This document shows positions 1-64,000 of a stretch of DNA of 64,000 bases, in pieces. The stretch comes from Segetibacter sp. (lineage in GTDB: Bacteria > Bacteroidota > Bacteroidia > Chitinophagales > Chitinophagaceae). Numbering within the stretch: the stretch's first letter is position 1; each line of letters starts with the position of its first letter. Both the position numbers and the translations under genes were made by a program. Location of the stretch: positions 409 to 64,408 of the forward strand of contig JAYTDC010000068.1 of assembly GCA_043736115.1 (NCBI GenBank). Reading direction: 5' to 3'. The notes beneath the pieces are model-generated. The model did no database searches. It worked only from the letters and a program-made list of their open reading frames with translations, and was not told the origin of the DNA.

Positions 1-2
1 GC

Positions 3-896
3 AGTTTTGGCAATGCCAATACCTTCACAGGTCTTAGGGCGGGCAAATACAGGGTATCCATTTTGGATGCTAATGGCTGTGCAGGCATTACCAGCCAGGT
101 GACTATTACACAACCTGTTGCTGTAACAGGGACTGCTTCCTCTACACCTGCAACTTGTTTTGGAGGGGCTTCAGGCTCTATTACGGTTACACCATCTACA
201 GGAGTCGTACCATTTATGTACAAGCTGGGCACTACAGGAACTTTTGGCAGTTCAAATGTTTTTAACAACGTAAAAGGTGGTAATTACATCGTTTATTTAC
301 AGGATGCCAATACATGTGTAGGTTATACGACTGTTACTGTATTGCAACCAACCAAATTAAGCGCTACCTACACCAAAACAGACGAAACCTGCCCCAATGC
401 AAAAAATGGTTCAGTAACGATAACCCCTTCAGGTGCCACTCCGCCTTACAGTTACAGATTTGGTACTACAGGCAACTTTGTTTCATCCAATACCTTCAGC
501 AACCTTAAAGCTGGCAATTACAGAATTTATGTGAGGGATGCCAACAATTGTAGCGGATATTCTATACTAACTACAGTTGGGCAAACATCGCCTACATGCA
601 TCATTTCAACAAGAAATATGGCGGCCAAAACAGACATAGCTGCTACACAGCAAAGTCTTGCTGTTCAGTTGACACCTAATCCAAGCAACAGTTTTTTTAC
701 GCTGCGGGTAAAAGCTACAGAACAAAGTGCTGTACAAATAAGGGTTATTGATGTAAACGGCAAAAGCTTATTTACTGCCAAAGGAATGACTGAACAGGCT
801 TTCAGATTTGGTGAGTCATTTGCACCGGGTGTGTATATGATAGAAGTAAGGCAGGGTGATGAAGTGAAGACGGTGAAGGGTGTGAAGATGAAGTAG
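3..896 (+). CDS. SprB-repeat, T9SS type A CTD protein (5' truncated by window edge)
   Basis: Frame is open from base 3 ([26 protein letters not shown]...). It has SprB-type repeats (C-x-G-x3-GSITVTP...Y.V...DAN.C) and a C-terminal CTD (PNPS...PGVYMIEV...K.VK). Confidence 0.9.
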   Translation, partial: SFGNANTFTGLRAGKYRVSILDANGCAGITSQVTITQPVAVTGTASSTPATCFGGASGSITVTPSTGVVPFMYKLGTTGTFGSSNVFNNVKGGNYIVYLQDANTCVGYTTVTVLQPTKLSATYTKTDETCPNAKNGSVTITPSGATPPYSYRFGTTGNFVSSNTFSNLKAGNYRIYVRDANNCSGYSILTTVGQTSPTCIISTRNMAAKTDIAATQQSLAVQLTPNPSNSFFTLRVKATEQSAVQIRVIDVNGKSLFTAKGMTEQAFRFGESFAPGVYMIEVRQGDEVKTVKGVKMK

Positions 897-957
897 AATT
901 AGGAATTAGGAATTAGGAATTTGCAATGACTTATTGACAAATGACTGAATGACTGAA
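897..957. repeat. Short tandem repeats (AGGAATT x3; AATGACT(G/T) x3) in the 3' UTR
   Basis: aggaatt at 901, 908 and 915, followed by aatgactt/aatgactg/aatgactg. Confidence 0.8.
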
Positions 958-960
958 ATA

Positions 961-998
961 AAAAGCCGCCCTGACTGGATGTTGGGGCGGCTTTTTTT
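961..998 (+). terminator. Intrinsic terminator (likely bidirectional)
   Basis: aaaagccgccc-loop-gggcggc followed by T7. Confidence 0.85.
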
Positions 999-1135
999 GA
1001 TTGGTGGAAATTATATTCCGGCACGTACTTGAGGTTACATTGGAACTGTCTATGAAAAAGAACTTTGAGTATGAACTTAATCAAGACGTGCTTCACCTGC
1101 AATTAACAGTCTTCATTTGATAAGTCACGTTAAAT

Positions 1136-1168
1136 TTTGGCATTACAAATTTTCCCAAAATAGATTTG
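1136..1168 (+). promoter_or_regulatory. Bacteroidota sigma-A type promoter
   Basis: TTTG (1136-1139), 21-nt spacer, TAGATTTG (1161-1168) matches TTTG-N19-21-TAnnTTTG, about 80 nt before the ATG at 1247. Confidence 0.6.
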
Positions 1169-1246
1169 TATAAGGGGAAAAATAAAACCCCGAAAAAATA
1201 ACGATTACTTTTGAGCGGTATTTATACAATTTAAAACCTTGCTCAA

Positions 1247-3676
1247 ATGAAATTTTTAATCACCCTGTTTGTAGGTCTTCAATTCATTATTTGCCCCAAT
1301 TATTCTGTTGCACAGGCAAGGCTTGTTGCCAATGGTCCGGGCAATACGTATGAATTAATCAACAACATTCTTGCACCCAATTACACATCAATAGAAGCAC
1401 CGGATCAATGCAGCAGCCATCCATCTTTTGGCAGGCATATTGCGGAAGTATATGACTCAGCTCTTGGAAAATATGTATTTGAATTTTACATTCACGTACC
1501 CACCGGTTTTCCTGTTACTGCAACTACTGCTGATAATGACAGGTGCATTAATTTTGACAGACAAAGAGTAGAGATAAAGACTTATGAGTCTTCGCCTGAT
1601 AGTATGAAAGGAACTGTTGGCGAAATACTAACTTGCATTTGGAGATTCAAAATTCCTGCTGGCTTTCAACCCTCATCTTCATTTACACATATTCATCAAA
1701 TAAAAGCTGTTGGTGGAGATGATGATTTGCCTTTTTTTACCTTAACTCCACGCAAAGGAACCCCCAATAAAATGGAGCTTATTTATGTTGCAGATTCAAG
1801 CTCGGGTACTGTCAAATATGCCAATGTAAATTTATCATTGTTTGAAAACGTTTGGGTAGAAGCAACAGAAGTCATCAAGGTTGGAAACCCCGGCACTTAT
1901 TCAATTGTAATAAAGAGAGTGAGTGATGGGGTAACCGTGATGTCTTACACCAATCCGGGCATTAAAACTATTCGGCCGGGCAATACTTTCATCAGGCCCA
2001 AATGGGGAATTTACAGAAGTTTAAATGCGCCTGCTGACCTGCGTGATGAAACACTACGCATTGCTGATATTTCTATAACAGATGGCACACCAACAGTCAC
2101 CATTAGCACTGCAAATACGACATTTTGCAGCAATAATAGTGTTGTGTTTACTGCTGCGAATAATAATGGGGGAATAGCCCCAACCTATCAATGGAAAAAC
2201 AATGGGACAAATATTGACACAGGTGCAACCATAACTGTTTCAGCCGGTGTGTTGCATAATGGTGATGTGATTACTTGTGTTTTAACAGTCAATAACCCTG
2301 TTCAAACAAATAATATTGATATAAGCAATGCCATTAAAATGACGGTAAAATCAAGCTCTGTTTCTACAACAAACACAAGCATTTGCCCGGTTGAATTGCC
2401 TTATCACTGGAATGGGTTAACCTTTTCGGGTGCAGGTACACAATCCAAAACATTTACAGGAGGCAATGCACAAGGATGCGACAGCACTGCTACATTGGTA
2501 TTGGCAGTTAATCAACCTACTACTTCAGATACTACTGCCGCTGTTTGTAATACGTTTACCTGGCACGACAGCACGTACAAAGCATCAACAGATGCCATTT
2601 GGCACACTACCAACGCAGCAGGTTGCGACAGTGCCAGAACATTACACCTGACTATTACTTCTGTTACCTCTAATACCACTAAAACAAATGCTACATGCTA
2701 TGGTACTGCAACAGGTTCTTTCACTGTAAACCCTACTTATGGTGTTAGTCCTTTTACCTATCGCATAGGTACAACAAGCAGTTATGTATCATCCAATGTA
2801 TTTAATAACCTTAAGGCAGGCAAATACACGGCTTCCATTTTAGATGCCAATGGCTGTGCAGGTATTACCAGCCAGGTAACCATAACCCAACCTGTTGCTG
2901 TTACAGGCTCTGCATCCTCTACACCTGCAACTTGTTATGGAGTCGCCACAGGTTCTATTACGGTTACACCATCTACAGGCGTTGCACCATTTATGTACAG
3001 GTTAGGCACTACAGGAACCTTTGGCAGTTCAAATGTCTTTAGTAATGTAAAAGGTGGTAATTACATCATTTATTTACTGGATGCAAATACATGTATAGGT
3101 AATAAATCAGTCACTGTATTACAACCAACCAAATTAAGCGCCACCTTTACCCAAACACCTGAAACCTGCCCCAATGCAAAAAATGGTTCAGTAACAGTAA
3201 CCCCGTCAGGTGCAACCCCGCCTTATACTTACAGATTTGGCAGTACAGGAAGCTTTGGTACCAACAATACCTTCAGCAACCTGGCAGCCGGCAGTTACAG
3301 AAGTTATGTAAATGATGCCAACAATTGTAGTGGCTATTCTATTTTGACTACTGTGGGGCGTACATTGACTGTTTGCCCCATTGCAACAAGAAATATGGCG
3401 GCCAAAACAGACATAGCTGCTACACAGCAGGGGCTTGCTTTTCAGCTGACACCCAACCCAAGCGACAGTTATTTTACGTTGCGTGTAAAAGCTGCGCATA
3501 ATGAGGCTATACAGTTAAGGGTGATTGATGTAAACGGTATAAGCTTGTTTACTGCCAAAGGAATGGCTGAACAGGCTTTTAAATTTGGTGAGTCATTTGC
3601 ACCGGGTGTGTACATGATAGAAGTTATGCAGGGTGATGAAGTGAAAACCGTGAAAGCGATAAAAATCAGGAATTAA
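1247..3676 (+). CDS. T9SS cargo: polysaccharide-lyase-like (heparin lyase I/PL7-like jelly roll) head + Ig-like + 3 SprB repeats + CTD
   Basis: Signal peptide; motifs RQRVEIK, HIHQIK, RPKWGIYRS; GCDS neck repeats; three SprB repeats; CTD. Confidence 0.8.
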   Translation: MKFLITLFVGLQFIICPNYSVAQARLVANGPGNTYELINNILAPNYTSIEAPDQCSSHPSFGRHIAEVYDSALGKYVFEFYIHVPTGFPVTATTADNDRCINFDRQRVEIKTYESSPDSMKGTVGEILTCIWRFKIPAGFQPSSSFTHIHQIKAVGGDDDLPFFTLTPRKGTPNKMELIYVADSSSGTVKYANVNLSLFENVWVEATEVIKVGNPGTYSIVIKRVSDGVTVMSYTNPGIKTIRPGNTFIRPKWGIYRSLNAPADLRDETLRIADISITDGTPTVTISTANTTFCSNNSVVFTAANNNGGIAPTYQWKNNGTNIDTGATITVSAGVLHNGDVITCVLTVNNPVQTNNIDISNAIKMTVKSSSVSTTNTSICPVELPYHWNGLTFSGAGTQSKTFTGGNAQGCDSTATLVLAVNQPTTSDTTAAVCNTFTWHDSTYKASTDAIWHTTNAAGCDSARTLHLTITSVTSNTTKTNATCYGTATGSFTVNPTYGVSPFTYRIGTTSSYVSSNVFNNLKAGKYTASILDANGCAGITSQVTITQPVAVTGSASSTPATCYGVATGSITVTPSTGVAPFMYRLGTTGTFGSSNVFSNVKGGNYIIYLLDANTCIGNKSVTVLQPTKLSATFTQTPETCPNAKNGSVTVTPSGATPPYTYRFGSTGSFGTNNTFSNLAAGSYRSYVNDANNCSGYSILTTVGRTLTVCPIATRNMAAKTDIAATQQGLAFQLTPNPSDSYFTLRVKAAHNEAIQLRVIDVNGISLFTAKGMAEQAFKFGESFAPGVYMIEVMQGDEVKTVKAIKIRN

Positions 3677-3733
3677 GCATTAGGAATTATAAACGGTCAA
3701 TAACTTGTTGACCAATGACTCAATGACTTGTAT

Positions 3734-3773
3734 AAAAAGAGCCGCTCCGACTGATTGTTTGAGTGGCTTTTTT
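3734..3773 (+). terminator. Intrinsic terminator
   Basis: gccgctc-loop-gagtggc followed by T6; homologous to 961-998. Confidence 0.8.
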
Positions 3774-3888
3774 AGTTACATAAATTTTGAAACTAATTAT
3801 TACTTCTTGCAGATGAAAGTAATACGGACTTCCATCCCATAATTCACCCGATTCATCCCATTTATTTTTTAGGATTGATTTACTGTTC

Positions 3889-3896
3889 TAAGTTTG
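3889..3896 (+). promoter_or_regulatory. Candidate -7 promoter box for the 4440 gene
   Basis: TAAGTTTG matches TAnnTTTG; no clear -33 TTTG. Confidence 0.35.
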
Positions 3897-4439
3897 AGAA
3901 TGTTTGTGATAATCAATTGGTATTGAAGCGGAAAAGAAGGGATGAGTTGGGAGGATAATGTCAATCATTTTTGTTGAGTTATTTAATTTACTTATGTTTA
4001 ATTTACTCAACAAAATATTTTTTTAATGAAAGAATCAACTTAGATTTAACAAATAGATTTATTTTTTTAACAGTTGTCATCTATCAGAATTAGCAACTCC
4101 TATACCTGGCAACTCTTTTTTGGCCCACTCGTCTTAGGTCAGTTTTTGGAATCTAATCATACAGCATTTTTTGACCCCTGCTTTTAAAAAGCAGACTGCG
4201 ATTTGTTTTTTTATAACCATTTTTTGCTGCTGCTTTCCTATAAAAAACCACCACTTTTCTTAATCCAAATTTTCTGTGCAATACTATAGGGTTTGTTTAA
4301 TGCCCCGCCGCGGCGGGCAAATGCCTTTACCCATCTATTGCGCATGGTTTTCCATGGTGCGGGTGAAAGCAGGCAAGGTGGCATTGCATAACCTTTGAAA
4401 AAACTAAAGTCATTGAACCATTATAAAAAATAGACCAAA

Positions 4440-7400
4440 ATGAAAACATACACTACCCTAAGGCTTAATTCAGCATTGAGAGCAATGCTATGCAGCAACT
4501 ATCAACTGTTTGCCAAAAACCTGAACAGGAAATTATTTATGGCAATTGCATTGACCATTTTCCTCTGTTCATTTAACAGGGCAAATGCACAAGGCCCCCC
4601 TAATTTACCACCAACAGACATTGCTTTGTCCCCAACCTCCGTAAACGAAAATGTTCCTGCTAATACAGTAGTCGGTACCCTTAGCACCGAAGACCCCGAT
4701 GCGGGCAATACTTTTACCTATTCGTTGGTATCCGGTACAGGCAGCACCGACAATTCCTCATTTATTATTGCAGGCAATGGTATAAAAATCAACATAAGCC
4801 CCGACTACGAAACCGAAAGCGTTTATGCTATTCGTGTAAAAACAACCGATCAGGGCGGGTTTTCATTTGAAAAAGAATTCACCATTACCATCAACGATTT
4901 GTGTGACATTCCTACACCAACTATTTCAGCAGGTGGAGCTACAACCTTCTGTACAGGTGGTTCAGTTGTTTTGTCATCCAGTTCCACCACCGGCAATCAG
5001 TGGTATGTTGATGGAAACATCATGAATGGTGAAACCAATCAGGATTATACAGCAACAGCAAGCGGAACTTATACGGTGGTAGTTGCTGCCAACGGCTGTT
5101 CTTCATCACCTTCACTTGGTAGTGTTGTTACAGTAAATGTCATTCCATCCACACCAACTATTTCAGCGGGTGGAGCTACAACCTTCTGTACAGGCGATTC
5201 GGTTACTTTATCTGCATCCGGTGCCAGTATCCTTTATCAGCGGTATGCATCAACTGTTATTAATTTTAGTTCAGAATATACTCCAACAGATTGGAGTGCC
5301 AACCAGGTACTTGGCGCACCTGATGTATATCCTTCTTATGGAGATTTAGTTAATGCATGGGCGAGCTTAAACGCTGATGATTCCCGTGAGTACCTTGAAT
5401 TAGGTTACTCCAATCCGGCTCCCATCAACTTCATTGATATCTATGAAACCTATTCACCGGGTGCGGTTGACACAGTGTATGTTAAAAATCCGAATACCGG
5501 TTTGTTTGAAATCGTTTATACAGCTACTGCGGTAGCAGCACCTGCGGTTGCACGCATATTGCACATTACATTTCCTGAAACAAGCTTTAATGTTTCGGAA
5601 ATACGAATTGCGATAAATTCAGGGGCAGTGCCCGACTTTAATGAAATTGATGCAGTGGCAATAGGAAAGGAGGGCAATTATTTATGGTCAACAGGTGCAA
5701 ATACACAAAGTATTACCGTTAAAACAGCAGGCAGCTATACGGTGCAGGTCACCAACAGCAATGGTTGTAGTGCAACATCTGCGGCCACCACAGTAACAGT
5801 AAATTCCATTTTTCCTACAATTACCGTATCTACCCTGCCTGCAACTTCCACTGTGGTTGATTTTGATAATACTGCCAGTGCTATTACCGGTTCGTTTAGT
5901 TTTTGGCCTAGCGGTACTTTTTCACAACCTTTTACACCCCAAATCACAGGTCAACTTAATCAAATAGGCATATCTGTTAATTTTAATGCTGGATTCGTCA
6001 TGTATGATATTAGTTTATCAATAACGGATGGAGTAACTACTCTTCATCAACAAAAATTTTCTTTTTCCGGTACAGGTCCTCGAGGTATAACGTTATCTAA
6101 TCCTGTAAATGTAATTTCCGGTAGCCAATATTATATTATAATATCATGGTCTTGGATTGGTGATCCCAGTACTATGTTGGGGTGGGCAGTTGATTTAAAT
6201 AACGCTGACTTAATTTACAAAACGTATATTCTTCCAACGCCTACAGTATGTGCAGGCTCACCTGCAACACTCACTGCCTCGGGAGCAACATCCTATAGCT
6301 GGAGTGGAGGGGTTACCAACGGGGTTCCTTTTAATCCTTCAACTTCTGCAACATATACTGTAACTGGTACAACGAATGGATGCAGCAGTACGGCAACACA
6401 GATGATAAATGTTACCCCCAACAATACCGCCGGAGTGCCTTCCTCCAATCCTACGGCTTGTATCAATACTGCGTTGACCGATATCATACAAAGTACAACA
6501 GGAGCAACCGGTATTGCAGATGATGGAGTAAGCGGAGTAAACGGATTACCGGCAGGTGTTTCTGCAACCTGGGCAAGTGACCAGATTACAATAAGTGGAA
6601 CACCAACTGCAAGTGGCACATTCAACTACAGCATTCCATTGACAGGTGGTTGCGGTAGTGTAAATGCAACGGGAGCAATTACTGTAGGGCAACCCACTAC
6701 TTCTGATACCACTGCTGCTGTTTGTAATAAGTTTACGTGGCACGATAGTACTTACAAAGTATCAACAGATGCCATTTGGCACACCACCACTGCAGCCGGT
6801 TGCGATAGTGCAAGGACACTGCACCTCACTATATTATCGGTTACTTCAACAACTTCCAAAACAGATGCTGCATGCTATGGTTCGTCAACAGGTGCTATAA
6901 CTGTAAACCCTACTGATGGTGTTAGTCCGTTTACCTATCGCATAGGTACGGTGAGTAGTTATGTCTCCACAAACACTTTCAATAATCTTAGGGCAGGAAA
7001 ATACAGGGTGTCTATCTTGGATGCCAACGGCTGTGCAGGCATAACAAGTCAGGTAACTATTACCCAGCCTTTAGCTCTTACAGGCACTGCTTCTGTTGCC
7101 AATGCAACTTGTTATGGAGGCGCCAAAGGTTCAATTGCCGTAACACCATCAACAGGCATTGCACCGTATATGTACAAGTTAGGAACTACAGGCACTTTTG
7201 GCAGTTCAAACCTGTTCAGCAATTTAAAAGCCGGAGCATACAGGGTGTATATTCAGGATATAAATAGTTGTGTGGGTAATATTGTGGTAACATTAACCCA
7301 ACCAACCAAACTTAGCGCTACCCACACCAAAACAGATGAAACCTGCCCGAATGCAAAAAATGGTTCATTAACGGTAACCGGTGCAGGTGGTACAGCCAAT

Positions 7401-7802
7401 ACTTTTAATAACCTCAAAGCAGCGCAGTATAGGGTATTTATTAATGACGCCAATAACTGTACAGGTTATTCTATTGGGGTACCAATTTTGCAAACACAAC
7501 CTATCTGCCCCATTGTAACAAGAGATATAGCAGCCAAAACAGACATAGCCACTACACAGCAAGGTCTTGCTGTTCAGTTATCTCCCAACCCAAGCAACAG
7601 CTATTTTACGTTGCGTGTAAAAGCTACAGAACAAAGTGCTGTACAAATAAGGGTGATTGATGTAAACGGCAGAAGCATGTTTACAGCCAAAGGACTACCC
7701 GAACAGGCTTTCAGATTTGGTGAATCATTTGCACCGGGTTTGTACATGATAGAAGTAAGACAAGGGGATGGAGTGAAAACGGTGAAAGCAGTGAAGAATT
7801 AA
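4440..7802 (+). CDS. T9SS cargo: cadherin-like domain + Ig-like repeats with two inserted domains + 3 SprB repeats + CTD
   Basis: Cadherin-like PTDIALS..VNEN...EDPD...DYE....IRV..TDQGG; [13 protein letters not shown] Ig repeats; SprB stalk; CTD. Confidence 0.85.
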
Positions 7803-7844
7803 CAGTTATGAGTTTAGGATGAACAATGAATATTGTTTGCTGAT

Positions 7845-7878
7845 AAAGACCCGCTGCCAATTGCAGCGGGTCTTTTTA
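7845..7878 (+). terminator. Intrinsic terminator
   Basis: aaagacccgctgc-loop-gcagcgggtcttt followed by Ts. Confidence 0.9.
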
Positions 7879-8156
7879 TTAGAGCCCAATAGCCAACTTA
7901 CATAATTTATTCATCATTACTACTTCTGATCTTTATCGTAACTTTGAACAATAACCTTTTCAAAAGATACTTGTCCCTAATGGAATTCAGTTGAGACTTT
8001 GTGTGGAATCAATTGTATCCCAAAAGCTTAATATTTTAAAGTACTACAACTTATATGTTGGATTGATTTATCTGAAGAAAACCCGTTTTCAAATCCAATA
8101 TTTTATATAAACACTTCTGGCTTTTTATTTTTCATTATCATTAAACCAAACTACTC

Positions 8157-9872
8157 GTGAAGAAAATTATTACACTTCTACTTTTATTGCCATTGTCGGT
8201 ATTTGCAACCACATTTACAGTAAGCAATACAAATGATGCTGGTACGGGCAGCTTACGACAAGTTATAACGAATGCCAATGCAGATGCCAATGCCCCACAC
8301 ATTATAAACATTACAGTTAGTGGCACAATAAGTCTCTTGTCTGATTTGCCCGCATTGTCTAAGAGTACCACTATCAATGGAGCTTCAGCAGGCTCCGTCA
8401 TTTCCGGCAATAATCTCCACCGCATCTTTCGGGCTATAGGCACCAGCACCAACCTTATCAATATACAACTGCGCAGGCTTACGCTACAAAATGCTTATCT
8501 CACAGTGGCAGGTCCTGACCTGGCCGGAGGTGCAGCATTATACGGAAACTATATTGGCGTTATTGTAATAGAAGATTGCCATTTTAAAAACGACACTACC
8601 AAAGTAACGACTACAGATAGTTATGCTGAAGTAAGGGGCGGTGCCTGTTACCTAAACGCAACAGGAAGCATTCCTAACGGTTCCTCTGCCATCATCAGGA
8701 GGTGTACCTTTTCTGGCAATGCCGCTATATTAGCTTCTAATCAAACTGCTTATACCGATGGGGGTGCTTTGTACAGTATTTCGCTGACCGATACTATTGA
8801 AAACTGCACTTTTACAAACAACTATTGCAGTGGCAGGTCTGTCATTGCCGGAGGTTCTGTCAGGGCCTCCGGTGCAGGTGTTGCGTTTTATGGTTCATCT
8901 GTTCGTTTTATAAATTGCACAATTGCATACAATAGTTGTGCAGGCCAGCAGACAGCGGGTGGTTCTGTTGATTCATTGGGTGCAGGTGTTCGTCTGCTCA
9001 AATACGGGTTTGCAACTTATTTTAAGAATTGCATAATAGATAAAAACACAGGCAGCGGTACGCCCAATATTTATCCGGCAGGCTTTGTATCAGAGGGGTA
9101 CAATGTGATAGGCAGCACAGGTGCGGTACCCGCTAATAATTTTGTGGCTACTGATACCATCAATGCCAATTCCAGGGTTAATGTCTTAGCCAATAATGGC
9201 GGTCTTACTCCGACCTGTTCTATACAATCCAATAGTGTTGCGGTAAATAGGGTGCCCGCAGGTGGGGCACCTGATACCGACCAGCGTGGATACTTAAGGG
9301 CGGGAAAACCTGATGCCGGGGCATACGAATACAACGGGGCTATTTTCCCCCTTCATCTGCTAAGTTTTTCTGCTTTGCAAAAAGACCGGAATGTTCAGCT
9401 AAAATGGACGACAGCCAATGAAATCAATGTTGCTGATTTTATTATAGAACGAAGTATTGAGGGAAAAGACTTTTATGTTATAGGCGAAAAAGCAGCTTAT
9501 GGTAACAGTACATCTAACAAAAGCTATTATTTCGCAGATAACAAGCCACTGAAAGGCAAAAGTTATTATCGCCTGAAAATGGTTGACATGGACGGAAAAT
9601 ATACTTATTCTATAACTATTGTGATTACTATCAAACCGGCTGACAAGCTGACCATATATCAAAACCCCGTTGTAGAAAAATTAGCATTTAGCATATCAGG
9701 CAGTGCAACTACGGCAAGGTTGTATGATATGGAAGGAAAGCTGATGATGGAGAAAAAAATAGCAACCGGCGACAATCAAATAGCCGTGCGATCTTTAACC
9801 AAAGGAAGCTATATTTTGCAGGTTTACGAAAATAGTGAATTAATAGGCAAGGTGACCTTTATAAAATTGTAG
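8157..9872 (+). CDS. T9SS cargo with right-handed beta-helix and choice-of-anchor-Q-like domain
   Basis: GTG start; signal peptide; TVSNTNDAGTGSLRQ; repeated I.NCTF..N strands; LANNGG.TPT...DQRG.....DAGAYEY; P..L..F.A Ig domain + CTD. Confidence 0.8.
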   Translation: MKKIITLLLLLPLSVFATTFTVSNTNDAGTGSLRQVITNANADANAPHIINITVSGTISLLSDLPALSKSTTINGASAGSVISGNNLHRIFRAIGTSTNLINIQLRRLTLQNAYLTVAGPDLAGGAALYGNYIGVIVIEDCHFKNDTTKVTTTDSYAEVRGGACYLNATGSIPNGSSAIIRRCTFSGNAAILASNQTAYTDGGALYSISLTDTIENCTFTNNYCSGRSVIAGGSVRASGAGVAFYGSSVRFINCTIAYNSCAGQQTAGGSVDSLGAGVRLLKYGFATYFKNCIIDKNTGSGTPNIYPAGFVSEGYNVIGSTGAVPANNFVATDTINANSRVNVLANNGGLTPTCSIQSNSVAVNRVPAGGAPDTDQRGYLRAGKPDAGAYEYNGAIFPLHLLSFSALQKDRNVQLKWTTANEINVADFIIERSIEGKDFYVIGEKAAYGNSTSNKSYYFADNKPLKGKSYYRLKMVDMDGKYTYSITIVITIKPADKLTIYQNPVVEKLAFSISGSATTARLYDMEGKLMMEKKIATGDNQIAVRSLTKGSYILQVYENSELIGKVTFIKL

Positions 9873-10050
9873 CAATTATGTTAATGCAGATCTTTGCCTT
9901 TTTCGTTCGCTAATATTTTCTGCTGTTGGCAAGTAAGGCACCTACGACTTTGTGTGTAGTAATTTATTGCAGATAATACCTAACGCCACTACACAAAAAA
10001 GTAGACTGAACCCAAAAGGTTAGATAAATTTAAAATTAATTTTGATCATG

Positions 10051-10084
10051 ATGAGCTCGATAATGTATCGGGCTCATTTCTTTT
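10051..10084 (+). terminator. Hairpin / probable terminator
   Basis: atgagctcgata-atg-tatcgggctcat followed by ttctttt. Confidence 0.55.
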
Positions 10085-10163
10085 AGATTCAGTTTAATTT
10101 TTGATCATTTATGTAATTATTATAGGTAAACCTGTACTTACAAGAAAGAATTAATTAGTAAAG

Positions 10164-10199
10164 AAAAGCAGTTCAACCATCATAATTGAACTGCTTTTT
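10164..10199 (-). terminator. Bidirectional intrinsic terminator downstream of the FKBP gene
   Basis: aaaagcagttcaa-loop-ttgaactgctttt. Confidence 0.8.
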
Positions 10200-10262
10200 C
10201 TCTATTAATATCAGATGATACCTAAATTAAACTGTAATTAAACTGTACTATCTTTTACACTA

Positions 10263-11234
10263 CTAATGGTTCGGTTGCTGATTAGGATCTTGCTGAGGAT
10301 TACCGCCCTGATCCTGCGGATTACCACCCTGACCATTTCGCATACCCATAGGCATTTTAGGTTGTGCAGGTGCTTCTTCAATTTTAAGCACTTCAACTTC
10401 AAACTTCAACGCTGCATAACGAGGAATGGAAGGCGGCATACCCTGTGGGCCATAACCCATCATAGCAGGTATATAGAGATTAGCCTTGCCACCCAATCCT
10501 AATTTCAAAATTCCTTCTTCCCATCCTCTGATAGTTTGACCTGCACCAACTACAAACGGGAATGGTTGAGTATGGTGAAATGAAGTATCGGTGTTACTGT
10601 CAAATTTTTTACCATTTTCAATTAATGACCCGGTATAATTAACCGTAACCTGTTTGCCGTTTTGTACCTTTTCAGCAGCACCCGGATTTATCACTTCAAC
10701 AAAAACACCATTTTCAGTTTTTTCTGCCTTGATACCTTTTTTGTTCAAATCTTTTTCCAGTTCAGCGGTCTCTCTTGCTTTTTCCTTGTCCATTTCCTGC
10801 TGTTGGTCTTTCATAACATCTTCGCGGTTTGAAAATGCTTTAACAATCCGCAAACCTGTTACTAACTGATCACCTCTTTTAAAGATACCTTTATAATCAG
10901 TTGTACCTCTTTTAACCATTGTATCTACCTGCGCTATAGTTATTAAGCTATCTCCTACTGAACAATTTCTAAGTACTTCATTAAAGTCATGAGAAAGCTT
11001 GCTACTTGTATCTACCGGAATATATTCAGGCATATTAGTAGTTGAAAACAAAATGGTGTCTTTTGGAGCAATCGTAATTGTCCCATTAATTTTCACAATG
11101 TCACCTGCCTTAAGCTTGGCCCCACCCTTTCCTTTGATAATTTTGTACGCTAACCCTGATTTGGTTTTTTCGTAATCAGCACTGCATGAAGCCAACAATA
11201 TTGCTACACCTGCGGCTGCAAAAATTCTTTTCAT
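10263..11234 (-). CDS. FKBP-type peptidyl-prolyl isomerase (lipoprotein)
   Basis: Lipobox LASC; VNYTGSL...FDSN; F.VG.GQTIRGWEEG; IPAMMGYG; IP....L.FEVEV. Confidence 0.93.
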   Translation of the reverse strand: MKRIFAAAGVAILLASCSADYEKTKSGLAYKIIKGKGGAKLKAGDIVKINGTITIAPKDTILFSTTNMPEYIPVDTSSKLSHDFNEVLRNCSVGDSLITIAQVDTMVKRGTTDYKGIFKRGDQLVTGLRIVKAFSNREDVMKDQQQEMDKEKARETAELEKDLNKKGIKAEKTENGVFVEVINPGAAEKVQNGKQVTVNYTGSLIENGKKFDSNTDTSFHHTQPFPFVVGAGQTIRGWEEGILKLGLGGKANLYIPAMMGYGPQGMPPSIPRYAALKFEVEVLKIEEAPAQPKMPMGMRNGQGGNPQDQGGNPQQDPNQQPNH

Positions 11235-11303
11235 TTTTATTGTTTTTTAGTTTTGAGGTTTATCTTCAACTGTTTTTTCAACCGTTGGTTTTTGCCTCTT
11301 ATA

Positions 11304-12311
11304 TTACTGTAATTGTTTCTGATATTCTTTTATCACCTGTTTAAATTTCCAAACCGTCTGATCAAGTGAATCGCTGCTGCGGCCACCGGCAGCATTAAAA
11401 TGCCCACCACCTTCAAAATGGGTACGGGCAAATGTATTCACATCAAAATCACCTTTGCTCCTGAAACTCCATTTGCGCTCTTCATCTCTGTCTATGACCA
11501 ATGCACCCATTCTAATTCCTTGTATAGTCAACAGGTAGTTTACCAATCCTTCAGAGTCACCTGTTTTAATGTGAAAACGCAACAGATCATTTTTAGGAAT
11601 GAACATCAATGCAGTGTTATATTCATAAAACACTTCCATTCTGTTGAGCAAGGCATGGCCTATAAACCTTAGCCTGTTCTCCAGTGAATTATCATAAATA
11701 TTTTCATGCACCAACGTATGACTAAATCCGGTTTCTTTTAGCTGCGCCACCATCAGGTGAACACTGCCGGTTGTACCGGGAAATCTGAAAGATCCCGTAT
11801 CGGTCATGACACCTGTATAAAGGCTTTGGGCTATTTCAGTATTTATTTTATCCTCATGCCCGCTATCAACAATAAAATCAAAGACCATTTCACTTGTGCT
11901 GCTTTTGGCTGTACTGCTAATACCGTAAGTAAAATAATCTACCTGTGGTTGTTCGTGGTGGTCTATTAATACTTTAATGCAGCTTAGCCCCTCTAGTACA
12001 GGCTCCATATTTTTAGTACGGTGCAGTACATTAAAATCAAGACAAAACAATACGTCTGCTTCTTGTAGAAATTTAGTGGCAACTTCTTTAGAAAGCTCAA
12101 AATCAACCACCATATTTGCCCCCGGCATCCATTTTAAAAATGAAGCCCAATTGGTTGGTGAAATGACCGTAACCGAATGACCTAGTTGTATTAAAAAATG
12201 ATAGAGCCCTAAAGATGAACCCATAGCATCACCATCGGGTTTTTGGTGAGTGGTTATGACCACTTTTTTAGGCGTATCAAGATGTGGGTAAAATTGCTGT
12301 ATTGCTTGCAT
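11304..12311 (-). CDS. DHH family phosphoesterase (NrnA-like)
   Basis: HQKPDGDA, LIDHH, TDTGSF, GGGHFNAAG motifs. Confidence 0.93.
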   Translation of the reverse strand: MQAIQQFYPHLDTPKKVVITTHQKPDGDAMGSSLGLYHFLIQLGHSVTVISPTNWASFLKWMPGANMVVDFELSKEVATKFLQEADVLFCLDFNVLHRTKNMEPVLEGLSCIKVLIDHHEQPQVDYFTYGISSTAKSSTSEMVFDFIVDSGHEDKINTEIAQSLYTGVMTDTGSFRFPGTTGSVHLMVAQLKETGFSHTLVHENIYDNSLENRLRFIGHALLNRMEVFYEYNTALMFIPKNDLLRFHIKTGDSEGLVNYLLTIQGIRMGALVIDRDEERKWSFRSKGDFDVNTFARTHFEGGGHFNAAGGRSSDSLDQTVWKFKQVIKEYQKQLQ

Positions 12312-12440
12312 AGAAAGGCGGCAAAATTGTACTATTTGCCTTACAACATCAAAACATTTTTGTTATACTTTTTAAAATGAGCCTTAATTTTTAGGCTTTT
12401 ACGTGATTTACCTGCACTTTTGCGGCCAAATAATGTAAAA

Positions 12441-12857
12441 ATGACAAACAGAACTTTTACCATGATTAAGCCCGATGCCACAGGAAAAGGGTACACCGGA
12501 GCTATATTAGACCAAATTATTAAAGCCGGATTTTCCATAAAAGCAATGAAATGGACAAGGCTTAGCAAAGAAAAAGCAGGTGAATTTTACGCAGTTCATA
12601 AGGAAAGACCTTTTTACGGTGAATTAGTTGAGTTTATGAGTAGTGGAAATATTGTTGCTGCCATTCTGGAAAAAGAAAATGCAGTAGCAGAATTTCGTAC
12701 ACTAATTGGTGCTACCAACCCTGCACAGGCCGACGAAGGAACAATCCGTAAAAACTTTGCAGCTTCAATTGGCGAAAATGCAGTACATGGCAGCGATAGC
12801 GACGAAAATGCTGAAATAGAAGGTAATTTCTTCTTTAGCGCTTTGGAGAAATTTTAA
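12441..12857 (+). CDS. ndk: Nucleoside-diphosphate kinase
   Basis: [30 protein letters not shown]; ATG at 12441 preferred over the upstream 12420 start. Confidence 0.97.
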
Positions 12858-12930
12858 TAAAAATTGCTTTCTAATGAACATCATAGTACCATAAGAAACA
12901 CAGCTTTCGAGAAATAATAATTGCTGGAAA

Positions 12931-13168
12931 AATAAAAAATGCCTTGATCTAAGGCATTTTTTATGGAATCAAACACTGCTTTGAGAAAATTTATCGTATT
13001 TACGCTGTTTACTAACTGTTCAATATTGGGATAGTGAGAACTATGATTTTTAAAAGAAAGATTATCAGATCTTAAATAATTAAACAAGTGTTGAAAATCC
13101 AAATAACTTCAATAAAAAATGCCCTAAACAAGGGCATTTTTTATTGAATCAAACACTGCTATGAGAAA
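12931..13168. repeat. Two ~58-nt direct repeats (12931-12988, 13111-13168), 180 nt apart, each with an A/T-flanked hairpin
   Basis: AATAAAAAATGCC(T/C)T-N5-A(A/G)GGCATTTTTTAT(G/T)GAATCAAACACTGCT(T/A)TGAGAAA in both copies. Confidence 0.9.
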
Positions 13169-13360
13169 TATTACATTCAATTAAACGGTTAAAATTTTAC
13201 AATATTGCATAAAGCTAAAGTTCGGCCTAATATTTTATATATACCAATAATTTTCTTTCAGGATTTAGAGTACTCATAATTAAACCAATAAATCTGCGTT
13301 TATTATTTCATGAGTGCAAATGAAATAATCAACCCTTTATTTATCAAATCCATAATCGCC

Positions 13361-13471
13361 ATGAACTTTTCAAACTTGAGTATTCTTGATATTACCAGCC
13401 TTATTGTTGTGATTGCATTAGCAATTTTGCTTTTTATGTTGAACAAAAGAAAAGGTGTACAAATTGATTAA
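13361..13471 (+). CDS. Small single-pass membrane protein, 36 aa (not in the supplied ORF track)
   Basis: Translated by hand: MNFSNLSILDITSLIVVIALAILLFMLNKRKGVQID*; hydrophobic helix followed by KRK. Confidence 0.5.
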   Translation: MNFSNLSILDITSLIVVIALAILLFMLNKRKGVQID

Positions 13472-13551
13472 TTTATCAGTACACATGCTTTTACTAAACA
13501 AGGCATTTAATTTCATCTTTAAATTGTAAAAACAGGTTTCAGCCTTATTTA

Positions 13552-14880
13552 TCAGGCTGAAAGCAACTTCATCAAAATTTTTAACCGCTTTACTGCATAT
13601 TTTATTAAAGACAATTCAGTTGTATTGTTATGTTGCGGGGCAATGTTATGTTGCAGGGCAATGTTATGTTGCAGGGCAATGTTATGTTGATTGTACCAAA
13701 CAGCAGCAGCATCTTCATCGGTGAAGATAACACTACTCTCAACTTCATTTTCATTATCAATAATAGTGTGAATTGGATTGTTATTTTTAATTGATATTTC
13801 ACATAGCCTTTCTTTTATTTTTTCCAAATCAGAGGAATAATGAGGATAGTCTTTTTGTAATTCTGTTATTATCGTAAGCACAAAATATTTGTTGCTAACC
13901 ATAATTTGTTCATTACTATGAAAGATTTTTATGAACTTTTCTACAAATTGTATAATTGGATCCTTTGCATACTCTGCTACAAAATGATCCTCTGTTTGTC
14001 CATCATTATTTAGGCTGATAAAAGAAAATTGAAATGGAATATGCCTGTACGGCCAATGACCATCATATTCAGGAATCGCTACTCTGTAAGTACCTATGTG
14101 TAAAAATTTTATCGGTCTTGTTGTAAAAATAATTTTACCATTATCAACTTCAGGTTTTGGATTATTTGGAAGGTTGATTTGAAACATAGGATCTTCATGA
14201 TGACAAAAACCATAATAATCACAAGTATAGGGAATGTTACATTGCGAGCCGATTTCAATGTTTGGCATTTGCTTTTGCATAGCTAGCAACTTAAGTTCAG
14301 CAGTTCTTGTTGCAATGAATGGTTGCATTACAATAACCTGTTCTTTAACCGAATGCTTGATAAACAATTGCTTTAACTGCAAATCACCTGAACGTACATA
14401 CCCTGTATTTATGTGTACAAGAAAAATATCTTCTAACTCCAAACCTGCATTTGTTATAACAAAGTATTGTAGTGCTGCATCCTGTATGAACTGTTCTTTT
14501 AGGCCTGTACTACTCTTTACCTCATAAGCATACCATTTACCTCTGTGCTTCAGCAAAATATCAACGGCACACAAAACCCCTTCGTATTGAAAGGCCGCTT
14601 CAAAAATTATTGTATGCCCTTCGGCTATAAGCCTGGCTGTATCTCTAACGGATTCGCGGTAGTGAAATACATCTGTGGGGCTAGCATCTGCCCCGCTACC
14701 AAAGAGTTTGCGTGCAAGCAATCCAACATCAGTTCCCTGCATAAGTATGCGCTGCTGCTGGGCAGTCGGTTCATCTCTAAGTTTATAATGATTTTTGTAA
14801 AGCCACAAAGACTTGACACACTGACAACCCCTTACAAATGTGGATTTGGAAAGAATATGGCGCGGAGGCAGTGCTGACAA
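13552..14880 (-). CDS. DUF2779-family protein (PD-(D/E)XK nuclease-like N-terminus, atypical C-terminus)
   Basis: LSKSTF.RG.QC.KSLWL; VDIL......W.AYEVKSST; C..PY.C.YY.FC; P.Y.G.WPY..IPFQFS; TTG start. Confidence 0.8.
   Translation of the reverse strand: MSALPPRHILSKSTFVRGCQCVKSLWLYKNHYKLRDEPTAQQQRILMQGTDVGLLARKLFGSGADASPTDVFHYRESVRDTARLIAEGHTIIFEAAFQYEGVLCAVDILLKHRGKWYAYEVKSSTGLKEQFIQDAALQYFVITNAGLELEDIFLVHINTGYVRSGDLQLKQLFIKHSVKEQVIVMQPFIATRTAELKLLAMQKQMPNIEIGSQCNIPYTCDYYGFCHHEDPMFQINLPNNPKPEVDNGKIIFTTRPIKFLHIGTYRVAIPEYDGHWPYRHIPFQFSFISLNNDGQTEDHFVAEYAKDPIIQFVEKFIKIFHSNEQIMVSNKYFVLTIITELQKDYPHYSSDLEKIKERLCEISIKNNNPIHTIIDNENEVESSVIFTDEDAAAVWYNQHNIALQHNIALQHNIAPQHNNTTELSLIKYAVKRLKILMKLLSA
13625..13689. 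repeat. 18-nt tandem repeat (about 3.6 copies) inside the DUF2779 CDS
   Basis: atgttatgttgcagggca units, encoding QHNIAL-QHNIAL-QHNIAP-QHN on the minus strand. Confidence 0.92.
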
Positions 14881-14967
14881 AATAATAAGTTTTGAATTCT
14901 ATTTTTTAGTTGGTTTCTTACAACCAAAAATCAGCAGGCAGTCAAATTACAATCAATAGACCCAATA

Positions 14968-17175
14968 TTATTTTCTGATTTTTAATGTTACAGTTCCAGC
15001 ATTAGAAATCATTGAAGCTATATACAATCCGCTTTGAAAATCAGCCAAACTTATATTCAAATTATTTGATCCCGCTGACAATACTTTTTCAGTAGTTAAT
15101 ACTTTTTTGCCTTCAATTGTATAAAGGAGTACCTGCAATTTGTCATTTACCGGATTAATATTTTTTATGGCCAACATAGTATTATTGACATTATAAAAGG
15201 CAGACAATTGCTTACCGTTCAATTTTATTTCTATAACATTACTATAGGTAAAACTTCCATCTATATCAATCATTTTCAAACGATAGAAACCAATGGGCAA
15301 AGGTTCTTTATCCGTAAAAGAATATTTATTCTGCGAAGCATTATTAGCGCTTACATTACCAATAGCTTTAAAATTAACAGCATCAACAGCTCTTTCTATT
15401 TCAAATTTCCTCACATTTATTTCCTGAGCTGTAGACCATTGTAACTGCACTTGCTTGCTTGCAACAGTACCACTAAAAGCTACTAGCTTAAGCGGCAATA
15501 CTGTTCCGGTTTTATTGATAACCCAATTGTTTGGATCTACAACTATGCTATTAGGAGTCAAATGGCTATAAGGTATTTTGAAAGTTTGTGGATTGGTAGT
15601 CTGATTAAGAATAATAATGGTATCGCCGGTGGGTGAGGTTATTTTATATTCCATTAACCCTTTGAACATAGGTGTTACAGAAGGCATAGACACTGTTTGA
15701 TTCACAGTAAGTATCAATGAATCGGCACCCCATTTAAAATAGTTGACATTATGCGTTGGGTAACCTTCACCATATACCCATTGGTTAAAAAAGTCTGTAA
15801 GGTTTTTACCGCTTACCTGTTCGCAAACCGTTTTAAAATCATTGGTAAAAGCAAAGTTGTCTTTATATTGATTTTGATAAGTTTTCAGTATATTAAAGAA
15901 TACGGTATCACTCTGCACTTCGAATCTTAGATTATGCAGTACCGCAGCACCTTTATCATATGACAACCTGCTGCTGAAAATTCGTCCTTCATCATAAGCA
16001 CTAGACAAAGGCAAGTAGCAACTACCACTTGCTTGAGACATTATGTTCTGATGCTTACTATTCATATTAGAAGCAGCGGGGGTAACGTAGAACGAAGGAA
16101 ACAATTCTCTCATAAGATATGCACTGTAGGTGGCAAATCCTTCGTTGAGCCATATATCCTGCCATGTTCCACAGGTAATATTGTCACCAAACCACTGATG
16201 CCCCAATTCATGTGCAATAAGCTCTAAACCAAAACTGCTCATAGTAGACATGGTTTGGTGCTCCATACCACCACCTATGATAGCATGAAGGTGTCCATAC
16301 TTTTCTTTGCTGAATGGATACAGTCCAAATAATTCGCTTAACTTTTCTATAAAAACCGTAGTCCTATCAAGATTTGTCTGAATAGAACTTAAATACCCGG
16401 AGCTGTTGGAAATATAATGCTGAACCAATATAGAATCACCATTCATGGCGGCAGGCTTCGCATAATTTTTATAACCAGTATAATTACCTGCCGCAATACA
16501 AGGCATATAATAACTCATTGGATATCTTGTTGACCATTGATATTGCGTTTTGTTACCTGCAACCGGAACAACAGCCTTTAATAAACCATTACTGCCAGCA
16601 ACATAAGGATTTGGCGTTGTTAACCATATGTCAGCAGAGTCAATTTTATCATTTAATAGCTGCTTGGCAGGAAACCATTCCCGTGCCTGAAAAGATTCAG
16701 AAACGGTAGCTGCAAATGTAAGTCCCGAAGTATTATCTATACCATATGCAAGACCATTAACTATAGTGCCCTTATAAACAAACCGTGCGGTAAATTCCGA
16801 ATTATCGGGTATTGGGTTTGCAAATGGCACATAAATATGATCATTACCTCGGGTATAAGGAGTAATGACATTGTTGATATAAAGAGAATCCAAAGTCATA
16901 TTGCTTTTGAACTCAATGGCAAAGGTATCAATAGACTGGTTTGCGGTCATTTTATAAAAACATGAACCGGAAAGAAAACGGAGGTTAGGGGTAACATTCA
17001 AATCCAATTTGAGAAAATGAATGTTATACTTATCCATAAGGTTACTCTGGAAAAAATTAGCCCCGGTAGTACTTTGGCCCGAAAATCTTGCATCAACAGT
17101 TTGATTAGGGTTTTGAGCAATTACTTGTGTACCCAGGAATAGAGAAACGAGAACGAAGTGTATAAAATTTTTCAT
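14968..17175 (-). CDS. M1 family zinc aminopeptidase with T9SS CTD
   Basis: GGGMEHQ, AHELGHQWFG, WLNEGFATY, YDKGA; C-terminal PLKLVAF Ig domain + CTD. Confidence 0.93.
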   Translation of the reverse strand: MKNFIHFVLVSLFLGTQVIAQNPNQTVDARFSGQSTTGANFFQSNLMDKYNIHFLKLDLNVTPNLRFLSGSCFYKMTANQSIDTFAIEFKSNMTLDSLYINNVITPYTRGNDHIYVPFANPIPDNSEFTARFVYKGTIVNGLAYGIDNTSGLTFAATVSESFQAREWFPAKQLLNDKIDSADIWLTTPNPYVAGSNGLLKAVVPVAGNKTQYQWSTRYPMSYYMPCIAAGNYTGYKNYAKPAAMNGDSILVQHYISNSSGYLSSIQTNLDRTTVFIEKLSELFGLYPFSKEKYGHLHAIIGGGMEHQTMSTMSSFGLELIAHELGHQWFGDNITCGTWQDIWLNEGFATYSAYLMRELFPSFYVTPAASNMNSKHQNIMSQASGSCYLPLSSAYDEGRIFSSRLSYDKGAAVLHNLRFEVQSDTVFFNILKTYQNQYKDNFAFTNDFKTVCEQVSGKNLTDFFNQWVYGEGYPTHNVNYFKWGADSLILTVNQTVSMPSVTPMFKGLMEYKITSPTGDTIIILNQTTNPQTFKIPYSHLTPNSIVVDPNNWVINKTGTVLPLKLVAFSGTVASKQVQLQWSTAQEINVRKFEIERAVDAVNFKAIGNVSANNASQNKYSFTDKEPLPIGFYRLKMIDIDGSFTYSNVIEIKLNGKQLSAFYNVNNTMLAIKNINPVNDKLQVLLYTIEGKKVLTTEKVLSAGSNNLNISLADFQSGLYIASMISNAGTVTLKIRK

Positions 17176-17312
17176 ATTGACAAATGTGGTCGCAAAATAA
17201 CCATTTTAATAAATAAGAATTGCAATGAATTTTTAGAACACTCTACTTTTGTATTTTGTTTAATAAAATCACTGGTTATGAAGTTTTATGTTAACAGACC
17301 CCAGAGAATAAA

Positions 17313-17807
17313 TTATTCACCTGATTGCTTATAACTGCTCATCAGGTCAAATAACTCCCAGTTTTCCTGAATTCTTGCATAATCAAGGGGAGATTTACCC
17401 CGCAAATCTGGTAATGTAAGATCTGCACCATTTTCTAAAAGTAATAAAGCAATATCTGTATGATTAGAACTAACGGAAAAGGTTAATGCACAGGCACCTT
17501 GCAAATTTCGTTGATTAATTGGGGGATCATATTTCAATAACTGTTCTACAATATCAAGGTAGCCTTTAAAACAAACACCCATTAAAGCCGTATTTCCTGC
17601 TGCATCGGCCAAGCTTTGGTTAGCTTTATGATTTAGTAAATACTCAACAATCAAAGGATGATTGTTATAACCCGATAATATTAACGGAGTAAATCCCTTT
17701 TCGTCCTGCATATTAATGCAATCGGGATTATTTGAAACAAGTTCTTGCAAACTTTGCAAGTCACCATTTCGGCATATTTCAAATATTTTATTTTGAGGTA
17801 AAGGCAT
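17313..17807 (-). CDS. Ankyrin repeat protein
   Basis: GFTPLIL..Y, GNTALM..C, G.CAL.F, GKSPLDYA repeats. Confidence 0.9.
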   Translation of the reverse strand: MPLPQNKIFEICRNGDLQSLQELVSNNPDCINMQDEKGFTPLILSGYNNHPLIVEYLLNHKANQSLADAAGNTALMGVCFKGYLDIVEQLLKYDPPINQRNLQGACALTFSVSSNHTDIALLLLENGADLTLPDLRGKSPLDYARIQENWELFDLMSSYKQSGE

Positions 17808-17939
17808 AAAGTATTTAACCCTACAAATATAATTGAACTTATAAAATTACCGAGCCATTAAATTGTATTGAAAAAGGAGTAAAGCAGTTAAGCATAATTT
17901 GTCATTTATTTGCATTTCATAATTATCTGGTATTTAGGT

Positions 17940-19139
17940 GTGCTAAAAAAAATAAACATACTACTGTTTTCGAATATTAGAATTGGAAAATTAATTTTCA
18001 TTCCGGTTCCTGTACTGATATGGTTTTTGTTGCCACTAATAGCTGTATTTGCAGAGTTGTTTCATGATAAAATCAACAATTATTTAATATACAAGTCTGT
18101 TTTTGACCACACACTTCAGCAGAATAATTTATATCTTTTTTACCCCGAAGAGTTTAATGACTGTAACCACTATGGCCCATTTTTCAGCCTGATAATTGCC
18201 CCTTTTGCCCTATTACCAAATAGTTCAGGAGTAGTATTATGGGTAATTGCAAATACATGGTTTTTGTATTATGCTTTAAAGCAATTGCCCATTTCTTCAA
18301 AAGCTTTTTACATTATTTTGGTAATCTGTGCTATTGAGTTAATGACCTCAATACATAATGTGCAGTTTAACCCCATGATGACCGCATGGATGATACTCTC
18401 TTTTACAATGGTTAGAAAAGGAAAAGACTTTTGGGCAACATTATTTATTGTTGCAGGTTTTATGACAAAAATCTATGGTATTGTTGGATTGCTTTTTTTC
18501 CTGTTTTCTGATAACAAATTAAAATTCGTTGCTTCATTCATATTCTGGTCAGTAGTATTATTTTGTTTACCAATGCTAATCTCCTCTCCTGCCTTCATTG
18601 TGCAATCATACATAGACTGGAAAGATTCGCTTGTGCTTAAAGATACACAAAACAGTATTCTGGGAAATATGCAAGACATCTCTATTCAAGGTATGATAAG
18701 GAGAATATTTAACTATCGTGAATTTCCAAATCTGGGTGTTATGATTCCCGGCGCTATATTATTGGGCTTGCCTTTACTCAATTATAAAATGTACAGGAAT
18801 GTAGTTTTTCAATTGTACTATCTGGCACTGCTAATGATAACCGTTGTTATTTTCAGTTCGTCGGCAGAGTCGCCTACATATATTATTGCACTTTGTGGAG
18901 TAGCTATTTGGTATGTATTGAATATGCACCTGAACCGTATTTCTGATAAACTTTTGCTGGCATTTGTTATACTGCTCACCTGCCTTTCCCCTACTGATCT
19001 TTTTCCAAGGTACATCAGGCAAAATTTTGTTGTAACTTATGCACTCAAAGCCCTGCCCTGCATTATTGTATGGCTTGTACTTATTGGAAAAGTTTCTTTT
19101 GCTGCAAATGAAAAATTAAAATCGCCGGAGGTAATATGA
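17940..19139 (+). CDS. GT87 / DUF2029 family polytopic glycosyltransferase
   Basis: NNYLIYK, DCNHYGPFFSLIIAPF, QFNP, TKIYGIVG, AESPTYIIA; many TM segments; GTG at 17940 preferred (ORF open from 17910). Confidence 0.85.
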   Translation: MLKKINILLFSNIRIGKLIFIPVPVLIWFLLPLIAVFAELFHDKINNYLIYKSVFDHTLQQNNLYLFYPEEFNDCNHYGPFFSLIIAPFALLPNSSGVVLWVIANTWFLYYALKQLPISSKAFYIILVICAIELMTSIHNVQFNPMMTAWMILSFTMVRKGKDFWATLFIVAGFMTKIYGIVGLLFFLFSDNKLKFVASFIFWSVVLFCLPMLISSPAFIVQSYIDWKDSLVLKDTQNSILGNMQDISIQGMIRRIFNYREFPNLGVMIPGAILLGLPLLNYKMYRNVVFQLYYLALLMITVVIFSSSAESPTYIIALCGVAIWYVLNMHLNRISDKLLLAFVILLTCLSPTDLFPRYIRQNFVVTYALKALPCIIVWLVLIGKVSFAANEKLKSPEVI

Positions 19140-20077
19140 GCCAAAAAGTATCTGTTATAGTTCCGATATTTAATGAGCAGGATAATATACCAACGCTTAT
19201 TACCGCTATTAACACCGTTTTTGAACCTCTAAATTATCAACACGAAATTATCTTTATAGACGATGGCAGTAAAGATGCTACATTAAGCGTTATTAAAGCC
19301 ATTATGCAATACGATAAGCATGTTCAATATTTATCTTTTTCAAGAAACTTTGGTCATCAGTCGGCATTAAAAGCAGGTATAGATAAAGCAGAAGGCGACT
19401 GCATTATCAGCATGGACGGAGATATGCAACACCCTCCTGAACTTATTTCTGCATTATTAAAAAAATGGGAAGAAGGATTTGACATTGTTTATACCATACG
19501 AAAAGAAGACAATAATATTTCTTACAGTAAACGAAAAACTTCTAATCTTTTTTATAGTGTATTAAGCTACTTATCAGATATAGAAATTGAAAAAGGTACA
19601 GCTGATTTCAGGCTTATTAACAGGCAGGTAGCAGAAATTATCAGGGAACTGGATAACAGCGAACAATTTCTTCGTGGTATCATAAAATGGGTAGGCTTTA
19701 ATCAGGCTTCTATTGAATATGAGCCCGCAGAAAGGTTTAGAGGCAAATCAAAGTATACCCCAAAGAAAATGATAAGGCTTGCATTAGAGGGAATCACTTC
19801 CTTCAGCATAAAGCCGCTTTATTTTGCAACTTATATTGGGATAGGGTTTTCATTACTATCACTGCTATATCTTCCTTATGCTTTGTATAGCTACTATTTT
19901 GGACATGCAATTTCCGGCTGGACATCTGTAATTGTTACCATTGCATTTTTTGGAGGTTTGCAATTAATGATATTGGGCATTCTAGGCCTTTATCTTGGTA
20001 AACTATTTATGGTAAGCAAACGAAGACCATCTTATATTGTAAAAGAAACTTCATTAAAAGAAGATAATAACAAGTAA
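19136..20077 (+). CDS. GT2 glycosyltransferase (GtrB/ArnC-like, polyprenol-phosphate type)
   Basis: SVIVPIFNE, IDDGS.D, FSRNFGHQ, MDGDMQHPPE, DFRL; two C-terminal TM helices; 4-nt overlap with the upstream gene. Confidence 0.92.
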   Translation: MSQKVSVIVPIFNEQDNIPTLITAINTVFEPLNYQHEIIFIDDGSKDATLSVIKAIMQYDKHVQYLSFSRNFGHQSALKAGIDKAEGDCIISMDGDMQHPPELISALLKKWEEGFDIVYTIRKEDNNISYSKRKTSNLFYSVLSYLSDIEIEKGTADFRLINRQVAEIIRELDNSEQFLRGIIKWVGFNQASIEYEPAERFRGKSKYTPKKMIRLALEGITSFSIKPLYFATYIGIGFSLLSLLYLPYALYSYYFGHAISGWTSVIVTIAFFGGLQLMILGILGLYLGKLFMVSKRRPSYIVKETSLKEDNNK

Positions 20078-20135
20078 CATAATCCTGATTTTAGTTATAA
20101 AAATTATTCTAAAAAGGCAATCAATAACACGACTA

Positions 20136-20918
20136 ATGAAAGATCGCTTTATACTTTTAGGATTTGACCTTGAGGAATTTGATATGCCGCTGGAATACAA
20201 TAGACCCATATCTTTTGAAGATCAATTACGATATACAGACGAAGGTATGAGTGCTATAATGCCAGTACTTAATTTGCATAATACAATAGTTACTTTTTTT
20301 ACAACTGCGCAATATGCCTTACAAAGAAAACTGCTTATAAAAACACTTGCAAAAACTAATGAAATAGCATCGCACACCTTTTATCATACAGCATTTGAAG
20401 AAAGCCATTTGCTACAATCAAGATTGGTGCTTGAAGAAATTTCTGAATCAAAAGTTGAAGGGTTAAGAATGCCCCGAATGAGAAAGGTATCCTTGGATGC
20501 GGTAAAACATGCGGGTTACTTTTATGATTCATCGGTACATCCTACAATATTACCCGGCAGATATAACAATTTAGACAAACCAAGAACTTTGTATAGAGAA
20601 GAGGGGTTGATACGCTTGCCCGCCTCAGTATCACCCACTTTTAGAATACCATTATTTTGGTTGGCATTTAAAAACTTTCCGTTAGCTATTTATAAAAGTA
20701 TTGCCAAACAAACATTAGCCAAAGATGGATATCTCTGTCTCTATTATCATCCCTGGGAATTTACAAATCTTATTCATTCGGGCATACCAAAATATACACG
20801 AACTATAGACGGTGCAGCATTTACTGAGATGCTTGAACAACTTATTGTCTTTTTAAAACGGGAAGGAGAATTTGTAAAAACTGTTGACTTTGTTAGAGCA
20901 AATTCTACTAGGATATAA
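20136..20918 (+). CDS. Polysaccharide deacetylase family (CE4-like) protein
   Basis: FDLEEF, SHTFYH, R.PRM, YDSS, YYHPWEF. Confidence 0.85.
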   Translation: MKDRFILLGFDLEEFDMPLEYNRPISFEDQLRYTDEGMSAIMPVLNLHNTIVTFFTTAQYALQRKLLIKTLAKTNEIASHTFYHTAFEESHLLQSRLVLEEISESKVEGLRMPRMRKVSLDAVKHAGYFYDSSVHPTILPGRYNNLDKPRTLYREEGLIRLPASVSPTFRIPLFWLAFKNFPLAIYKSIAKQTLAKDGYLCLYYHPWEFTNLIHSGIPKYTRTIDGAAFTEMLEQLIVFLKREGEFVKTVDFVRANSTRI

Positions 20919-20952
20919 TATGTGTACAGTTGAACGTAATAAATGTAAATAC

Positions 20953-20985
20953 AAAAAAATCCCGACTGCATTTTAACAATCGGGA
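20953..20985 (-). terminator. Intrinsic terminator for the 21007-21267 gene
   Basis: On the minus strand ttcccgattg-loop-cagtcggga followed by Ts. Confidence 0.65.
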
Positions 20986-21006
20986 ACTCGCAATATTAAT
21001 AAAAAA

Positions 21007-21267
21007 CTATGCTGCTTTCTTAACTGCAGGTTGATTTTTCTTAAAACGTTTATCTGGTGTACCATCCTTTTTCAAAGGACCTTCAGCAGGCTTAGCAGCT
21101 TTGAAGCGCTTATCAGGTGTACCATCTTTCTTTAATTTTGTTGCTTTAGACTGCTTTAAAGATTTTTCAATAGTAGTAACCTCTTTTTTAGATTGCATAT
21201 TTGGTTGTGCAAAAGTTACAGTAGCTAGTACAATAAAACACAGTATTAAGGAAGCAATTTTTTTCAT
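21007..21267 (-). CDS. Small secreted basic protein with two LKKDGTPDKRFK motifs
   Basis: Signal peptide MKKIASLILCFIVLATVTFAQ; Lys-rich; internal duplication. Confidence 0.8.
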   Translation of the reverse strand: MKKIASLILCFIVLATVTFAQPNMQSKKEVTTIEKSLKQSKATKLKKDGTPDKRFKAAKPAEGPLKKDGTPDKRFKKNQPAVKKAA

Positions 21268-21348
21268 TTTTTATGATTTTAGAATTGAAAATTAAACCAA
21301 TTAAATTAATGAAATGTTATAGTATTAACGAATTAAAATTAAATAAAA

Positions 21349-22776
21349 TTAATCGCTTGATTTATAAATTACTTTATAAATATTTTGTGTCTTTCCTGTC
21401 ACTTTAAACCTATCATCAATTCTTTGATTTACAATCCAAACTATTTTTTTGTTAGATTCAATCACCCAAATATTTTCTTTTTCTGTTAATGATAACTTTT
21501 GATCTATTAAAAAACGACTCACTTTTTTCTTTTTTTGCATACCCAAAGGGTAAAAATAATCACCCTTTTGCCACTTGCGGAGCAACAAAGGAAATGTCAA
21601 AAGCGATGCATCAATCGCAGCTTCATATCTAACTTTTGTTATAAAATAATTTTCATTGTTGATGTTAACCTGAAGTATTAATTCGCCTCCGGCAAAAGAA
21701 ACATTTTTGTCAGATTGATTTATTATTATCTGATTATTTGAAACATTCTCTAGTTTAGATATGATCAACCATTTTCTATTCTTAATGATGCGATGAGTGG
21801 ACGAATCAATGTAACTACTGTTATCTGCGTTCATCAATTTTATTACTTCATTAATCTGGGCCGTTGTAAAAGTTTTGTGCTTTAATATTTCCCATAAAAT
21901 AGTTTTAAACGAAAGTTGTTTTTGTAGCTTTAAAACTGGAATGTGTTCTTCATCCCCTTTTATTTCTACTAACTTTTTTTTTATTTTAATTACTGATTCA
22001 TCATACAATGCCGCAACTTCATTTAACCGATCAATATTATTAAGGATATTTTCTTCAGCACGGGGAAATACTTTTTGAACAGCTGGCAACAATTCATTTC
22101 TGAAATAATTGCGGGTGTAATAATTATTAGCATTAGAAGAATCTTCTACAAAGGACAATTTATTTTCACTTGCATAATTTAATATTTCAACTTTTCTGAA
22201 GGGCAACATTGGCCTAAAGATTTTGTCATTTACATCAAGCATGCCGGTAAGACCGTACAAGCCTGTACCCCGAAAGAAGTTCATAACAACAGTTTCAATA
22301 TTGTCATCTGCATGATGCGCTGTAAGAATATAACAATCGAGATTAGGAATGTTTTCTTCTGTTTTAGCAGTAAGAGCAACCTCTTCTATGTTCTCGTTAA
22401 ATGAAGTTGTAATACTTATATTACTAACTATTTTCTGTCTTACACTATTAAACCAATTATATCTTAAATTACGTGCCGCTACTTGTATAGAAATGTTATG
22501 CTCCTTTGCATATTCGGCAGTATCAAAACGTGCCGTTATAACATCTTTGCTATAAACCTTTCCCAGCTCCCTAACAAATAACTCGTCTCTATTACTTTCT
22601 TCATTTCTTAACTGAAAATTGCAATGCAGCATAACAAACTCATAACCCGCTTTGTGCATAAGGTCACACAGTACAACGCTATCAACACCCCCACTTACAG
22701 CTACAAGTTGCTTTACATTTTTATCAATAAATGAAAACGTTTTTAGATGTTGTATAAATTTTTGTAGCAGACTCAT
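21349..22776 (-). CDS. tilS: tRNA(Ile)-lysidine synthetase
   Basis: AVSGGVDS, HCNFQLR, AARNLRY, TAHHADD, RPML, YTRNYFR, C-terminal LRKW..GD.F.P.GM; start at MSLLQKF. Confidence 0.95.
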   Translation of the reverse strand: MSLLQKFIQHLKTFSFIDKNVKQLVAVSGGVDSVVLCDLMHKAGYEFVMLHCNFQLRNEESNRDELFVRELGKVYSKDVITARFDTAEYAKEHNISIQVAARNLRYNWFNSVRQKIVSNISITTSFNENIEEVALTAKTEENIPNLDCYILTAHHADDNIETVVMNFFRGTGLYGLTGMLDVNDKIFRPMLPFRKVEILNYASENKLSFVEDSSNANNYYTRNYFRNELLPAVQKVFPRAEENILNNIDRLNEVAALYDESVIKIKKKLVEIKGDEEHIPVLKLQKQLSFKTILWEILKHKTFTTAQINEVIKLMNADNSSYIDSSTHRIIKNRKWLIISKLENVSNNQIIINQSDKNVSFAGGELILQVNINNENYFITKVRYEAAIDASLLTFPLLLRKWQKGDYFYPLGMQKKKKVSRFLIDQKLSLTEKENIWVIESNKKIVWIVNQRIDDRFKVTGKTQNIYKVIYKSSD

Positions 22777-22835
22777 TGGCGCATAGGTCATACGTAGTTT
22801 ATTGCTTTAAACAAAGGTTTTGTAAATGTTACTTT

Positions 22836-24500
22836 TTAATTTTTCTTAACCTCTTTAGCAAAAGAATCTTTCAATGTTACGGTACGATTAAAAACTAATT
22901 TATCCTCGCCACTACTCTCATCAAGACAGAAGTAACCTTTTCTTAGGAACTGATAACGTTCATCAAATTTTGCAGTTTTAAGCGAAGGTTCAATATACAC
23001 ATTGGATAATATCTTTAAGCTATCAGGATTTATATAATCTTTAAAATCACCTTCTTCCTGTCCGGGGTTTTCTACTTTAAATAATCTGTCGTACAACCTT
23101 ACTTCCGCTGAATGTGCATGTATAACACTTACCCAATGTAAAGTGCCTTTTACATTTAAACCGCTTGTATCATGACCGCTCTTACTCTCCGGGATATATT
23201 CAGCATAAATCTCACTTACATTTCCCGTATCATCTTTTTTAAACCCTGTACATTTTACAATGTAAGCATGCTTTAGCCGAACCATAAGACCCGGTGCAAG
23301 TCGAAAATATTTCTTAGCAGCTTCTTCCATAAAATCGTCACGCTCTATCCACAATGCCTTGCTAAATGGCAATATTCGTGTACCGCCACCCCCCTCAACT
23401 TCGGGGTTATTTTCACCTTCTAATTCTTCTACCTGCCCATCAGGGTAATTGGTTATGATTAATTTTACCGGATCTAAAACAGCCATACGTCTCAATGAAG
23501 ATTTGTTAAGATCTTCACGTACACAAAACTCCAACAGGCTTAATTCAATTAGGTTTTCACGTTTTTGAACACCAATTTTTTCACAAAAATTGCGAATGCT
23601 TTCGGGTGTATATCCACGCCTTCTGAATGCTGCAATTGTTGGCATACGGGGGTCATTCCACGATTCTACTATTTTTTCATTTACCAGTTGCAGCAACCGT
23701 CGCTTACTCATAACTGTATAGCTAAGATTTAATCGTGCAAACTCATACTGATGGGTGGGAAATATTTCAAGCTTTTCAATAAACCAATCGTACAACTCTC
23801 TGTGTGGTATAAATTCTAAAGTACAAATTGAGTGTGTTATTTCTTCTATACTATCGCTTTGTCCATGTGCAAAATCATACATTGGATAGATGCACCACTT
23901 ATCGCCTGTACGGTGGTGGTGTGCACGTTTAATGCGATACATCAGCGGATCTCTCATGTGCATATTGGGGCTTGCCAAATCAATCTTAGCCCTTAGTACT
24001 TTTGAGCCATCTTCAAAAGCACCATCCTTCATTTTTGCAAAAAGTTCAAGGTTTTCATACACACTGCGGTTGCGAAATTCATTGCCTTTACCAGGTTCTG
24101 TAGGCGTACCCTTTTGCGCAGCTATTTCTTCGGGTGAACTATCATCAACGTAAGCAAGTTCTTTCTTGATAAGGTTAACAGCATACTCATACAGCTTTTC
24201 AAAATAGTCAGAAGCATAGAGTTCATTTGCCCAGGTAAACCCAAGCCATTTTACATCTTCTTTTATACTGTCCACATATTCTATATCTTCTTTTACGGGA
24301 TTAGTGTCGTCGAAACGTAAGTTTGTTTTGCCGCCGTACCTAAGTGCCAGTCCAAAATTTAAGCAAATGCTTTTGGCATGTCCTATATGCAGATAGCCAT
24401 TTGGCTCAGGGGGAAATCGTGTAACAATGCTCTTATATTTACCGGAAGCCAGGTCTGCTTCTACTATTTCTTCTAAAAAGTTTAAACTTTTTTCTTCCAT
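22836..24500 (-). CDS. glnS: Glutamine--tRNA ligase
   Basis: RFPPEPNGYLHIGH, RFDDTNP, THSICTLEF, VMSKR, WNDPRMPT; start at MEEKSLNF. Confidence 0.97.
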   Translation of the reverse strand: MEEKSLNFLEEIVEADLASGKYKSIVTRFPPEPNGYLHIGHAKSICLNFGLALRYGGKTNLRFDDTNPVKEDIEYVDSIKEDVKWLGFTWANELYASDYFEKLYEYAVNLIKKELAYVDDSSPEEIAAQKGTPTEPGKGNEFRNRSVYENLELFAKMKDGAFEDGSKVLRAKIDLASPNMHMRDPLMYRIKRAHHHRTGDKWCIYPMYDFAHGQSDSIEEITHSICTLEFIPHRELYDWFIEKLEIFPTHQYEFARLNLSYTVMSKRRLLQLVNEKIVESWNDPRMPTIAAFRRRGYTPESIRNFCEKIGVQKRENLIELSLLEFCVREDLNKSSLRRMAVLDPVKLIITNYPDGQVEELEGENNPEVEGGGGTRILPFSKALWIERDDFMEEAAKKYFRLAPGLMVRLKHAYIVKCTGFKKDDTGNVSEIYAEYIPESKSGHDTSGLNVKGTLHWVSVIHAHSAEVRLYDRLFKVENPGQEEGDFKDYINPDSLKILSNVYIEPSLKTAKFDERYQFLRKGYFCLDESSGEDKLVFNRTVTLKDSFAKEVKKN

Positions 24501-24600
24501 CATAAAATTAATCACTTGAAATACAAATATAATGGACAATGAGAGAGTGGCAACCAGCAAAGGAAAACTTGATATACACAGCAGAGAAAATGTGGTATTC

Positions 24601-25728
24601 TTATGTTACACTATCCTCTACTAACTTTTCTGACACCGATTCTTTTTTATGACGACGTCGCAGCAATAGTATCTGACCCTTATGTCGGGTTGGTACTTCA
24701 TCCCCTAGCAGTTTTCCCCAGGGACGTAATTCTTCTATGCGGTCAAAGATAATCTTTAAGATTGCTACCAGAGGTATAGCAAGAAACATCCCACTTACAC
24801 CCCACATTGCACCACCTAACAATACAATAATAATAGAAAAAAGTGCATTTATCTGCACCTTTGAAGACACAATTCTTGGCACTATAATATTGTTATCTAT
24901 AAACTGAATTACAAGGTAAACGATGATTACACCGAGTTGGGTAGAGTATCCTTCCTTTGTAATTGTTGCCATTAAAATAGGTAGTGCAATAGCTATAATG
25001 CCACCTATGTAAGGTATCATATTTAATAATGCCCCAATTACACCAATTAAAACAGCATACTTAACGCCAAGCATTATTAGTGCTGCAGAATTTAAAATGG
25101 CTATAATAAGGGCTTCTAACAATAAACCTACCATAAAACTCTGGATAGCAGTTTTAGTCTGATCCAATATAGCCCGGACTTTTACACTATTATCTTCTGA
25201 AAAAACTTCAAAAAGAAAGTTGAGAATAAGAGACTTGTAAAACAAAAATAGAAACGTGTAAACAGGCAATAAAAAAACAACACTCAAAGTTCCCAAAGCA
25301 GTCCCTAAGGTAGTTCCAATGAGTGCATTCCCCCCCGCCATAGCATCATTAAGTAATTGAACCTGCTTTTGAATGGCTATTCCAAACCGAGCCTGTAGCC
25401 ATACTTGTAACTCATGCAATAGGCTTCCAAGTTTGGCTTTTAAAAGTGGGAGATTATCTACTAATCCTGCTATTTGCGAAGAAAGAAAATAGAATATACT
25501 ACTTACAAATATAATACTGACTAACAATGCAATACTAATTGCCCAAAAATTAGATATTCCAAAACGCTTAAGCTTATTGACAGCAGGGTTAAGTAATATG
25601 GCTATTATAGCTGAAAATGCGAGGGGTACCAATATATTTCTTAAATTCATAAGTATATATACTGATAAAACTAAGCCTAATAGCACCACTGTACTCTTAA
25701 TATAAAAGGGATATTCTTTTTTTACCAT
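24601..25728 (-). CDS. AI-2E family transporter
   Basis: Multi-TM; LNPAV, NMIPYIG, QFIDNNIIVPRIV, WGVSGMFLAIP. Confidence 0.92.
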   Translation of the reverse strand: MVKKEYPFYIKSTVVLLGLVLSVYILMNLRNILVPLAFSAIIAILLNPAVNKLKRFGISNFWAISIALLVSIIFVSSIFYFLSSQIAGLVDNLPLLKAKLGSLLHELQVWLQARFGIAIQKQVQLLNDAMAGGNALIGTTLGTALGTLSVVFLLPVYTFLFLFYKSLILNFLFEVFSEDNSVKVRAILDQTKTAIQSFMVGLLLEALIIAILNSAALIMLGVKYAVLIGVIGALLNMIPYIGGIIAIALPILMATITKEGYSTQLGVIIVYLVIQFIDNNIIVPRIVSSKVQINALFSIIIVLLGGAMWGVSGMFLAIPLVAILKIIFDRIEELRPWGKLLGDEVPTRHKGQILLLRRRHKKESVSEKLVEDSVT

Positions 25729-26600
25729 AAACGTGTTGATTAAATAATTATACCAATATAAAACACCTCATCGAATACACAGTTTATTAGGTTGAATTAC
25801 TAAGTCAGACGGTTTAATTATGATTTAAATGCTGTTTAAGCTTTTATTGTATTTATTGATTGTTTTCATATTGGAAATTTGCAATTTTTAAAATTAAAGT
25901 AGTCTTTATTCTTACACCATTTATATATTTTGGGCAATGATAATTGTAAATGTTGTATAATATTATAACAACTAGAAATAACATAAAATCTATCCCAAAA
26001 GAGGAATATGGGATAATTGTGGTTATTACTGACTTTAAAGATGCTTAAAAAAAATTTAAACCAATAGAATACCTTGATTTTAGATTAAGAAATAAGGGCT
26101 TTTTGCGAGTGCATTAATGTAAATTTTAAGAGGTATTGGAGAAGGCCAACAATTTAAGTTAGGTTAAGTTCCAAAAAAATTCGCTTTAAGCTTAATTTTT
26201 TGAGATAGTCACAAAATAACAAGAAAGAAACCTGTTACCGTTTAAAGAACTATTAAAAAATAAATAGCAATTATAAAGAAACAGAAATCTATTTAATGTT
26301 TCATTAATCTGAATTAAAAGAGTAAATAAAATAGAATTAAACTTAACTATAGTTCATATAGAACCCTGAACTATTTTAATATTGTTGATAAATCTATAAA
26401 GCAATTGCAGAAATATATAAGTTGAACAAAATAATATAATTGCTTCTTCTATTTTTAAAATTAAATCCGGAAATGCAAAAGACTGTTACTTAAAAAAATA
26501 ATTTATAGTTTATTATTTGGTTCAATTTACAATAAAACAATGCTGCAATAAGGGAAAGGGAGAAAACATGAGGAAATCATTTAGCTGAATAGGTTTAACT

Positions 26601-26626
26601 AAAAAAGCCCCTCTACTGAGGGGCTT
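26601..26626 (-). terminator. Intrinsic terminator of the ECF sigma gene
   Basis: aagcccctc-tact-gaggggctt with a poly-A run on the + strand (poly-U on the - strand). Confidence 0.85.
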
Positions 26627-26656
26627 GTATGTGGGGATTGAATAGGCGTGTTTATT

Positions 26657-27232
26657 CTAATACATATTTATAACCATTGCCTTTTTATTATTATTAGTAC
26701 CACTAATTAATGTACGTAACAATGCTTTAGCCCTTGAAAACTGTGACTTGCTTGTGCTTTCTGTAATACCCAGTCTGCTAGCAATTTCTTTGTGTGAATA
26801 ACCTTCAACAGCATACATATTGAAAACAGTACGATAACCATCGCTTAAAGTACGGGATGTAGTTAGCAGATCCTTTTCATATAGATTGTCCAGGGCACTT
26901 TGGCGTTTATCGACAATGCTGTTTTCTAAACCTTCGCCAACAGCAGTATTCAGGTTTTTACGACGGATGTGCTCAATTGCAGTGTTTACAAATATGCGTC
27001 TTACCCAACCCTCAAAAGATCCTTCACCACGAAAACGGTTTAAATTATTAAACAGTTTTACAAATCCTTCCTGAAGAATATCTTCAGCATCCATTTGGTT
27101 TTTTGAGTAACGCAAACAAATAGCAAACATTTTTCCGGAGAAACGGTCGTAAAGGGCTTTTTGACTTTTTCTATCCCCGTTGATGCAATTTTCGATTAAG
27201 TGGCTTTCGCTTAGAGTAAAGTTAGTGTTCAT
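26657..27232 (-). CDS. ECF sigma-70 factor
   Basis: AEDILQEGF, SFEGWVRRIFVN, R.VFNMY..EGYSHKEIA..LGI...TSKSQ.SRA. Confidence 0.93.
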   Translation of the reverse strand: MNTNFTLSESHLIENCINGDRKSQKALYDRFSGKMFAICLRYSKNQMDAEDILQEGFVKLFNNLNRFRGEGSFEGWVRRIFVNTAIEHIRRKNLNTAVGEGLENSIVDKRQSALDNLYEKDLLTTSRTLSDGYRTVFNMYAVEGYSHKEIASRLGITESTSKSQFSRAKALLRTLISGTNNNKKAMVINMY

Positions 27233-27554
27233 ATCTTTGTGGTTTAGAAACCCTATCTAACCACGCAAATGCCAAATGATAATGTATTGATTTTAAGCTA
27301 GCTTAAAAAAAGATAAAAATTATAATATTTCCCTTATTTGTATTAATGTTCCAGAATGGGAAACCATAGAATCAAATTACCCTTTTATGGGTCAATTTTT
27401 ATTGTATTCCTTTGTTATTAGCAATTGACAGGGAGAAAGAGGTAGGTATAACCAGGCTTTCAATTTATTTCTTCAATTTTTATTGTTTATTATTCTTTTG
27501 TTATAACTTTTCAATCATTATACTCAACAATAAAGAATTTTAAAACCAAAACAC

Positions 27555-28388
27555 GTGATAATAATAGCTGACAGTGGATCTACAAAATGTGAATGGTGTC
27601 TTATAAATAATGGAAAAAAGAAAACGATTGTTACTACTGGAATAAGTCCGTATTTTTTATCAAAACAACAAATAACTGAACTGCTGCAATCAGAGCTTGT
27701 ACCCAAATTAGGTCATTTACAACCTGAATTCATTCATTATTATGGAACGGGTTTATCTGATACTAAAAATGCAACACTTTTAAAAGGAATTTTAAAATCT
27801 ATTTTTCCAAATGCAATTATAAATATTGCCTCTGATCTTATTGCTGCAGCCCGGGCTTTATGTGGCAACAATAAAGGTATTGTTTGCATATTGGGTACCG
27901 GTTCAAATTCATGTTATTACAATGGAAAAAATATTGTAAAGAACAGTCCGGGTTTAGGTTATGTATTAGGAGATGAGGGTAGCGGAGCCTACTTAGGTAA
28001 AAAGGTTGTACAATACTTTCTGTATAAAACATTTGACGATGAGCTTGAAACCCAATTCAATATAAAATATGGTGTTACAAAACATGACATTTTAAATAGT
28101 GTATATAAGCAACCGTACCCCAATAGATATCTGGCCAATTTCACGCATTTTCTTTCTGAGAATCGTGGACACTATATGATTGAAAATATTCTGGAAGATG
28201 GTATTAATGATTTCTTTTTTACCCATTTGAATAAATATTCTCAAAGCTGGGTAACACCTATCAATTTTACAGGTAGTGTTGCATTTACATTTAGAGATGT
28301 TATAAAGGATTTGTGCCAAAGCTACCAATTAGAAATGGGCAAAATAGTTAAAACTCCCATGACCGGATTAATTCAATATCATTCTTGA
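27555..28388 (+). CDS. BadF/BadG-type sugar kinase (N-acetylglucosamine kinase-like)
   Basis: IADSGSTK, YYGTG, ILGTGSNSC, LGDEGSGA; GTG start. Confidence 0.9.
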   Translation: MIIIADSGSTKCEWCLINNGKKKTIVTTGISPYFLSKQQITELLQSELVPKLGHLQPEFIHYYGTGLSDTKNATLLKGILKSIFPNAIINIASDLIAAARALCGNNKGIVCILGTGSNSCYYNGKNIVKNSPGLGYVLGDEGSGAYLGKKVVQYFLYKTFDDELETQFNIKYGVTKHDILNSVYKQPYPNRYLANFTHFLSENRGHYMIENILEDGINDFFFTHLNKYSQSWVTPINFTGSVAFTFRDVIKDLCQSYQLEMGKIVKTPMTGLIQYHS

Positions 28389-28399
28389 AACATCACTAG

Positions 28400-28648
28400 T
28401 TACATCATAGGAATCTTAGTTTTTATTGTATCAGGATCATCACCAATTGTAGGTTCAACATCGGGATAATCATCGTCATCATCATCGTCATCATCATCTT
28501 TTTTACCAGGATGTTTACCCGGTTGTACTCCAGGTTCTTCTTCTGGCAAGTTATCGGGTTCTACCTCGGGTTTTTCTTTTGGATCTATCCCGGGTGTTTC
28601 TACCGGCGTTTCCAATTGTATGTCATTTACCACAAAAATATTATTCAT
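28400..28648 (-). CDS. Small acidic Pro/Glu/Asp-rich hypothetical protein
   Basis: 82-aa ORF with a D9 run and PE repeats, co-directional with the DUF4142 gene. Confidence 0.6.
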   Translation of the reverse strand: MNNIFVVNDIQLETPVETPGIDPKEKPEVEPDNLPEEEPGVQPGKHPGKKDDDDDDDDDDYPDVEPTIGDDPDTIKTKIPMM

Positions 28649-28705
28649 AACATTCTATTTGAAATTTAAAAAATAATACACCAATTCAAAAATATTTAAA
28701 TAAAA

Positions 28706-29341
28706 TTATTTCATTTTTTCCTGAATTTCTTTAATTTTCTTTTGGTGCTTCTTTAAGGTTAGCAGGGTAGCAGTAGCAAAACTTTTTACCTCATTATCAT
28801 TCCCCCTACTTATTTCATCTTCAAACTTTGCAATATCCTGATTGTGATCAGCAACCATCATATTTAAATAGGCTTCATCAAAATCTTTACCTTTCATTGC
28901 TTTCATTAGGTTCATATGTTGCAGCCCTTTATCGTCTAAAGAGGATGGTATTTTAATACCTTTTTTTGAGGCTAAAATTTTAAGTTCGTTATTTGCTTTG
29001 GTATGGTCTGTAACCATCATTTGACCAAGGTCCTTTAGAAGGACTGAAGATGAGTTTGTGGCAGCTAATTTCCCCATTGCTACTTCTAAAACCCCTCCTT
29101 TAGCTGCTTCAATTACAAAACTTTGATCATTTTGCTCATTACCTGAATCAGATGTACCATTCATCTCATTAAGGGAATCCTTCATGGTGGTACCAACATT
29201 TATATCTCCCGACATAACAGCCCCCGTGTCATTAATACTTTTTCCTGTACTGTCTGTTGTTATAGTATTATCATTACCAACACACCCTACAACTAAAACC
29301 AATAAAACAAGGAAGTATAATTGAATTGTGATGTTTTTCAT
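28706..29341 (-). CDS. DUF4142 domain lipoprotein
   Basis: Lipobox-like VVGC; EVAMGKLA, MVTDHTKAN.EL..LA, FD.AY...MV.DH. Confidence 0.88.
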   Translation of the reverse strand: MKNITIQLYFLVLLVLVVGCVGNDNTITTDSTGKSINDTGAVMSGDINVGTTMKDSLNEMNGTSDSGNEQNDQSFVIEAAKGGVLEVAMGKLAATNSSSVLLKDLGQMMVTDHTKANNELKILASKKGIKIPSSLDDKGLQHMNLMKAMKGKDFDEAYLNMMVADHNQDIAKFEDEISRGNDNEVKSFATATLLTLKKHQKKIKEIQEKMK

Positions 29342-29486
29342 AATTATTTGATTTTAAGTAAAAACAAATAAGTTGAAAAAACTATGCCATAGGAGATGCA
29401 ACTAATCTAAAATTAATAAAGTAATTACTAAGAAATAGCGTAATAACAATTTTAAAACTTTATTTAAAAAATGCTTTTGTAAAATC

Positions 29487-30029
29487 TTAACCGGAATGTT
29501 TAGCCATATACTCTTTAAGAGATTCAATAGTTGTTTGAATATAATAATAAGCTTTAGCCTTTTCCTCATTCCAATATCTTATAGGGTAAGGGGATTTACT
29601 GTTATATGGTTTATCATTTTCTAAAGCACCGCCTGATGGACCATCTGGTTGCTGGGAGAAATGTTCGAAATTAGTGAATGTGTATCTGTAAGATTTATTG
29701 TGCGAAGAAATAGTTAAGGTGAACCCGATATAGCCATTCCCTTTTTCGCCTAATTGTGGTATAGGTATAAAAAATACTCCTTTACAAAATGCAGTTCGTT
29801 TATTATCTCTTAAAACAATACTGTCTCTTTCACTATTGAATTTATTACTTAAAAAAGTCTTAGATAAAATATACAAGGAATCAGTGTTAGACTTAGGCAG
29901 GTAAACAGTTTCAGAAAATTCAATTTTATCATTATTTCCATATGGCCACATATAGTAGTCATTCCTTTGCTGTCCAAAACCGTAGTAACCTACAGCGGTA
30001 AAAAATAGAAAAAGTATTAAGGACTTCAT
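29487..30029 (-). CDS. Secreted hypothetical protein (DUF4468-like)
   Basis: Signal peptide; FSETV......DSLY, FTL.I......YRY.FTNF.H pattern. Confidence 0.6.
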   Translation of the reverse strand: MKSLILFLFFTAVGYYGFGQQRNDYYMWPYGNNDKIEFSETVYLPKSNTDSLYILSKTFLSNKFNSERDSIVLRDNKRTAFCKGVFFIPIPQLGEKGNGYIGFTLTISSHNKSYRYTFTNFEHFSQQPDGPSGGALENDKPYNSKSPYPIRYWNEEKAKAYYYIQTTIESLKEYMAKHSG

Positions 30030-30608
30030 TTACAGTTTTTATGATAGACAAAATAAAGCATTCATTAGACTTATGAATACTTTTTAATGTTTATTTAATC
30101 TTTTTGAAGGTAATGTTCATAAGTTAATGGTGTAAAAAATTATTCACATCTTAATGCAATTGGAATAAAGAGACAAATTGAGATTAAATAGTTGCTTGGT
30201 AATTATTAAACCTCCTCAATTATTAATGTCAATTGAAATATTATAACCCAATAAAAATCTTTTATAAAAGTATATGCATAAAATCAAAATACTAATGAAA
30301 TATATAAGATAATGAATAATTACTTTTATAATGAATGAGCAAATAAATTGAGCATCGTTTAACTTCAATAATATTTTTGAATAGTATCATTAAACTCTTA
30401 ATAAATTTTTTTAAGAGCTATGTTCTAAACTCACTATTTTGTATATTTACGGTTAAGATTTTTGTTTCTTCGAATTGTGAAACGGAAGAAATATTATTTT
30501 TCTTAATTGTATCCAATATTTAGTACGCACAAGCTTTTCCCTTTTTTATAAATTTTATAAAAATTATCTGGAAAAGACATTTACATTTTTAAATAAAAAA
30601 ATAAAAAA

Positions 30609-31013
30609 ATGAAAGTAGAAAAGTACCCATTGTCGGCCCCTTCTCCATTATGTATAAATTACACATTAATGGGTTCCATTTTTATGTTGATAATGTTATT
30701 TACCCTATCATTATCAGCACAGAAAAAAATTAAAAAAAGTTCAATAGAACACAAGCATTCACAGCTAAATAACTACAGGTTAACCTATAAAATTATACTT
30801 GCAGAAAAAGGAACTTTTGGTTATGACATTTTTGATAATAATAGAAAAATGATACATCAGCCATCAGTGCCAGGTATGCCAGGAAATAAAGGATTTAAAA
30901 GAAAGACTGATGCTGCTAAAGTAGCCCAACTAGTCCTACATAAAATTAACCATAATCAAATGCCCCCTACTGTTTCTAAACAAGAGTTAGATTCTTTAAA
31001 AGTAAAATTTTAA
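30609..31013 (+). CDS. DUF4907 domain protein
   Basis: GTFGYDI......IHQP.VPG.PG.KGF....DA.KVA.LV..KI.....PPTVS..EL. Confidence 0.85.
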   Translation: MKVEKYPLSAPSPLCINYTLMGSIFMLIMLFTLSLSAQKKIKKSSIEHKHSQLNNYRLTYKIILAEKGTFGYDIFDNNRKMIHQPSVPGMPGNKGFKRKTDAAKVAQLVLHKINHNQMPPTVSKQELDSLKVKF

Positions 31014-31154
31014 AAGAACTGTATGTAAACTTTGAAGCTACTTAACACTTTTTATGCAACTTTTAATAACACTCTTACAAAGTCCTTTATGAATATGAAT
31101 TAAGTTGTTCTGCTAAAATGAATGCCCCTATTGAATATTTAAAATAACAAAACG

Positions 31155-34100
31155 ATGCTTAAGATTTTACTACTTTTATTTTGCACTTTTTTTATTGCTG
31201 AAACTTCTTTTGCACAACCCTGCGCAGCTACAATTACACCTAGTGGTTCTACTACTTTTTGCTCAGGAGGTAGTGTAATTTTAAATGCTAATACAGGTGC
31301 AAATACATGGACTCAAAAGTCAGCTTTTGGAGGTACTGCCCGAAATGCATATGCTGCTTTTAGTATAGGCAACAAAGGTTATATAGGTACAGGTAATGAT
31401 GGTTCTGTACTTACCAAAGACTTTTGGGAATATGACCCTGCTACTGATACTTGGGCTCAAAAAGCCAACTTTGGAGGCACTCCAAGACGGTATGCAGTAG
31501 GATTTTGCATAGGAAGCAAAGGCTATATAGGAACAGGTTATGACGGTAGTTACCGTAAAGATTTTTGGGAGTACAATCCCACTAATAATACTTGGTCACA
31601 AAAAACAGATTTTACAGGTACAGCCCGGGATCAGGCTACAGGATTTGCAATTGGCAATAAAGGATATATTGGAACCGGTAACGATGGGGGGTATAAAAAA
31701 GATTTTTGGGAATATGATCCTACTAGTAATAACTGGACTCAAAAAGCTGATTTTGGTGGATCTGCAAGAAATGCCGCAACCGGTATTTTTATTGGAGGCA
31801 AAGGATATATAGGAAATGGGTTTGACGGAGGGTATAAAAAAGATTTTTGGGAGTACAATACAACAAATAATACATGGATTCAAAAATCTGACTTTGGAGG
31901 TTCACCAAGAAATGCATGTACAAGTTTTAGTATAGGCACTAAAGGATATATGGGAATGGGCTTTGATGGGGGATACAAGAAAGATATCTGGGAATATGAT
32001 CAAAATGTAAACACATGGATACAAAAAGCTGATTTTGGTGGTAGTGGTCGAAATGCCGCAATTAGTTTTAGTATTGATGGTAGTGGATATGTAGGGCTTG
32101 GGTTTGATGGTGCATATAAAAAAGATTTCTGGCAATACAATCCTGCACTTTTATACTTATGGTCTAATGGAGCTACTACACCCTCTATTACCGTTACCAC
32201 CTCCGGTAGCTATACCGTAACAGTAACGAATACAGCTACAGGATGTAGTGAAACTTCTACAACAACAGTAGTAACCGTTAACAACACAATGGGCATTGCT
32301 ACCGTGACAGCAGCTGCTAATCCCCTATGCATAAACGCAACAACAACCCTAGCTGCCAATGGAGTTTACGGAAGCAATGCTGTAGTTACCTGGTGGACAT
32401 CTGCCGGGGGAACGGGTACTAACCTGGGAACAGGTAACACATTATTAAATGTTGGTCCAGGTACTTATTATGCAAGAGTTACAGGAGATTGTAATCCGGT
32501 TGAATCATCTCTTGTAATAACTACAAAAACCAATGTCGGAATTGTGTCTGTAAGTGCTGCAGAAAATTTTATTTGTCCGGGTAGTACAACTACCTTAACG
32601 GCAAATGGTATTACGGGTACCAATACGTTAGTCAATTGGTGGACTGGCACAGGTGCAACAGGGTCGAGTTTAGGAACAGGATCCACCTTATTAAATGTGG
32701 GTCCGGGTACTTATTATGCCTATGTGACCGGTGATTGCGGAAATCCTGTAGAAGGAATTATTGAAGTTAATTCCAAAGTAAATAATGGGATTGTATCAAT
32801 AACAGCTGCTACAAATCCGCTTTGTAATAATTCTACCACTTCAATAACTGCAAATGGTGTTACCGGTACAAATGCAGTTGTTACGTGGTGGTCAGCATCG
32901 GGAGGGACCGGTAGCAATTTAGGAACCGGAATTACCTTACCCAATGTTACAGCAGGTACATATTATGCGGTTGTTAACGGAGATTGCGGTGCATCAGCTG
33001 AAGCTTCATTAACAATTGATGCACTTTCTGTTAATTCAATAGCATCGGCAACAGCGGCTGCAAATCCTTTATGTACTAATTCAACTACTTCATTAACTGC
33101 TAATGGTATAGCCGGATCTAATAGTACAATTACATGGTGGTCAGCATCGGGCGGTAATGGTATTAATTATGGTACCGGCTCTACACTTACCAATGTATCT
33201 ATAGGTACTTATTTTGCAAGAGTAACAGGTGATTGCGGATTACCCGCCGAAGCTTTTGTAACGGTGTCAGGAAAATCTCCAACATCATCATCCGTAACCG
33301 TTTCAAATTGTATTAGCTATACCTGGCATGGTACAGTTTATAAAACCTCAGGCAATTATACTTACACTACAATAAATGCTGCAGGCTGCGATTCTGTTGT
33401 TACCCTTCGCCTTACTATTTTTGCAACAATAACATCGACATTTACAAAAAAAGATGCTGCTTGTAATACAGTATCAACCGGTTCAATTACAATTAACCCA
33501 ACAAAAGGTTATGCCCCATTCACTTACAGAATAGGTACTACCGGAAGTTTTACCCCATCTAATACTTTTAATGGTTTAAGTGCAGGCTTGTACAGAATTT
33601 CTATACTTGATGTAAATGGTTGCACGGGCACATCTACCCAAATTACAGTTGTACAACAAACTACAATTACAGGAATATTTACGAAAAAAGATGCTACCTG
33701 TAATAATATTTTAAATGGTTCTATCATTATTACCCCAACAAGTGGTACGGCACCGTTCGTATATAAATATGGAACTGCCGGAAATTACATTACAGACAGT
33801 ATATCCTTAGGGTTAGGCATAGGGGAATACCGGGTATATTTGCAAGATGTAAACGGCTGCAACATCAATACAAGCCTAACAATTAATCAACCTGTTCCTG
33901 TTACGGTTTCTGCTGTTACTACCAATACTAAATGTATAGGTGCTAATAATGGTAGCATTACAGCCACTCCAAATTCAGGTTTTTCTCCATTCACCTATAA
34001 ATTAAATTCCACAGGTACATATCAGACCTCAAACAAATTCCTAAATCTAAAAGCAGGAGTATATACCGTATTTTTAAAGGACAAAAATGGTTGTATAGGC

Positions 34101-34667
34101 TACAAAGGTGCCACAGTGGGTCAACCCATTGTTATGAGTGCGGTAGCTACAAAAACAGATGCACTTTGTCCCGGTTCTGCTACAGGCAATTTATCCATAA
34201 CCCCATCAGGCGGTACAGCCCCTTATACCTACAGACTTGGCTCCACGGGTACTTTTGGCACAGCAAATACTTTTTATAATCTTAAACCGGGGTCATACAG
34301 AGTATTTATTATTGACGCAAATGGTTGTTCAGGATTCTCAATTGCTGTTACCATTGGTACTCAATCGGTCGCCTGTACCTCAAGCATTATTGCCAAACAA
34401 GAAAATGTAATCAACAGTGAACAGTTAAATTCATCTAACTACTCACTTTATCCCAACCCCACAACTAATAACTTTTGGGTTGATTTTGGTAAAATGAATA
34501 AACCAATATTGGTAAGATTACTTGATATAAATGGTCATATAATATCAACAGTAAAAGCACAAGGCAAACAGGTCATCAACTTTGGCCATAAACTGATGCC
34601 GGGACTTTATATTGTTCAAATTTTAGAAGACAGCAAAGTAACTAGCCTAAAAGTTTTAAAAATTTAG
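31155..34667 (+). CDS. T9SS cargo: 6-blade Kelch propeller + 4 Ig-like repeats + 4 SprB repeats + CTD
   Basis: Six W.QK..FGG..R..A..F.IG.KGYIG.G.DG.Y.KDFWEY blades; four ANG..G....V.WW...G.G..LG.G..L.NV..GTY...V.GDC repeats; SprB stalk; CTD. Confidence 0.9.
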   Translation: MLKILLLLFCTFFIAETSFAQPCAATITPSGSTTFCSGGSVILNANTGANTWTQKSAFGGTARNAYAAFSIGNKGYIGTGNDGSVLTKDFWEYDPATDTWAQKANFGGTPRRYAVGFCIGSKGYIGTGYDGSYRKDFWEYNPTNNTWSQKTDFTGTARDQATGFAIGNKGYIGTGNDGGYKKDFWEYDPTSNNWTQKADFGGSARNAATGIFIGGKGYIGNGFDGGYKKDFWEYNTTNNTWIQKSDFGGSPRNACTSFSIGTKGYMGMGFDGGYKKDIWEYDQNVNTWIQKADFGGSGRNAAISFSIDGSGYVGLGFDGAYKKDFWQYNPALLYLWSNGATTPSITVTTSGSYTVTVTNTATGCSETSTTTVVTVNNTMGIATVTAAANPLCINATTTLAANGVYGSNAVVTWWTSAGGTGTNLGTGNTLLNVGPGTYYARVTGDCNPVESSLVITTKTNVGIVSVSAAENFICPGSTTTLTANGITGTNTLVNWWTGTGATGSSLGTGSTLLNVGPGTYYAYVTGDCGNPVEGIIEVNSKVNNGIVSITAATNPLCNNSTTSITANGVTGTNAVVTWWSASGGTGSNLGTGITLPNVTAGTYYAVVNGDCGASAEASLTIDALSVNSIASATAAANPLCTNSTTSLTANGIAGSNSTITWWSASGGNGINYGTGSTLTNVSIGTYFARVTGDCGLPAEAFVTVSGKSPTSSSVTVSNCISYTWHGTVYKTSGNYTYTTINAAGCDSVVTLRLTIFATITSTFTKKDAACNTVSTGSITINPTKGYAPFTYRIGTTGSFTPSNTFNGLSAGLYRISILDVNGCTGTSTQITVVQQTTITGIFTKKDATCNNILNGSIIITPTSGTAPFVYKYGTAGNYITDSISLGLGIGEYRVYLQDVNGCNINTSLTINQPVPVTVSAVTTNTKCIGANNGSITATPNSGFSPFTYKLNSTGTYQTSNKFLNLKAGVYTVFLKDKNGCIGYKGATVGQPIVMSAVATKTDALCPGSATGNLSITPSGGTAPYTYRLGSTGTFGTANTFYNLKPGSYRVFIIDANGCSGFSIAVTIGTQSVACTSSIIAKQENVINSEQLNSSNYSLYPNPTTNNFWVDFGKMNKPILVRLLDINGHIISTVKAQGKQVINFGHKLMPGLYIVQILEDSKVTSLKVLKI

Positions 34668-34833
34668 ATTGTGTGTTAATTCTACCTTTATATATCATCT
34701 GGATTCCGGATTATATATCCTTGCATTATGATTGACTAATATTATAACCAAAAATAAATTTGGCACAGTTTTTTCTTTTAGCCAAACAACTCCTTTTAAT
34801 CCACCCTCTATTCAATACCATTTGAAGAACTTT

Positions 34834-34901
34834 CCAAACCCCATCCCGGCTGTTGTTTTGTTTTCATTTATTTGAAAGCTTTTCAACAGTCCGGGGTTTG
34901 G
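34834..34901. other. Long intergenic hairpin (candidate structured RNA or terminator)
   Basis: ccaaacccc...ggctgttg / caacagtccggggtttgg arms with an inner tttca/tgaaa stem. Confidence 0.45.
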
Positions 34902-35744
34902 TAGTTTAAGGAATAGAAGAAAATGTTTTGTTTACTGCATTACCAATATTATTGTATGGATTAATCTATTTTGGTAGTTAGATATTTGAGTGTATTATAT
35001 TCAAACGCTAAAAAAAAATTATTTAACATCCGATAATTTAAAATACAAAGTATGCAACTTTTTATAAAATTTTGCAATCAAATAGCTTGAACGGAAAGGA
35101 ATTTAATTTTTAAATTTTCATCCTCCTATTTTATTACTTGCTGACAATTTTTTATTGTTCAATAATTCAATGTTTTAACCTTAATTCAAACAAATGATTA
35201 ATCAATAAACAAATCTGTAATTGTAATATCTGGTGTATTAAAATAAATTTGATAATTATATATGCTTTTATAAATTTTCTCTTAAAATTCGCGTACATTT
35301 ATGCTTCAATAAGAATATATACAAGCATATAGATTGTTTATATTCTTATTGACCATTTACACTAATCCATTTAAGATTTCGGTATATTTTCCTCAAACAT
35401 GTTTCTATGAATTGCCTCTGACACTCAAATGCATGATTGCGTGTGTTTTTTGATGCAGGCTTTTAGTGTCCATTAATTCAATTTTCATTTATTATTTATC
35501 AGGAATGATATAAAAAATAAATTCTAAATAGTATTTCTATTTATAATTATATTATATGATAACCTGAATTTTAATTAATAATTGCATAGCGATTATTGAA
35601 AAATGTTTACTGAAATTATATTTTCATTTATGGACATAATCCCTCTTTCTAATTCTTTTTCTACTATTAAAACAAATAGCATATTGGTATTTTATTCTGG
35701 TTATTTTTTAAAATCGATTTTCTTCAACTATAAAACTAAAAACA

Positions 35745-38087
35745 ATGAGAAAGATTACATTACTTCTGCTCTGTATTTGCGGATCGCAATACCTTCAGAG
35801 TCAAACCTGTATTTCTACAATTAATGCAGATGGACCCACTACATTTTGTCAGGGTGACAGTGTAGTTCTTACAGCAAACTCAGGGAATGCATGGATGCAA
35901 AAAGCAAATTTTATGGGTACATCAAGGCGCTATGCTGCCGGATTTAGCATAGGCAATAAGGGTTACATTGGAACCGGTTATGATGGTGCTTATAAAAGGG
36001 ATTTCTGGGAATATGACGCTGCAAACAATACCTGGACTCAAAAGGCTACTTATGGAGGTTCAGGACGCAGAGGAGGCACTGGATTTTCAATTGGCACTAA
36101 AGGTTACATAGGAACAGGATATAATAGTAAATACCTGAAAGATTTTTGGGAATATAATCCTGCAACCAATACGTGGACAAGAAAAGCTGAATTTAAAGGA
36201 GCCGCAAGAACAAGTGCAGCTGGTTTTAGCATTGGTAGTAAAGGTTATATAGGAACGGGTAATGACGGAAAGAAAAAAAGTAAAAATGACTTTTATGAAT
36301 ATAACCCATCTACAAACAAATGGACCCGTATGGCTGACTTTGGCGGATCTGTACGTATGGGAGCGGTTGGGTTTAGCATAAATAATATGGGATATATTGG
36401 AACGGGTTCAACATTTAACGGTAAAGAAAAAGGTGATGATAACGAGGAGAATGAAAACCAAAATATAGAAGATATGCTTATGGATTTTTGGCAGTACAAT
36501 CCAACTACTGATTCCTGGACAAGAAAAGCTGATTTTGGAGGTGGAGCCCGATATTTTGCTACCGGATTTAGTATAGGTAGCCGGGGTTATATTGGTACAG
36601 GATCTGATGTTGTAAACCGTAAAAAAGATTTCTGGGAGTACAACTCTGCCACAAACACCTGGAACCAAAAATCTGATTTTGGTGGTTCAGCCCGTCAGGG
36701 AGCAACAGGTTTTAGTATAGGCTGTGCAGGTTATATGGGTACCGGTAGTACAGGTTCTTATCAAAATGATTTTTGGCAGTACAATGGCGCAATTGGTTAC
36801 TTATGGTCTACCGGTGAAACTACACAATCTATTACAGTAACTACAAGTGGTAGTTACAGTGTAACAGTTATCAACCCGGCAAACAATATAAGTACAACTT
36901 CTGCTGCTGTTGTAGTTACTGTAAATCAACCTACAAGTTCTGAAACTACAGTAGAAATTTGCAATAGTTATATGTGGAACGATTCTACCTATACTGCATC
37001 AGGCGATTATACTTTTATTACTACCAATGCTGCGGGTTGTGATTCTGTAGCTACGCTTCACCTAACTATATTATCTGTGTCGTCAACTTATACCAAGACA
37101 GATGCTATTTGCTATGGTTCTGCAACGGGATCTATAACGGTTACCCCCACAAGTGGAGTAGGCCCATATACTTATAGAATTGGTACTGTAGGAAGCTTTG
37201 GATCATCCAATACATTTACAGGTTTAAGAGCGGGTAGTTATCGTGTATTTATTCTTGATGATGCAGGATGTGCCGGGGTTACAGATGCAATAATTGTGGA
37301 TGAGCAGTCAGTCATTACTGCAACATACAATGTGACAGATGTAGCATGCTATGCAACATACACCGGTTCTATTGAAGTATTAGCCACCGGTGGTACAACG
37401 CCTTACACCTATAGATTAGGTACTTCAGGCGCATTTGTAAGTAATAATATTTTCCCTAATCTAAGAGCCGGATCTTACAGAACGTATATAGAAGATGCAA
37501 ATGGTTGTGGTATAAACTCATCAGTTATTGTTAGCCAACCATCGGCCGTAACAGCAACTGCTACAAATACAGATGTATCCTGTATTGGAGGAAATGATGG
37601 ATCTATTACTGTAAATGGTGCAGGTGGTACAGCACCCTTCACTTATAGGTTTGGTACAAGTGGTGCATATAGCACAGTAAACACTTTCAACAATCTTAGA
37701 GCAGGTAGCTTCAGAATCTATACAAAAGATGCAAATGATTGTGGCGGTGGATCTATAAAAGTAATAGTTATGGATGGCACATCACCTTGTGGACCTATTT
37801 CTACATTTGCCCGTTCCATAAATATGCAATCATCTAACTTAACTTCTAAAGAAGTTACACTTTCACCAAACCCAACAAAGAACCAATTCATTTTATCCAC
37901 TACGACTAAAACAAACAATACAGTTCAAATAAGAGTTTTAGACGCCAACGGTAGAATTGCTTTAAATCTTAAGGGTCAGGGAGGGCAGCAATTAAAATTC
38001 GGAGAGCAATTAGCCCCCGGTGTTTACTTAATAGAGGTAAACCAAGGAAGTGTTACTAAAATAATTAAAGGAGTAAAAATAAAATAA
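35745..38087 (+). CDS. T9SS cargo: 6-blade Kelch propeller + 3 SprB repeats + CTD
   Basis: Same Kelch blade motif x6; NAAGCDS neck; SprB repeats; CTD. Confidence 0.9.
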   Translation: MRKITLLLLCICGSQYLQSQTCISTINADGPTTFCQGDSVVLTANSGNAWMQKANFMGTSRRYAAGFSIGNKGYIGTGYDGAYKRDFWEYDAANNTWTQKATYGGSGRRGGTGFSIGTKGYIGTGYNSKYLKDFWEYNPATNTWTRKAEFKGAARTSAAGFSIGSKGYIGTGNDGKKKSKNDFYEYNPSTNKWTRMADFGGSVRMGAVGFSINNMGYIGTGSTFNGKEKGDDNEENENQNIEDMLMDFWQYNPTTDSWTRKADFGGGARYFATGFSIGSRGYIGTGSDVVNRKKDFWEYNSATNTWNQKSDFGGSARQGATGFSIGCAGYMGTGSTGSYQNDFWQYNGAIGYLWSTGETTQSITVTTSGSYSVTVINPANNISTTSAAVVVTVNQPTSSETTVEICNSYMWNDSTYTASGDYTFITTNAAGCDSVATLHLTILSVSSTYTKTDAICYGSATGSITVTPTSGVGPYTYRIGTVGSFGSSNTFTGLRAGSYRVFILDDAGCAGVTDAIIVDEQSVITATYNVTDVACYATYTGSIEVLATGGTTPYTYRLGTSGAFVSNNIFPNLRAGSYRTYIEDANGCGINSSVIVSQPSAVTATATNTDVSCIGGNDGSITVNGAGGTAPFTYRFGTSGAYSTVNTFNNLRAGSFRIYTKDANDCGGGSIKVIVMDGTSPCGPISTFARSINMQSSNLTSKEVTLSPNPTKNQFILSTTTKTNNTVQIRVLDANGRIALNLKGQGGQQLKFGEQLAPGVYLIEVNQGSVTKIIKGVKIK

Positions 38088-38110
38088 ACAATCATTAATA
38101 ATTGCAAATT

Positions 38111-38143
38111 AAAAGAGGCTGACCGAAATGGTTGGCCTCTTTT
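38111..38143 (+). terminator. Intrinsic terminator
   Basis: aaaagaggctgacc-gaaat-ggttggcctctttt. Confidence 0.85.
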
Positions 38144-38662
38144 AATTTGTATAATTTAAAAATCAAAAATGGTTACTTAATACTAACCCTAAACCATAGT
38201 TATTAACCCCCAATGGAATGAAAAAAATTAAAGAAAAAAAAATTATTCCTTATCGAATTAAAGTTGTATTTTTATAATATAATAATTGGTTAATTCTAAA
38301 TGCTATGAAAAAATAATATTCGTTCGATTTAACCATTGTAATATTTAGTTTTAACCAATAATAAATCCTCCCTTTTAGATTTTGTATAGGTCTTTTTGTT
38401 TGCATTAAAATTGCTTATTCTTGAATATAAATATGCATTTTTTATAAAATTTCAAATTTTATAATTTTGGTATAGTACCACAAAATGATTTTATCATACA
38501 TATTGTAATCCTTAAATATTTTTTGTTTAAAATTTATTTTAATTTTTTTAGGTTATTCTTCGATTGATTTTTTAGAATGCATATTCCTATCATTAACCCA
38601 ATCAATTTAAAAGTCCTACTATGTTAAAACAAATCATTATTAACTTAACTAAAACAACGATT

Positions 38663-40216
38663 ATGAAAAAATTATTATCGGTAATTTTTGGGATGCTTAT
38701 TGTAAATTTAAGTATAGCCCAACAGTCTAGATGTAACATCACCTCAACTTTCATAAAAACAAATGCAAGTTGTAATGGGGTTGCTAATGGTTCCATAGTA
38801 GTAACACCCACAAGTGGTACGGGCCCCTTTACCTACCGCATTGGTACAGTAGGTGTTTTTGGACCTTCTAATAGCTTCACCAATCTGAAACCCGGTAAAT
38901 ACACCGTATCTATTAGAGGAACCGGAGGATGTGCAGGCATTACACCTCAAATAACCATAGATCCATCCGCATCGCTAACAGCGGTAATTACAAAAACTGA
39001 TCCTGTTTGCTTTGGTAGTGCAACCGGTTCTATCTCTTTAACTCCCAGCGGAGGAACCAGTCCCTTCCTTTACAAATTAGGTACGGTAGGAGGATTTGTT
39101 ACCAACAGTACTTTTCCGGGGTTAAAAGCTGGTAAATTTCTTGCTTATATCAAAGATGCTAACGGATGTGTTGCAAGCGCAAATATTACCCTCATTAATC
39201 CTGCTCCTTTGGCATTTGCTTTTACCAGTACAGATGCAGTATGCTACAACTCTCATACGGGATCCATAACCGTTACACCAACAAATGGAACTGCACCCTA
39301 TACTTACAAACTTAATGCTACCGGTACCTATGGCAATTCAAATATATTATCAAATCTTAAGGCAGGAACTTATACTGTTTATGTAAAAGATGCTAGTGGT
39401 TGCGAGGCAAATCAAATAGTTATAATTGGTCAAAACGGCAAGTTAAGTTCATGTATCTCCGTTGATGATGCTACTTGCAATGGTGCATCAGACGGATTGG
39501 TTACAATTAATGGTTCAGGTGGAACAGGACCATACCTATACAAACTTGAGAATAAAAGCGGCTATTCACCCTCTAATACCATATCAATGGTAATGGCCGG
39601 AACTTATAAAGCTTTTGTTCAGGATGCAAATGGTTGTGTTTCTACCACAATGGTTATAGTAGGCGAACCCGTTGGGCTTACCCTAACAGCAACAACAACC
39701 GATGCAACCTGTATAGGTGCTGCGGATGGATCAATTACAATATCAGCAAACGGCGGAACGCCACCTTATGATTATAAAATAAGCTCATCAACACTATTTA
39801 CAACCTCAACTACATTTAGTGGTTTAGTTGCTGTAACATACAGGGTTTATGTACGGGATAACAATGGATGTCTGACCTCTATATTAGTTACGGTTGCAGA
39901 AAACAATGTTGGCTGCCCAACTATTGCTATACAAGAGAAGTTAATTGTAAAAACAAATCAGATAAAACCCACCACTTTCGAAGTTTCATTAATTCCCAAT
40001 CCAAGTAATGATCGCTTTACAGTTGTTACAAAAACAGCCGGAACAGAAGCTTTAAGTTTAAAAGTAATGGATCTTAATGGCAAAAGTGTTTACGTTACCA
40101 AAGGATTTCCCCAACAACAATTTAAGTTTGGCGAACAACTTGCTCCGGGAATGTACTTGATAGAAGTAAGGCAAGGATATAATGTTAAAACAGTTAAAGC
40201 TCTAAAAGTAAAATAA
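38663..40216 (+). CDS. T9SS cargo made only of 5 SprB repeats + CTD
   Basis: Signal peptide MKKLLSVIF... runs directly into SprB repeats; ATG at 38663 preferred over 38621. Confidence 0.88.
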   Translation: MKKLLSVIFGMLIVNLSIAQQSRCNITSTFIKTNASCNGVANGSIVVTPTSGTGPFTYRIGTVGVFGPSNSFTNLKPGKYTVSIRGTGGCAGITPQITIDPSASLTAVITKTDPVCFGSATGSISLTPSGGTSPFLYKLGTVGGFVTNSTFPGLKAGKFLAYIKDANGCVASANITLINPAPLAFAFTSTDAVCYNSHTGSITVTPTNGTAPYTYKLNATGTYGNSNILSNLKAGTYTVYVKDASGCEANQIVIIGQNGKLSSCISVDDATCNGASDGLVTINGSGGTGPYLYKLENKSGYSPSNTISMVMAGTYKAFVQDANGCVSTTMVIVGEPVGLTLTATTTDATCIGAADGSITISANGGTPPYDYKISSSTLFTTSTTFSGLVAVTYRVYVRDNNGCLTSILVTVAENNVGCPTIAIQEKLIVKTNQIKPTTFEVSLIPNPSNDRFTVVTKTAGTEALSLKVMDLNGKSVYVTKGFPQQQFKFGEQLAPGMYLIEVRQGYNVKTVKALKVK

Positions 40217-40266
40217 GATTATCAAATTATTCCTTTAGGTAATTGTAAATAATTTAAAATCAAAAC

Positions 40267-40305
40267 AAAAGATCCGCTACAATAATCAATTGTATCGGAT
40301 TTTTT
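40267..40305 (+). terminator. Probable intrinsic terminator between convergent genes
   Basis: gatccg-ctacaat...attgta-tcggat followed by Ts. Confidence 0.6.
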
Positions 40306-40476
40306 ATTTTATAATTATAAAAAATTCAAACCTTTCTAAACCTAAAATAACCTAATTTTTGAAGTGCTGTAGTAGGTTCATCGATTGTTTAAATTAGAAA
40401 GTTGAATGGTTGATAGGTTCATTCATAAAATATTTCATCTAACTTCTAACTAACAATTGACACTTAACACGTATTA

Positions 40477-43400
40477 CTAAAACCAACTCCTGATCCATGT
40501 TTCAGAAGCCTTGTCCTTTAATCTCCTGAAGCGACGATTTACTTCCATTCTATGACGCACCATGGTTATTATCATTAGTGGAATAAATAAGAAGGTAAGT
40601 GGTGGTATACCTAACATACTTACCCATGTACCTCCGTATTGACGTCGCATTGGGCGTTTCAATCGTTCTGCAATCAGGTACATACTTGGCACAATAACTA
40701 GAGTCATGAAGAATGCAAATGCAAGTCCAAAAATGATGGTCCATGACAAAGGTTTCCAAAACTTAGCGCTGTCTCCACCAAAAAAGATATGCGGGTTAAG
40801 TTCGGAGAACATACGTACAAAGTCTATATTAAATCCGATTGCAAGTGGTATCAATGCAAGAATAGCAGCCAATGCCGTTAGTAGTACAGGTATTATACGT
40901 GTTTTACCCGCTTGTACAACGGCTTCTCTTGTTTTAAGTCCTCTTGCTCTTAGCTCATCAGCAAATTCAATAACAAGTATACCGTTTTTTACAACAATAC
41001 CTGCAAGACCAACAATCCCTATACCGGTCATTACAACAGACACCTCCATACCTGTGATGGCAAAACCAAGTAATACACCAATTACACTAAATACAATCTC
41101 GGTAAGAATGATTACAGGCTTACTAATACTATTGAACTGAAGTACAAGTATTACAAGTATAAGCATAAGTGCAATAACTAATGCTTTACCCAGAAATGCG
41201 CCTGTCTCTGCCTGCTGTTTGCCTTCACCCGTTTGAGATATAGCCACATCTACATTCGTATTTTTAAATCCACCAATTGCATCTTTGATATTGGCATTTA
41301 CATCATTTGGAGTAAATCCGGTGAGTACATTTGAATAAAGCGTTATTACTCTTTTTACATTCTTCCTTTTTATACTTCCATATGTACTTGTATAATCAAC
41401 TTTAACCAACGAACTAATTGGTATTTGCTTTATACCTTGTGTAAAATCACGGAAGGTTATACGCATATTGAGTAAGTCTGAAAGACTTTTTCTTTGCAAT
41501 TCACTGCTACGCAATTGAATTTTATATTCATCTTCACCTTCCTTTATCTTACTTACCTCTCGTCCAAATAATGCAGTACGTATGGCCAAACCTATTTGTG
41601 CCGTTGACAATCCTTCTATCATAGCCCTTTCCCTATCTACGCTTAATGTTATTTCAGGATTAGTTAAATCTACATCAAACTTTAATTCTTCTACTCCTGA
41701 TATCTGCTTTGCATCTAAATAATTCTTTAGTTCAACTGCAGTTTTAGTGAGATGATCAAAATTGTCGCTTGTTACTTCAATATTAATTGGTGATTCTGTA
41801 GGTGGGCCACTTGCCTCTTGTGCTACGCTTATAGCTGCACCCGGTATGCCTTTCATTACAGAACGAATGGAATCAAGATAGGGTTCAGAAGATTGCCCAT
41901 GACGTTTTTCATACTCTACAAATTGTACCTGTATGCGACCAAGATTGGGTCTTGTACTTCTATCCCCACTATTAGGGTCTGCAGCACCAATTGCAACGTT
42001 GCTAATAACACTTTCAACTATTGGGTTTGCTTTACCATTCGCCATTCCCAATACTTTATATACCCTTGCCTCAAGCTGTCTGGTTACAGAATCTGTATAA
42101 TCAACACCTGTTCCTACCGGCATTTTTAAATATACATAAATCTGGTTAGGGTCACCCTTAGGAAAAAATACAACAGGAACTTTTCTAACAGCAAAAAATA
42201 CAATTGAAAACAAGAACAAACCAAATGTGCCCAATAGTAACCAAACGGGTCTCCATCCTTTCAATGCCCAACGAAGCAAAGACTCATAATGCCCCATTAT
42301 CCAGGGCAAAACCTTATTCTGAAAACTATGTATGGCACCGCTAATAAAGTAAGTATTGAGAACTATGAGCAACGCAAAAAGTATAAGAATATTTCCCCCA
42401 AAATAAAATCCTGCTAAATCAAGAAGTACACCTGCAATTGCTGTTATAAGAAATGCTGCACTTGTAAACACCGAACTTTTTTTCTTGAGATGCCCTTCCT
42501 CATGATTCATAAAATCTACTGCAAAAACCGGGTTCATGATAAAAGCAACCACAAGCGATGCAGCCAATGTAAAGATGAGCATAGTAGGCAAATAAATCAT
42601 AAACTTACCTATAATTCCCGGCCAAAACAGTAAAGGAAAAAATGGTGCTAATGTAGTAAGTGTACCTGCAAGTACAGGTATAAAGACTTCGCCTGCTGCG
42701 GCTCTTGCTGCAATCTTGCTACTGAGTTTTCCCCTTCCTTCTACAAAAATTCTATGGGTATTTTCAATAACCACAATTGCATCATCAACTATAATACCCA
42801 GACCAAAAAGCAACGCAAACAGCACCATAAAGTTGAGTGTAACATTGCTTCCTGTAATCCATTCTGCAGCCGGCAAAAACATAAAGGCAACAAACATACT
42901 TAGCGGCACCGACAAGGCAACAAAAAAGGCATTGGTAATACCCATAAAAAACATAAGAATGAGTAACACTAAGATGAAACCAATGACTATACTATTCACC
43001 AAATCATTAAACGAAGTTCGTGTTGCCTTGCTGCTATCTCCAGTAATTACAACTTTTAAGTTTGGGGGAAGTACAGTCGCTTTCATTTCATCTACAAGCT
43101 TCTTCACTCCATCAGAAGTCTCAATCAGGTTTTCACCACTTCGTTTTATAACATTAAGAGTGATAACATTTTTACCATTTAACCTTGCATAACTTTCAGT
43201 TTCCTTTACCGTGTCTTTTATTACAGCAATATCTTTAAGGTAAATAGGCTGACTGCTTGTGTTACGAACTATAATCTGTTGTATATCACTTACACTTTTA
43301 AACTGCCCTTTTACCTGCAGTGTACGTTTCATGTTACCAACTTCTAATAAACCCCCACTTATATCAGCATTTTCGCGGCTTACAGCATTTGCAATATCAT

Positions 43401-44043
43401 CAAACGAAATATTGCTTGCCTGCATTTTCAGATTATCAACATTAATCTGAAATTCTCTTTCAGGCGCACCAACAATATCTACCCTTGTAATTTGTGACAA
43501 CTCCTCCAATTTATCCTGCATGTCGTCAGCCATCTTCTTCAACTTCACCCGGTCATAATCACCACTTATGTTTACAAACATAATAGGCTGTTCAGAAAAA
43601 CTAACCTCAACTACATTGGGCTGTTGAGTAAGGTCCGTTGGCAAATCCTTTTTAGCTTTATCCACTGCATCCTTTACTTTTTGTAATGCAACATCCACTT
43701 TTATGTCTGTATTAAACTCAACCATAATAGCGGAATAATCCTGCACAGAAGTACTGGTAAGTTTATTAATCTTAGCACCTGTAATGCCTTTCAATTGCTT
43801 CTCAATAGGTTGTGTTACCAGGTTTTCAATATCTTTTGGAGAGTTACCTACATAGATTGTTTGTATATATATAGTTGGTATAACAATATCAGGAAACTGC
43901 TCCTTTGGTAATGTTACAAATTGTGTAACACCTATGACTGATACAAAAATGATCAGCAGATAAATTGACGTTTTGTTTTTTATTGACCATGTTGTTGGTC
44001 CAAACTCTTTAAACTTTTCTTTGAAATTTTCTAATACAGACAT
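40477..44043 (-). CDS. RND efflux transporter permease (AcrB-like)
   Basis: LPKEQFPDI, GIIVDDAIVVIEN, GIVVKNGIL, RIIPVLLT, WKPLSWTIIFGL. Confidence 0.95.
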   Translation of the reverse strand: MSVLENFKEKFKEFGPTTWSIKNKTSIYLLIIFVSVIGVTQFVTLPKEQFPDIVIPTIYIQTIYVGNSPKDIENLVTQPIEKQLKGITGAKINKLTSTSVQDYSAIMVEFNTDIKVDVALQKVKDAVDKAKKDLPTDLTQQPNVVEVSFSEQPIMFVNISGDYDRVKLKKMADDMQDKLEELSQITRVDIVGAPEREFQINVDNLKMQASNISFDDIANAVSRENADISGGLLEVGNMKRTLQVKGQFKSVSDIQQIIVRNTSSQPIYLKDIAVIKDTVKETESYARLNGKNVITLNVIKRSGENLIETSDGVKKLVDEMKATVLPPNLKVVITGDSSKATRTSFNDLVNSIVIGFILVLLILMFFMGITNAFFVALSVPLSMFVAFMFLPAAEWITGSNVTLNFMVLFALLFGLGIIVDDAIVVIENTHRIFVEGRGKLSSKIAARAAAGEVFIPVLAGTLTTLAPFFPLLFWPGIIGKFMIYLPTMLIFTLAASLVVAFIMNPVFAVDFMNHEEGHLKKKSSVFTSAAFLITAIAGVLLDLAGFYFGGNILILFALLIVLNTYFISGAIHSFQNKVLPWIMGHYESLLRWALKGWRPVWLLLGTFGLFLFSIVFFAVRKVPVVFFPKGDPNQIYVYLKMPVGTGVDYTDSVTRQLEARVYKVLGMANGKANPIVESVISNVAIGAADPNSGDRSTRPNLGRIQVQFVEYEKRHGQSSEPYLDSIRSVMKGIPGAAISVAQEASGPPTESPINIEVTSDNFDHLTKTAVELKNYLDAKQISGVEELKFDVDLTNPEITLSVDRERAMIEGLSTAQIGLAIRTALFGREVSKIKEGEDEYKIQLRSSELQRKSLSDLLNMRITFRDFTQGIKQIPISSLVKVDYTSTYGSIKRKNVKRVITLYSNVLTGFTPNDVNANIKDAIGGFKNTNVDVAISQTGEGKQQAETGAFLGKALVIALMLILVILVLQFNSISKPVIILTEIVFSVIGVLLGFAITGMEVSVVMTGIGIVGLAGIVVKNGILVIEFADELRARGLKTREAVVQAGKTRIIPVLLTALAAILALIPLAIGFNIDFVRMFSELNPHIFFGGDSAKFWKPLSWTIIFGLAFAFFMTLVIVPSMYLIAERLKRPMRRQYGGTWVSMLGIPPLTFLFIPLMIITMVRHRMEVNRRFRRLKDKASETWIRSWF

Positions 44044-44120
44044 AATGTTTTGTTTGCTTAGCCGGGAGTTTTTATGTTACCGGCATTTGAATATTTATGA
44101 AACTGCAATTGCGAAAGTCT

Positions 44121-44310
44121 ATCCCGACTATTCGGGAATCCGTTCATCATATGTTTACTATTGGACTTTTCTTACGCTTTGTTAATTAAACCACAAAGGC
44201 TCAAAGACACAAAGACACACAAAGCAAAAAAAATCAACCCAAGCAAGAAATCCTCTAAAAAATCTATAATGTTGCTACACCTTACTTCCCCCTTTGGGGG
44301 ACCGAGGAGG
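44121..44310. repeat. Cluster of small palindromes and low-complexity repeats inside the efflux operon
   Basis: tcccgactattcggga (44122-44137); ACACAAAG-type repeats (44189-44224); tccccctttggggga (44287-44301). Confidence 0.6.
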
Positions 44311-45507
44311 CTACGCTTTTGTAACAATCGTTTGCCCATCATACAATCCCTGAAAACCGTTTATGATAATAACATCGCCACTTTGCAATCCGCTTTTTAT
44401 CTCCAGTTTATCGGCATATAACTCTCCTACAGTAACCGTTCTTTTTCTTGCAATTCTTTTTCCACCCTCATTTGAAGCAACCAAAATAAATTTACCTGCC
44501 TCATCTGTTTGAATAATGTTTACAGGTATTGTAATAGCATTGGGAACACTATAATCCTGTATACGAACCATGGCAATAAGGTTAGGCTTCAGGGCCTTGT
44601 CGTAAGGCACTTTAGCTTCAGCTATAAATCCCCGGGAGGCTGCATTAATATCCTGACCAATTAAGGATACCATAGAGTTATAACTCTTTCCAATATCAGG
44701 TACAGATATAATAACAGGCGTTCCTTTTGTTACCTTAGACAAATAATTTTCAGGAACATTGGTTACTACTTTAAGGTTTGTATTGTTAACAATTTTTATA
44801 CCCATAGCAGGTGCACCCGTAAACATCTCACCCACATGTATATTTACAACATCAGCTACTCCGCTTACATTGCTTACTACATTGGTCATACTAAGTTGCT
44901 CTTCTACCGTTTTTACATTTTCCCTTTGAGTCTTCAATTGATTTTCCAAAACCTCAACATTTGTCTTAGCTTGTAATACCTGTACTTCAGTTCCTATTTG
45001 TTGGTCCCAAAGATTTTTTGTCCTTTGATACAAACTCTTAGCAAGTTCCAATTGATTTTTTACAGAGGCCATTCCTTGCTTTGCAGCTGCAATATTTTGC
45101 CTTAATACTGCATCATCCAACTTTAAAAGCAATTGGCCTGCCCTTACTTCCTGCCCTTGCTTTACATAAACAGCACGTACCTGCCCGCCACCTCCACGTG
45201 GGCTTACATACGATATATTTTCAGCATCTACCCGGCCTTGTAAATCTATGTAGTGCGTAAAGCTTTGAAGTTCTACCGTATCAATATCTACAAGCTTTGT
45301 TATTTCGGGCTTGGCATTTGCCGTATCTAATTTTTCGATTTCAGCCTCCAGCTTTTTTATATTTTCTACTATTGAAATCTGTTCTTTTTTATATGTAGCC
45401 AGTTGATCTTTCTTTTTTGTCAACTCTAAACTATCTCCCTTTGTGCCACAGGCAGTAAAGACAAAAAGCATTGTGGTTATAAAAAGTGTTTTGATTAAAG
45501 AATGCAT
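44311..45507 (-). CDS. RND efflux periplasmic adaptor (MFP) lipoprotein
   Basis: Lipobox FTAC; V.VKQGQ.V..GQLL..LD; coiled coil; G....I.SGL..GD.II..G. Confidence 0.93.
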   Translation of the reverse strand: MHSLIKTLFITTMLFVFTACGTKGDSLELTKKKDQLATYKKEQISIVENIKKLEAEIEKLDTANAKPEITKLVDIDTVELQSFTHYIDLQGRVDAENISYVSPRGGGGQVRAVYVKQGQEVRAGQLLLKLDDAVLRQNIAAAKQGMASVKNQLELAKSLYQRTKNLWDQQIGTEVQVLQAKTNVEVLENQLKTQRENVKTVEEQLSMTNVVSNVSGVADVVNIHVGEMFTGAPAMGIKIVNNTNLKVVTNVPENYLSKVTKGTPVIISVPDIGKSYNSMVSLIGQDINAASRGFIAEAKVPYDKALKPNLIAMVRIQDYSVPNAITIPVNIIQTDEAGKFILVASNEGGKRIARKRTVTVGELYADKLEIKSGLQSGDVIIINGFQGLYDGQTIVTKA

Positions 45508-45544
45508 AAAACGAATTGATTTTATATTGAAAAAAGTTTATGAT

Positions 45545-46933
45545 TTATGGTAATTTACCCAATGCCGATAAGAATGAAATTTTTGCTATAATGGCATTAT
45601 AAAGACTGGTAAAATAATTACTTTGTGCAGTCTGCCAATCAGAGTCTGATTGCAATACTTCAAAGCTGGAACCAACGCCTGATTCAAATTTTTTCTTTGT
45701 TGTATTGTATACACTCTCTGCCAGTTGCAGGTTTCTGTCTTGTGCATCAAGATTTAAAATTGCGCTTTTTAGGCTTTCTCTTGATACGGTTTGCTGAAGG
45801 TCTATTACTTGTTTTATATAATCGGTACTGTTATCTACCTTCTCCAGTTTAAGCTTAGCCTGTTCTAATTTATATTTTCGCTGAAAGCCACTAAATATAG
45901 GCAACGAGAGGTTCATGCCTACCAATGAGTTTTTAAGCCAAATAGTGTTGTTATCAGTTATAAATTTTTGCCCCTGTCCCTGTACTACATAACTGATTGA
46001 TGTTGAAATAGTGGGTAATGCTCCCAACTTATTTCGTTTAACATCTAATCGCTGTAGCTCCCGGCTATAGGCCAATACTTGTATTTCCTTTCTGTCTTCA
46101 TATTTAAAATCACCTTCAAGAATGCGGCTTTTTACTTCAGCAGTTGATAGTCCTTCACGTATTATTACAGTATCTTTTTGAGAAATGCCAATGGCAAACT
46201 TTAACCCTGCATAAGCCAATGCTATGCTGTTGTTCAGAATAGTATATGATGTTTGTAGATTGGTAAGCTGTACCTGTACTTTGTCCAAATCAAGCTTTTC
46301 GGCAAATCCATTTACAAACATTATAGAGTCATCATGATACAGTTTTTGCAAACGGGTTATTCCTGTTTTAAGAAACTGCGCCTGCTTTTCTGCTATTAAT
46401 ATTGCATAGTATCGCCGGTAGGCAGAGTCTTTTACTCTTTCTTTTATTAGTTCGAGATTAGCTTTTGATACATTTAAAGCAGTCTTTCTTGCCTGTAGGC
46501 CAACAAATACATCAGGTTGAAAAAGCAATTGAGATAAGGTGGCACCTGCACTGGTATTCCACGGTTGAAAGAAACTGACTTCCTGCAATGTTGGGGTTGG
46601 CACCTTTACGTTGGCAGGTAAAAGGTTTTCTTTTATCAGTACATCATAAATACCCTGCTGCGATTGAGGAAATAAAATTTTTGGCAACAATAAATAGTGG
46701 CTTAATGATGCACTACCTGTTAATTGCGGTAATGCCTGACCGGTTATCTCCCGGTTTTGAGCTTGTTGTATTTCTACATCTATGGCAGCATTTTTTACAT
46801 CAGAAAGATTTGTAAGCGCCATTTCTACAGCATCTTTCACCTTTAACTGATATTTTTTTTGAGCAAACGATATTGTCCCTATTAAAACTATCAAAGCAGT
46901 TAATATGGACTTTCCTGCAATTCTATTCGGCAT
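45545..46933 (-). CDS. TolC family outer-membrane channel
   Basis: LP.L.GS, LP.IS, LPIFSGF, KKFESGV.S.FEVL pattern; position in the RND operon. Confidence 0.92.
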   Translation of the reverse strand: MPNRIAGKSILTALIVLIGTISFAQKKYQLKVKDAVEMALTNLSDVKNAAIDVEIQQAQNREITGQALPQLTGSASLSHYLLLPKILFPQSQQGIYDVLIKENLLPANVKVPTPTLQEVSFFQPWNTSAGATLSQLLFQPDVFVGLQARKTALNVSKANLELIKERVKDSAYRRYYAILIAEKQAQFLKTGITRLQKLYHDDSIMFVNGFAEKLDLDKVQVQLTNLQTSYTILNNSIALAYAGLKFAIGISQKDTVIIREGLSTAEVKSRILEGDFKYEDRKEIQVLAYSRELQRLDVKRNKLGALPTISTSISYVVQGQGQKFITDNNTIWLKNSLVGMNLSLPIFSGFQRKYKLEQAKLKLEKVDNSTDYIKQVIDLQQTVSRESLKSAILNLDAQDRNLQLAESVYNTTKKKFESGVGSSFEVLQSDSDWQTAQSNYFTSLYNAIIAKISFLSALGKLP

Positions 46934-46942
46934 ACCTGCTTA

Positions 46943-47557
46943 TTATTTATTGTTTCTTAGTTGTTTATATTTCTGAATGAGTTTAACACCCTTACCTGTA
47001 GCAACCCCATGAAGAAAATGGTCAATAATTTCTATTTCTACATCATAGATTTTATACTTTCCATAGGGAAAAAGTTGCTGGTTAAATGGAATAAACATGG
47101 TTTCTATTCTTAGCTTTGTAAGCACATCAGAATTAATGTCTTCCCTATATAAACCTTCTATTATTCCTTTTTCTAAGTTTTCTTTTATTTTTTCTGCAAT
47201 GAAATCATGCTTATGCCTATAAATTTTTTCAAAAACAGAGGGATAATACTTCTCTAAATCTTCAAATAGACCCGGGTTCATATCCTCAGTCATCTTTTGT
47301 ACCATTTCTACATTCAGAAAAACCTCATGAACAGCATTTTCTGCCGTAATAACATTAGTTAAACACTGAGTAGTACTATTTTTAAGATGCTGTTCAACAA
47401 TTGCATTTACGATTTCGTCTTTGTTTTCAAAAGACTGGTAAATAGTCTTTTTACTCATTCCCGTTTTAAGTGCAATCTCATCCATTGTTACTCTTTTAAA
47501 ACCAAAACGGTTAAAAAGTTCATTGGCTCTTAACAGTATTCTTTCTCTTGCCTCCAT
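46943..47557 (-). CDS. TetR/AcrR family regulator
   Basis: LF...GF..VTMDEIA...GMSKKTIY..F..K HTH; ATG at 47557 preferred. Confidence 0.93.
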   Translation of the reverse strand: MEARERILLRANELFNRFGFKRVTMDEIALKTGMSKKTIYQSFENKDEIVNAIVEQHLKNSTTQCLTNVITAENAVHEVFLNVEMVQKMTEDMNPGLFEDLEKYYPSVFEKIYRHKHDFIAEKIKENLEKGIIEGLYREDINSDVLTKLRIETMFIPFNQQLFPYGKYKIYDVEIEIIDHFLHGVATGKGVKLIQKYKQLRNNK

Positions 47558-47566
47558 AATTGATTG

Positions 47567-47611
47567 CAAAACTATGGAAACATTTTTTATAAAAATCGTT
47601 TCCGCAGTTTT
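47567..47611 (-). promoter_or_regulatory. -7 box plus inverted-repeat operator candidate for the TetR-RND operon
   Basis: TAGTTTTG on the minus strand (47574-47567) overlaps the imperfect palindrome AAAACT..GGAAAC.....GTTTCC..AGTTTT. Confidence 0.6.
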
Positions 47612-47876
47612 ATTTTTTTGTTAAGTCACTTTGCTGAAAATGTTAATCTTGAATAAAAAAATAATTGGTTGACCGAATGAAAGCCTGCAAAATTAACTAT
47701 CAAATATTACCAGGCTTGAGCTTATACTCAACCTTGAATTAACTTCATATGCAACGCACAAACCAAAAAAAAGTACCAAATTTTATCATTTCGTTTTTAA
47801 ACCTTATGCCCTACAAACTATCATAAATAGGATAATGAATACATTGACTTACTTTTAGCTGAAACCGTATACATGT

Positions 47877-48422
47877 ATGAATGGTGACGATAAAGAGTTG
47901 CTACATCTGTTTAAACAGCCAGAAAACAAGGAACGTGCTTTTACAGCTATTATAAAAAAATATCAGGAAAAGCTGTATTGGCACATAAGGCGTATGGTTG
48001 TAGAACATGAGGATGCAAATGATATTTTGCAAAATATGTTCATTAAAGTATGGAATTCACTCGAAAAATTCAGGGAAGACAGTCAATTGTACACATGGCT
48101 ATATAGAATAGCTACCAATGAATCTCTAACCTTTTTGGAACAACTGAAAAGACGGAGCGCTGTAAGTTTAAGCGATGTTGAGGATGGGCTTAGCAACAAG
48201 ATAAAGGCTGATGATAATTTTGATGGAAATAAGTTGGAGTGGAAACTGCAATTAGCTATGCAAAAGCTACCAGAAAAACAACGATTAGTTTTTAATCTGC
48301 GTTATTACGACGAGATGCCCTATGAAGAAATGAGCCGTATATTAGAAACCAGCGAAGGTGCATTGAAAGCAAGTTACCACCATGCTGCAAAAAAAATAGA
48401 AGACTACTTACTTAACCAATAA
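47877..48422 (+). CDS. ECF sigma-70 factor (RpoE/SigW-like)
   Basis: YQEKLYWHIRRMV, DA.DILQ..FIKVW, LYTWLYRIA.NE, LP.KQRLVF.LRY. Confidence 0.93.
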   Translation: MNGDDKELLHLFKQPENKERAFTAIIKKYQEKLYWHIRRMVVEHEDANDILQNMFIKVWNSLEKFREDSQLYTWLYRIATNESLTFLEQLKRRSAVSLSDVEDGLSNKIKADDNFDGNKLEWKLQLAMQKLPEKQRLVFNLRYYDEMPYEEMSRILETSEGALKASYHHAAKKIEDYLLNQ

Positions 48423-48479
48423 AATATTTAAAAAATACTTTAAACTTTTACCCCTTTCAGAGTGTCCAAAAATTGGTTT

Positions 48480-49196
48480 ATGAATCGTAATGAAAACATA
48501 TCAGACGAGCTTGAGACAATAGCACCTTACATCTCTAGAGTTGAAAAAGGAGTTATTTACACAATACCCATTAATTATTTTGATGATTTTGCGGAGTCTG
48601 TTCTAACTAAAATTAAAGCAGGTCAGGAACCAACCTACCATTTTTCTAAGGAAATGCCGTTTACGCTACCGGCAAATTACTTTGATTGCTTACCAAAGAT
48701 TATTCTACAAAAAATAAAATCAGCAACTTCTGAAAACAATACGTTTGATGAATTAGAAGCAATTTCACCTTTACTCAATACCATCAGCAAAAAAAATCCT
48801 TACGCTTTGCCAGATGGATATTTTGAAAACTTAGAACTTTCAAAAAATCAGGCTCCTATTGTTGAAGGTGGACGTATTATTAAAGCCAGGGTTTTCACTA
48901 TGTACAGGTTGGCAGTTGCTGCAATAATAACCGCTATACTTAGTGTGGGTATTTTTTTAATGCTTGATAAAAAAATAAAACCTTTGCAGGCCAACACCAA
49001 TAAAACAGAAATTAAAAATCTTACAGAGGATGATATTTCAGAATTCCTTTCAACCAACGCAAATACCGATGAAGCAAGCACTTCTATCCTATCAGCAGCT
49101 ATCGTTTCACCTGACATTCACAATGCTGTAAAGGAAATTTCTGATGAAGAAATTAAACAATTTTTACAAGAAAGTGATTTGCCCGAAGGCATCTAA
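48480..49196 (+). CDS. Putative anti-sigma factor (single TM)
   Basis: Follows the ECF sigma; repeated P..YF..(F/L) motifs, then a TM helix LAVAAIITAILSVGIFL. Confidence 0.6.
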   Translation: MNRNENISDELETIAPYISRVEKGVIYTIPINYFDDFAESVLTKIKAGQEPTYHFSKEMPFTLPANYFDCLPKIILQKIKSATSENNTFDELEAISPLLNTISKKNPYALPDGYFENLELSKNQAPIVEGGRIIKARVFTMYRLAVAAIITAILSVGIFLMLDKKIKPLQANTNKTEIKNLTEDDISEFLSTNANTDEASTSILSAAIVSPDIHNAVKEISDEEIKQFLQESDLPEGI

Positions 49197-49211
49197 AAGA
49201 GCAATTTAAAC

Positions 49212-49622
49212 ATGAATAAAATAATAATTTTAATCTTTGGGTTTATAAACTTTGGTTACTTTTGTTTAGCACAACCACCGCAGGAAGGCAGAATGAAAAG
49301 AGCTGAAATGGTGATGGGTAATTTTCTGCAAAGAGAACTAAACCTGACTCCAGAAGAAGCCGAAAACCTAAAGCCTGTCTATAGAAACTATTTTATGGAC
49401 ATTAGAAATGCTAGAAAGGAAGACAACAGTGACCCTTTAGCTACAGAAGAGAAAATACTTAATATCAGAAAGAAGTATAAAACTGATTTCAAAAAAATAT
49501 TAGGCACAGATGAACGAGTAAACAAGCTGTTGTTAGCTGAGAAAAAATTTAAAGACATTTTGCGGAAGGAACTTATTGAGCGGAAGCTCAACAGGACCGG
49601 GAGACCCCCCGGAATCCAGTAA
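49212..49622 (+). CDS. Secreted helical protein (Spy/CpxP-like; putative ECF sensor)
   Basis: Signal peptide; LNLTPEEAE...P.Y..Y motif; third gene of the ECF operon. Confidence 0.6.
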   Translation: MNKIIILIFGFINFGYFCLAQPPQEGRMKRAEMVMGNFLQRELNLTPEEAENLKPVYRNYFMDIRNARKEDNSDPLATEEKILNIRKKYKTDFKKILGTDERVNKLLLAEKKFKDILRKELIERKLNRTGRPPGIQ

Positions 49623-49669
49623 ATTGTTCACCTTATTGTTGAAATAGGTGTTTTTCATAGGTTAGCAAC

Positions 49670-49700
49670 GGCCAGCTCTTTTTAGAGCCGGCCTTTTTTA
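49670..49700 (+). terminator. Intrinsic terminator
   Basis: ggccagctct-loop-agagccggcc followed by T6. Confidence 0.75.
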
Positions 49701-49748
49701 TTGAAAAAAGATTACTTGATTAGGATAACGTTATTCCTCAGATCAATC

Positions 49749-50552
49749 CTAATTCAACTGCGGATCAAAACCAATAGCAGCAAAGGGATCTTCAGTTTCT
49801 TCGCGGTTATCATTCCATTCTATAATAAAGTTATTCTTACCCTCGCCTATCATAATAGTCATGTAGTGCAACTGAATTAACTCTAACATAGAAAGGAATA
49901 AAAAAAGTGCATGTATTTTATCTTCACAATTTTCAAAAACCTTTTCAAAAGATACCGACTTGTGTTTACGTGCTACCCTAAGCACAGACTCACGGGTTTC
50001 TTCCATAGTAAAATTATACCTTACTACAGTATGCACAGGCGCATTTTGACGATCGTGAACTTTTTGCATTACTTTTTCAAAAGCCTTCATCAGCTTGAAA
50101 AGCGTGATGTTCTGTATCTCGGTGCCTTCGCCTGATTGCTCTCCTATGTAGGCTAGTTCACGTTGCACATTTCCACGTTTTATCATCTGCATACGAATGA
50201 TTTCCATTTCGGCCATTTCTACAGAAGCTTCTTTAAAACGCTTGTATTCCAGTATTTTATCTATCAATTCCTGACGGGGATCTACCTCATTACCCAGTGA
50301 ATCTATTTCTTTGCGGGGTAACAGAAGCTTGGCTTTAATGCGCATAAGGGTTGAGATGAACAAAATAAATTCGCTGCTCAACTCTATGTTTAGCGATTCC
50401 TGTGTATGTAAATAATCTAAAAACTCCCTGGTAATTCGATTGATAGGAATATTATAAATGTCTAATTCATCCCGCTCTATGAAAAATAATAGCAGGTCAA
50501 AAGGCCCCTCAAACTGTGGAAGTTTAATCTGATATGTTTCTACACTTGTCAT
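49749..50552 (-). CDS. scpA: Segregation and condensation protein A
   Basis: FEGPFDLLL..I...ELDI..I.I..IT..FL, L.RIKA.LLLP, FL.MLEL. Confidence 0.95.
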   Translation of the reverse strand: MTSVETYQIKLPQFEGPFDLLLFFIERDELDIYNIPINRITREFLDYLHTQESLNIELSSEFILFISTLMRIKAKLLLPRKEIDSLGNEVDPRQELIDKILEYKRFKEASVEMAEMEIIRMQMIKRGNVQRELAYIGEQSGEGTEIQNITLFKLMKAFEKVMQKVHDRQNAPVHTVVRYNFTMEETRESVLRVARKHKSVSFEKVFENCEDKIHALFLFLSMLELIQLHYMTIMIGEGKNNFIIEWNDNREETEDPFAAIGFDPQLN

Positions 50553-50867
50553 TTCACCTGTTGATTTGTTGATGCGGCTAATATCTTGCCCGTTTTTACA
50601 AATGTATTGTTAAGTGTGTGGCTACGCTAAAAGGGAAATGAACAGTTAATGCACATGTGGATTAAGTATGGATAAGTAAAGTTGGATTTATTTTGTTTCA
50701 CACAACGAAACTACAAATACAAAGTAACAACGGATTAGACTGATATTTTTATTGAATTTGAAAATAGGATTACAACATATAAAGAAATGAAAAAGGGGGA
50801 AAAGATGCCATTTTTTTTAAATGATGAAAGGATTGTGACCCGCAAATGCGAATTGCAGTCAACTTAA

Positions 50868-51069
50868 AAAGCCTGAAAGGCTTTCACCTGAATAGCCACG
50901 GGTGCAACCCGTGGAATGAAATAACCGGTTTTATTTACAACCCCAACGGGGTTGTACAATACAAAGCCTACAAATAGTGCAACCCCGTTGGGGTTGTAAT
51001 AGAATAATGCTGCAATCCGCTACCGCGGGTTTTAACAACGGCTATTCAAATGTTACCCCTTCGGGGTAA
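50868..51069. repeat. Nested REP-like palindromic composite
   Basis: Inner inverted pair ACAACCCCAACGGGGTTGT / GCAACCCCGTTGGGGTTGT; outer inverted linkers TGAATAGCC / GGCTATTCA with flanking hairpins. Confidence 0.8.
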
Positions 51070-51197
51070 ACGAAACACCGATAAAACCCTTACTTGAAAA
51101 GGATATTTTGGCCATTTCAGTTTTAATTTAGTTGACGCTAATACGCAAATGCGGGGCAGGCAACAACGATGATGCTATGAAATACAAAAACTGGTAC

Positions 51198-51235
51198 AAA
51201 AAAATACCCGACTGCAAAGAGCCGGGTATTTTTTT
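51198..51235 (-). terminator. Bidirectional intrinsic terminator downstream of sprA
   Basis: aaaaaaatacccg-loop-cgggtattttttt. Confidence 0.88.
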
Positions 51236-51249
51236 GTTGAAATATTCTT

Positions 51250-54200
51250 TTACTGCGTCAATGAAATCCTGATTTGTATGCCTGCCCTTACATTGGTTGT
51301 AGGTGCAGAAGTAGAAATGTATGGAATTACTTTTCTGCGGTCGTAATAGAGTTTTATATTGACCCTGTTGTTAAGTACATAATCTATTGACGGCTGCAGA
51401 GTGTACACTTTTTGCCCGCCGGTGCTAAAGGCATTGTCCTGGTCAAGACGACTGTTGCTTGTAGCATCGTCACGCATACTTACATCCAGACGGAAGTTTA
51501 CATCGTTCTCCAGTTTTTTACCTTTGGTAAATGGCACCTTGAATGGAAGACTGAAACCTTTCTTTCTCCAACTTGCACCAAATGTCCATTCGGTACTATT
51601 GATCTCACTTAGTTGATAATCTACAAGGCTCAAACTTAACTGCCTGCTCTTTTTGTATTGGAAGCTACCGGTAACCTGACTGACTGTGGTAAAGTCCATA
51701 CCGACAAGGGGTCCGAACGATTCCTGTATAGTTACATTTGGAACAAGGAAGTAGGGAATGAAATTTCCTGAAATAGTATCTCTGAAACTTGGGAATAAAT
51801 AATTCAACCTATCCTCGTACAATAAGGCACTATTGAAAGTATTCATACCAAGATTTCCTGTATAAGCATGTGTAATACTAATGGTGCTGAAAGTGGAAGC
51901 CAATGATGGTATACGGGTAAGCCCTGTATAGGTAAGCCGCCAGTTTGGTAATGGTTTTATGGTACTGAATGGATTGCTCTTGATATTTGGATTGGCCTGT
52001 TTTATTAAACCCACCTTTTGTGGATCCTGACCGGTATATGCTGCTATAAAAGATGGAATTAATACATCCTGTGCATAACGGTTATAGCCAATGTAATAGC
52101 CATCTGCTGCCTTGCCTAAATTTTGTTGATACGGATTAGACAATGCCAGCCTTTCTGACAATATCAACCTGTATGTTTCAAACTTGCGGAAGGTTTCAGA
52201 TATTTCCGTGGGCTTTCCTTTGCTGAAAAGTGTTTTGAATGCTATATATGATACATTGAAACCGCCTGTTGCTAATGGATTCAAATGCTGAAACTTTCCT
52301 CCATCAGATATTACCTTATACAATTCAGAATAGTCTTTTGTATAGGTCTTATCAAGGTTAAGGTCTATGGTAAACTCCCTGATTGGCTCTAGTTGTGCTG
52401 TGATGCTTAACTTCTGATCCAGACTTTGGCGATATAAATAGTTGAGCGTGGTATCTCTTGTTATCAGTCCATTTGCAGCTTTTTCTTCAAGCCATTGGTT
52501 ATCGGGTTGTTTACCAAATACATAGTCTAACCCCGGTGCCATACTGTTCCAGTTTTGTCCAAGGTATTGTGTACTGTCTGTATAACCCGGAACACGGCTC
52601 TTATAATTTTCACCATAGTTAATAGAAGCACGTTTAACCATGGTAAGCAACCTACCTCCTGCCTTTTCTATACCATTCATTTCTACAGGACGATTGGCCC
52701 GTTGCTGACGGTAATTTCTTTTTTCTTCCCTACGTTGGGTTCTCCATTTTCTTAAAGCAACCCTACGTGCTTTGCCGGTGAGCCCTTTAACCACATCTTC
52801 TCTTGACGGAAGGGATGATTTAAATTCATCGTCCTTTTTATCCTCTTTAGGTTCGTCTTTTTTCTTCTCATCACCCAACGTATTTTTTTTGTTTTTGCCA
52901 GATTTTTTGCCACCTTTTTTGCCATCGCCCTTATCTTCATCACTTCCCTTGTCATCATCCTTGGGAGGTGCCGGTGCAGCATCCTGATCCAACGCTCTTA
53001 GCCAACGCACCTTGGAATATATACGGGTAAAGTCAAACTCACCATTGATGTTATTTTCCTGACTATTTTCAATTGTATTGCCCAGGTTAATGCCTAACTG
53101 TCTTTGTATACGGCTTGCACCAATCCAATTATAAGTAGTCGTATAACTGTAGCGTGCATTTACAAAACTGGTAAGCGGAAACTTAGAAAGCGGTAATGTA
53201 TAGCTTGCAATAGCCTTTTGCTGGTAATTGGTATTTCTACCTCCATTTAATAAATTAGTGCGTACAGTATCATTTTTTTCTTTGGTATCAATTCTACCAT
53301 AAGGTTCGTCTATACGTGCATTGTTAACTGCAGAAAAATCTACATTGAATGAGCGGGTAAGGTCCCAACGCATATTGTAATAACGGTCAAAAGTGAAAAA
53401 CTTATCGTAAGTAGTATCTACTGCTTCAACCTTATTGTCAAAGCTGTTTACAATACGTGGTACAAACTCTCCAAACTGCCTGTTTATATCTGCCCTAAAG
53501 CTTAGCAAAGATGGTTGCGGATTAAAGTTGAGGTCTTTAATAAGTGTGTACCACTGTGATTTGGATTTAATAATTTTTTTAAATGGCTCAAGATACTTTG
53601 GAGCTGTATTGTTAAAGGTATAACCCAATCCTACTCTATGTTTTACTACATCATTGCGTTGTATAAGTGGCGTTGTTTGTTCAAATTTGATAAAGGAATA
53701 ACTGACATCCAGATTGCTTGGACTCCATATTCTTGTTTTAGCACCGGGTGTTAATCTTACGTTGGTGAAGTTGACTGTTTTTATAGTGGTTTTATCAACT
53801 GCTGCTTTTTTAGCTGCAGACTTTTTATCACCGCTAAGGGTGTTTAGCTTATCCTTCAGTTTTATATCAAGGTCATAAGGGTCATATTGTGGCGACTTAA
53901 CCGTTTGATTGATACTTGCATATACCGGAATAGAAATACCAACTGCCTTGGGTAATAGCTTGCCTAACTCAAGATTGGTTGCAATATCATACTGCATCAG
54001 GTCTTCTCTTGCCCTTTCGTTTATCCGTTGCTCCAATGTACCAAAACCTGTTGTATGAGTACTTGCAGATATTGCTAATGTACCGAGGTCAGCTAATGCA
54101 ATATCTACACGTCCTGTTGCAGCATACCCCCCTTGCTCGTTGAGCTTGGAAAGTCGAAGTTCATTTATCCATATTTCTGCGTCAGCAGGTACACCATCAG

Positions 54201-57200
54201 ATACAACTGTATTTTCGACTCCAACTAAAAACGCTTTTACCTCACCAAGATTGGGATTGCCCCTTATAGCAAATGATCTGTTTCCAATAGTTTGTTTATA
54301 ATAACCATCGGGGCTAATGTTTGCAGCATTTCGTTGTGTTTTTAGCTGTATCAATTGTTGAAGATCTAAGTCTAGGCTATTACTATCAGGCCAAACACTT
54401 TTTTTGCCCTCTTCCGTATTTGGATATTGACCATTAGGAGTAATTTTAAGTGGTATTTTGATCTCATAATAATTATTTGCAAAATCATTTCCAATTCTTA
54501 TTACAGCATTCAACTGATTTTCAAATAAAGCCTGACTTCCTTTAAGGGTTTCAGCATGTATAAACATACTTAACTTACCATATTGGCGCATATCGAGGTT
54601 CATTGTTTTGAATGCTCCACGTACAGTATTTGTTGCCAGATTACGAACCTGAAAACTCATTGCCTGCTCATTTTGCAGAAGATTTACACCATTGTTACTC
54701 AATTGCTGTACTCTTTCTATTCCGGGGGGTATCAGGTAGTTGACAGGTTGACGCTTACTGTTTTCCTCCACGTTTACTGCAAGCACATTGAAGTTGGTAG
54801 GGTCAGGTATGGGAATGGGTTGGTTAGTTCCTGTTGAGTCAATATTAAATCTCGCTGTCCTCCATTGGTTTCTTACTAAATCAAAACGTGCAAAACGCAA
54901 AGTAACAGAGTCTTCAAAATCCGTAAGGAACATTCTCATAAATCTTATAGATTTAAAGTCAGGAATGTTACCAACTTTAGATTCATAGTTTTTAATAGGC
55001 ACCCTGAATAAATACCAGTTTTCTACCCCTTGTGTTCCGTCTGCATAGGTAACCCTTACTTCTTGTTTATCGGTAATGTAGTTAGAACCAACGCCCATGT
55101 TTGGAGTAAGGTCAATTCTATATTGATAGTATTCTTCTGTTTCATTTAAGGTATTATCTCTGTTAAGATCTTCATTGTCAGGGTACAAAGTAGCTGCAGG
55201 GCTAAACTGTGAACTTGTGGTAGAAATGGGTGAATTGCCTTGTGGGTTGTTGTAGTCTTTGTAACGGCCAAGCAATCCTGTACCTGTAGCATCGTACGAA
55301 GCATCTCTGTACCATTTATAATCATCGTTAGAAGGATCATTTAACACCCTTGAAAGCAATGGCGAACCGGGAAAATTTTGCCTGATTATGTTAACATAAT
55401 CTCCATTTCTTTTTACCAGTTCATCTGCATCATTTAAGCCATCAAAACCCACATCCTGAAAAGGCCTGTCGGCAGGATCGTTGCTAAAAGCCTGTGTCAC
55501 CTGTATTGGATTCACCGGTGTTCTTCCCCAAACAGTAGAGGTATCTACAGCAGATGGTTGATTGGGTGAATTGAGACCATTTTCATAAAACCTCCTGCTA
55601 TCTTTTAAGATGTCTTCACTTAAAGTACCAAGGTTAAGATAAAGTTTACCACCTCTGCTTGTTGAGTTTTTGATAAAAGGATCCTGCACCCAAAACTCCA
55701 TAAACTCTACATTGCTGGTTTCAAAATCTGTTTGATCAAGGGCACGCATAATACCGCCCCATTTAGCGGCAGGATTTTTAAATTTACCACTACCATCCAA
55801 TTCGGATATTCTGCTTTCGAAGTTGTAAGGGCCAATATCTTTTGGATAAAAAGAAAGGTCAAAAGTTACCGATTGATTTTCACCAAGATTATTGGTACGC
55901 TGTGGAAAAAGCTCCTGATTGTAAACGGCTCTTACCCGTGGATCACTTAACTCTATTACATTTTTCTTGAGTGGATTATTAGCACTATTTCTATCCTGTA
56001 GTATGGGTTCAATATTGTACCACGCCAACTTTGCCCTGTTTTTGTTGTAGTCTAAACTATCATTGAGTGCTGCTTCAGCAAATTGTTGCGGTGTACTTGC
56101 CAAAGCCCATGATATAAAAGGGAAACGAAGGTCAATACTGTTTCTTGTTCCTTCAAAATCGTCAATGTAAATTAAGCCTTCATCGCCTGAGCCAATTTGA
56201 GCCGGATGCCCCGGTTTAAGAATTGCCGCTTCACCATAAGCATTGATGGTGGACATTGCCGTAGTGTTATAAAAAGGAAGTTTGTTCAACAATCTGGTAA
56301 GACCCGGGGCTTCAGTACGGTAGTTGAAATCAAGCCCGTACATGGTGTTCTTGATTGGGTCGTCTCCATAATTGACTTTGGTAAAAAATGGTCTTTCTGA
56401 TAAACGAACTATACTGGCACCCAAAGACAATTTTTTGTTAGCAATATAATCCAATCGCAGCCCCATAAAGTTGCGCTGCTGCACCCCAAAACCTGCATTG
56501 TTTTCAAACTGTACATTTACCGGGATACCACTGTTTAGGATTGCACTATTAAGGATTTTAACCGTACCAAGGTTATAATCAATACTAAAGTCAAAACCTT
56601 CGCGGAGTACCTGCCCACCCGCCGATACAGTAACAGAACCTTGTGGTACATTAAATGCTCCCAGATATATTTCTGATGCCGAGTTGCCCTTACCCGAACC
56701 TTGCATTACAAAACGATTAAGGTTGGCATAGGTCTGTGCTATTGCCTTTATGGAATCATAGAGCGGATAGTAAATGTATTTGTCTTTTACGGCCTGACTT
56801 TGAGAATTGAAAGCCAAAGCTTCAAGGTCTCGTCCAAAAGGTTCAAGTAAAGGGAATATTATTTTACCCTGTTGCGATAATACCGTAAAGCCTTCTACAA
56901 AATCAAAAACACCATCGGGTTGTGGGTCATTTTGGTTGTTCAGCCGGTCCATATTTAAAATGCGTAATAAGGAACGACCCGAAACAACAGTATCTGATTG
57001 GGGTAAAAACCGCTTCAGTCCACCACTCGGCTCCTCGTATAACACATTCAGCTTAAAATCTTCTCTTGTTATACCGGGTAGGTCAAGCGAGTAAACGTTT
57101 TTCATCATCCACTTCCAAATAGGTAATTTGGGTCTTTGAGAGGTGGCTTTCAACAATTTTAAAAACAACACTTTTTGTACGCCTTGTGTTGAATCTAAAG

Positions 57201-58623
57201 TTACATCCTGCGCAAATTCGCCCACCTGATAGACTTTGCCGTTATAAGTATATTGATAGGCTACACCCAATACTTCATCAGGCTGTAACTGTTGGTTAAG
57301 GGAGACAAACCCTATTTGTGGATTGAAATAATATTCGTTGGGAGTGAGCTTGCGGGCAAATGTTTTTTCATAATCCTCAACTGGCTTTAAACCAAAACCA
57401 GGCCCCGTAAGTGTTGTGTTTACCAATACAGGATTACGGCTAAGCTGCAATAGTTTGGAATACAAATTATTAGCACCATTATAAGGTAATGAACCATCAC
57501 CGTTTGATGGATTATTATTTGGGTTGTAAGGTTTACCCTCACCCAAATCCATTAAAGCTACAACATCACGTGTATCAGTGGTAGCACCGGTACGATTGGT
57601 TACCCAAACTTCAATACGCATAATTTGTACCTGACTGTTTACAACAGGTACATTTTTCATGGCTTTGTTATAATTCTGACGAAAATAATCACCTAACAAA
57701 AAGTGCTTGTTTTCTTCGTAATCATCTAATCTTTTGTTGAAAGTAGTAGTAGCTGCCCCGCCCTGCAAAGCCAAAGACTGACGTTGTGCTTTTTGATTAG
57801 CCAATACACCGGTTACATATAACTTGCCAAACTGCAGCGATGTCTTAACACCAAATAAACTTTGTGCACTTGGTATCAATGTTCCCTTACTTGTATAGGA
57901 TACATTACCAGCTTCTATTGACTTAATAATCTCATCGTCCATGCCTTTGTAGTCCAGTTTTAGCTGATTTTCAAAGTCAAAGTTGGCCAACGTGTTATAG
58001 TTAATGGGTAGCTTTAATTTATCACCGATGTTTGCAATAACATTGATGTTGGAATTCATGTTGAAATCAAATCCACCATTCTTTCTTGCACTTTCAGGCA
58101 ATGTAGGATTTTCTATATTTTGTCCCTGATAACCTGCGGTAATGTCCACATTTCCCTGTGGCCTTATATCTACTTTTAAACCATTTGGACCAACACCAAA
58201 AATGCGGTCAAAAAGCTTATCGTAGGTTTTAAGCTTAGGCCGTGAAACTTTTCTGTTAAGGATGCTAAGTGTGTTGGCTCTTTTTCTAAAATATTCGGCC
58301 TCCTGTTGCTGCGCTTTAAAACGCATCATTTCGTCAAACGTAAGATAGGTGGGTGTTCGGTAGTAGCTGTTACCAATTTTTTCTACAATAATGTATTTTT
58401 TAGAAATGGGATCGTATTCTACATCTCTTTTTATATAAGAAGTATCAGAGAAGTTAAACGGATTATTGGAACGGTAGGTGAATGGATCGCCCTGTCTATC
58501 CTGAATAGGATAACGTGTAGTATCTCCACTACCCCCGGTTTGGGCGTAAGATCGGGCTACAAAAATTGCGCTTAAAAAAATAACAATAATTGCCTGCTGA
58601 AAGTATTGATTTCGACGGTTCAA
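51250..58623 (-). CDS. sprA: T9SS outer-membrane translocon SprA (Sov)
   Basis: 2457 aa; GDKLKL..NY, IIKSIEAGNV, DYEENKHF, YPDNEDLNRDN, WINELRL, C-terminal V.AGIQIRISL; downstream of ruvA. Confidence 0.96.
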   Translation of the reverse strand: MNRRNQYFQQAIIVIFLSAIFVARSYAQTGGSGDTTRYPIQDRQGDPFTYRSNNPFNFSDTSYIKRDVEYDPISKKYIIVEKIGNSYYRTPTYLTFDEMMRFKAQQQEAEYFRKRANTLSILNRKVSRPKLKTYDKLFDRIFGVGPNGLKVDIRPQGNVDITAGYQGQNIENPTLPESARKNGGFDFNMNSNINVIANIGDKLKLPINYNTLANFDFENQLKLDYKGMDDEIIKSIEAGNVSYTSKGTLIPSAQSLFGVKTSLQFGKLYVTGVLANQKAQRQSLALQGGAATTTFNKRLDDYEENKHFLLGDYFRQNYNKAMKNVPVVNSQVQIMRIEVWVTNRTGATTDTRDVVALMDLGEGKPYNPNNNPSNGDGSLPYNGANNLYSKLLQLSRNPVLVNTTLTGPGFGLKPVEDYEKTFARKLTPNEYYFNPQIGFVSLNQQLQPDEVLGVAYQYTYNGKVYQVGEFAQDVTLDSTQGVQKVLFLKLLKATSQRPKLPIWKWMMKNVYSLDLPGITREDFKLNVLYEEPSGGLKRFLPQSDTVVSGRSLLRILNMDRLNNQNDPQPDGVFDFVEGFTVLSQQGKIIFPLLEPFGRDLEALAFNSQSQAVKDKYIYYPLYDSIKAIAQTYANLNRFVMQGSGKGNSASEIYLGAFNVPQGSVTVSAGGQVLREGFDFSIDYNLGTVKILNSAILNSGIPVNVQFENNAGFGVQQRNFMGLRLDYIANKKLSLGASIVRLSERPFFTKVNYGDDPIKNTMYGLDFNYRTEAPGLTRLLNKLPFYNTTAMSTINAYGEAAILKPGHPAQIGSGDEGLIYIDDFEGTRNSIDLRFPFISWALASTPQQFAEAALNDSLDYNKNRAKLAWYNIEPILQDRNSANNPLKKNVIELSDPRVRAVYNQELFPQRTNNLGENQSVTFDLSFYPKDIGPYNFESRISELDGSGKFKNPAAKWGGIMRALDQTDFETSNVEFMEFWVQDPFIKNSTSRGGKLYLNLGTLSEDILKDSRRFYENGLNSPNQPSAVDTSTVWGRTPVNPIQVTQAFSNDPADRPFQDVGFDGLNDADELVKRNGDYVNIIRQNFPGSPLLSRVLNDPSNDDYKWYRDASYDATGTGLLGRYKDYNNPQGNSPISTTSSQFSPAATLYPDNEDLNRDNTLNETEEYYQYRIDLTPNMGVGSNYITDKQEVRVTYADGTQGVENWYLFRVPIKNYESKVGNIPDFKSIRFMRMFLTDFEDSVTLRFARFDLVRNQWRTARFNIDSTGTNQPIPIPDPTNFNVLAVNVEENSKRQPVNYLIPPGIERVQQLSNNGVNLLQNEQAMSFQVRNLATNTVRGAFKTMNLDMRQYGKLSMFIHAETLKGSQALFENQLNAVIRIGNDFANNYYEIKIPLKITPNGQYPNTEEGKKSVWPDSNSLDLDLQQLIQLKTQRNAANISPDGYYKQTIGNRSFAIRGNPNLGEVKAFLVGVENTVVSDGVPADAEIWINELRLSKLNEQGGYAATGRVDIALADLGTLAISASTHTTGFGTLEQRINERAREDLMQYDIATNLELGKLLPKAVGISIPVYASINQTVKSPQYDPYDLDIKLKDKLNTLSGDKKSAAKKAAVDKTTIKTVNFTNVRLTPGAKTRIWSPSNLDVSYSFIKFEQTTPLIQRNDVVKHRVGLGYTFNNTAPKYLEPFKKIIKSKSQWYTLIKDLNFNPQPSLLSFRADINRQFGEFVPRIVNSFDNKVEAVDTTYDKFFTFDRYYNMRWDLTRSFNVDFSAVNNARIDEPYGRIDTKEKNDTVRTNLLNGGRNTNYQQKAIASYTLPLSKFPLTSFVNARYSYTTTYNWIGASRIQRQLGINLGNTIENSQENNINGEFDFTRIYSKVRWLRALDQDAAPAPPKDDDKGSDEDKGDGKKGGKKSGKNKKNTLGDEKKKDEPKEDKKDDEFKSSLPSREDVVKGLTGKARRVALRKWRTQRREEKRNYRQQRANRPVEMNGIEKAGGRLLTMVKRASINYGENYKSRVPGYTDSTQYLGQNWNSMAPGLDYVFGKQPDNQWLEEKAANGLITRDTTLNYLYRQSLDQKLSITAQLEPIREFTIDLNLDKTYTKDYSELYKVISDGGKFQHLNPLATGGFNVSYIAFKTLFSKGKPTEISETFRKFETYRLILSERLALSNPYQQNLGKAADGYYIGYNRYAQDVLIPSFIAAYTGQDPQKVGLIKQANPNIKSNPFSTIKPLPNWRLTYTGLTRIPSLASTFSTISITHAYTGNLGMNTFNSALLYEDRLNYLFPSFRDTISGNFIPYFLVPNVTIQESFGPLVGMDFTTVSQVTGSFQYKKSRQLSLSLVDYQLSEINSTEWTFGASWRKKGFSLPFKVPFTKGKKLENDVNFRLDVSMRDDATSNSRLDQDNAFSTGGQKVYTLQPSIDYVLNNRVNIKLYYDRRKVIPYISTSAPTTNVRAGIQIRISLTQ

Positions 58624-58662
58624 AACTAAAAAAGCTGATTATGTACAAGTTATTCCGATAGG

Positions 58663-59247
58663 CTAAATATTTTTGAGCGCTTTTTTTATCAAATCTTCAA
58701 GCAATATATTGATATTTTCTGATGTAACTACACTTTTTACAGCTTTTTCAGCATTTTGTCTTGGGATTCCTAAGGATACTAATGCATTTAACGCATCATT
58801 TTCTACTTTATTAGTGGCAGGAACCAACAACATATTCTCATTGTAGTTTTTTGCCAACTTATCCTTCAATTCCAGAATAATTCTTTCTCCCGTTTTTTTA
58901 CCAATTCCTTTGATACTTTCTAAAAGCTTTGCGTTGCTTTGCACTATGGCTTTTATTATCTCATCTGGCTTCATTCCGGACAACATCATTCTGGCTGTAG
59001 CTGCACCCACACCAGAAACACTAATAAGTTGAACAAATAAATCTTTTTCAGATTGTTCAAAAAAACCATATAAAGTCTGCCCGTTCTCAAATAAATGTAA
59101 ATATGTATAAAGCTGCCCGCCTTCCTGACCGCTTATAGCAGAGTAGGTATGCAGGCTAACCTGACACTCATACCCTACCCCATTCACATCAACTATAATC
59201 TGGGCCGGATTTTTTACAATAAATTTTCCTCTGACAAAAGCAATCAT
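58663..59247 (-). CDS. ruvA: Holliday junction branch migration protein RuvA
   Basis: MIAFVRGK, VDVNGVGY, LYGF, LISVSGVG...A, IKGIGKKT.ERI..EL, ALVSLG. Confidence 0.97.
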   Translation of the reverse strand: MIAFVRGKFIVKNPAQIIVDVNGVGYECQVSLHTYSAISGQEGGQLYTYLHLFENGQTLYGFFEQSEKDLFVQLISVSGVGAATARMMLSGMKPDEIIKAIVQSNAKLLESIKGIGKKTGERIILELKDKLAKNYNENMLLVPATNKVENDALNALVSLGIPRQNAEKAVKSVVTSENINILLEDLIKKALKNI

Positions 59248-59409
59248 ATCTACAATTAAACAGATTTCAAAATTAAGAAGGGAAGGTGAATTTTTACCTA
59301 CTAATTTTATCAAGGTAGCTTAAAAAATTACGAATGAATCCTCCTTTCAGATTTCAAGAATAATCATTTACTTTTATTCCTCGAAATAAATAATCATTAA
59401 ACCGACTGA

Positions 59410-60402
59410 ATGACACGAAAAGTAACTGCAGCAATTACCGGAATAGGGGGATATGTTCCCGAATACAGATTAACAAACAAAGAGTTAGAAAAATTAGTTG
59501 ATACAAATGACGAATGGATAACAAGCCGAACAGGAGTAAAAGAACGCCGCATACTCAAGGGAGAAGGAAAGGCAACAAGCGACCTTGGTGCACCTGCAGT
59601 GTTGGATTTGTGTAAAAAAAGAGGACTTGACCCATTAGAAATAGATTGCATCATTTGCTGTACCGTAACCCCTGACATGACATTTCCAGCTACAGCAAAT
59701 ATTATAAGTGAAAAAATTGGTGCTAAAAATGCATTCAGTTTTGATTTGGGCGCTGCATGCTGTGGATTTCTATTTGGCCTTACTACCGGCACTGCGTTTA
59801 TAGAGTCGGGACGTTACAAAAAAGTGGTAGTAGTAGGTGCAGATAAAATGAGTGCAATTGTAGATTACAGTGATCGTACCACCTGCATATTATTTGGTGA
59901 TGGAGCAGGTGCCGTTTTGTTAGAACCTAATACAGAAGGATATGGTGTTCAGGATAGTATTTTAAAAACAGATGGCAGTGGGGAGAAATATCTGCACATG
60001 AAGGCAGGAGGTACAAGAAAACCCTCCAGCATGGAAACTGTAGCGGCCAAAGAACATTATATTTATCAGGAAGGCCAATCAGTATTTAAATTTGCTGTTG
60101 TTGGAATGGCCGATGTGGCCTACCAACTATTAGAAAAAAGTAACTTAAAAGGCGAAGACATTGCATGGCTTGTACCGCATCAGGCCAACAAAAGAATTAT
60201 TGATGCAACTGCAAATCGTATAGGCATACCACCTGAAAAAGTTATGCTTAACATCATGCGCTATGGCAATACAACCTCAGGCACAATACCTCTTTGTCTA
60301 TGGGAGTGGGAAAGCCAACTGAAAAAAGGTGACAATCTGGTTCTAGCTGCCTTTGGTGGCGGCTTTACATGGGGTGCCACTTTGGTGAAGTGGGCTTATT
60401 AA
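59410..60402 (+). CDS. fabH: 3-oxoacyl-ACP synthase III
   Basis: DTNDEWI..RTG, AACCGF (catalytic Cys), [27 protein letters not shown]. Confidence 0.96.
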
Positions 60403-60500
60403 GTGGGTTTATTGGTTAACTAGTTAATTGGGCTTATCGTGATTTTAGGCGTTTTTGCCTTCCATTAGCACATTTTACCATTGCGCCATTTTCACATTAA

Positions 60501-60989
60501 TTATTTCCTCCTACTCCACTCAATAAAATCTGTGGCGGGTATTTTATTAATGCCTAACTGTCGTAACATGGTTACCAACTGTCCACGATGGTATGTTTGG
60601 TGATTAAATAAATGAAGCAACATTTGGTAAACGGGTTGTTTGAATTGTTCTTTTTTGGAATTACGATAAAGAAATTCGTGCTCAAAAGCAGCAACAGTGC
60701 TTTTATCTATCCATTCTTTCCATTGAGTTGAATAAGAAATTAGATCCTTATTAATTTCTGGTATTGTTTGCTTCTTTTCTTCTAAAGGAAAAATTGTTTC
60801 GACCAACTTTAGCCTTTGCCACCAAATCCATTCTACATCTCTTAAATGCTGTAGTGTTAGTCTTATGCTACTAAAGCTACTGATGATTTCCTTATCTGCA
60901 AGGCCTTCATCAAGATTGTCTATCAACTTAGCCAATTGCTGATTTGCCCAAAGATTGTATGCTGCAAATTGTACAAGTAGTTCTTTCAA
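60501..60989 (-). CDS. DinB family protein
   Basis: YNLWAN, F.SIR.TL.H, HLFNHQTYHRGQ; TTG start. Confidence 0.9.
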   Translation of the reverse strand: MKELLVQFAAYNLWANQQLAKLIDNLDEGLADKEIISSFSSIRLTLQHLRDVEWIWWQRLKLVETIFPLEEKKQTIPEINKDLISYSTQWKEWIDKSTVAAFEHEFLYRNSKKEQFKQPVYQMLLHLFNHQTYHRGQLVTMLRQLGINKIPATDFIEWSRRK

Positions 60990-61076
60990 GTTTGTATATT
61001 TTTGATTTATTGATTCAAATATAAAGCGAAGTTATTGAAGCAATAAGCAAAGCCACTAACAAATAAATTGAACCTT

Positions 61077-61529
61077 ATGAATAACGTCACCATAAGAAAA
61101 GCAGTCAGCGAAGATTGTCCACGGATTTTAGAGTTGGTAAAAGAACTGGCGGTGTATGAAAAGGCACCCGATGAAGTAACCGTAACTCCTGAACACTTTG
61201 CTGAAAGCGGTTTTGGCAGCAACCCTGTTTGGTGGGCTTTTGTAGCAGAATTGGATGGTGTTGTACAGGGCTTTGCATTGTATTACATCCGCTTTAGCAC
61301 ATGGAAAGGTCAGCGTTTGTACCTTGAGGATTTAATAGTTACAGAAGCTTTGAGAGGAAAAGGTATAGGTCTACAACTGTTTGCAAAATTGGTGCAAGCA
61401 GCAAAAGAAAAGAACTTATCTGCTATTGTTTGGCAAGTACTTGAATGGAACGAACCCGCAATTAATTTTTATAAAAAACTCAATGCAAAGTTTGATGCAG
61501 AGTGGGTCAACTGTAGCGTTGATGTTTAA
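61077..61529 (+). CDS. GNAT acetyltransferase (diamine/spermidine acetyltransferase-like)
   Basis: ELA.YEK, STWKG..LYLEDL.V....RGKGIG, VL.WN.PAI.FY. Confidence 0.92.
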   Translation: MNNVTIRKAVSEDCPRILELVKELAVYEKAPDEVTVTPEHFAESGFGSNPVWWAFVAELDGVVQGFALYYIRFSTWKGQRLYLEDLIVTEALRGKGIGLQLFAKLVQAAKEKNLSAIVWQVLEWNEPAINFYKKLNAKFDAEWVNCSVDV

Positions 61530-61554
61530 TTTTTTTAAATTGAAAATAATTATC

Positions 61555-61597
61555 AAAAAAAAGCCCCGACAAGAATTATTTGCCGGGGCTTTTTTTT
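61555..61597. terminator. Bidirectional terminator between the GNAT gene and nrdJ
   Basis: A8-gccccg...cggggc-T8. Confidence 0.9.
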
Positions 61598-61607
61598 ATA
61601 ATTATTC

Positions 61608-64000
61608 CTAGCTACAACCCATACTGTTACCACAATTGAGGCACTTGTAACAAGTGCCGCTTCTTAGGGTTATGTGTCCGCAAACATTACAGGCGGGTGC
61701 ATCGCTTTGCATATTTTTGGCAGCAGCATTAACAGCATCTATACCCGCATCCATTTTTACAGCATGCATAGTTCTAACCTTTTGAGGTTGAACTACAGTA
61801 GGTGTAGATGGAGTAACCCGAACACTGCTTAACTCATTTTTTTCTGTTTTAACATCGTCTGTGTCATCACCTAGATTACCTACTTCAGGCTTGTCTAATA
61901 CATGAACCAAATCAGTACGGCCCATGTATTCGTAAGCAAGGCAACGGAAAATGAAATCTACAATAGATGATGTCATTTTAATGTTCGGATGATCTACCAT
62001 ACCGGCAGGTTCAAACTTGGTGAATACAAATTTCTCTACAAATTCTTCTAACGGTACACCGTACTGTAAGCCTACAGAAACTGCAATGGCAAAACAGTTC
62101 ATTAGACTGCGTAGTGTGGAACCTTCTTTGGCAAGGTCTATGAATATTTCTCCGAGGGTATTGTCGTTGTACTCACCGGTACGTAAGAAAATAACCTGAC
62201 CGCCAATCTTGGCTTTTTGCGTAAACCCAAGACGTTTTGCAGGCAAAGATTTTCTTTGTACAATATTACTTAGTTTACGCTTCAATACAGTATCCGGAGA
62301 ATCCTGCATACGCTTGGTTACTTCTTCCAATAACTCTTCTACTGTAAGTTTACTTAGGTCAACAATATTTGTTTCGTTTGTTATTGTTTGATTTTCTGTA
62401 GCAACTACACCTTCCTCTCCTACAGTTTCATCCGTTTTCTTTTTCTTATCGCTTTTGTTGCTAAGTGGTTGAGACAACTTAGAACCATCTCTGTACAAGG
62501 CATTAGATTTTAAACCAAGCTGCCAGCTAAGTAAATAACAATCTGCTATTTCTTCTACAGTAGCTTCGTTGGGCAGATTAATGGTTTTGGAGATTGCACC
62601 GCTGATAAATGGTTGCGTAGCACCCATCATACGTATGTGTCCATGTGGATGTATAAAACGTTGTCCTTTTTTACCACATTTATTTGCACAATCAAAAACT
62701 GATAAGTGCTCCGCTTTCAACAATGGCGCACCTTCTACGGTCATAGTGCCACAAATAAAATCGTTTGCTTTATCTATTTGTTCATCGGCGAAACCTAATT
62801 CTTCCAACAGGTTAAAATTCCAGTCGCTGTATTGTTCTTGTGAAAAACCAAGCCTTTCCAAACATGCATCACCAAGCGTAAATCGATTAAATACGAAACC
62901 TATTTCAAATGCAGACTTTACTGCATCGCTTAGTTTTTTTATTTCATCAGCAATAAATCCTTTCTCACTAAGTGTTTGTGGATTTATGAAAGGAGCACCG
63001 TCAAAAGTACCCGAACCAACTGCATACTTAACAATTGCATCAGCTTCTTTCTCACTATAACCCAGATTTTTTAACGCTAAAGGAACTGATTGGTTTATAA
63101 TTTTGAAATATCCACCACCGCTTAACTTCTTAAACTTAACCAATGCAAAATCAGGTTCAACACCTGTTGTATCACAATCCATTACAAGTCCAATAGTACC
63201 CGTTGGAGCTATAACTGTAGTTTGTGCATTGCGATAGCCATATTTTTCGCCCATTTCCACTGCTTCATCCCATGCTTTGCAGGCAGCGGTCAGCATATAA
63301 TCCGGACAGAATTTTGCTTTAATACCTTGTGGTTTTATGCTTAATTTCTCGTAGCTGTCTGCATCATATGCAGCTAACCTGTGGTTGCGCATTACACGCA
63401 TCATGTCTTCTTTGTTTTCAGGATATTTGCTAAAAGTACCCAGGAACTTGGCCATTTCAGCACTTGTTCTGTATGCAACACCGGTCATAATTGCTGATAT
63501 TGCACCTGCTATTCCCAACGCCTCTTCGCTGTCATAAGCTATACCACTAACCATTAATACGCTACCAAGGTTTGCAAAGCCTAGCCCCAATGTTCTATAG
63601 TCATAGCTTAGTTGTGCTACCTCTTTGCTCGGGAACTGTGCCATCAATACAGAGATTTCCAACACCACAGTCCATAGACGGCAGGTGTACTCAAATCCTT
63701 CAACATCAAGCTTTCCTGTTACATCATCGTAAAATTTACGAAGGTTTACAGAAGCAAGGTTACAAGCTGTATTGTCAAGGAACATATATTCAGAACAAGG
63801 GTTAGAAGCCCTTATTTCACCACCTTTGGGGCAAGTATGCCACTCGTTGATGGTAGTGTTATATTGCGTTCCCGGATCAGCACATCTCCATGCTGCATAA
63901 TTTATTTTATTCCACAATTCCTTTGAAGGAATTCTTTTCATTACCCTGCCATCAGTTCTTGCTTTTAATTCCCAATCTTCACCTTTGGCCAGTTTTTCAA
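61608..64000 (-). CDS. nrdJ: Class II (B12-dependent) ribonucleotide reductase, 5' truncated by window edge
   Basis: SNPCSEY, CNLASVNL, LGLG..NLG, VIAPTGTIG, GAISKTIN, YRDGSK, TSCPD-type C-terminus ending CNVC...CLNCG...GCS; frame open to the window end. Confidence 0.95.
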   Translation of the reverse strand, partial: EKLAKGEDWELKARTDGRVMKRIPSKELWNKINYAAWRCADPGTQYNTTINEWHTCPKGGEIRASNPCSEYMFLDNTACNLASVNLRKFYDDVTGKLDVEGFEYTCRLWTVVLEISVLMAQFPSKEVAQLSYDYRTLGLGFANLGSVLMVSGIAYDSEEALGIAGAISAIMTGVAYRTSAEMAKFLGTFSKYPENKEDMMRVMRNHRLAAYDADSYEKLSIKPQGIKAKFCPDYMLTAACKAWDEAVEMGEKYGYRNAQTTVIAPTGTIGLVMDCDTTGVEPDFALVKFKKLSGGGYFKIINQSVPLALKNLGYSEKEADAIVKYAVGSGTFDGAPFINPQTLSEKGFIADEIKKLSDAVKSAFEIGFVFNRFTLGDACLERLGFSQEQYSDWNFNLLEELGFADEQIDKANDFICGTMTVEGAPLLKAEHLSVFDCANKCGKKGQRFIHPHGHIRMMGATQPFISGAISKTINLPNEATVEEIADCYLLSWQLGLKSNALYRDGSKLSQPLSNKSDKKKKTDETVGEEGVVATENQTITNETNIVDLSKLTVEELLEEVTKRMQDSPDTVLKRKLSNIVQRKSLPAKRLGFTQKAKIGGQVIFLRTGEYNDNTLGEIFIDLAKEGSTLRSLMNCFAIAVSVGLQYGVPLEEFVEKFVFTKFEPAGMVDHPNIKMTSSIVDFIFRCLAYEYMGRTDLVHVLDKPEVGNLGDDTDDVKTEKNELSSVRVTPSTPTVVQPQKVRTMHAVKMDAGIDAVNAAAKNMQSDAPACNVCGHITLRSGTCYKCLNCGNSMGCS

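Follow-up and report, generated by a model that had tools for sequence, protein, structure and literature searches.

A recurrent SprB-repeat tether and type A sorting tag beneath unrelated heads in a large, stably inherited family of predicted T9SS cargo proteins

The SprB repeat of Pfam derives from SprB of Flavobacterium johnsoniae, a gliding motility adhesin of ~6,500 aa that moves along the cell surface. That protein bears a type B sorting domain (CTD) and needs SprF, and cargo with a type A CTD can be, and often is, released rather than anchored (PMC10202324). A generic example of type A cargo is the fucoidanase Fhf1 of Formosa haliotis, in which a catalytic domain is followed by a cadherin-like domain, a SprB repeat, and the CTD (PMC7698502). 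Strings of Ig-like beta-sandwiches also occur in another T9SS substrate, the grappling-hook protein GhpA of Aureispira sp. CCB-QB1 (PDB 9flv, 9flw, 9flp), while fibrillar adhesins place a tandem beta-sandwich stalk between a functional tip and an anchoring or sorting end, using LPXTG or an outer-membrane barrel. Here, we describe six genes (g1 to g6) in a 64,000-nt stretch of DNA (the window) from a Segetibacter-like genome of a soil-type Bacteroidota (G000), together with their relatives across that genome. Their products share with F. johnsoniae SprB the PF13573 repeat motif and, by prediction, T9SS export; unlike it, they carry type A CTDs (PorV route) and 2-6 repeat units, and the six window genes (517-1170 aa) gave no match to the type B CTD model (PF13585). 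With generic type A cargo they share a putative signal peptide, the functional N-terminal domain, the Ig-like/SprB repeats, the TIGR04183 domain at the extreme C-terminus, and T9SS genes in the genome. What differs is that ~26 paralogs of one genome, among them at least 12 types of head, draw on a single orthologous cassette, and that enzymes sitting elsewhere directly on a CTD carry the cassette here (the M36 equivalog model NF038113 spans 869 aa, and the polysaccharide-lyase homologs are ~362 aa). The layout resembles that of fibrillar adhesins, but many of the heads are enzymes (peptidases, lyase) rather than adhesive domains, and the putative anchoring would be by a cleavable CTD.

Beyond this general likeness, all six window genes end in homologous arrays of 3-5 SprB repeats followed by a type A CTD, as the first-pass annotation had proposed (Table 1). 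Specifically, PF13573 matched each of them (E 6e-12 to 8e-50; 45-167 bits against a cut-off of 28) in 2-5 stretches per protein, although the true SprB-type unit is 78 aa long and the 37-position Pfam model spans only its first half. For TIGR04183, all six exceeded the cut-off of 23 bits (28.0-40.9 bits), with the match ending 1-6 residues before the stop, and PF18962 exceeded its cut-off in five (g2, 21.9 against 27). The usual PGAP name for such proteins is "T9SS type A sorting domain-containing protein". By inspection, g2, g4, g5, g6, and g3 (read from Met34) have hydrophobic N-termini ending in AQ, SQ, or AQQ; that of g1 lies outside the window. The genome encodes SprA, the outer-membrane translocon by which the T9SS would export these proteins, within the window and, elsewhere, GldM (294 bits) and PorV (451 bits), all above cut-offs, with weak sub-threshold matches to the PorU sortase (85 and 69 bits against 420). 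Necks, the 50-aa modules preceding the repeats, had been placed at about 2513, 6690, 33270, and 36927 and were located at 2513 (g2), 6690 (g3), 33276 (g4), and 36927 (g5).

Table 1. Coordinates and organization of the family genes and two other genes of the window (nt positions unless marked aa; S, SprB-type unit; N, neck)
Feature	Coordinates	Strand	Length (aa)	Units	Organization
g1, 3' part only	3..896	+		3 (first cut by window start)	S1 (cut) to 128; S2 132-362; S3 366-599; type A CTD 654-890; at least two neck copies on contig
P0279, full-length counterpart of g1			911	3	RCC1-type head; four neck copies; three units; CTD
g2	1247..3676	+	809	3	putative signal peptide; polysaccharide-lyase-like head ~aa 24-283; Ig-like domain ~aa 280-370; neck twice (aa 373-420, aa 423-472)
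g2 tether					N1 2363-2506; N2 2513-2662; units 2675-2905, 2912-3139, 3143-3376; CTD 3434-3667
g3	4440..7802	+	1120	3 (third without 15 aa)	cadherin; Ig/PKD-like domains with inserts; true start probably Met at aa 34
g3 tether					neck 6690-6839; units 6849-7082, 7086-7316, 7320-7508 (15-aa deletion); CTD 7563-7796
g7	8157..9872	+			choice-of-anchor Q domain; type A CTD
g4	31155..34667	+	1170	4	Kelch propeller; four Ig-like repeats; neck 33276-33425; four units 33438-34376; CTD 34428-34664
g5	35745..38087	+	780	3	Kelch propeller; one Ig-like domain; neck 36927-37076; three units 37086-37790; disordered linker; CTD 37845-38081
g6	38663..40216	+	~517 from ATG 38663 (ORF open from 38621)	5	headless; putative signal peptide; five units 38747-39916; CTD 39974-40210
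sprA	51250..58623	-			TIGR04189, 2460 bits, above cut-off

The window genes belong to a far larger set. When our own profiles for the neck, the SprB-type unit, and the CTD were applied genome-wide, 38 ORFs had at least two units, and 26 of these showed the full pattern of a head, one to four necks, two to six units, and a CTD. Family proteins range from 517 to 3564 aa. The heads represent at least 12 Pfam types within this one genome, including polysaccharide lyase, Kelch, RCC1, cadherin, M36 and M12B peptidases, CHRD, LamG, fn3, and BNR. On sequence grounds, a common tether and export tag under unrelated heads is a real and large design in the Segetibacter-like genome, comprising ~26 to 38 predicted secreted proteins. 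The head types that the first-pass annotation had read from the window hold as well: Kelch in g4 and g5, cadherin with PKD/Ig domains in g3, and a polysaccharide-lyase-like head in g2. The last assignment is a prediction made through homologs, for close relatives of the g2 head (58-69% identity) carry precomputed PF14099 (polysaccharide lyase) annotations and one is named a heparin lyase I family protein; a direct Pfam scan of the head gave no match at E <= 0.001, and a PDB sequence search gave no relative at E <= 1. Elsewhere, this lyase head occurs alone, directly on a CTD, on fn3 or Ig plus CTD, and on the neck with other Ig-like domains. The neighboring g7, which has neither neck nor SprB units, therefore falls outside the family.

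Comparisons among paralogs revealed that heads and tethers have different histories. At the nucleotide level, g2 and g3 are homologous from the neck onward (75.7% over 1150 nt) and unrelated upstream, bearing out the earlier observation that architectures differ above this point; g1 and g2 are homologous from the final copy of the neck onward (79.7% over 1263 nt). Conversely, the Kelch heads of g4 and g5 are 55% identical in amino acids and 68% in nucleotides, while their tethers are too diverged for a nucleotide BLAST match and are each only 45-46% identical to that of g1. The Kelch-headed genes are scattered in the tether tree, and an AU test, for which the Kelch group was set by Pfam before any tree although the test was run after a quick tree had been seen, rejects their monophyly (p = 6e-38), in keeping with the suggested incongruence of head and stalk phylogenies. 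One tether clade, moreover, unites genes with unrelated heads (g1, g2, g3, C95_46767, C84, C182, and a BNR-headed gene). Head and tether histories thus disagree, which implies past movement of heads between tethers or overwriting of tethers. The cassette itself appears to have been inherited whole, since first units are more alike across genes (56.5% identity; last-to-last, 51.9%) than first and last units are within a gene (42.6%).

Overwriting is the essence of one alternative, in which the tethers of adjacent genes were initially different and were made alike by gene conversion, so that the g1-g3 pattern would be one of stalks overwritten beneath resident heads. The g1-g3 array is really one of four genes, and its tandem tethers (g1, g2, g3, and C95_46767) form a patchwork: in the neck and first unit, g2, g3, and C95_46767 are mutually 86-91% identical and g1 stands at 65-75%, yet g1 and g2 are 85-90% alike in S2-S3, and g1 and g3 are 91-93% alike in the CTD. 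As read from these identities, the patchwork points to old gene conversion, and two tandem genes of the sister species G014, which have different heads, possess tethers equally close (89%) to a single G000 gene. However, neither the tandem g4, g5, and g6 nor the six family members of contig C130 cluster in the tether tree, and nucleotide BLAST does not detect the similarity of the g4 and g5 tethers; being neighbors is thus not enough to homogenize tethers. The g1-g3 tether clade also takes in genes on other contigs, and recent conversion among g1-g3 was rejected, long identical tracts being absent. As the main account of the family, we regard such homogenization as a tentative possibility, less plausible than a history of duplication, domain shuffling, and patchy conversion.

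The second alternative, raised by the first-pass annotation, is an active head-swapping platform, in which the neck is the preferred recombination site and heads are now exchanged among copies, changing the repertoire of the population. In addition to the start of paralog homology exactly at the neck, several comparisons with G014 could be read in its favor. The M36 ortholog pair shows a sharp switch in synonymous divergence at the boundary between neck and first unit, and the C61 pair shows one at the start of the neck; an insertion or deletion of a ~155-aa module just upstream of the neck distinguishes C84 from L125_404; and the g1-g3 array is a variable island, absent from G014, where no ortholog of these genes was found and another CTD protein, of 452 aa, occupies the syntenic site. 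The conserved flank of this island is g7, 99% identical in nucleotides between the species, and G014 retains the final 30 nt of g3 with its terminator. As both of the genomes compared are metagenome bins, part of the mosaicism might stem from errors of binning or assembly.

The weight of the evidence nevertheless makes this platform very improbable. First, head-tether pairing was kept, at nearly equal length, in 20 of 20 ortholog pairs with G014, including a g4 ortholog 79% identical and of the same architecture, so that the head exchange at the neck predicted between sister strains was seen in none. The g5 orthologs likewise retain the architecture in G014 (88-92%) and in a third MAG (81%), a third species in which g5 and g6 each keep the head-tether pairing; a search for related loci with g5 as query returned only four. 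Second, a change-point analysis of third-codon-position differences in the 20 ortholog pairs placed 4 of 31 breakpoints in the neck zone, where 3.0 would be expected by chance (P = 0.36), and the neck was therefore rejected as a recombination hot spot. Third, paralog tethers diverge by 20-55%, with a longest identical run of 46 nt, and there are no silent cassettes, all copies being complete genes that each have a putative signal peptide and a CTD. The ten neighboring window ORFs scanned comprised housekeeping genes, efflux genes, and ORFs lacking a match, and none matched a recombinase family; in these comparisons, the hallmarks of programmed cassette exchange or antigenic variation (silent or partial donor cassettes, near-identical recombination sites, and a dedicated recombinase) were not seen. 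Finally, the neck is an ordinary repeat domain found in thousands of other proteins rather than a special junction, and an abrupt start of homology there is what every boundary between unrelated and related domains necessarily shows. Of the proposal of one stalk with recombined heads, the homologous tether under unrelated heads stands, in 26 genes, while dedicated or ongoing swapping with the neck as exchange point is not supported.

Values of dN/dS lay between 0.07 and 0.36 for every tether and for 19 of the 20 heads, only the C61 head standing higher (0.68, with very small dS), and diversifying selection on heads was accordingly rejected. In a further reading, the SprB-type units are the working part, as an adhesive or polysaccharide-binding array or a docking module, the heads are add-ons, and the proteins may be released rather than displayed. 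The headless g6, which lacks a neck as well, hints that the units may do more than act as spacers: this gene and its orthologs consist of units and CTD only and are conserved in three species, at 73-92% identity. Some tethers are also more conserved than their heads (M36, 98.7% against 82%; C189, 97.6% against 86.6%), and release is common for type A cargo (PMC10202324). On the other hand, the tether is the less conserved part in the g5, C61, and C140_5184 pairs, and large head-tether differences reflect recombination tracts rather than selection, because they track synonymous divergence. Further, the fucoidanase with a SprB repeat is active without that region (PMC7698502). Overall, we judge this reading unlikely, if less so than an active swapping platform.

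Structure prediction, which the first-pass annotation had proposed, was applied to the g5 tether. The AlphaFold2 model (pLDDT 86) is a string of all-beta beads followed by a linker (residues 291-307) below 50 and then the CTD. Its best Foldseek matches were tandem Ig-like fragments of titin and of GhpA, the latter at E = 6.5e-12, a likeness at the level of the fold only (16% identity, TM 0.33). GhpA forms an oligomeric bundle with hooks, and its residue numbering runs past 5,000 in the PDB entry titles; the window proteins are far smaller and without sign of oligomerization. One could nonetheless imagine the cassette as a common docking module that gathers ~30 enzymes and binding domains on one surface structure, a mixed "tool-belt" fiber whose units bundle side by side like those of the GhpA filament or are carried by a single partner protein, with g6 as filler or base subunit and the neck setting register or partner choice; we consider this a long shot.

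The explanation that we favor, and consider likely, is that g1-g6 belong to a large paralogous family of T9SS type A cargo in which old, shuffled heads sit on one inherited cassette and are now stable. Each protein begins with a putative Sec signal peptide and a variable head, either enzyme or binding domain and often trailed by Ig-like modules, and ends in a cassette of one to four necks, two to six Ig-like SprB-type units of 78 aa, a disordered linker of ~17 aa, and a type A CTD, the whole cassette presumably descending from one ancestor. Duplication, domain shuffling, and patchy gene conversion between neighbors would have brought unrelated heads onto it over long times, and the present combinations are ordinary, stably inherited genes under purifying selection. 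Following Sec export, the SprA/PorV pathway would recognize the CTD, which would be cleaved off within the linker, and a rigid string of Ig-like beads could hold the head ~15-25 nm from its anchor point or, alternatively, simply be part of a released protein. Secretion, CTD cleavage, anchoring, and the spacer role are all predicted, and surface display is kept as putative because type A cargo is also releasable (PMC10202324).

The family is of a known type, built by ancient domain shuffling, stable, and without an active head-swapping machine, and it reveals no new mechanism. Its value is rather as a quantified example of a Bacteroidota secreted or surface proteome assembled from parts: peptidases, a lyase, and many binding domains all sit on one inherited tether-plus-export-tag cassette in a single genome (with a second M36 paralog, C171), and its stability can be measured across species. 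Should anchoring be confirmed, one could try the tether as a T9SS display spacer for foreign domains. No real family emerged when the isolated neck, a 12-13-copy array (C107_19460), and five neck-array proteins of a large protein library were scanned against Pfam, and the neck was rejected as a known Pfam domain. It is a two-cysteine beta repeat present in ~26,000 protein clusters, often in long tandem arrays and in many giant T9SS substrates, and its description may serve others who meet it.

The six ORFs that the first-pass annotation had read as T9SS surface proteins are all present, and translation and domain scans bear out the observation: the C-terminal part of each consists of SprB repeats (PF13573) and then a type A T9SS sorting domain (CTD), with TIGR04183 above its curated cut-off in all six. 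The repeat unit (S) contains two conserved cysteines and is 78 aa long, of which the Pfam model spans the first half only. The proposed neck (N) was recovered as a 50-aa module starting at nt 2513, 6690, 33276 and 36927, with the pattern C-x4-W-x4-Y-x2-SG-x-Y...N-x2-GCDS-x3-L-x-L-T-I. Regions 5' of the neck, the heads, are likewise unrelated among the proteins, except that g4 and g5 each carry a Kelch propeller. Nucleotide matches among g1, g2 and g3 begin only at the last neck copy (72-80% identity), and the match between g4 and g5 covers the Kelch head only. Compared with g1 and g2, g3 has lost 15 aa in frame from its third unit, which scores 47 as opposed to approximately 105-115. The headless g6 comprises a signal peptide (signal peptides were called by eye), five units and a CTD. 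Its conservation in two other species (92% and 73% identity) suggests that the unit array may have a function of its own.

Features of the putative tethered surface-protein family and its surroundings
Feature	Window or genome position	Counterpart in sister genome G014	Remarks
g1	3-896		3 S units
g2	1247-3676		3 S units
g2 neck copies	2363-2662		two-cysteine, 50 aa each
g3	4440-7802		3 S units
g3 neck	6690-6839		two-cysteine, 50 aa
g3 third unit	7320-7508		
g7	8157-9872		
g4	31155-34667		4 S units
g4 neck	33276-33425		two-cysteine, 50 aa
g5	35745-38087		3 S units
g5 neck	36927-37076		two-cysteine, 50 aa
g6	38621-40216		5 S units
sprA	51250-58623		minus strand
porV	contig C130:17200-18288		
Six-gene family cluster	contig C130:18990-60824		
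Region with the ~2-kb M36 tract	contig C96:1-9037	L129 (contig C166)	flanks ~50% third-position differences
Three-gene array		L127 (contig C308) 558-11775	
g3 end to g7	7772-10021	L143 (contig C17) 7628-9876	99% nt identity
Past g7	10012-16452	L143 (contig C17) 13600-19998	86% identity

Profiles of N, S and C, run on six-frame ORFs of the whole genome, revealed 38 ORFs with at least two units, 26 of which have the full pattern of head, N(1-4), S(2-6) and C; a further 72 ORFs match the CTD alone of the three profiles. The heads include Kelch (at least six genes), cadherin plus PKD, a reprolysin-type M12B peptidase plus Big_2, a fungalysin M36 peptidase plus PA domain, CHRD, BNR/sortilin plus Calx-beta, LamG, fn3, Big_2, Ig_7 and, in full-length g1, RCC1, while several gave no match in the Pfam scans; sub-modules are common to different heads in a mosaic pattern. 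The g2-head family is very large (3075 matches). Polysaccharide lyase PF14099 is frequent among its members, one of which is named as heparin lyase I family, and they usually measure approximately 276 aa alone, 362 aa as head plus CTD, or 458-576 aa with Ig or fn3 plus CTD. One homologous protein, P0281, has a g2-like head, an Ig domain and two necks, then other Ig-like domains in place of SprB units. Insertion of the tether (N, S units and CTD) accounts for the 1257-aa length of the M36 family member, relative to the 869 positions of NF038113, the NCBIfam equivalog for T9SS-dependent M36 peptidases, to which the window CTDs align only over the model's C-terminal ~85 positions. An enzyme joined to Ig-like or SprB repeats and a CTD has already been described in the fucoidanase Fhf1, which remains active without this region (PMC7698502), and genome surveys have noted SprB-plus-CTD substrates (PMC7073777). 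The family described here stands apart from this known architecture by its scale (approximately 26 genes and at least 12 head types), its positionally conserved cassette and its uncurated neck domain.

The view of the neck as a special junction did not hold, as the module is a repeat domain that forms tandem arrays. Across the 4.6-Mb genome, a profile of the four necks matched approximately 35 ORFs, several of which carry the module in tandem arrays; there are two copies in g2, four in full-length g1 and 12-13 in one protein whose CTD is of type B. When a profile of 37 copies (A3) was searched against 1.84 billion representative proteins, it matched 26,309 clusters at E <= 0.001 and 16,827 at E <= 1e-10, with up to 86 copies in giant proteins whose C-terminal sorting domain is of type A or type B. 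Pfam scans found no family covering the module, and the neck domain may merit a curated family of its own.

The tether and the heads have had separate histories. Units are positionally orthologous, with identities between genes of 56.5% first-to-first and 51.9% last-to-last, and only 42.6% between the first and last units of one gene; hence, the cassette was passed down as a whole, while middle units were gained or lost. Trees with 49 rows, drawn from this genome and its sister, were built for N+S1 alone and for N+S1 joined to the last unit plus CTD. Genes with Kelch heads are dispersed over both trees, a single clade of them is rejected by the AU test (p = 6e-38), and one tether clade brings together the unrelated heads of g1, g2, g3, C95_46767 (a family gene on contig C95), the C84 and C182 genes and the BNR-headed gene. 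The incongruence between heads and tethers that head swapping predicts is thus borne out, and could come from either head replacement or tether overwriting.

Comparison with relatives spoke against the further claim of ongoing head exchange at the neck. The genus has at least 24 species representatives, the closest being G014, a MAG labelled Segetibacter sp.; our genome is also a MAG. One search at E <= 1e-25 gave approximately 30 family genes in G014, a list that may be incomplete, and some genes lacking a partner may simply be unassembled there. For the 20 genes with a clear G014 ortholog, the head-tether pairing is unchanged in every pair and lengths are almost equal. The sole architectural change is a ~155-aa module in the C84 gene, missing from its ortholog and located immediately upstream of the neck. 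Orthologs of g4, g5 and g6 keep their tandem order in G014, and g5 (81% identity) and g6 (73%) are still in tandem in a third MAG. All tethers and 19 of the 20 heads have dN/dS of 0.07-0.36, the exception being the C61 head (dN/dS 0.68, with a dS of only 0.08).

Synonymous divergence between the two genomes is strongly mosaic. In the M36 gene, dS falls from 0.85 in the head to 0.08 in the tether, changing at the N/S1 boundary, while the C61 gene has the reverse pattern and changes at the start of N. Across the 20 pairs, 4 of 31 change-points lie in the neck zone, relative to 3.0 expected (P = 0.36), and so do not mark the neck as a preferred breakpoint. These switches resemble the tracts left by ordinary homologous recombination between lineages, although strain-chimeric assembly is an alternative source of the mosaic, given that both genomes are bins. 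The same two readings apply to the M36 tract, in which third positions show no differences for approximately 2 kb, from the first SprB unit into the next gene's first ~70 codons; it could stem from a recent recombination between lineages or from a bin that mixes strains. Separately, G014 has an array of three family genes in tandem (L127), two of which have differing heads but tethers that match the one gene C182_16241 of our genome to about the same degree (89%), suggesting that a tether was duplicated or converted within that array.

An AlphaFold2 model of the g5 tether, built on an alignment of 22 tethers (mean pLDDT 86), predicts all-beta beads for N and every unit, then a linker (residues 291-307 disordered, pLDDT below 50) and the CTD. 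In Foldseek, its best matches were Ig-like fragments of GhpA, the T9SS grappling-hook protein; fragments of titin, S-layer proteins and adhesins came next. From the beads and these matches, a stalk of Ig-like beads is a fair description, and we infer that it is rigid and serves as a spacer. The sprA gene (TIGR04189, 2460 bits) lies approximately 11 kb downstream of g6, and GldM and PorV are also encoded in the genome, with porV, the gene for the type A cargo shuttle, adjoining a cluster of six family genes; PorU has a weak PorU-like match only. By the established type A pathway (PMC10202324), Sec would carry the proteins across the inner membrane, and periplasmic folding would be followed by recognition via the CTD, passage through SprA, PorV shuttling and PorU processing, ending in surface attachment or release. 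If the protein were attached, the N and S string would keep the head off the membrane.

In a better assembly from the protein collection, g3 lies on a 256-kb contig alongside P0279 (full-length g1: RCC1 head, NNNNSSSC) and P0280 (full-length C95_46767: NSNSSSC), so at least four genes stand in tandem in the array, and their four heads are unrelated. Its tethers are a patchwork: g2, g3 and C95_46767 are 86-91% alike in N+S1, g1 and g2 are 85-90% alike in S2-S3, and g1 and g3 are 91-93% alike in their CTDs. Identical runs reach 46 nt at most, and the patchwork points to old gene conversion between neighboring array genes. A partial g2, 96% identical, occurs in another sample. At the syntenic site in G014, the g1-g3 array is absent. 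The 99% homology begins 30 nt before the g3 stop (…VKTVKALKN*) and spans the terminator hairpin and g7; upstream of that boundary, the G014 sequence encodes another CTD protein, of 452 aa, and contains genes found here on contig C95. The array is therefore a variable island, with one indel end within the last codons of the CTD, as the final 30 nt of g3 are retained in G014. The adjacent g7 encodes a choice-of-anchor Q domain (NF041518) and a type A CTD, and its repetitive N-terminal region is, at a guess, right-handed beta-helix-like. Just past g7, identity to G014 falls from 99% to 86%, and g7 is separated from the FKBP gene in G014 by an additional insertion of ~3.7 kb that carries four ORFs.

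Follow-up and report, generated by a model that had tools for sequence, protein, structure and literature searches.

A candidate clade-restricted small-RNA gene family that may share its terminator with ndk in Segetibacter

Tandem units downstream of ndk

The genome under study (G000) is a 4.6-Mb MAG of Segetibacter sp. in 191 contigs, and the window, meaning the whole stretch of 64,000 nucleotides that was analysed, lies on contig C68. Within it, the nucleoside-diphosphate kinase gene ndk is followed by two intact repeat units, named A and B, by the remains of a third (copy 0), and then by a small membrane peptide gene and a DUF2779 gene. The features of the locus were the following:

12441..12857, plus strand: ndk, nucleoside-diphosphate kinase, 138 aa (ORF; PF00334)
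12853..12925, no strand assigned: copy 0, a decayed and truncated third unit (alignment to units A and B)
12932..12964, no strand assigned: unit A hairpin, 14-bp perfect stem ATAAAAAATGCCTT/AAGGCATTTTTTAT (arms 12932-12945 and 12951-12964, loop GATCT)
12966..12988, minus strand: unit A box, GAATCAAACACTGCTTTGAGAAA on the plus strand and, as proposed seed, UUUCUCAAAGCAGUGUUUGAUUC on the minus strand
12989..13028, minus strand: unit A spacer and palindrome, a 32-nt spacer that shares 43% identity with the other copies, ending in CAATATTG
13108..13148, no strand assigned: unit B hairpin, 18-bp perfect stem (arms 13108-13125 and 13131-13148, loop AAACA) with A6 and T6 tracts
13146..13168, minus strand: unit B box, GAATCAAACACTGCTATGAGAAA on the plus strand, identical in the sister species G014 and G042
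13169..13207, minus strand: unit B spacer and palindrome, a 31-nt spacer 63% identical to the orthologs, ending in CAATATTG
13361..13471, plus strand: membrane peptide of 36 aa, MNFSNLSILDITSLIVVIALAILLFMLNKRKGVQID (conserved ORF, outside the unit)
13552..14880, minus strand: DUF2779 protein (Cas4-like PD-(D/E)XK; PF11074, E=9e-17)

A repeat search delimited a direct repeat of 63 nt at positions 12931-12993 and 13111-13173, with 86% identity between the copies and a spacing of 180 nt. This repeat pair, with its compensatory stems and differing loops, had already been recognized in the initial annotation of the sequence, at a length of about 58 nt. The two hairpin stems are one compensatory pair apart (GCCTT/AAGGC versus GCCCT/AGGGC), and their loops differ. 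On the 3' side of each hairpin lies a 23-nt box, GAATCAAACACTGCTWTGAGAAA, one per repeat (12966-12988 and 13146-13168), which can be written with its variable position as GAATCAAACACTGCT(T/A)TGAGAAA. The conserved stretch that had been estimated at about 25 nt was hence present, although its length was 23 nt. Two copies of the box were found in the 4.6-Mb genome, allowing up to three mismatches, and no others, the chance expectation being zero matches. The 8-nt motif CAATATTG followed the box after 32 nt in unit A (13021-13028) and after 31 nt in unit B (13200-13207); this motif is a palindrome and the box is not. The shorter core GCT[AT]T.?GAGAAA was found at the four positions first reported for it (12840, 12903, 12978, and 13158), which account for 4 of its 21 genomic occurrences when both strands are counted. 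Read on the minus strand, each unit consists of the conserved box and then a U-tailed hairpin; this anatomy and the existence of sibling copies had been described correctly, as judged by sequence. The same sequence, from ndk through 13560, was present in two independent metagenome assemblies (ENA ERZ28573537 and ERZ27314275), and therefore the locus is not an assembly artefact. The samples from which these two entries derive, and that of SRR20217193, have loci identical to this one.

The neighbouring genes had been described as a small membrane peptide and a Cas4-like nuclease, and this was borne out by the 36-aa peptide and by the DUF2779 assignment (PF11074). The peptide gene is arranged tail-to-tail with the DUF2779 gene, its conserved partner, and a conserved leader of its own lies upstream, at about 100 nt. 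Between this leader and the unit there are 55-235 nt of DNA that show no conservation. The peptide had no match in Pfam or NCBIfam, and a search of 300 genomes of the family gave no homolog for it. A 53-aa ORF beginning at 13310 was not conserved. As a separate observation on the assemblies, one of the two ENA entries differs in repeat copy number 500 nt away.

The hairpin of unit A, flanked by A6 on one side and by T6 on the other, is the first intact terminator 3' of ndk and looks like a bidirectional intrinsic terminator. Both hairpins carry, in sequence, the features of bidirectional Rho-independent terminators: the stems measure 14 and 18 bp, each loop has 5 nt, and a T6 tract is present on each strand. 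Furthermore, a perfect A6 tract upstream of the stem was present in 45% of the terminators between convergent genes of this genome and in 13% of those between co-directional genes. The tract gives a likelihood ratio of about 3.5 for terminator use on both strands, and these frequencies thus favour a use of the hairpin from both sides. When the units were scanned against Rfam (E<=10), the best match (E about 2) scored 24 bits where the gathering threshold is 43, and all matches fell on the hairpin; the unit had no match to any described Rfam family.

Conservation, distribution and origin of the units

The unit is known from three Segetibacter species, in tandem in the genome under study and once each, at the same place, in G014 and G042, where the gene order is ndk, unit, 36-aa peptide gene and, on the minus strand, DUF2779. 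The initial annotation had left it to further genomes whether the motif extends beyond this one, and it does, the unit being found in these two species. A covariance model built from the four copies was run against 30 genomes of the genus and 301 genomes of the family, and scores above 100 bits were obtained in G000, G014, and G042 only. The remaining matches, at about 40 bits, were terminator-like hairpins, none of them adjoining ndk. A scan of public genomes for the box returned one extra match, at the start of an ORF in a Saprospiraceae MAG, where about one was expected by chance, and a scan of public metagenomes returned one match, inside a coding gene. A second, decayed unit was also sought in G014 and G042, with nothing significant found.

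Gene content downstream of ndk, a comparison that the initial annotation had suggested, was analysed across lineages, and synteny was found to break at the stop codon. The other 25 Segetibacter species have an ordinary G+C-rich terminator after ndk, followed by unrelated genes. Even lineages with an NDK protein 95-96% identical, which have FKBP and NrnA-like genes upstream in common with this genome, differ completely from the first base past the ndk stop codon; what follows is a topoisomerase, a CxxCxxCC protein, or DUF2442 together with Phd/YoeB modules. Since such close lineages diverge right after the stop codon, the end of ndk constitutes a synteny breakpoint. In the clade of three species, the first element behind this breakpoint is the unit.

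The signature of selection was examined between species as well as between paralogs. Among the three species ndk is 92-97% identical, with differences at 15-30% of its four-fold sites. The units of G014 and G042 are orthologous to unit B, sharing 86-87% identity with it across the unit, and no substitution was found between them in 53 positions of the hairpin arms, the A/T tracts and the box, a result with a probability of 2e-4 to 8e-9 under neutrality. Between species the spacers share 63-77% identity, the loops vary, and the sequence on either side of the unit is unalignable. Unit A is the outgroup to the other three copies, with 73-74% identity. It nevertheless keeps a hairpin whose perfect pairing was preserved by a compensated change, a box altered at two positions, and CAATATTG at a spacing of 32 nt. 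The boxes of A and B can be distinguished by the W position and by ATGG versus ATTG. In this paralog, 4 of the 66 constrained positions were changed, two of them forming the compensatory stem pair, versus 21 of 35 positions in the loop and spacer (Fisher p=5e-9). The compensatory pair is CG in three sequences and UA in one, and as it is the single such pair among four intact copies from three close species, covariation has little power here, R-scape requiring far more than 4 sequences. In all four copies the distance from the box to CAATATTG is 31-32 nt, and conservation ends sharply at CAATATTG.

Judged from these patterns, the unit is functional, self-contained and under purifying selection, because the same features are kept both between species and between paralogs. 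The hairpin of unit B is intact although it lies behind the terminator of unit A, and hence the hairpin is integral to the unit and not just the terminator of ndk.

Additionally, a third copy, copy 0, was recognized between ndk and unit A. Its end-to-end alignment with units A and B was better than 2000 of 2000 shuffles, and its local alignment gave p about 0.004. At the position of the hairpin it carries AATAAAAATTGC..., in which the pairing is lost, and at the position of the box AAACACAGCTTTCGAGAAA; the occurrence of the core motif at 12903 belongs to it. The spacer and the CAATATTG part are missing. The decay of this copy, which has the hairpin and box part only, agrees with the view that function resides in the complete unit of about 100 nt.

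The last codons of ndk, GCT TTG GAG AAA, resemble the 3' half of the box. As the core motif clusters at this locus, and as overlapping partial duplications were found between 12840 and 12965, the sequence suggests that the array may have been made by unequal crossing-over on the microhomology GCTWT(N)GAGAAA, including that of the last ndk codons. Another origin put forward earlier, that the copies are scars of repeated integration at the 3' end of ndk, found no support: the genome has no further copy, and the copies are under purifying selection. The DNA between the copies amounts to 10-117 nt, is non-coding, and contains no integrase or island.

A candidate minus-strand RNA and its alternatives

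A terminator, an invariant stretch and a boundary motif at a fixed distance make up the anatomy of a minus-strand small RNA gene. Most likely, the units represent a new clade-restricted small-RNA gene family sharing its terminator with ndk, a family that has the standing of a candidate. In the particular form in which each unit is a short minus-strand sRNA gene with a promoter of its own, this reading is adopted tentatively, as one that may well be correct. Under it, each unit would be a self-contained gene for a non-coding RNA of roughly 55-90 nt, transcribed from the minus strand in convergence with ndk. The spacer of 31-32 nt would make up the promoter region together with the CAATATTG palindrome; a single-stranded seed would be provided by the invariant 23-nt box (UUUCUCAWAGCAGUGUUUGAUUC); and the A6-stem-T6 hairpin would serve as a bidirectional intrinsic terminator, ending both the sRNA and ndk. 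Such an RNA would presumably act by base pairing with its targets; like this mode of action, the strand, the transcription and the promoter are predictions. Tandem amplification would then have left unit B as the ortholog, unit A as an older or faster-evolving intact paralog, and copy 0 as a dead, truncated one. The earlier proposal of sibling sRNAs convergent to ndk thus stands as the best-fitting reading, predicted from sequence, whereas the mechanisms offered along with it were not supported.

Several properties of the predicted RNA were analysed. The minus-strand ORFs of the copies showed no conserved frame. Accessibility of the box was mixed in the minus-strand folds: it was unpaired in G014 and inside a helix in G042, and in units A and B its CAGUGUU paired with AAUAUUG of CAATATTG. 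A consensus second helix, AAUAUUG/CAGUGUU on the minus strand, was predicted as well; all of its positions are invariant, and it was absent from some of the single-sequence folds.

The fixed spacing of 31-32 nt between the box and CAATATTG is as expected of promoter geometry. The promoters of 20 tRNA genes of this genome follow the Bacteroidota consensus TTTG-N18-22-TAnnTTTGCAnCC, and with a matrix derived from them none of the unit's sites, on either strand, scored within the top 0.5%. Together, the matrix and the pattern scans detected a convincing sigma-A promoter on neither strand of the unit. The best conserved candidate for a -7 box was TAAATTTT, which abuts the box and matches at five of six positions, the terminal G being absent; a TTG that could serve as -33 element was absent at 17-23 nt from it. 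The palindrome of G014, when read on the minus strand, is TAATATTG, a sequence that also forms the -7 box of a tRNA-Leu promoter in G000; in the plus-strand reading the G is lost. No enrichment of CAATATTG in intergenic DNA was found, with 41 of its 321 occurrences located there (13%) versus 17% of the genome. For a minority of the sRNAs of Bacteroides non-canonical promoters are known (PMC7366714), PM2 being one that some of them use.

Base pairing with ndk, with the peptide mRNA and with the rest of the genome was then evaluated. The best duplex of the G000 seed with the ndk mRNA was located on the last codons (-12.7 kcal/mol). The partial complementarity to the 3' end of ndk that had been pointed out earlier was no better than that of shuffled seeds (p=0.69; p=0.97 for unit B). 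In the sister species ndk ends in GCGTTGGAGAGG or GCTTTGGAGAGG (GCG/GCT TTG GAG AGG), and the best predicted pairing site in ndk sits elsewhere in both G014 and G042. Cis-antisense control of ndk was not supported, given that the pairing is not conserved and that the terminator lies between the unit and ndk. The suggestion of antitoxin-like RNAs, taken as directed against the 36-aa peptide, was not supported either, as pairing with the peptide mRNA gave p=0.09-0.9 at a site that differs in each genome. A fourth species, G044, also has the pair formed by the peptide and DUF2779, at a different locus and without the unit; together with the lack of significant or conserved pairing, this speaks against a type I antitoxin for the peptide.

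Among other targets, a 17-nt match that a genome-wide search for exact complementarity gave in the coding sequence of a glycosyltransferase (C24), and which would pair with a plus-strand RNA, was discarded; G042 lacks the match, and in G014 a synonymous change has eroded it. Genome-wide duplex prediction gave values for start regions that were within the range of shuffled seeds and not above those of internal coding sequence. An apparent excess of pairing with the start regions of MRK... proteins over a reversed-seed control was likewise rejected, since it vanished against shuffled seeds and internal coding sequence.

Three other explanations, each of them unlikely, have to be weighed against the minus-strand sRNA gene. 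According to the first, the unit works on the plus strand, the hairpin being the mere terminator of ndk and the box the start region of a tiny ORF or leader in ndk read-through. An ATG in the invariant box does open a frame of 16 codons in G014 (MRKIYHYYNVENLPIL) and G042 (MRKIYLSYNDEIFSIL), with the common pattern MRKIY...(S/P)IL and a stop just past CAATATT in both, and the box resembles the start regions of real genes (C41, MRKIYLV..., and C98, MRKLLL...). In unit A the ATG of the box has become TTG, and a new in-frame ATG is found six codons upstream, at 12963 (MESNTALRKFIVFTLFTNCSILG), a relocation for which a rough, post-hoc estimate of coincidence is a few in a thousand. Nevertheless, in unit B, the ortholog and best-conserved copy, the frame, whose ATG is at 13161, meets a stop at codon 8 and thus has 7 codons, and CAATATTG is out of the mini-ORF frame there, at a spacing of 31 rather than 32. 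The mini-ORFs of G014 and G042 differ by 7 non-synonymous and 2 synonymous codons, and hence the peptide does not appear to be under purifying selection. An open frame of 16 codons is expected by chance at about 0.25 in DNA this AT-rich, no conserved promoter was found upstream of the hairpin for a plus-strand reading, and the perfect second terminator that unit B holds behind the first is left unexplained by it. A leader peptide or upstream ORF was not supported, the frame not being conserved across the functional copies, with its 7 codons in unit B.

It is also improbable, to a similar degree, that the unit is the 3' end of a long minus-strand transcript, which would come from DUF2779 read-through, or start at an antisense promoter within the leader of the peptide, and would be processed to an sRNA. 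In sRNAs derived from a 3' UTR the pattern is likewise a variable upstream part joined to a conserved box and terminator, and one member of the FopS family is 3'-derived (PMC11697453). In G014 and G042 the hairpins after DUF2779 have no minus-strand U-tract, as judged by eye. Minus-strand read-through into unit B might come from the DUF2779 gene; in G000, though, a reasonable terminator follows right after it (13562-13537). A minus-strand promoter-like site of G000 at about 13324, GGATTTGAT-N18-TTCATTTGCACTCA, reached the 99.997th percentile of the matrix scan, but it is conserved neither in G014 nor in G042. Moreover, a 3'-end origin leaves unexplained both the fixed spacing of CAATATTG and the presence of an intact unit A behind the terminator of unit B.

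The third explanation, also of low probability, assigns to the unit no RNA function beyond termination: the box and CAATATTG would act as sites in the DNA, for instance for recombination or for a regulator, or else the array would be a by-product of repeated duplication on microhomology at a rearrangement hot spot located at the end of ndk. The exact end of synteny at the ndk stop in the lineages with 95-96% NDK identity would agree with it, as would the palindromic nature of CAATATTG; and GCTWT(N)GAGAAA, which also ends ndk and has 4 of its 21 genomic occurrences here, could have seeded unequal crossing-over. Duplication accounts for the origin of the copies but not for their maintenance, and the pattern of selection shows constraint. 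Furthermore, CAATATTG is without intergenic enrichment, the box is non-palindromic and found nowhere else in the genome, and neither an integrase nor an island lies between the copies.

Finally, a sense/antisense module, in which a tiny plus-strand ORF, with its start codon moved in frame in paralog A, would be fully overlapped by a minus-strand RNA ending at the shared terminator, as an Ibs/Sib-like tandem type I module or a translational decoy amplified by unequal crossing-over on the ndk-codon microhomology, is very improbable, and we know of no Ibs/Sib-like module described in Chitinophagaceae.

Comparison with known systems

Very few regulatory RNAs of Bacteroidota outside the gut Bacteroides are known to us, and none from soil Chitinophagaceae. 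The locus offers a cleanly delimited candidate with a signature of selection, and the natural experiments that it contains (an intact paralog, a dead truncated copy and sister species with a single copy) single out the hairpin and the 23-nt box, along with CAATATTG and its fixed spacing, as the parts that matter. It also illustrates how such genes may be born and amplified at a synteny breakpoint behind a housekeeping gene. At present, the family stands as an ordinary lineage-specific sRNA candidate, modest and not surprising.

As in the bidirectional terminators found between convergent genes, a perfect A6-stem-T6 hairpin is placed where ndk must terminate. Unlike ordinary terminators, the hairpin of the unit is accompanied by an invariant 23-nt box and by a palindrome at fixed distance, and a second copy is intact behind the first.

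Type I toxin-antitoxin loci with tandem repeats include ibs/sib, ldr/rdl, and zor/orz. The units share with these loci the intergenic tandem repeats, a tiny ORF on the opposite strand and a gene for a hydrophobic peptide nearby, the small RNA being a candidate here. They differ from them in that the mini-ORF is not conserved and is not hydrophobic in G014 and G042, in that no pairing with the peptide mRNA was found, and in that the 36-aa peptide travels with DUF2779 and not with the unit.

In Proteobacteria, OmrA/OmrB and the tandem PrrF1/PrrF2 are Hfq-dependent and experimentally verified sRNAs whose regulators are known. The units, which are known from their sequence, resemble them as adjacent paralogs that have the seed and terminator segments in common and are divergent in the rest.

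The comparison within the same phylum is with FopS and GibS-type sRNAs. The units differ from FopS by their tandem arrangement, by the lack of a canonical promoter and by their occurrence in three Segetibacter species, whereas the genes for FopS lie dispersed and are transcribed from canonical sigma-ABfr promoters. No match to FopS was found by sequence or covariance model, and FopS targets susC start regions, while the target search for the units came up empty. The FopS sRNAs of Bacteroides thetaiotaomicron consist of a single-stranded conserved stretch with a Rho-independent terminator after it, are about 65-70 nt long, and are multicopy (PMC11697453). The units are like the FopS/GibS-type sRNAs (PMC11697453; PMC7366714) in belonging to the same phylum, in the design of a conserved stretch followed by a terminator, and in the multicopy or paralogous nature of the genes.

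Gene order downstream of ndk

Among very close Segetibacter lineages, the stop codon of ndk was found to be an exact synteny breakpoint (window 12858 onward; loci L096, L097, L100 and L104). The lineages compared shared NDK proteins that were 95–96% identical and, upstream, the genes for FKBP and an NrnA-like protein. On the 3' side of ndk, every lineage had its own terminator followed by unrelated genes, which encoded a topoisomerase, a CxxCxxCC protein, or DUF2442/DUF4160 and Phd/YoeB toxin-antitoxin modules.

The membrane peptide and DUF2779 genes

The following features were located in the window, the first two also in L077, a locus of the fourth species, G044:
13361-13471, 36-aa membrane peptide gene (L077 counterpart, 1498-1644)
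13552-14880, DUF2779 (Cas4-like) gene (L077 counterpart, 183-1487)
13626-13689, minus strand, in-frame 18-nt tandem repeat inside the DUF2779 gene, unit TGTTATGTTGC(A/G)GGGCAA
13265-13320, conserved block 5' of the peptide gene, GGATTTAGAGTACTCATAATTAAACCAATAAATCTGCG...
~13310-13352, minus strand, promoter-like site, GGATTTGAT-N18-TTCATTTGCACTCA

The tail-to-tail arrangement of the peptide and DUF2779 genes constituted a conserved pair, which in G044 was present at another locus (L077), with a peptide identity of 41%. The 36-aa peptide had no matches in Pfam or NCBIfam, and its longer form, a 53-aa ORF starting at 13310, was not conserved. The 18-nt repeat encoded HNIALQ repeats near the C-terminus of the DUF2779 protein. 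It was polymorphic: the window and the metagenome assembly ERZ28573537 had three copies and the assembly ERZ27314275 had two; the sister species G014 lacked the repeat.

The block preceding the peptide gene is probably a promoter or leader of the peptide mRNA. It contained a hairpin, GTACTCAT...ATGAGTGC, with a G-U pair that forms on the plus strand only, and the G014 version was a perfect stem of 9 bp.

A match to the unit A box on contig C24

Seventeen nucleotides of contig C24 from the same genome (40025-40041, GAATCAAACACTGCTTT) were exactly identical to the box of unit A, the candidate small-RNA gene, with a chance expectation of ~0.01. This match fell within the codons for KAVFDS of a glycosyltransferase CDS, which lies on the opposite strand, and was taken as a coincidence because it was not conserved in the sister species.

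Promoter signals

The promoter-like site reached the 99.997th percentile with the tRNA-derived promoter matrix. It faced unit B, to its left, and thereby lay antisense to the leader of the peptide gene; it was not conserved in the sister species G014 or G042. Across the whole genome, the promoters upstream of the tRNA genes showed a very regular extended consensus, consisting of an A-rich stretch, TTTG, N18-22 and TAnnTTTGCA(C/G)(C/T)CC, which could be used for annotating strong promoters of this MAG.

Follow-up and report, generated by a model that had tools for sequence, protein, structure and literature searches.

Cell-surface adhesion molecules with a ligand-binding domain inserted into a loop of an Ig-like sandwich include the integrin beta chain (beta-I in the hybrid domain) and RrgA, a tip adhesin of Gram-positive pili (D3 in D2 in D1), with host and passenger families that are unrelated to those described below and with each representing one fixed architecture rather than one loop with many passengers. 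Split Ig-like domains of RTX adhesins are reportedly also the subject of work by Graham et al. that appeared in 2024 (Proteins 92:933). The projection of ligand-binding domains by split Ig-like domains is established for RTX adhesins, including MpIBP, Vibrio cholerae FrhA, and Aeromonas AhLap, and the authors of these studies use the split itself to recognize where such domains lie (PMC10865825; PMC12077191). A nested arrangement has also been described for PAPP-A, in which the beta-sandwich M1 is discontinuous, consisting of P672–F701 and L884–G943, and domain M2 (F702–P883) "loops out from M1"; sequence similarity, according to the structure paper, had not been detected for this central region (PMC9579167).

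The window analyzed here, a stretch of DNA of 64,000 nucleotides from Segetibacter sp., a soil member of the Bacteroidota, encodes proteins with a comparable organization. According to our main reading, to which we assign a probability of about 0.8, these are surface T9SS cargos with one Ig domain in two pieces, an autonomous passenger being held in a permissive B–C loop that has been used by several lineages, and with the Kelch composite having been amplified.

Split Ig Domains in Three Genes

In g31155, g35745, and g4440, each of them one single ORF without interruption, the host Ig_7/PKD-like domain is cut between strands B and C. The initial annotation had proposed a split at one shared position in these genes, with coordinates that are right to within a few bases. 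An intact-Ig HMM of 69 positions was built from 26 uninterrupted Ig domains, all of the same genome, and the spliced hosts were found to match it from position 1 or 2 to position 69 with 73.0–93.4 bits (E = 1e-27 to 3e-21), which is far beyond chance. The halves are complementary and do not overlap, with the N pieces covering hmm 1–24 and the C pieces hmm 26–69. Jointly, the split halves make a complete Ig-like domain according to the HMM and, for g4440, also according to Pfam and AF2, with the Kelch units being judged by sequence. Furthermore, the spacing between N-half and C-half is bimodal: 1225 of the 1262 pairs are separated by 15 aa or less and 37 by more than 100 aa, with none at 16–100 aa. 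The hosts themselves are ordinary Ig_7-type domains, of a short "YLWS" subtype shared with 1126 intact copies. Since this loop measures 0–15 aa in intact hosts, the N and C termini of a passenger are implied to be adjacent at the host junction, as is expected for a closed propeller and for a jelly roll.

Several candidate split Igs were rejected. The half-HMM pair C57 (186 aa) proved on inspection to be two neighboring Igs, and the pairs C39 (83 aa) and C29 (99 aa) were excluded because they are probably of this kind as well. The 15 "other" cases of the metagenome sample are either SprB-like repeats or uninterrupted Igs whose N-halves have diverged.

The gene g31155 (31155..34667, forward strand) encodes a T9SS type A cargo of 1170 aa, as recognized from its ORF and from the Pfam families Kelch, SprB, and Por_Secre_tail, and its product consists of a signal peptide, a split Ig with nested Kelch domain, further Ig-like repeats, SprB repeats, and a C-terminal sorting domain, in this order. 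The Ig N-half (nt 31215..31301, aa 21–49, forward strand; strands A-A′-B; QPCAATITPSGSTTFCSGGSVILNANTGA) begins immediately past the predicted signal-peptide cleavage site, and the Ig C-half (nt 32154..32282, aa 334–376, forward strand) comprises strands C to G (YLWSNGATTPSITV...VVTVN). Against the intact-Ig HMM, the N-half alone scores 26.4 bits (hmm 2–23), the C-half alone 46.8 bits (hmm 27–69), and the two spliced together 73.0 bits (hmm 2–69). The passenger between them (nt 31302..32153, aa 50–333, forward strand) is a six-blade Kelch beta-propeller, on which Pfam, AF2, and Foldseek agree: Kelch_1/3/4 and Kelch_KLHDC2 score over their Pfam cutoffs, the propeller was modeled by AF2 with a pLDDT of >90, and human Kelch domains were matched in Foldseek (E = 1e-21; TM 0.82–0.87 on target).

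In g35745, the N-half (35805..35885, forward strand), recognized with the intact-Ig HMM, and the C-half (36798..36926, forward strand), which is without the usual Cys of the GC motif, score 74.0 bits when spliced (hmm 2–69). The passenger (nt 35886..36797, aa 48–351, forward strand), identified by Pfam Kelch, is a six-blade Kelch propeller with an acidic loop insertion, and matches the HMM of the Kelch-in-Ig module over its full length (hmm 1–358). The earlier description of the inserts in both genes as six-blade Kelch domains is borne out by Pfam, and by AF2 and Foldseek on the Kelch unit.

The gene g4440 provides an internal control in the form of an uninterrupted Ig repeat of the "GNQWY" subtype (4914..5138, forward strand; 100.2 bits over hmm 1–69), which precedes the split Ig and had been correctly described as uninterrupted. 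In the split Ig, the N-half (5151..5222; 37.1 bits, hmm 1–24), the passenger (5223..5678), and the C-half (5679..5804; 48.7 bits alone) follow one another on the forward strand. The spliced Ig scores 93.4 bits against the intact-Ig HMM and clears the Pfam gathering cutoffs over its full length for both PKD (27.9 vs. 23.5) and Ig_7 (27.6 vs. 27.3). In the AF2 model of the unit (231 residues, from a 31-sequence alignment), the mean pLDDT is 89.9, with values of 86/95/78 for the N-half and 92–97 for the C-half—that is, with both halves confident. The best Foldseek matches of the unit are PAPP-A and PAPP-A2 (PDB 7y5n, 8hgh, 7ufg, and 8sl1; E = 1e-7 over 282–289 aligned columns), at an identity of 14–19% and a TM of 0.47. 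The confidence values and the PAPP-A match together suggest that the g4440 halves pack against each other. The prediction for g4440 is in line with a discontinuous Ig; in the Kelch unit, the Ig halves were modeled at a low pLDDT of 45–61 (from a 13-sequence alignment of paralogs). For g31155 and g35745, assembly of the halves into one Ig is supported at the level of sequence, and their spliced hosts align with Ig_7 and PKD over the full length at 13–16 bits (PKD 15–16), under the Pfam cutoffs.

The g4440 passenger is a 152-aa discoidin/galactose-binding-like jelly roll, assigned to PF25900 by precomputed annotation and characterized by Foldseek; PF25900.1 is listed for the window's own g4440 protein, and 3185 representative clusters match the passenger. 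A discoidin-type fold is indicated by the Foldseek matches, namely XRCC1-N, the discoidin domain of muskelin, several CBM32s, and APC10 (E = 2e-5 to 1e-3). At the sequence level, there was no match in a Pfam profile set without PF25900, single-sequence and unit-profile searches of the PDB returned nothing useful, and the best PDB sequences for the PF25900 family profile, those of factor VIII C2 and the neuropilin b domains, were non-significant (E = 0.02). The initial annotation had called the g4440 passenger FBXL4-like. The N-terminal fold of FBXL4 is described as nine-stranded and discoidin-like (PMC10308361), and is compatible with the fold of the passenger, for which PAPP-A is the nearest solved match. 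Homologs of this passenger that look eukaryotic by eye exist, for example P0102, which has the domain twice, along with what seems to be a BTB-like motif. A second uncharacterized domain of g4440 (aa 458–605) was tested as a relative of the 138-aa insert of P0201/P0254 and found to be unrelated.

Passengers of the B–C Loop

The initial annotation interpreted the Ig domain as a reusable socket, and this interpretation is supported, in that structure prediction and a survey of what lies between the two halves, both set beforehand as tests, did not refute it. The survey yielded more than the inserts of the window: besides Kelch, the B–C loop holds, in other organisms, PF25900, four instances of Laminin_G_3 (E = 1e-18 to 1e-26), an ArabFuran-catal-like and a 3keto-disac_hyd-like domain, both of them also ConA-like, and at least three uncharacterized domains. 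One split Ig carries two PF25900 copies in tandem, and several NHL propellers of this genome are nested one loop later than Kelch.

The passengers also occur free of the host. Neither Ig half accompanies 176 of the 227 PF25900 copies, as counted by an HMM screen that misses some N-halves, and most of the Kelch units in 80 loci match only hmm ~20–315 of the module HMM, with many of these free Kelch units sitting right behind a signal peptide.

T9SS Context and Proposed Architecture

The assignment to T9SS type A cargo is based on hydrophobic N-termini, on a type A sorting domain at the other end, and on the presence of T9SS components in the genome. With TIGR04183 (cutoff 23), scores of 33.6 bits (g31155) and 37 bits were obtained among the cargo proteins of the window. 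The window also encodes SprA/Sov, the outer-membrane translocon of the T9SS (51250..58623, reverse strand; TIGR04189 equivalog, 2460.8 bits), and the genome thus has an export system for these cargos. Directly upstream of g31155 lies a DUF4907 gene (30609..31013, forward strand; Pfam DUF4907, 1.3e-16). Paralogs of it are found upstream of four of the eight Kelch-in-Ig genes of the genome, and DUF4907 adjoins or is fused to Kelch in 31 of 80 related loci, making it a recurrent partner of this Kelch subtype.

In the architecture that we propose, the proteins would be sent to the cell surface by the T9SS, with Ig-like and SprB repeats forming the stalk. One Ig_7/PKD-like sandwich would be encoded as A-A′-B and then C to G, with an autonomous domain budding from the B–C loop, and the two pieces would fold into one sandwich, such that the stalk would stay continuous. 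Under standard Ig topology, both termini of the passenger would be anchored at the N-terminal, cell-distal pole of the Ig; since in g31155 and g35745 no domain of the mature protein precedes the split Ig, the propeller would then cap the tip of the fiber. Domains with discoidin/CBM32-like and LamG folds typically bind carbohydrates or proteins, and the passengers may serve as ligand-binding adhesin heads. The B–C loop would be a structurally permissive site where different lineages placed unrelated passengers, possibly by recombination within Ig repeats, and the Kelch-in-Ig would then have multiplied as one composite module in this Segetibacter-like genome.

Origin and Spread of the Split Domains

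The split is real in the three genes originally pointed out but is not limited to them, as the genome, a draft of 191 contigs, contains 14 Kelch-in-Ig modules in 8 genes on 7 contigs, with up to three modules in tandem per protein. Split copies account for about one-third of the paired Ig domains in this genome. Overall, split Igs are rare, representing 2 of 396 Ig domains (~0.5%) in a sample drawn without regard to the insert, and none of the 79 focal C-halves is split; given this rarity, "reusable" might refer to no more than a few ancient events for each passenger. The same figures speak for a more restrictive account, in which there is no general socket, each passenger having entered once long ago and the composites having then spread by duplication and transfer, with the shared loop being only the place where an insertion spares the fold. 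We consider this account plausible but clearly less probable than the main reading. It is in keeping with the concentration of nested Kelch units in Chitinophagaceae-like genomes and with the 40–62% identity of the 14 modules to g31155 across their whole length, halves included. A tree of 84 propellers, in which 50 of 81 branches are without support and the topology is star-like, is compatible with either a single or a multiple origin of nested Kelch: it needs 20 changes between the nested and free states, compared with 26.5 for shuffled labels, and its well-supported branches force only 2 or more, as the restrictive account would allow (one incomplete unit, L002_742, having been wrongly labeled free). 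However, at least eight unrelated passenger types occupy the same loop, which requires at least that many events, and the hosts belong to a common subtype with its many intact copies. The tandem pair of passengers in one split Ig also argues against a single ancient entry, as does a recombination trace in g4440. There, the N-half opens with 44 nt that match the adjoining intact repeat at 97.7% identity (one mismatch, third codon positions included), past which identity drops sharply, to ~40% over the next 46 nt; such a tract with a sharp break shows ongoing recombination inside a half-domain. For the remainder of the g4440 unit, the nearest relatives belong to other organisms, at 72% identity. 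The restrictive account and the main reading differ in degree, not in kind.

The 44-nt tract is, in addition, the only direct hint of cassette movement. Half-Ig sequences could conceivably act as homology arms, with a passenger and its flanking halves forming a cassette that recombines between the Ig repeats of different stalk genes, although we regard this as unlikely. If it were true, Bacteroidota would swap adhesin heads at the domain level, and the cassettes would account for the variety of passengers that share a single loop as well as for the increase to 14 modules in this genome. Microhomology at the junctions, which the initial annotation had proposed to look for, was not observed: at six junctions, no k-mer was shared beyond chance, with the longest, of 6 nt, being reached in 551 of 1000 shuffles.

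Much less probable is a different view of the pieces themselves, according to which the N-piece is an independent beta-hairpin of the passenger, such as a Velcro strand closing the propeller, and the C-piece is a truncated Ig-like remnant. Kelch propellers are commonly closed by a strand from the other terminus, and AF2 placed the halves of the Kelch unit without confidence, both as this view would have it. However, the same N-piece stands ahead of unrelated passengers (jelly roll, LamG, and uncharacterized), its profile is identical to that of strands A–B of the intact Ig, with the C-piece starting where the N-piece stops, and Kelch propellers of this subtype that occur free lack the piece and are nevertheless whole; the g4440 halves, moreover, were modeled at high confidence. 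Finally, an assembly or annotation artefact, with chimeric contigs or frameshifts joining unrelated gene pieces, might be suspected in a draft genome but is refuted in practice by nested orthologs in independent assemblies (e.g., L001, 87% identity), and is also opposed by the uninterrupted ORFs, the distribution of the paralogous modules over 7 contigs, and dozens of nested PF25900 units in unrelated metagenomes.

Implications

Should the split-domain rule hold for T9SS cargo, the ligand-binding heads of Bacteroidota surface proteins could be located simply from sequence, with an N-half followed by a C-half more than 100 aa further on marking the head; thousands of such proteins are annotated merely as "T9SS sorting domain-containing" or "gliding motility-associated." The present modules further show that an Ig of 70 aa can accommodate an entire 300-aa beta-propeller in one of its loops, and that the combination can multiply in one piece. 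In addition, similarity in fold connects PF25900, a very common uncharacterized bacterial domain with >3000 representative clusters, with the nested M1/M2 unit that animals have in PAPP-A.

Comparison With Known Systems

The SprB-type adhesins of gliding Bacteroidota share with the window proteins the SprB repeats, a long beta-rich stalk, and a T9SS C-terminal sorting domain, but the window proteins are much shorter and carry a type A CTD. Full-text searches found no literature on nested heads in SprB-type proteins, and none on Kelch nested in Ig in Bacteroidota (searched with Kelch, T9SS, and domain insertion).

PAPP-A resembles the g4440 unit in its proportions, with an N piece of ~30 residues, a nested beta-sandwich of ~180 residues, and a C piece of ~60 residues, compared with 24 + 152 + 42 in g4440; PAPP-A is an animal metalloprotease, however, and not an adhesin stalk. 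At the sequence level, no match to PAPP-A was obtained with HMMER profiles. Common descent of the two composites is possible.

A close parallel in working principle is provided by the RTX adhesins, in which a two-piece Ig-like beta-sandwich of a fibrillar adhesin likewise lets a domain with adjacent termini bud out, and in which several unrelated passengers (a CBM, PA14, a peptide-binding domain, and an RTX roll) are found. The two systems differ in secretion system and in phylum (T1SS and Proteobacteria there, a T9SS type A CTD and Bacteroidota here), in the host domain (BIg extender-like there, Ig_7/PKD-like here), and in the position of the split, which follows the first strand in the AhLap crystal structure but three strands (A-A′-B) here. 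The passengers here are Kelch and NHL propellers, PF25900, and LamG, and a single genome has amplified the composite to 14 copies. The window proteins show no RTX repeats and end in a sorting domain of T9SS type A (PF18962, TIGR04183). They work like split-Ig RTX adhesins but do not belong to that family. The suggestion that the split Ig may be the most novel feature of the window was overrated, since split Ig-like domains had already been established for RTX adhesins (PMC10865825; PMC12077191). The principle is known; what is new here is its use in a T9SS stalk, where the Ig family, the loop, and the passengers all differ from those described before.

Architecture of the split Ig genes

The genes g31155, g35745, and g4440 (window positions 31155–34667, 35745–38087, and 4440–7802) each form one unbroken open reading frame and encode proteins with a signal peptide, SprB repeats, and a T9SS type A sorting domain. 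The pair of motifs described in the initial annotation was recovered in all three, with TFC.G.SV.L at residues 34–43, 33–42, and 248–257 and YLWS.G at residues 334, 352, and 414, respectively, and its coordinates were off by a few bases at most. The Ig N-half, insert, and Ig C-half occupy nucleotides 31215–31301, 31302–32153, and 32154–32282 in g31155; 35805–35885, 35886–36797, and 36798–36926 in g35745; and 5151–5222, 5223–5678, and 5679–5804 in g4440, which also contains an intact control Ig (4914–5138). The mature g31155 and g35745 proteins begin with the split Ig domain. A further domain of ~148 residues in g4440 (residues 458–605; window 5811–6254), arranged in line with an Ig repeat on either side, had no Pfam match and no relative among 262 proteins fetched from public collections. 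The same window carries a full-length SprA/Sov T9SS translocon gene (2457 residues; 51250–58623, minus strand) and six T9SS cargo genes.

One Ig domain from two pieces

Uninterrupted Ig domains from the window's genome (26 in all, no split copies) were used to train a profile HMM. With the inserts cut out in silico, the hosts align to this profile from position 1 or 2 to 69 of 69, scoring 93.4 (g4440), 74.0 (g35745), and 73.0 bits (g31155); the intact control scores 100.2 bits. The pieces are complementary, the N-pieces on their own matching positions 1–24 and the C-pieces 26–69, and their scores add up. Furthermore, the spliced g4440 host scores above the Pfam gathering cutoffs for PKD (27.9 versus 23.5 bits; profile 5–80 of 80) and Ig_7 (27.6 versus 27.3 bits; 1–83 of 84), while the spliced g31155 and g35745 hosts give full-length Pfam alignments with scores under threshold. 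All belong to a short "YLWS" subtype common to 1126 intact copies; the split hosts are not a special Ig subfamily.

The AlphaFold2 model of the g4440 unit—that is, both halves plus passenger, computed from an alignment of 31 nested homologs—has a mean pLDDT of 89.9 and a pTM of 0.74, with both Ig pieces confident (10-residue block means of 86/95/78 and 92/97/84/96). Three strands lie ahead of the insert and six short ones past it, so that the insert falls between strands B and C. In the Kelch unit, modeled from its 13 paralogs only, the propeller exceeds a pLDDT of 90 and the Ig pieces reach 45–61, so that the reading of the g31155 and g35745 halves as a putative single Ig domain rests on sequence evidence. 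Thus, the expected discontinuous Ig domain is supported by modeling in g4440, but not in the Kelch units.

Identity of the passengers

The g31155 and g35745 inserts are indeed six-blade Kelch propellers, as initially annotated: the cutoffs of several Pfam Kelch families are exceeded, and the best Foldseek matches are human Kelch domains (E 1e-21). The 152-residue g4440 insert had no match in the Pfam version searched and none among PDB sequences; PF25900.1 is given for it in the precomputed annotation of the g4440 protein. An exhaustive HMMER search placed 3185 representative clusters in this family at E ≤ 1e-3 and 1249 at E ≤ 1e-10. The g4440 model resembles discoidin/galactose-binding-like jelly rolls, namely XRCC1-N, the muskelin discoidin domain, CBM32 modules, and APC10, and the best matches of the family profile among PDB sequences, factor VIII C2 and neuropilin b domains, were non-significant (E 0.02). 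A discoidin-like N-terminal domain has been reported in FBXL4 (PMC10308361), which is compatible with the initial FBXL4-like label. By eye, two family members look eukaryotic, one (P0102) carrying an apparent BTB-like motif after two PF25900 copies and the other (P0108) with the N-terminus MGCAASK; the family thus seems to extend beyond bacteria.

Nesting within and beyond the genome

Pairing of N-half and C-half HMM matches across the 4.6-Mb genome yielded 28 intact Igs alongside split ones, the latter making up about a third of paired Ig domains. Nesting is wider than the three genes initially annotated: inspection gave 14 Kelch-in-Ig modules in eight genes, namely the two window genes and others on contigs C121 and C130 (three modules each), C51 and C33 (two each), and C143 and C140 (one each). 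A blade-motif scan found nine ORFs with at least three blades of the window Kelch subtype; eight are these genes, and the ninth (contig C107) has three widely spaced matches. Outside the window, a 2907-residue protein on contig C16 (122849–131569, plus strand) contains six-repeat NHL propellers (Pfam 1.4e-43), which lie inside an Ig in at least two fully read copies; there, the C/C' hairpin already belongs to the N-part, so that the insertion point is the loop after the one used in the window genes, and the score after splicing is only 25 bits. More C-only matches in this protein suggest additional nested NHL copies.

Among 1262 N–C pairs in the 262 public proteins, the spacing was at most 15 residues in 1225, 16–100 in none, and more than 100 in 37. 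The large gaps contain PF25900 (28 times), Laminin_G_3 (four proteins; E 1e-18 to 1e-26), one ArabFuran-catal-like ConA-type domain, and two unknown domains; a single split Ig in P0001 (residues 905–1291) holds two tandem PF25900 copies. In an insert-blind sample of 80 metagenomic loci picked by C-half similarity alone, the focal C-halves were intact in 79 of 79 usable loci, and two of 396 N–C pairs were split, both by new passengers (a 3keto-disac_hyd-like ConA-type domain and an unknown domain of ~110 residues). Split copies thus amount to ~0.5% of such Ig domains in general. From the survey and this sample together, at least eight unrelated passenger types have therefore occupied the loop, so the socket is not confined to the window's inserts. 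By eye, PF25900 in P0002 and P0037 appears to break SprB-like repeats rather than an Ig_7-type domain; if so, these would be a second kind of host.

Passengers also occur free. In an HMM screen of the best 150 representative proteins, 176 of 227 PF25900 copies had neither Ig half, an upper estimate because the screen overlooked some N-halves; such copies immediately follow signal peptides, form tandem pairs, or are flanked by domains of other types. The window Kelch subtype is present in at least 569 genomic stretches, mainly of Bacteroidota, the nearest genome being a Segetibacter sp. MAG (87% identity). On a whole-module HMM, nested Kelch units span positions 1–5 to 352–358 and free ones ~20–28 to 310–345, many of the latter being preceded by a signal peptide and followed by a T9SS sorting domain. 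Nested units are found in Chitinophagaceae (Segetibacter, Ferruginibacter), a Dyadobacter MAG, and a few unclassified Bacteroidota, and a tree of 84 propellers did not separate one nesting event from several.

Acquisition of passengers

The conserved junction microhomology that might have marked insertion was not found at the insert junctions. In g4440, the intact repeat and the split N-half share a tract (4914–4957 versus 5151–5194; 44 nt, 15 protein letters) with one differing base (97.7% identity), beyond which identity breaks sharply to ~40% over the next 46 nt. Same-subtype repeats elsewhere in the genome are 85–93% identical to the tract, and the rest of the split unit is nearest to proteins of other organisms (72% identity), a pattern indicating that the half-domain has likely undergone internal recombination or gene conversion. 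The tract is the only hint that recombination could use half-Ig sequences as its arms.

Geometry, function, and the DUF4907 partner

In the standard Ig topology, the B–C loop and the N-terminus share one pole; we infer that the propeller should therefore cap the distal tip of a C-terminally anchored stalk in g31155 and g35745. By analogy, and because of their folds (discoidin/CBM32-like, LamG, and Kelch/NHL propellers), passengers are most likely putative ligand-binding heads. A small DUF4907 gene (30609–31013, plus strand) lies directly upstream of g31155, and paralogs lie directly upstream of three further Kelch-in-Ig genes (contigs C130, C121, and C33). In other Bacteroidota, at 31 of 80 related loci, a DUF4907 ORF closely flanks the Kelch subtype, upstream or downstream, or is fused with it, whether the Kelch unit is nested or free; the two look like a conserved pair.

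Comparison with known nested domains

The analysis supports the Ig socket reading, and the nesting principle is already established, because it is seen in RTX adhesins, PAPP-A M1/M2, integrin beta, and RrgA. What is new is the setting—Bacteroidota T9SS cargo with an Ig_7/PKD-type host split after strand B—together with the propeller passengers, the range of domains hosted by a single loop, and the amplified composite, a combination of which no description was found in full-text literature searches. The novelty initially claimed is lowered by RTX adhesins of Marinomonas, Vibrio, and Aeromonas, in which "split Ig-like domains" "project" ligand-binding domains off the adhesin axis, the budding domains have adjacent N and C termini, and the Ig split is taken as a criterion in the search for ligand-binding domains (PMC10865825, PMC12077191). 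The best fold matches overall of the g4440 model are four PAPP-A/PAPP-A2 chains (E 1e-7; 282–289 columns), in an alignment that takes in the whole 231-residue model (window 5142–5834; residues 235–465); profile searches gave no sequence-level support for a relationship. In PAPP-A, M1 comprises P672–F701 and L884–G943, and M2 (F702–P883) "loops out from M1", a nested layout exactly as in the g4440 unit (PMC9579167). The bacterial split-Ig unit with PF25900 and animal PAPP-A M1/M2 may share a common ancestry.
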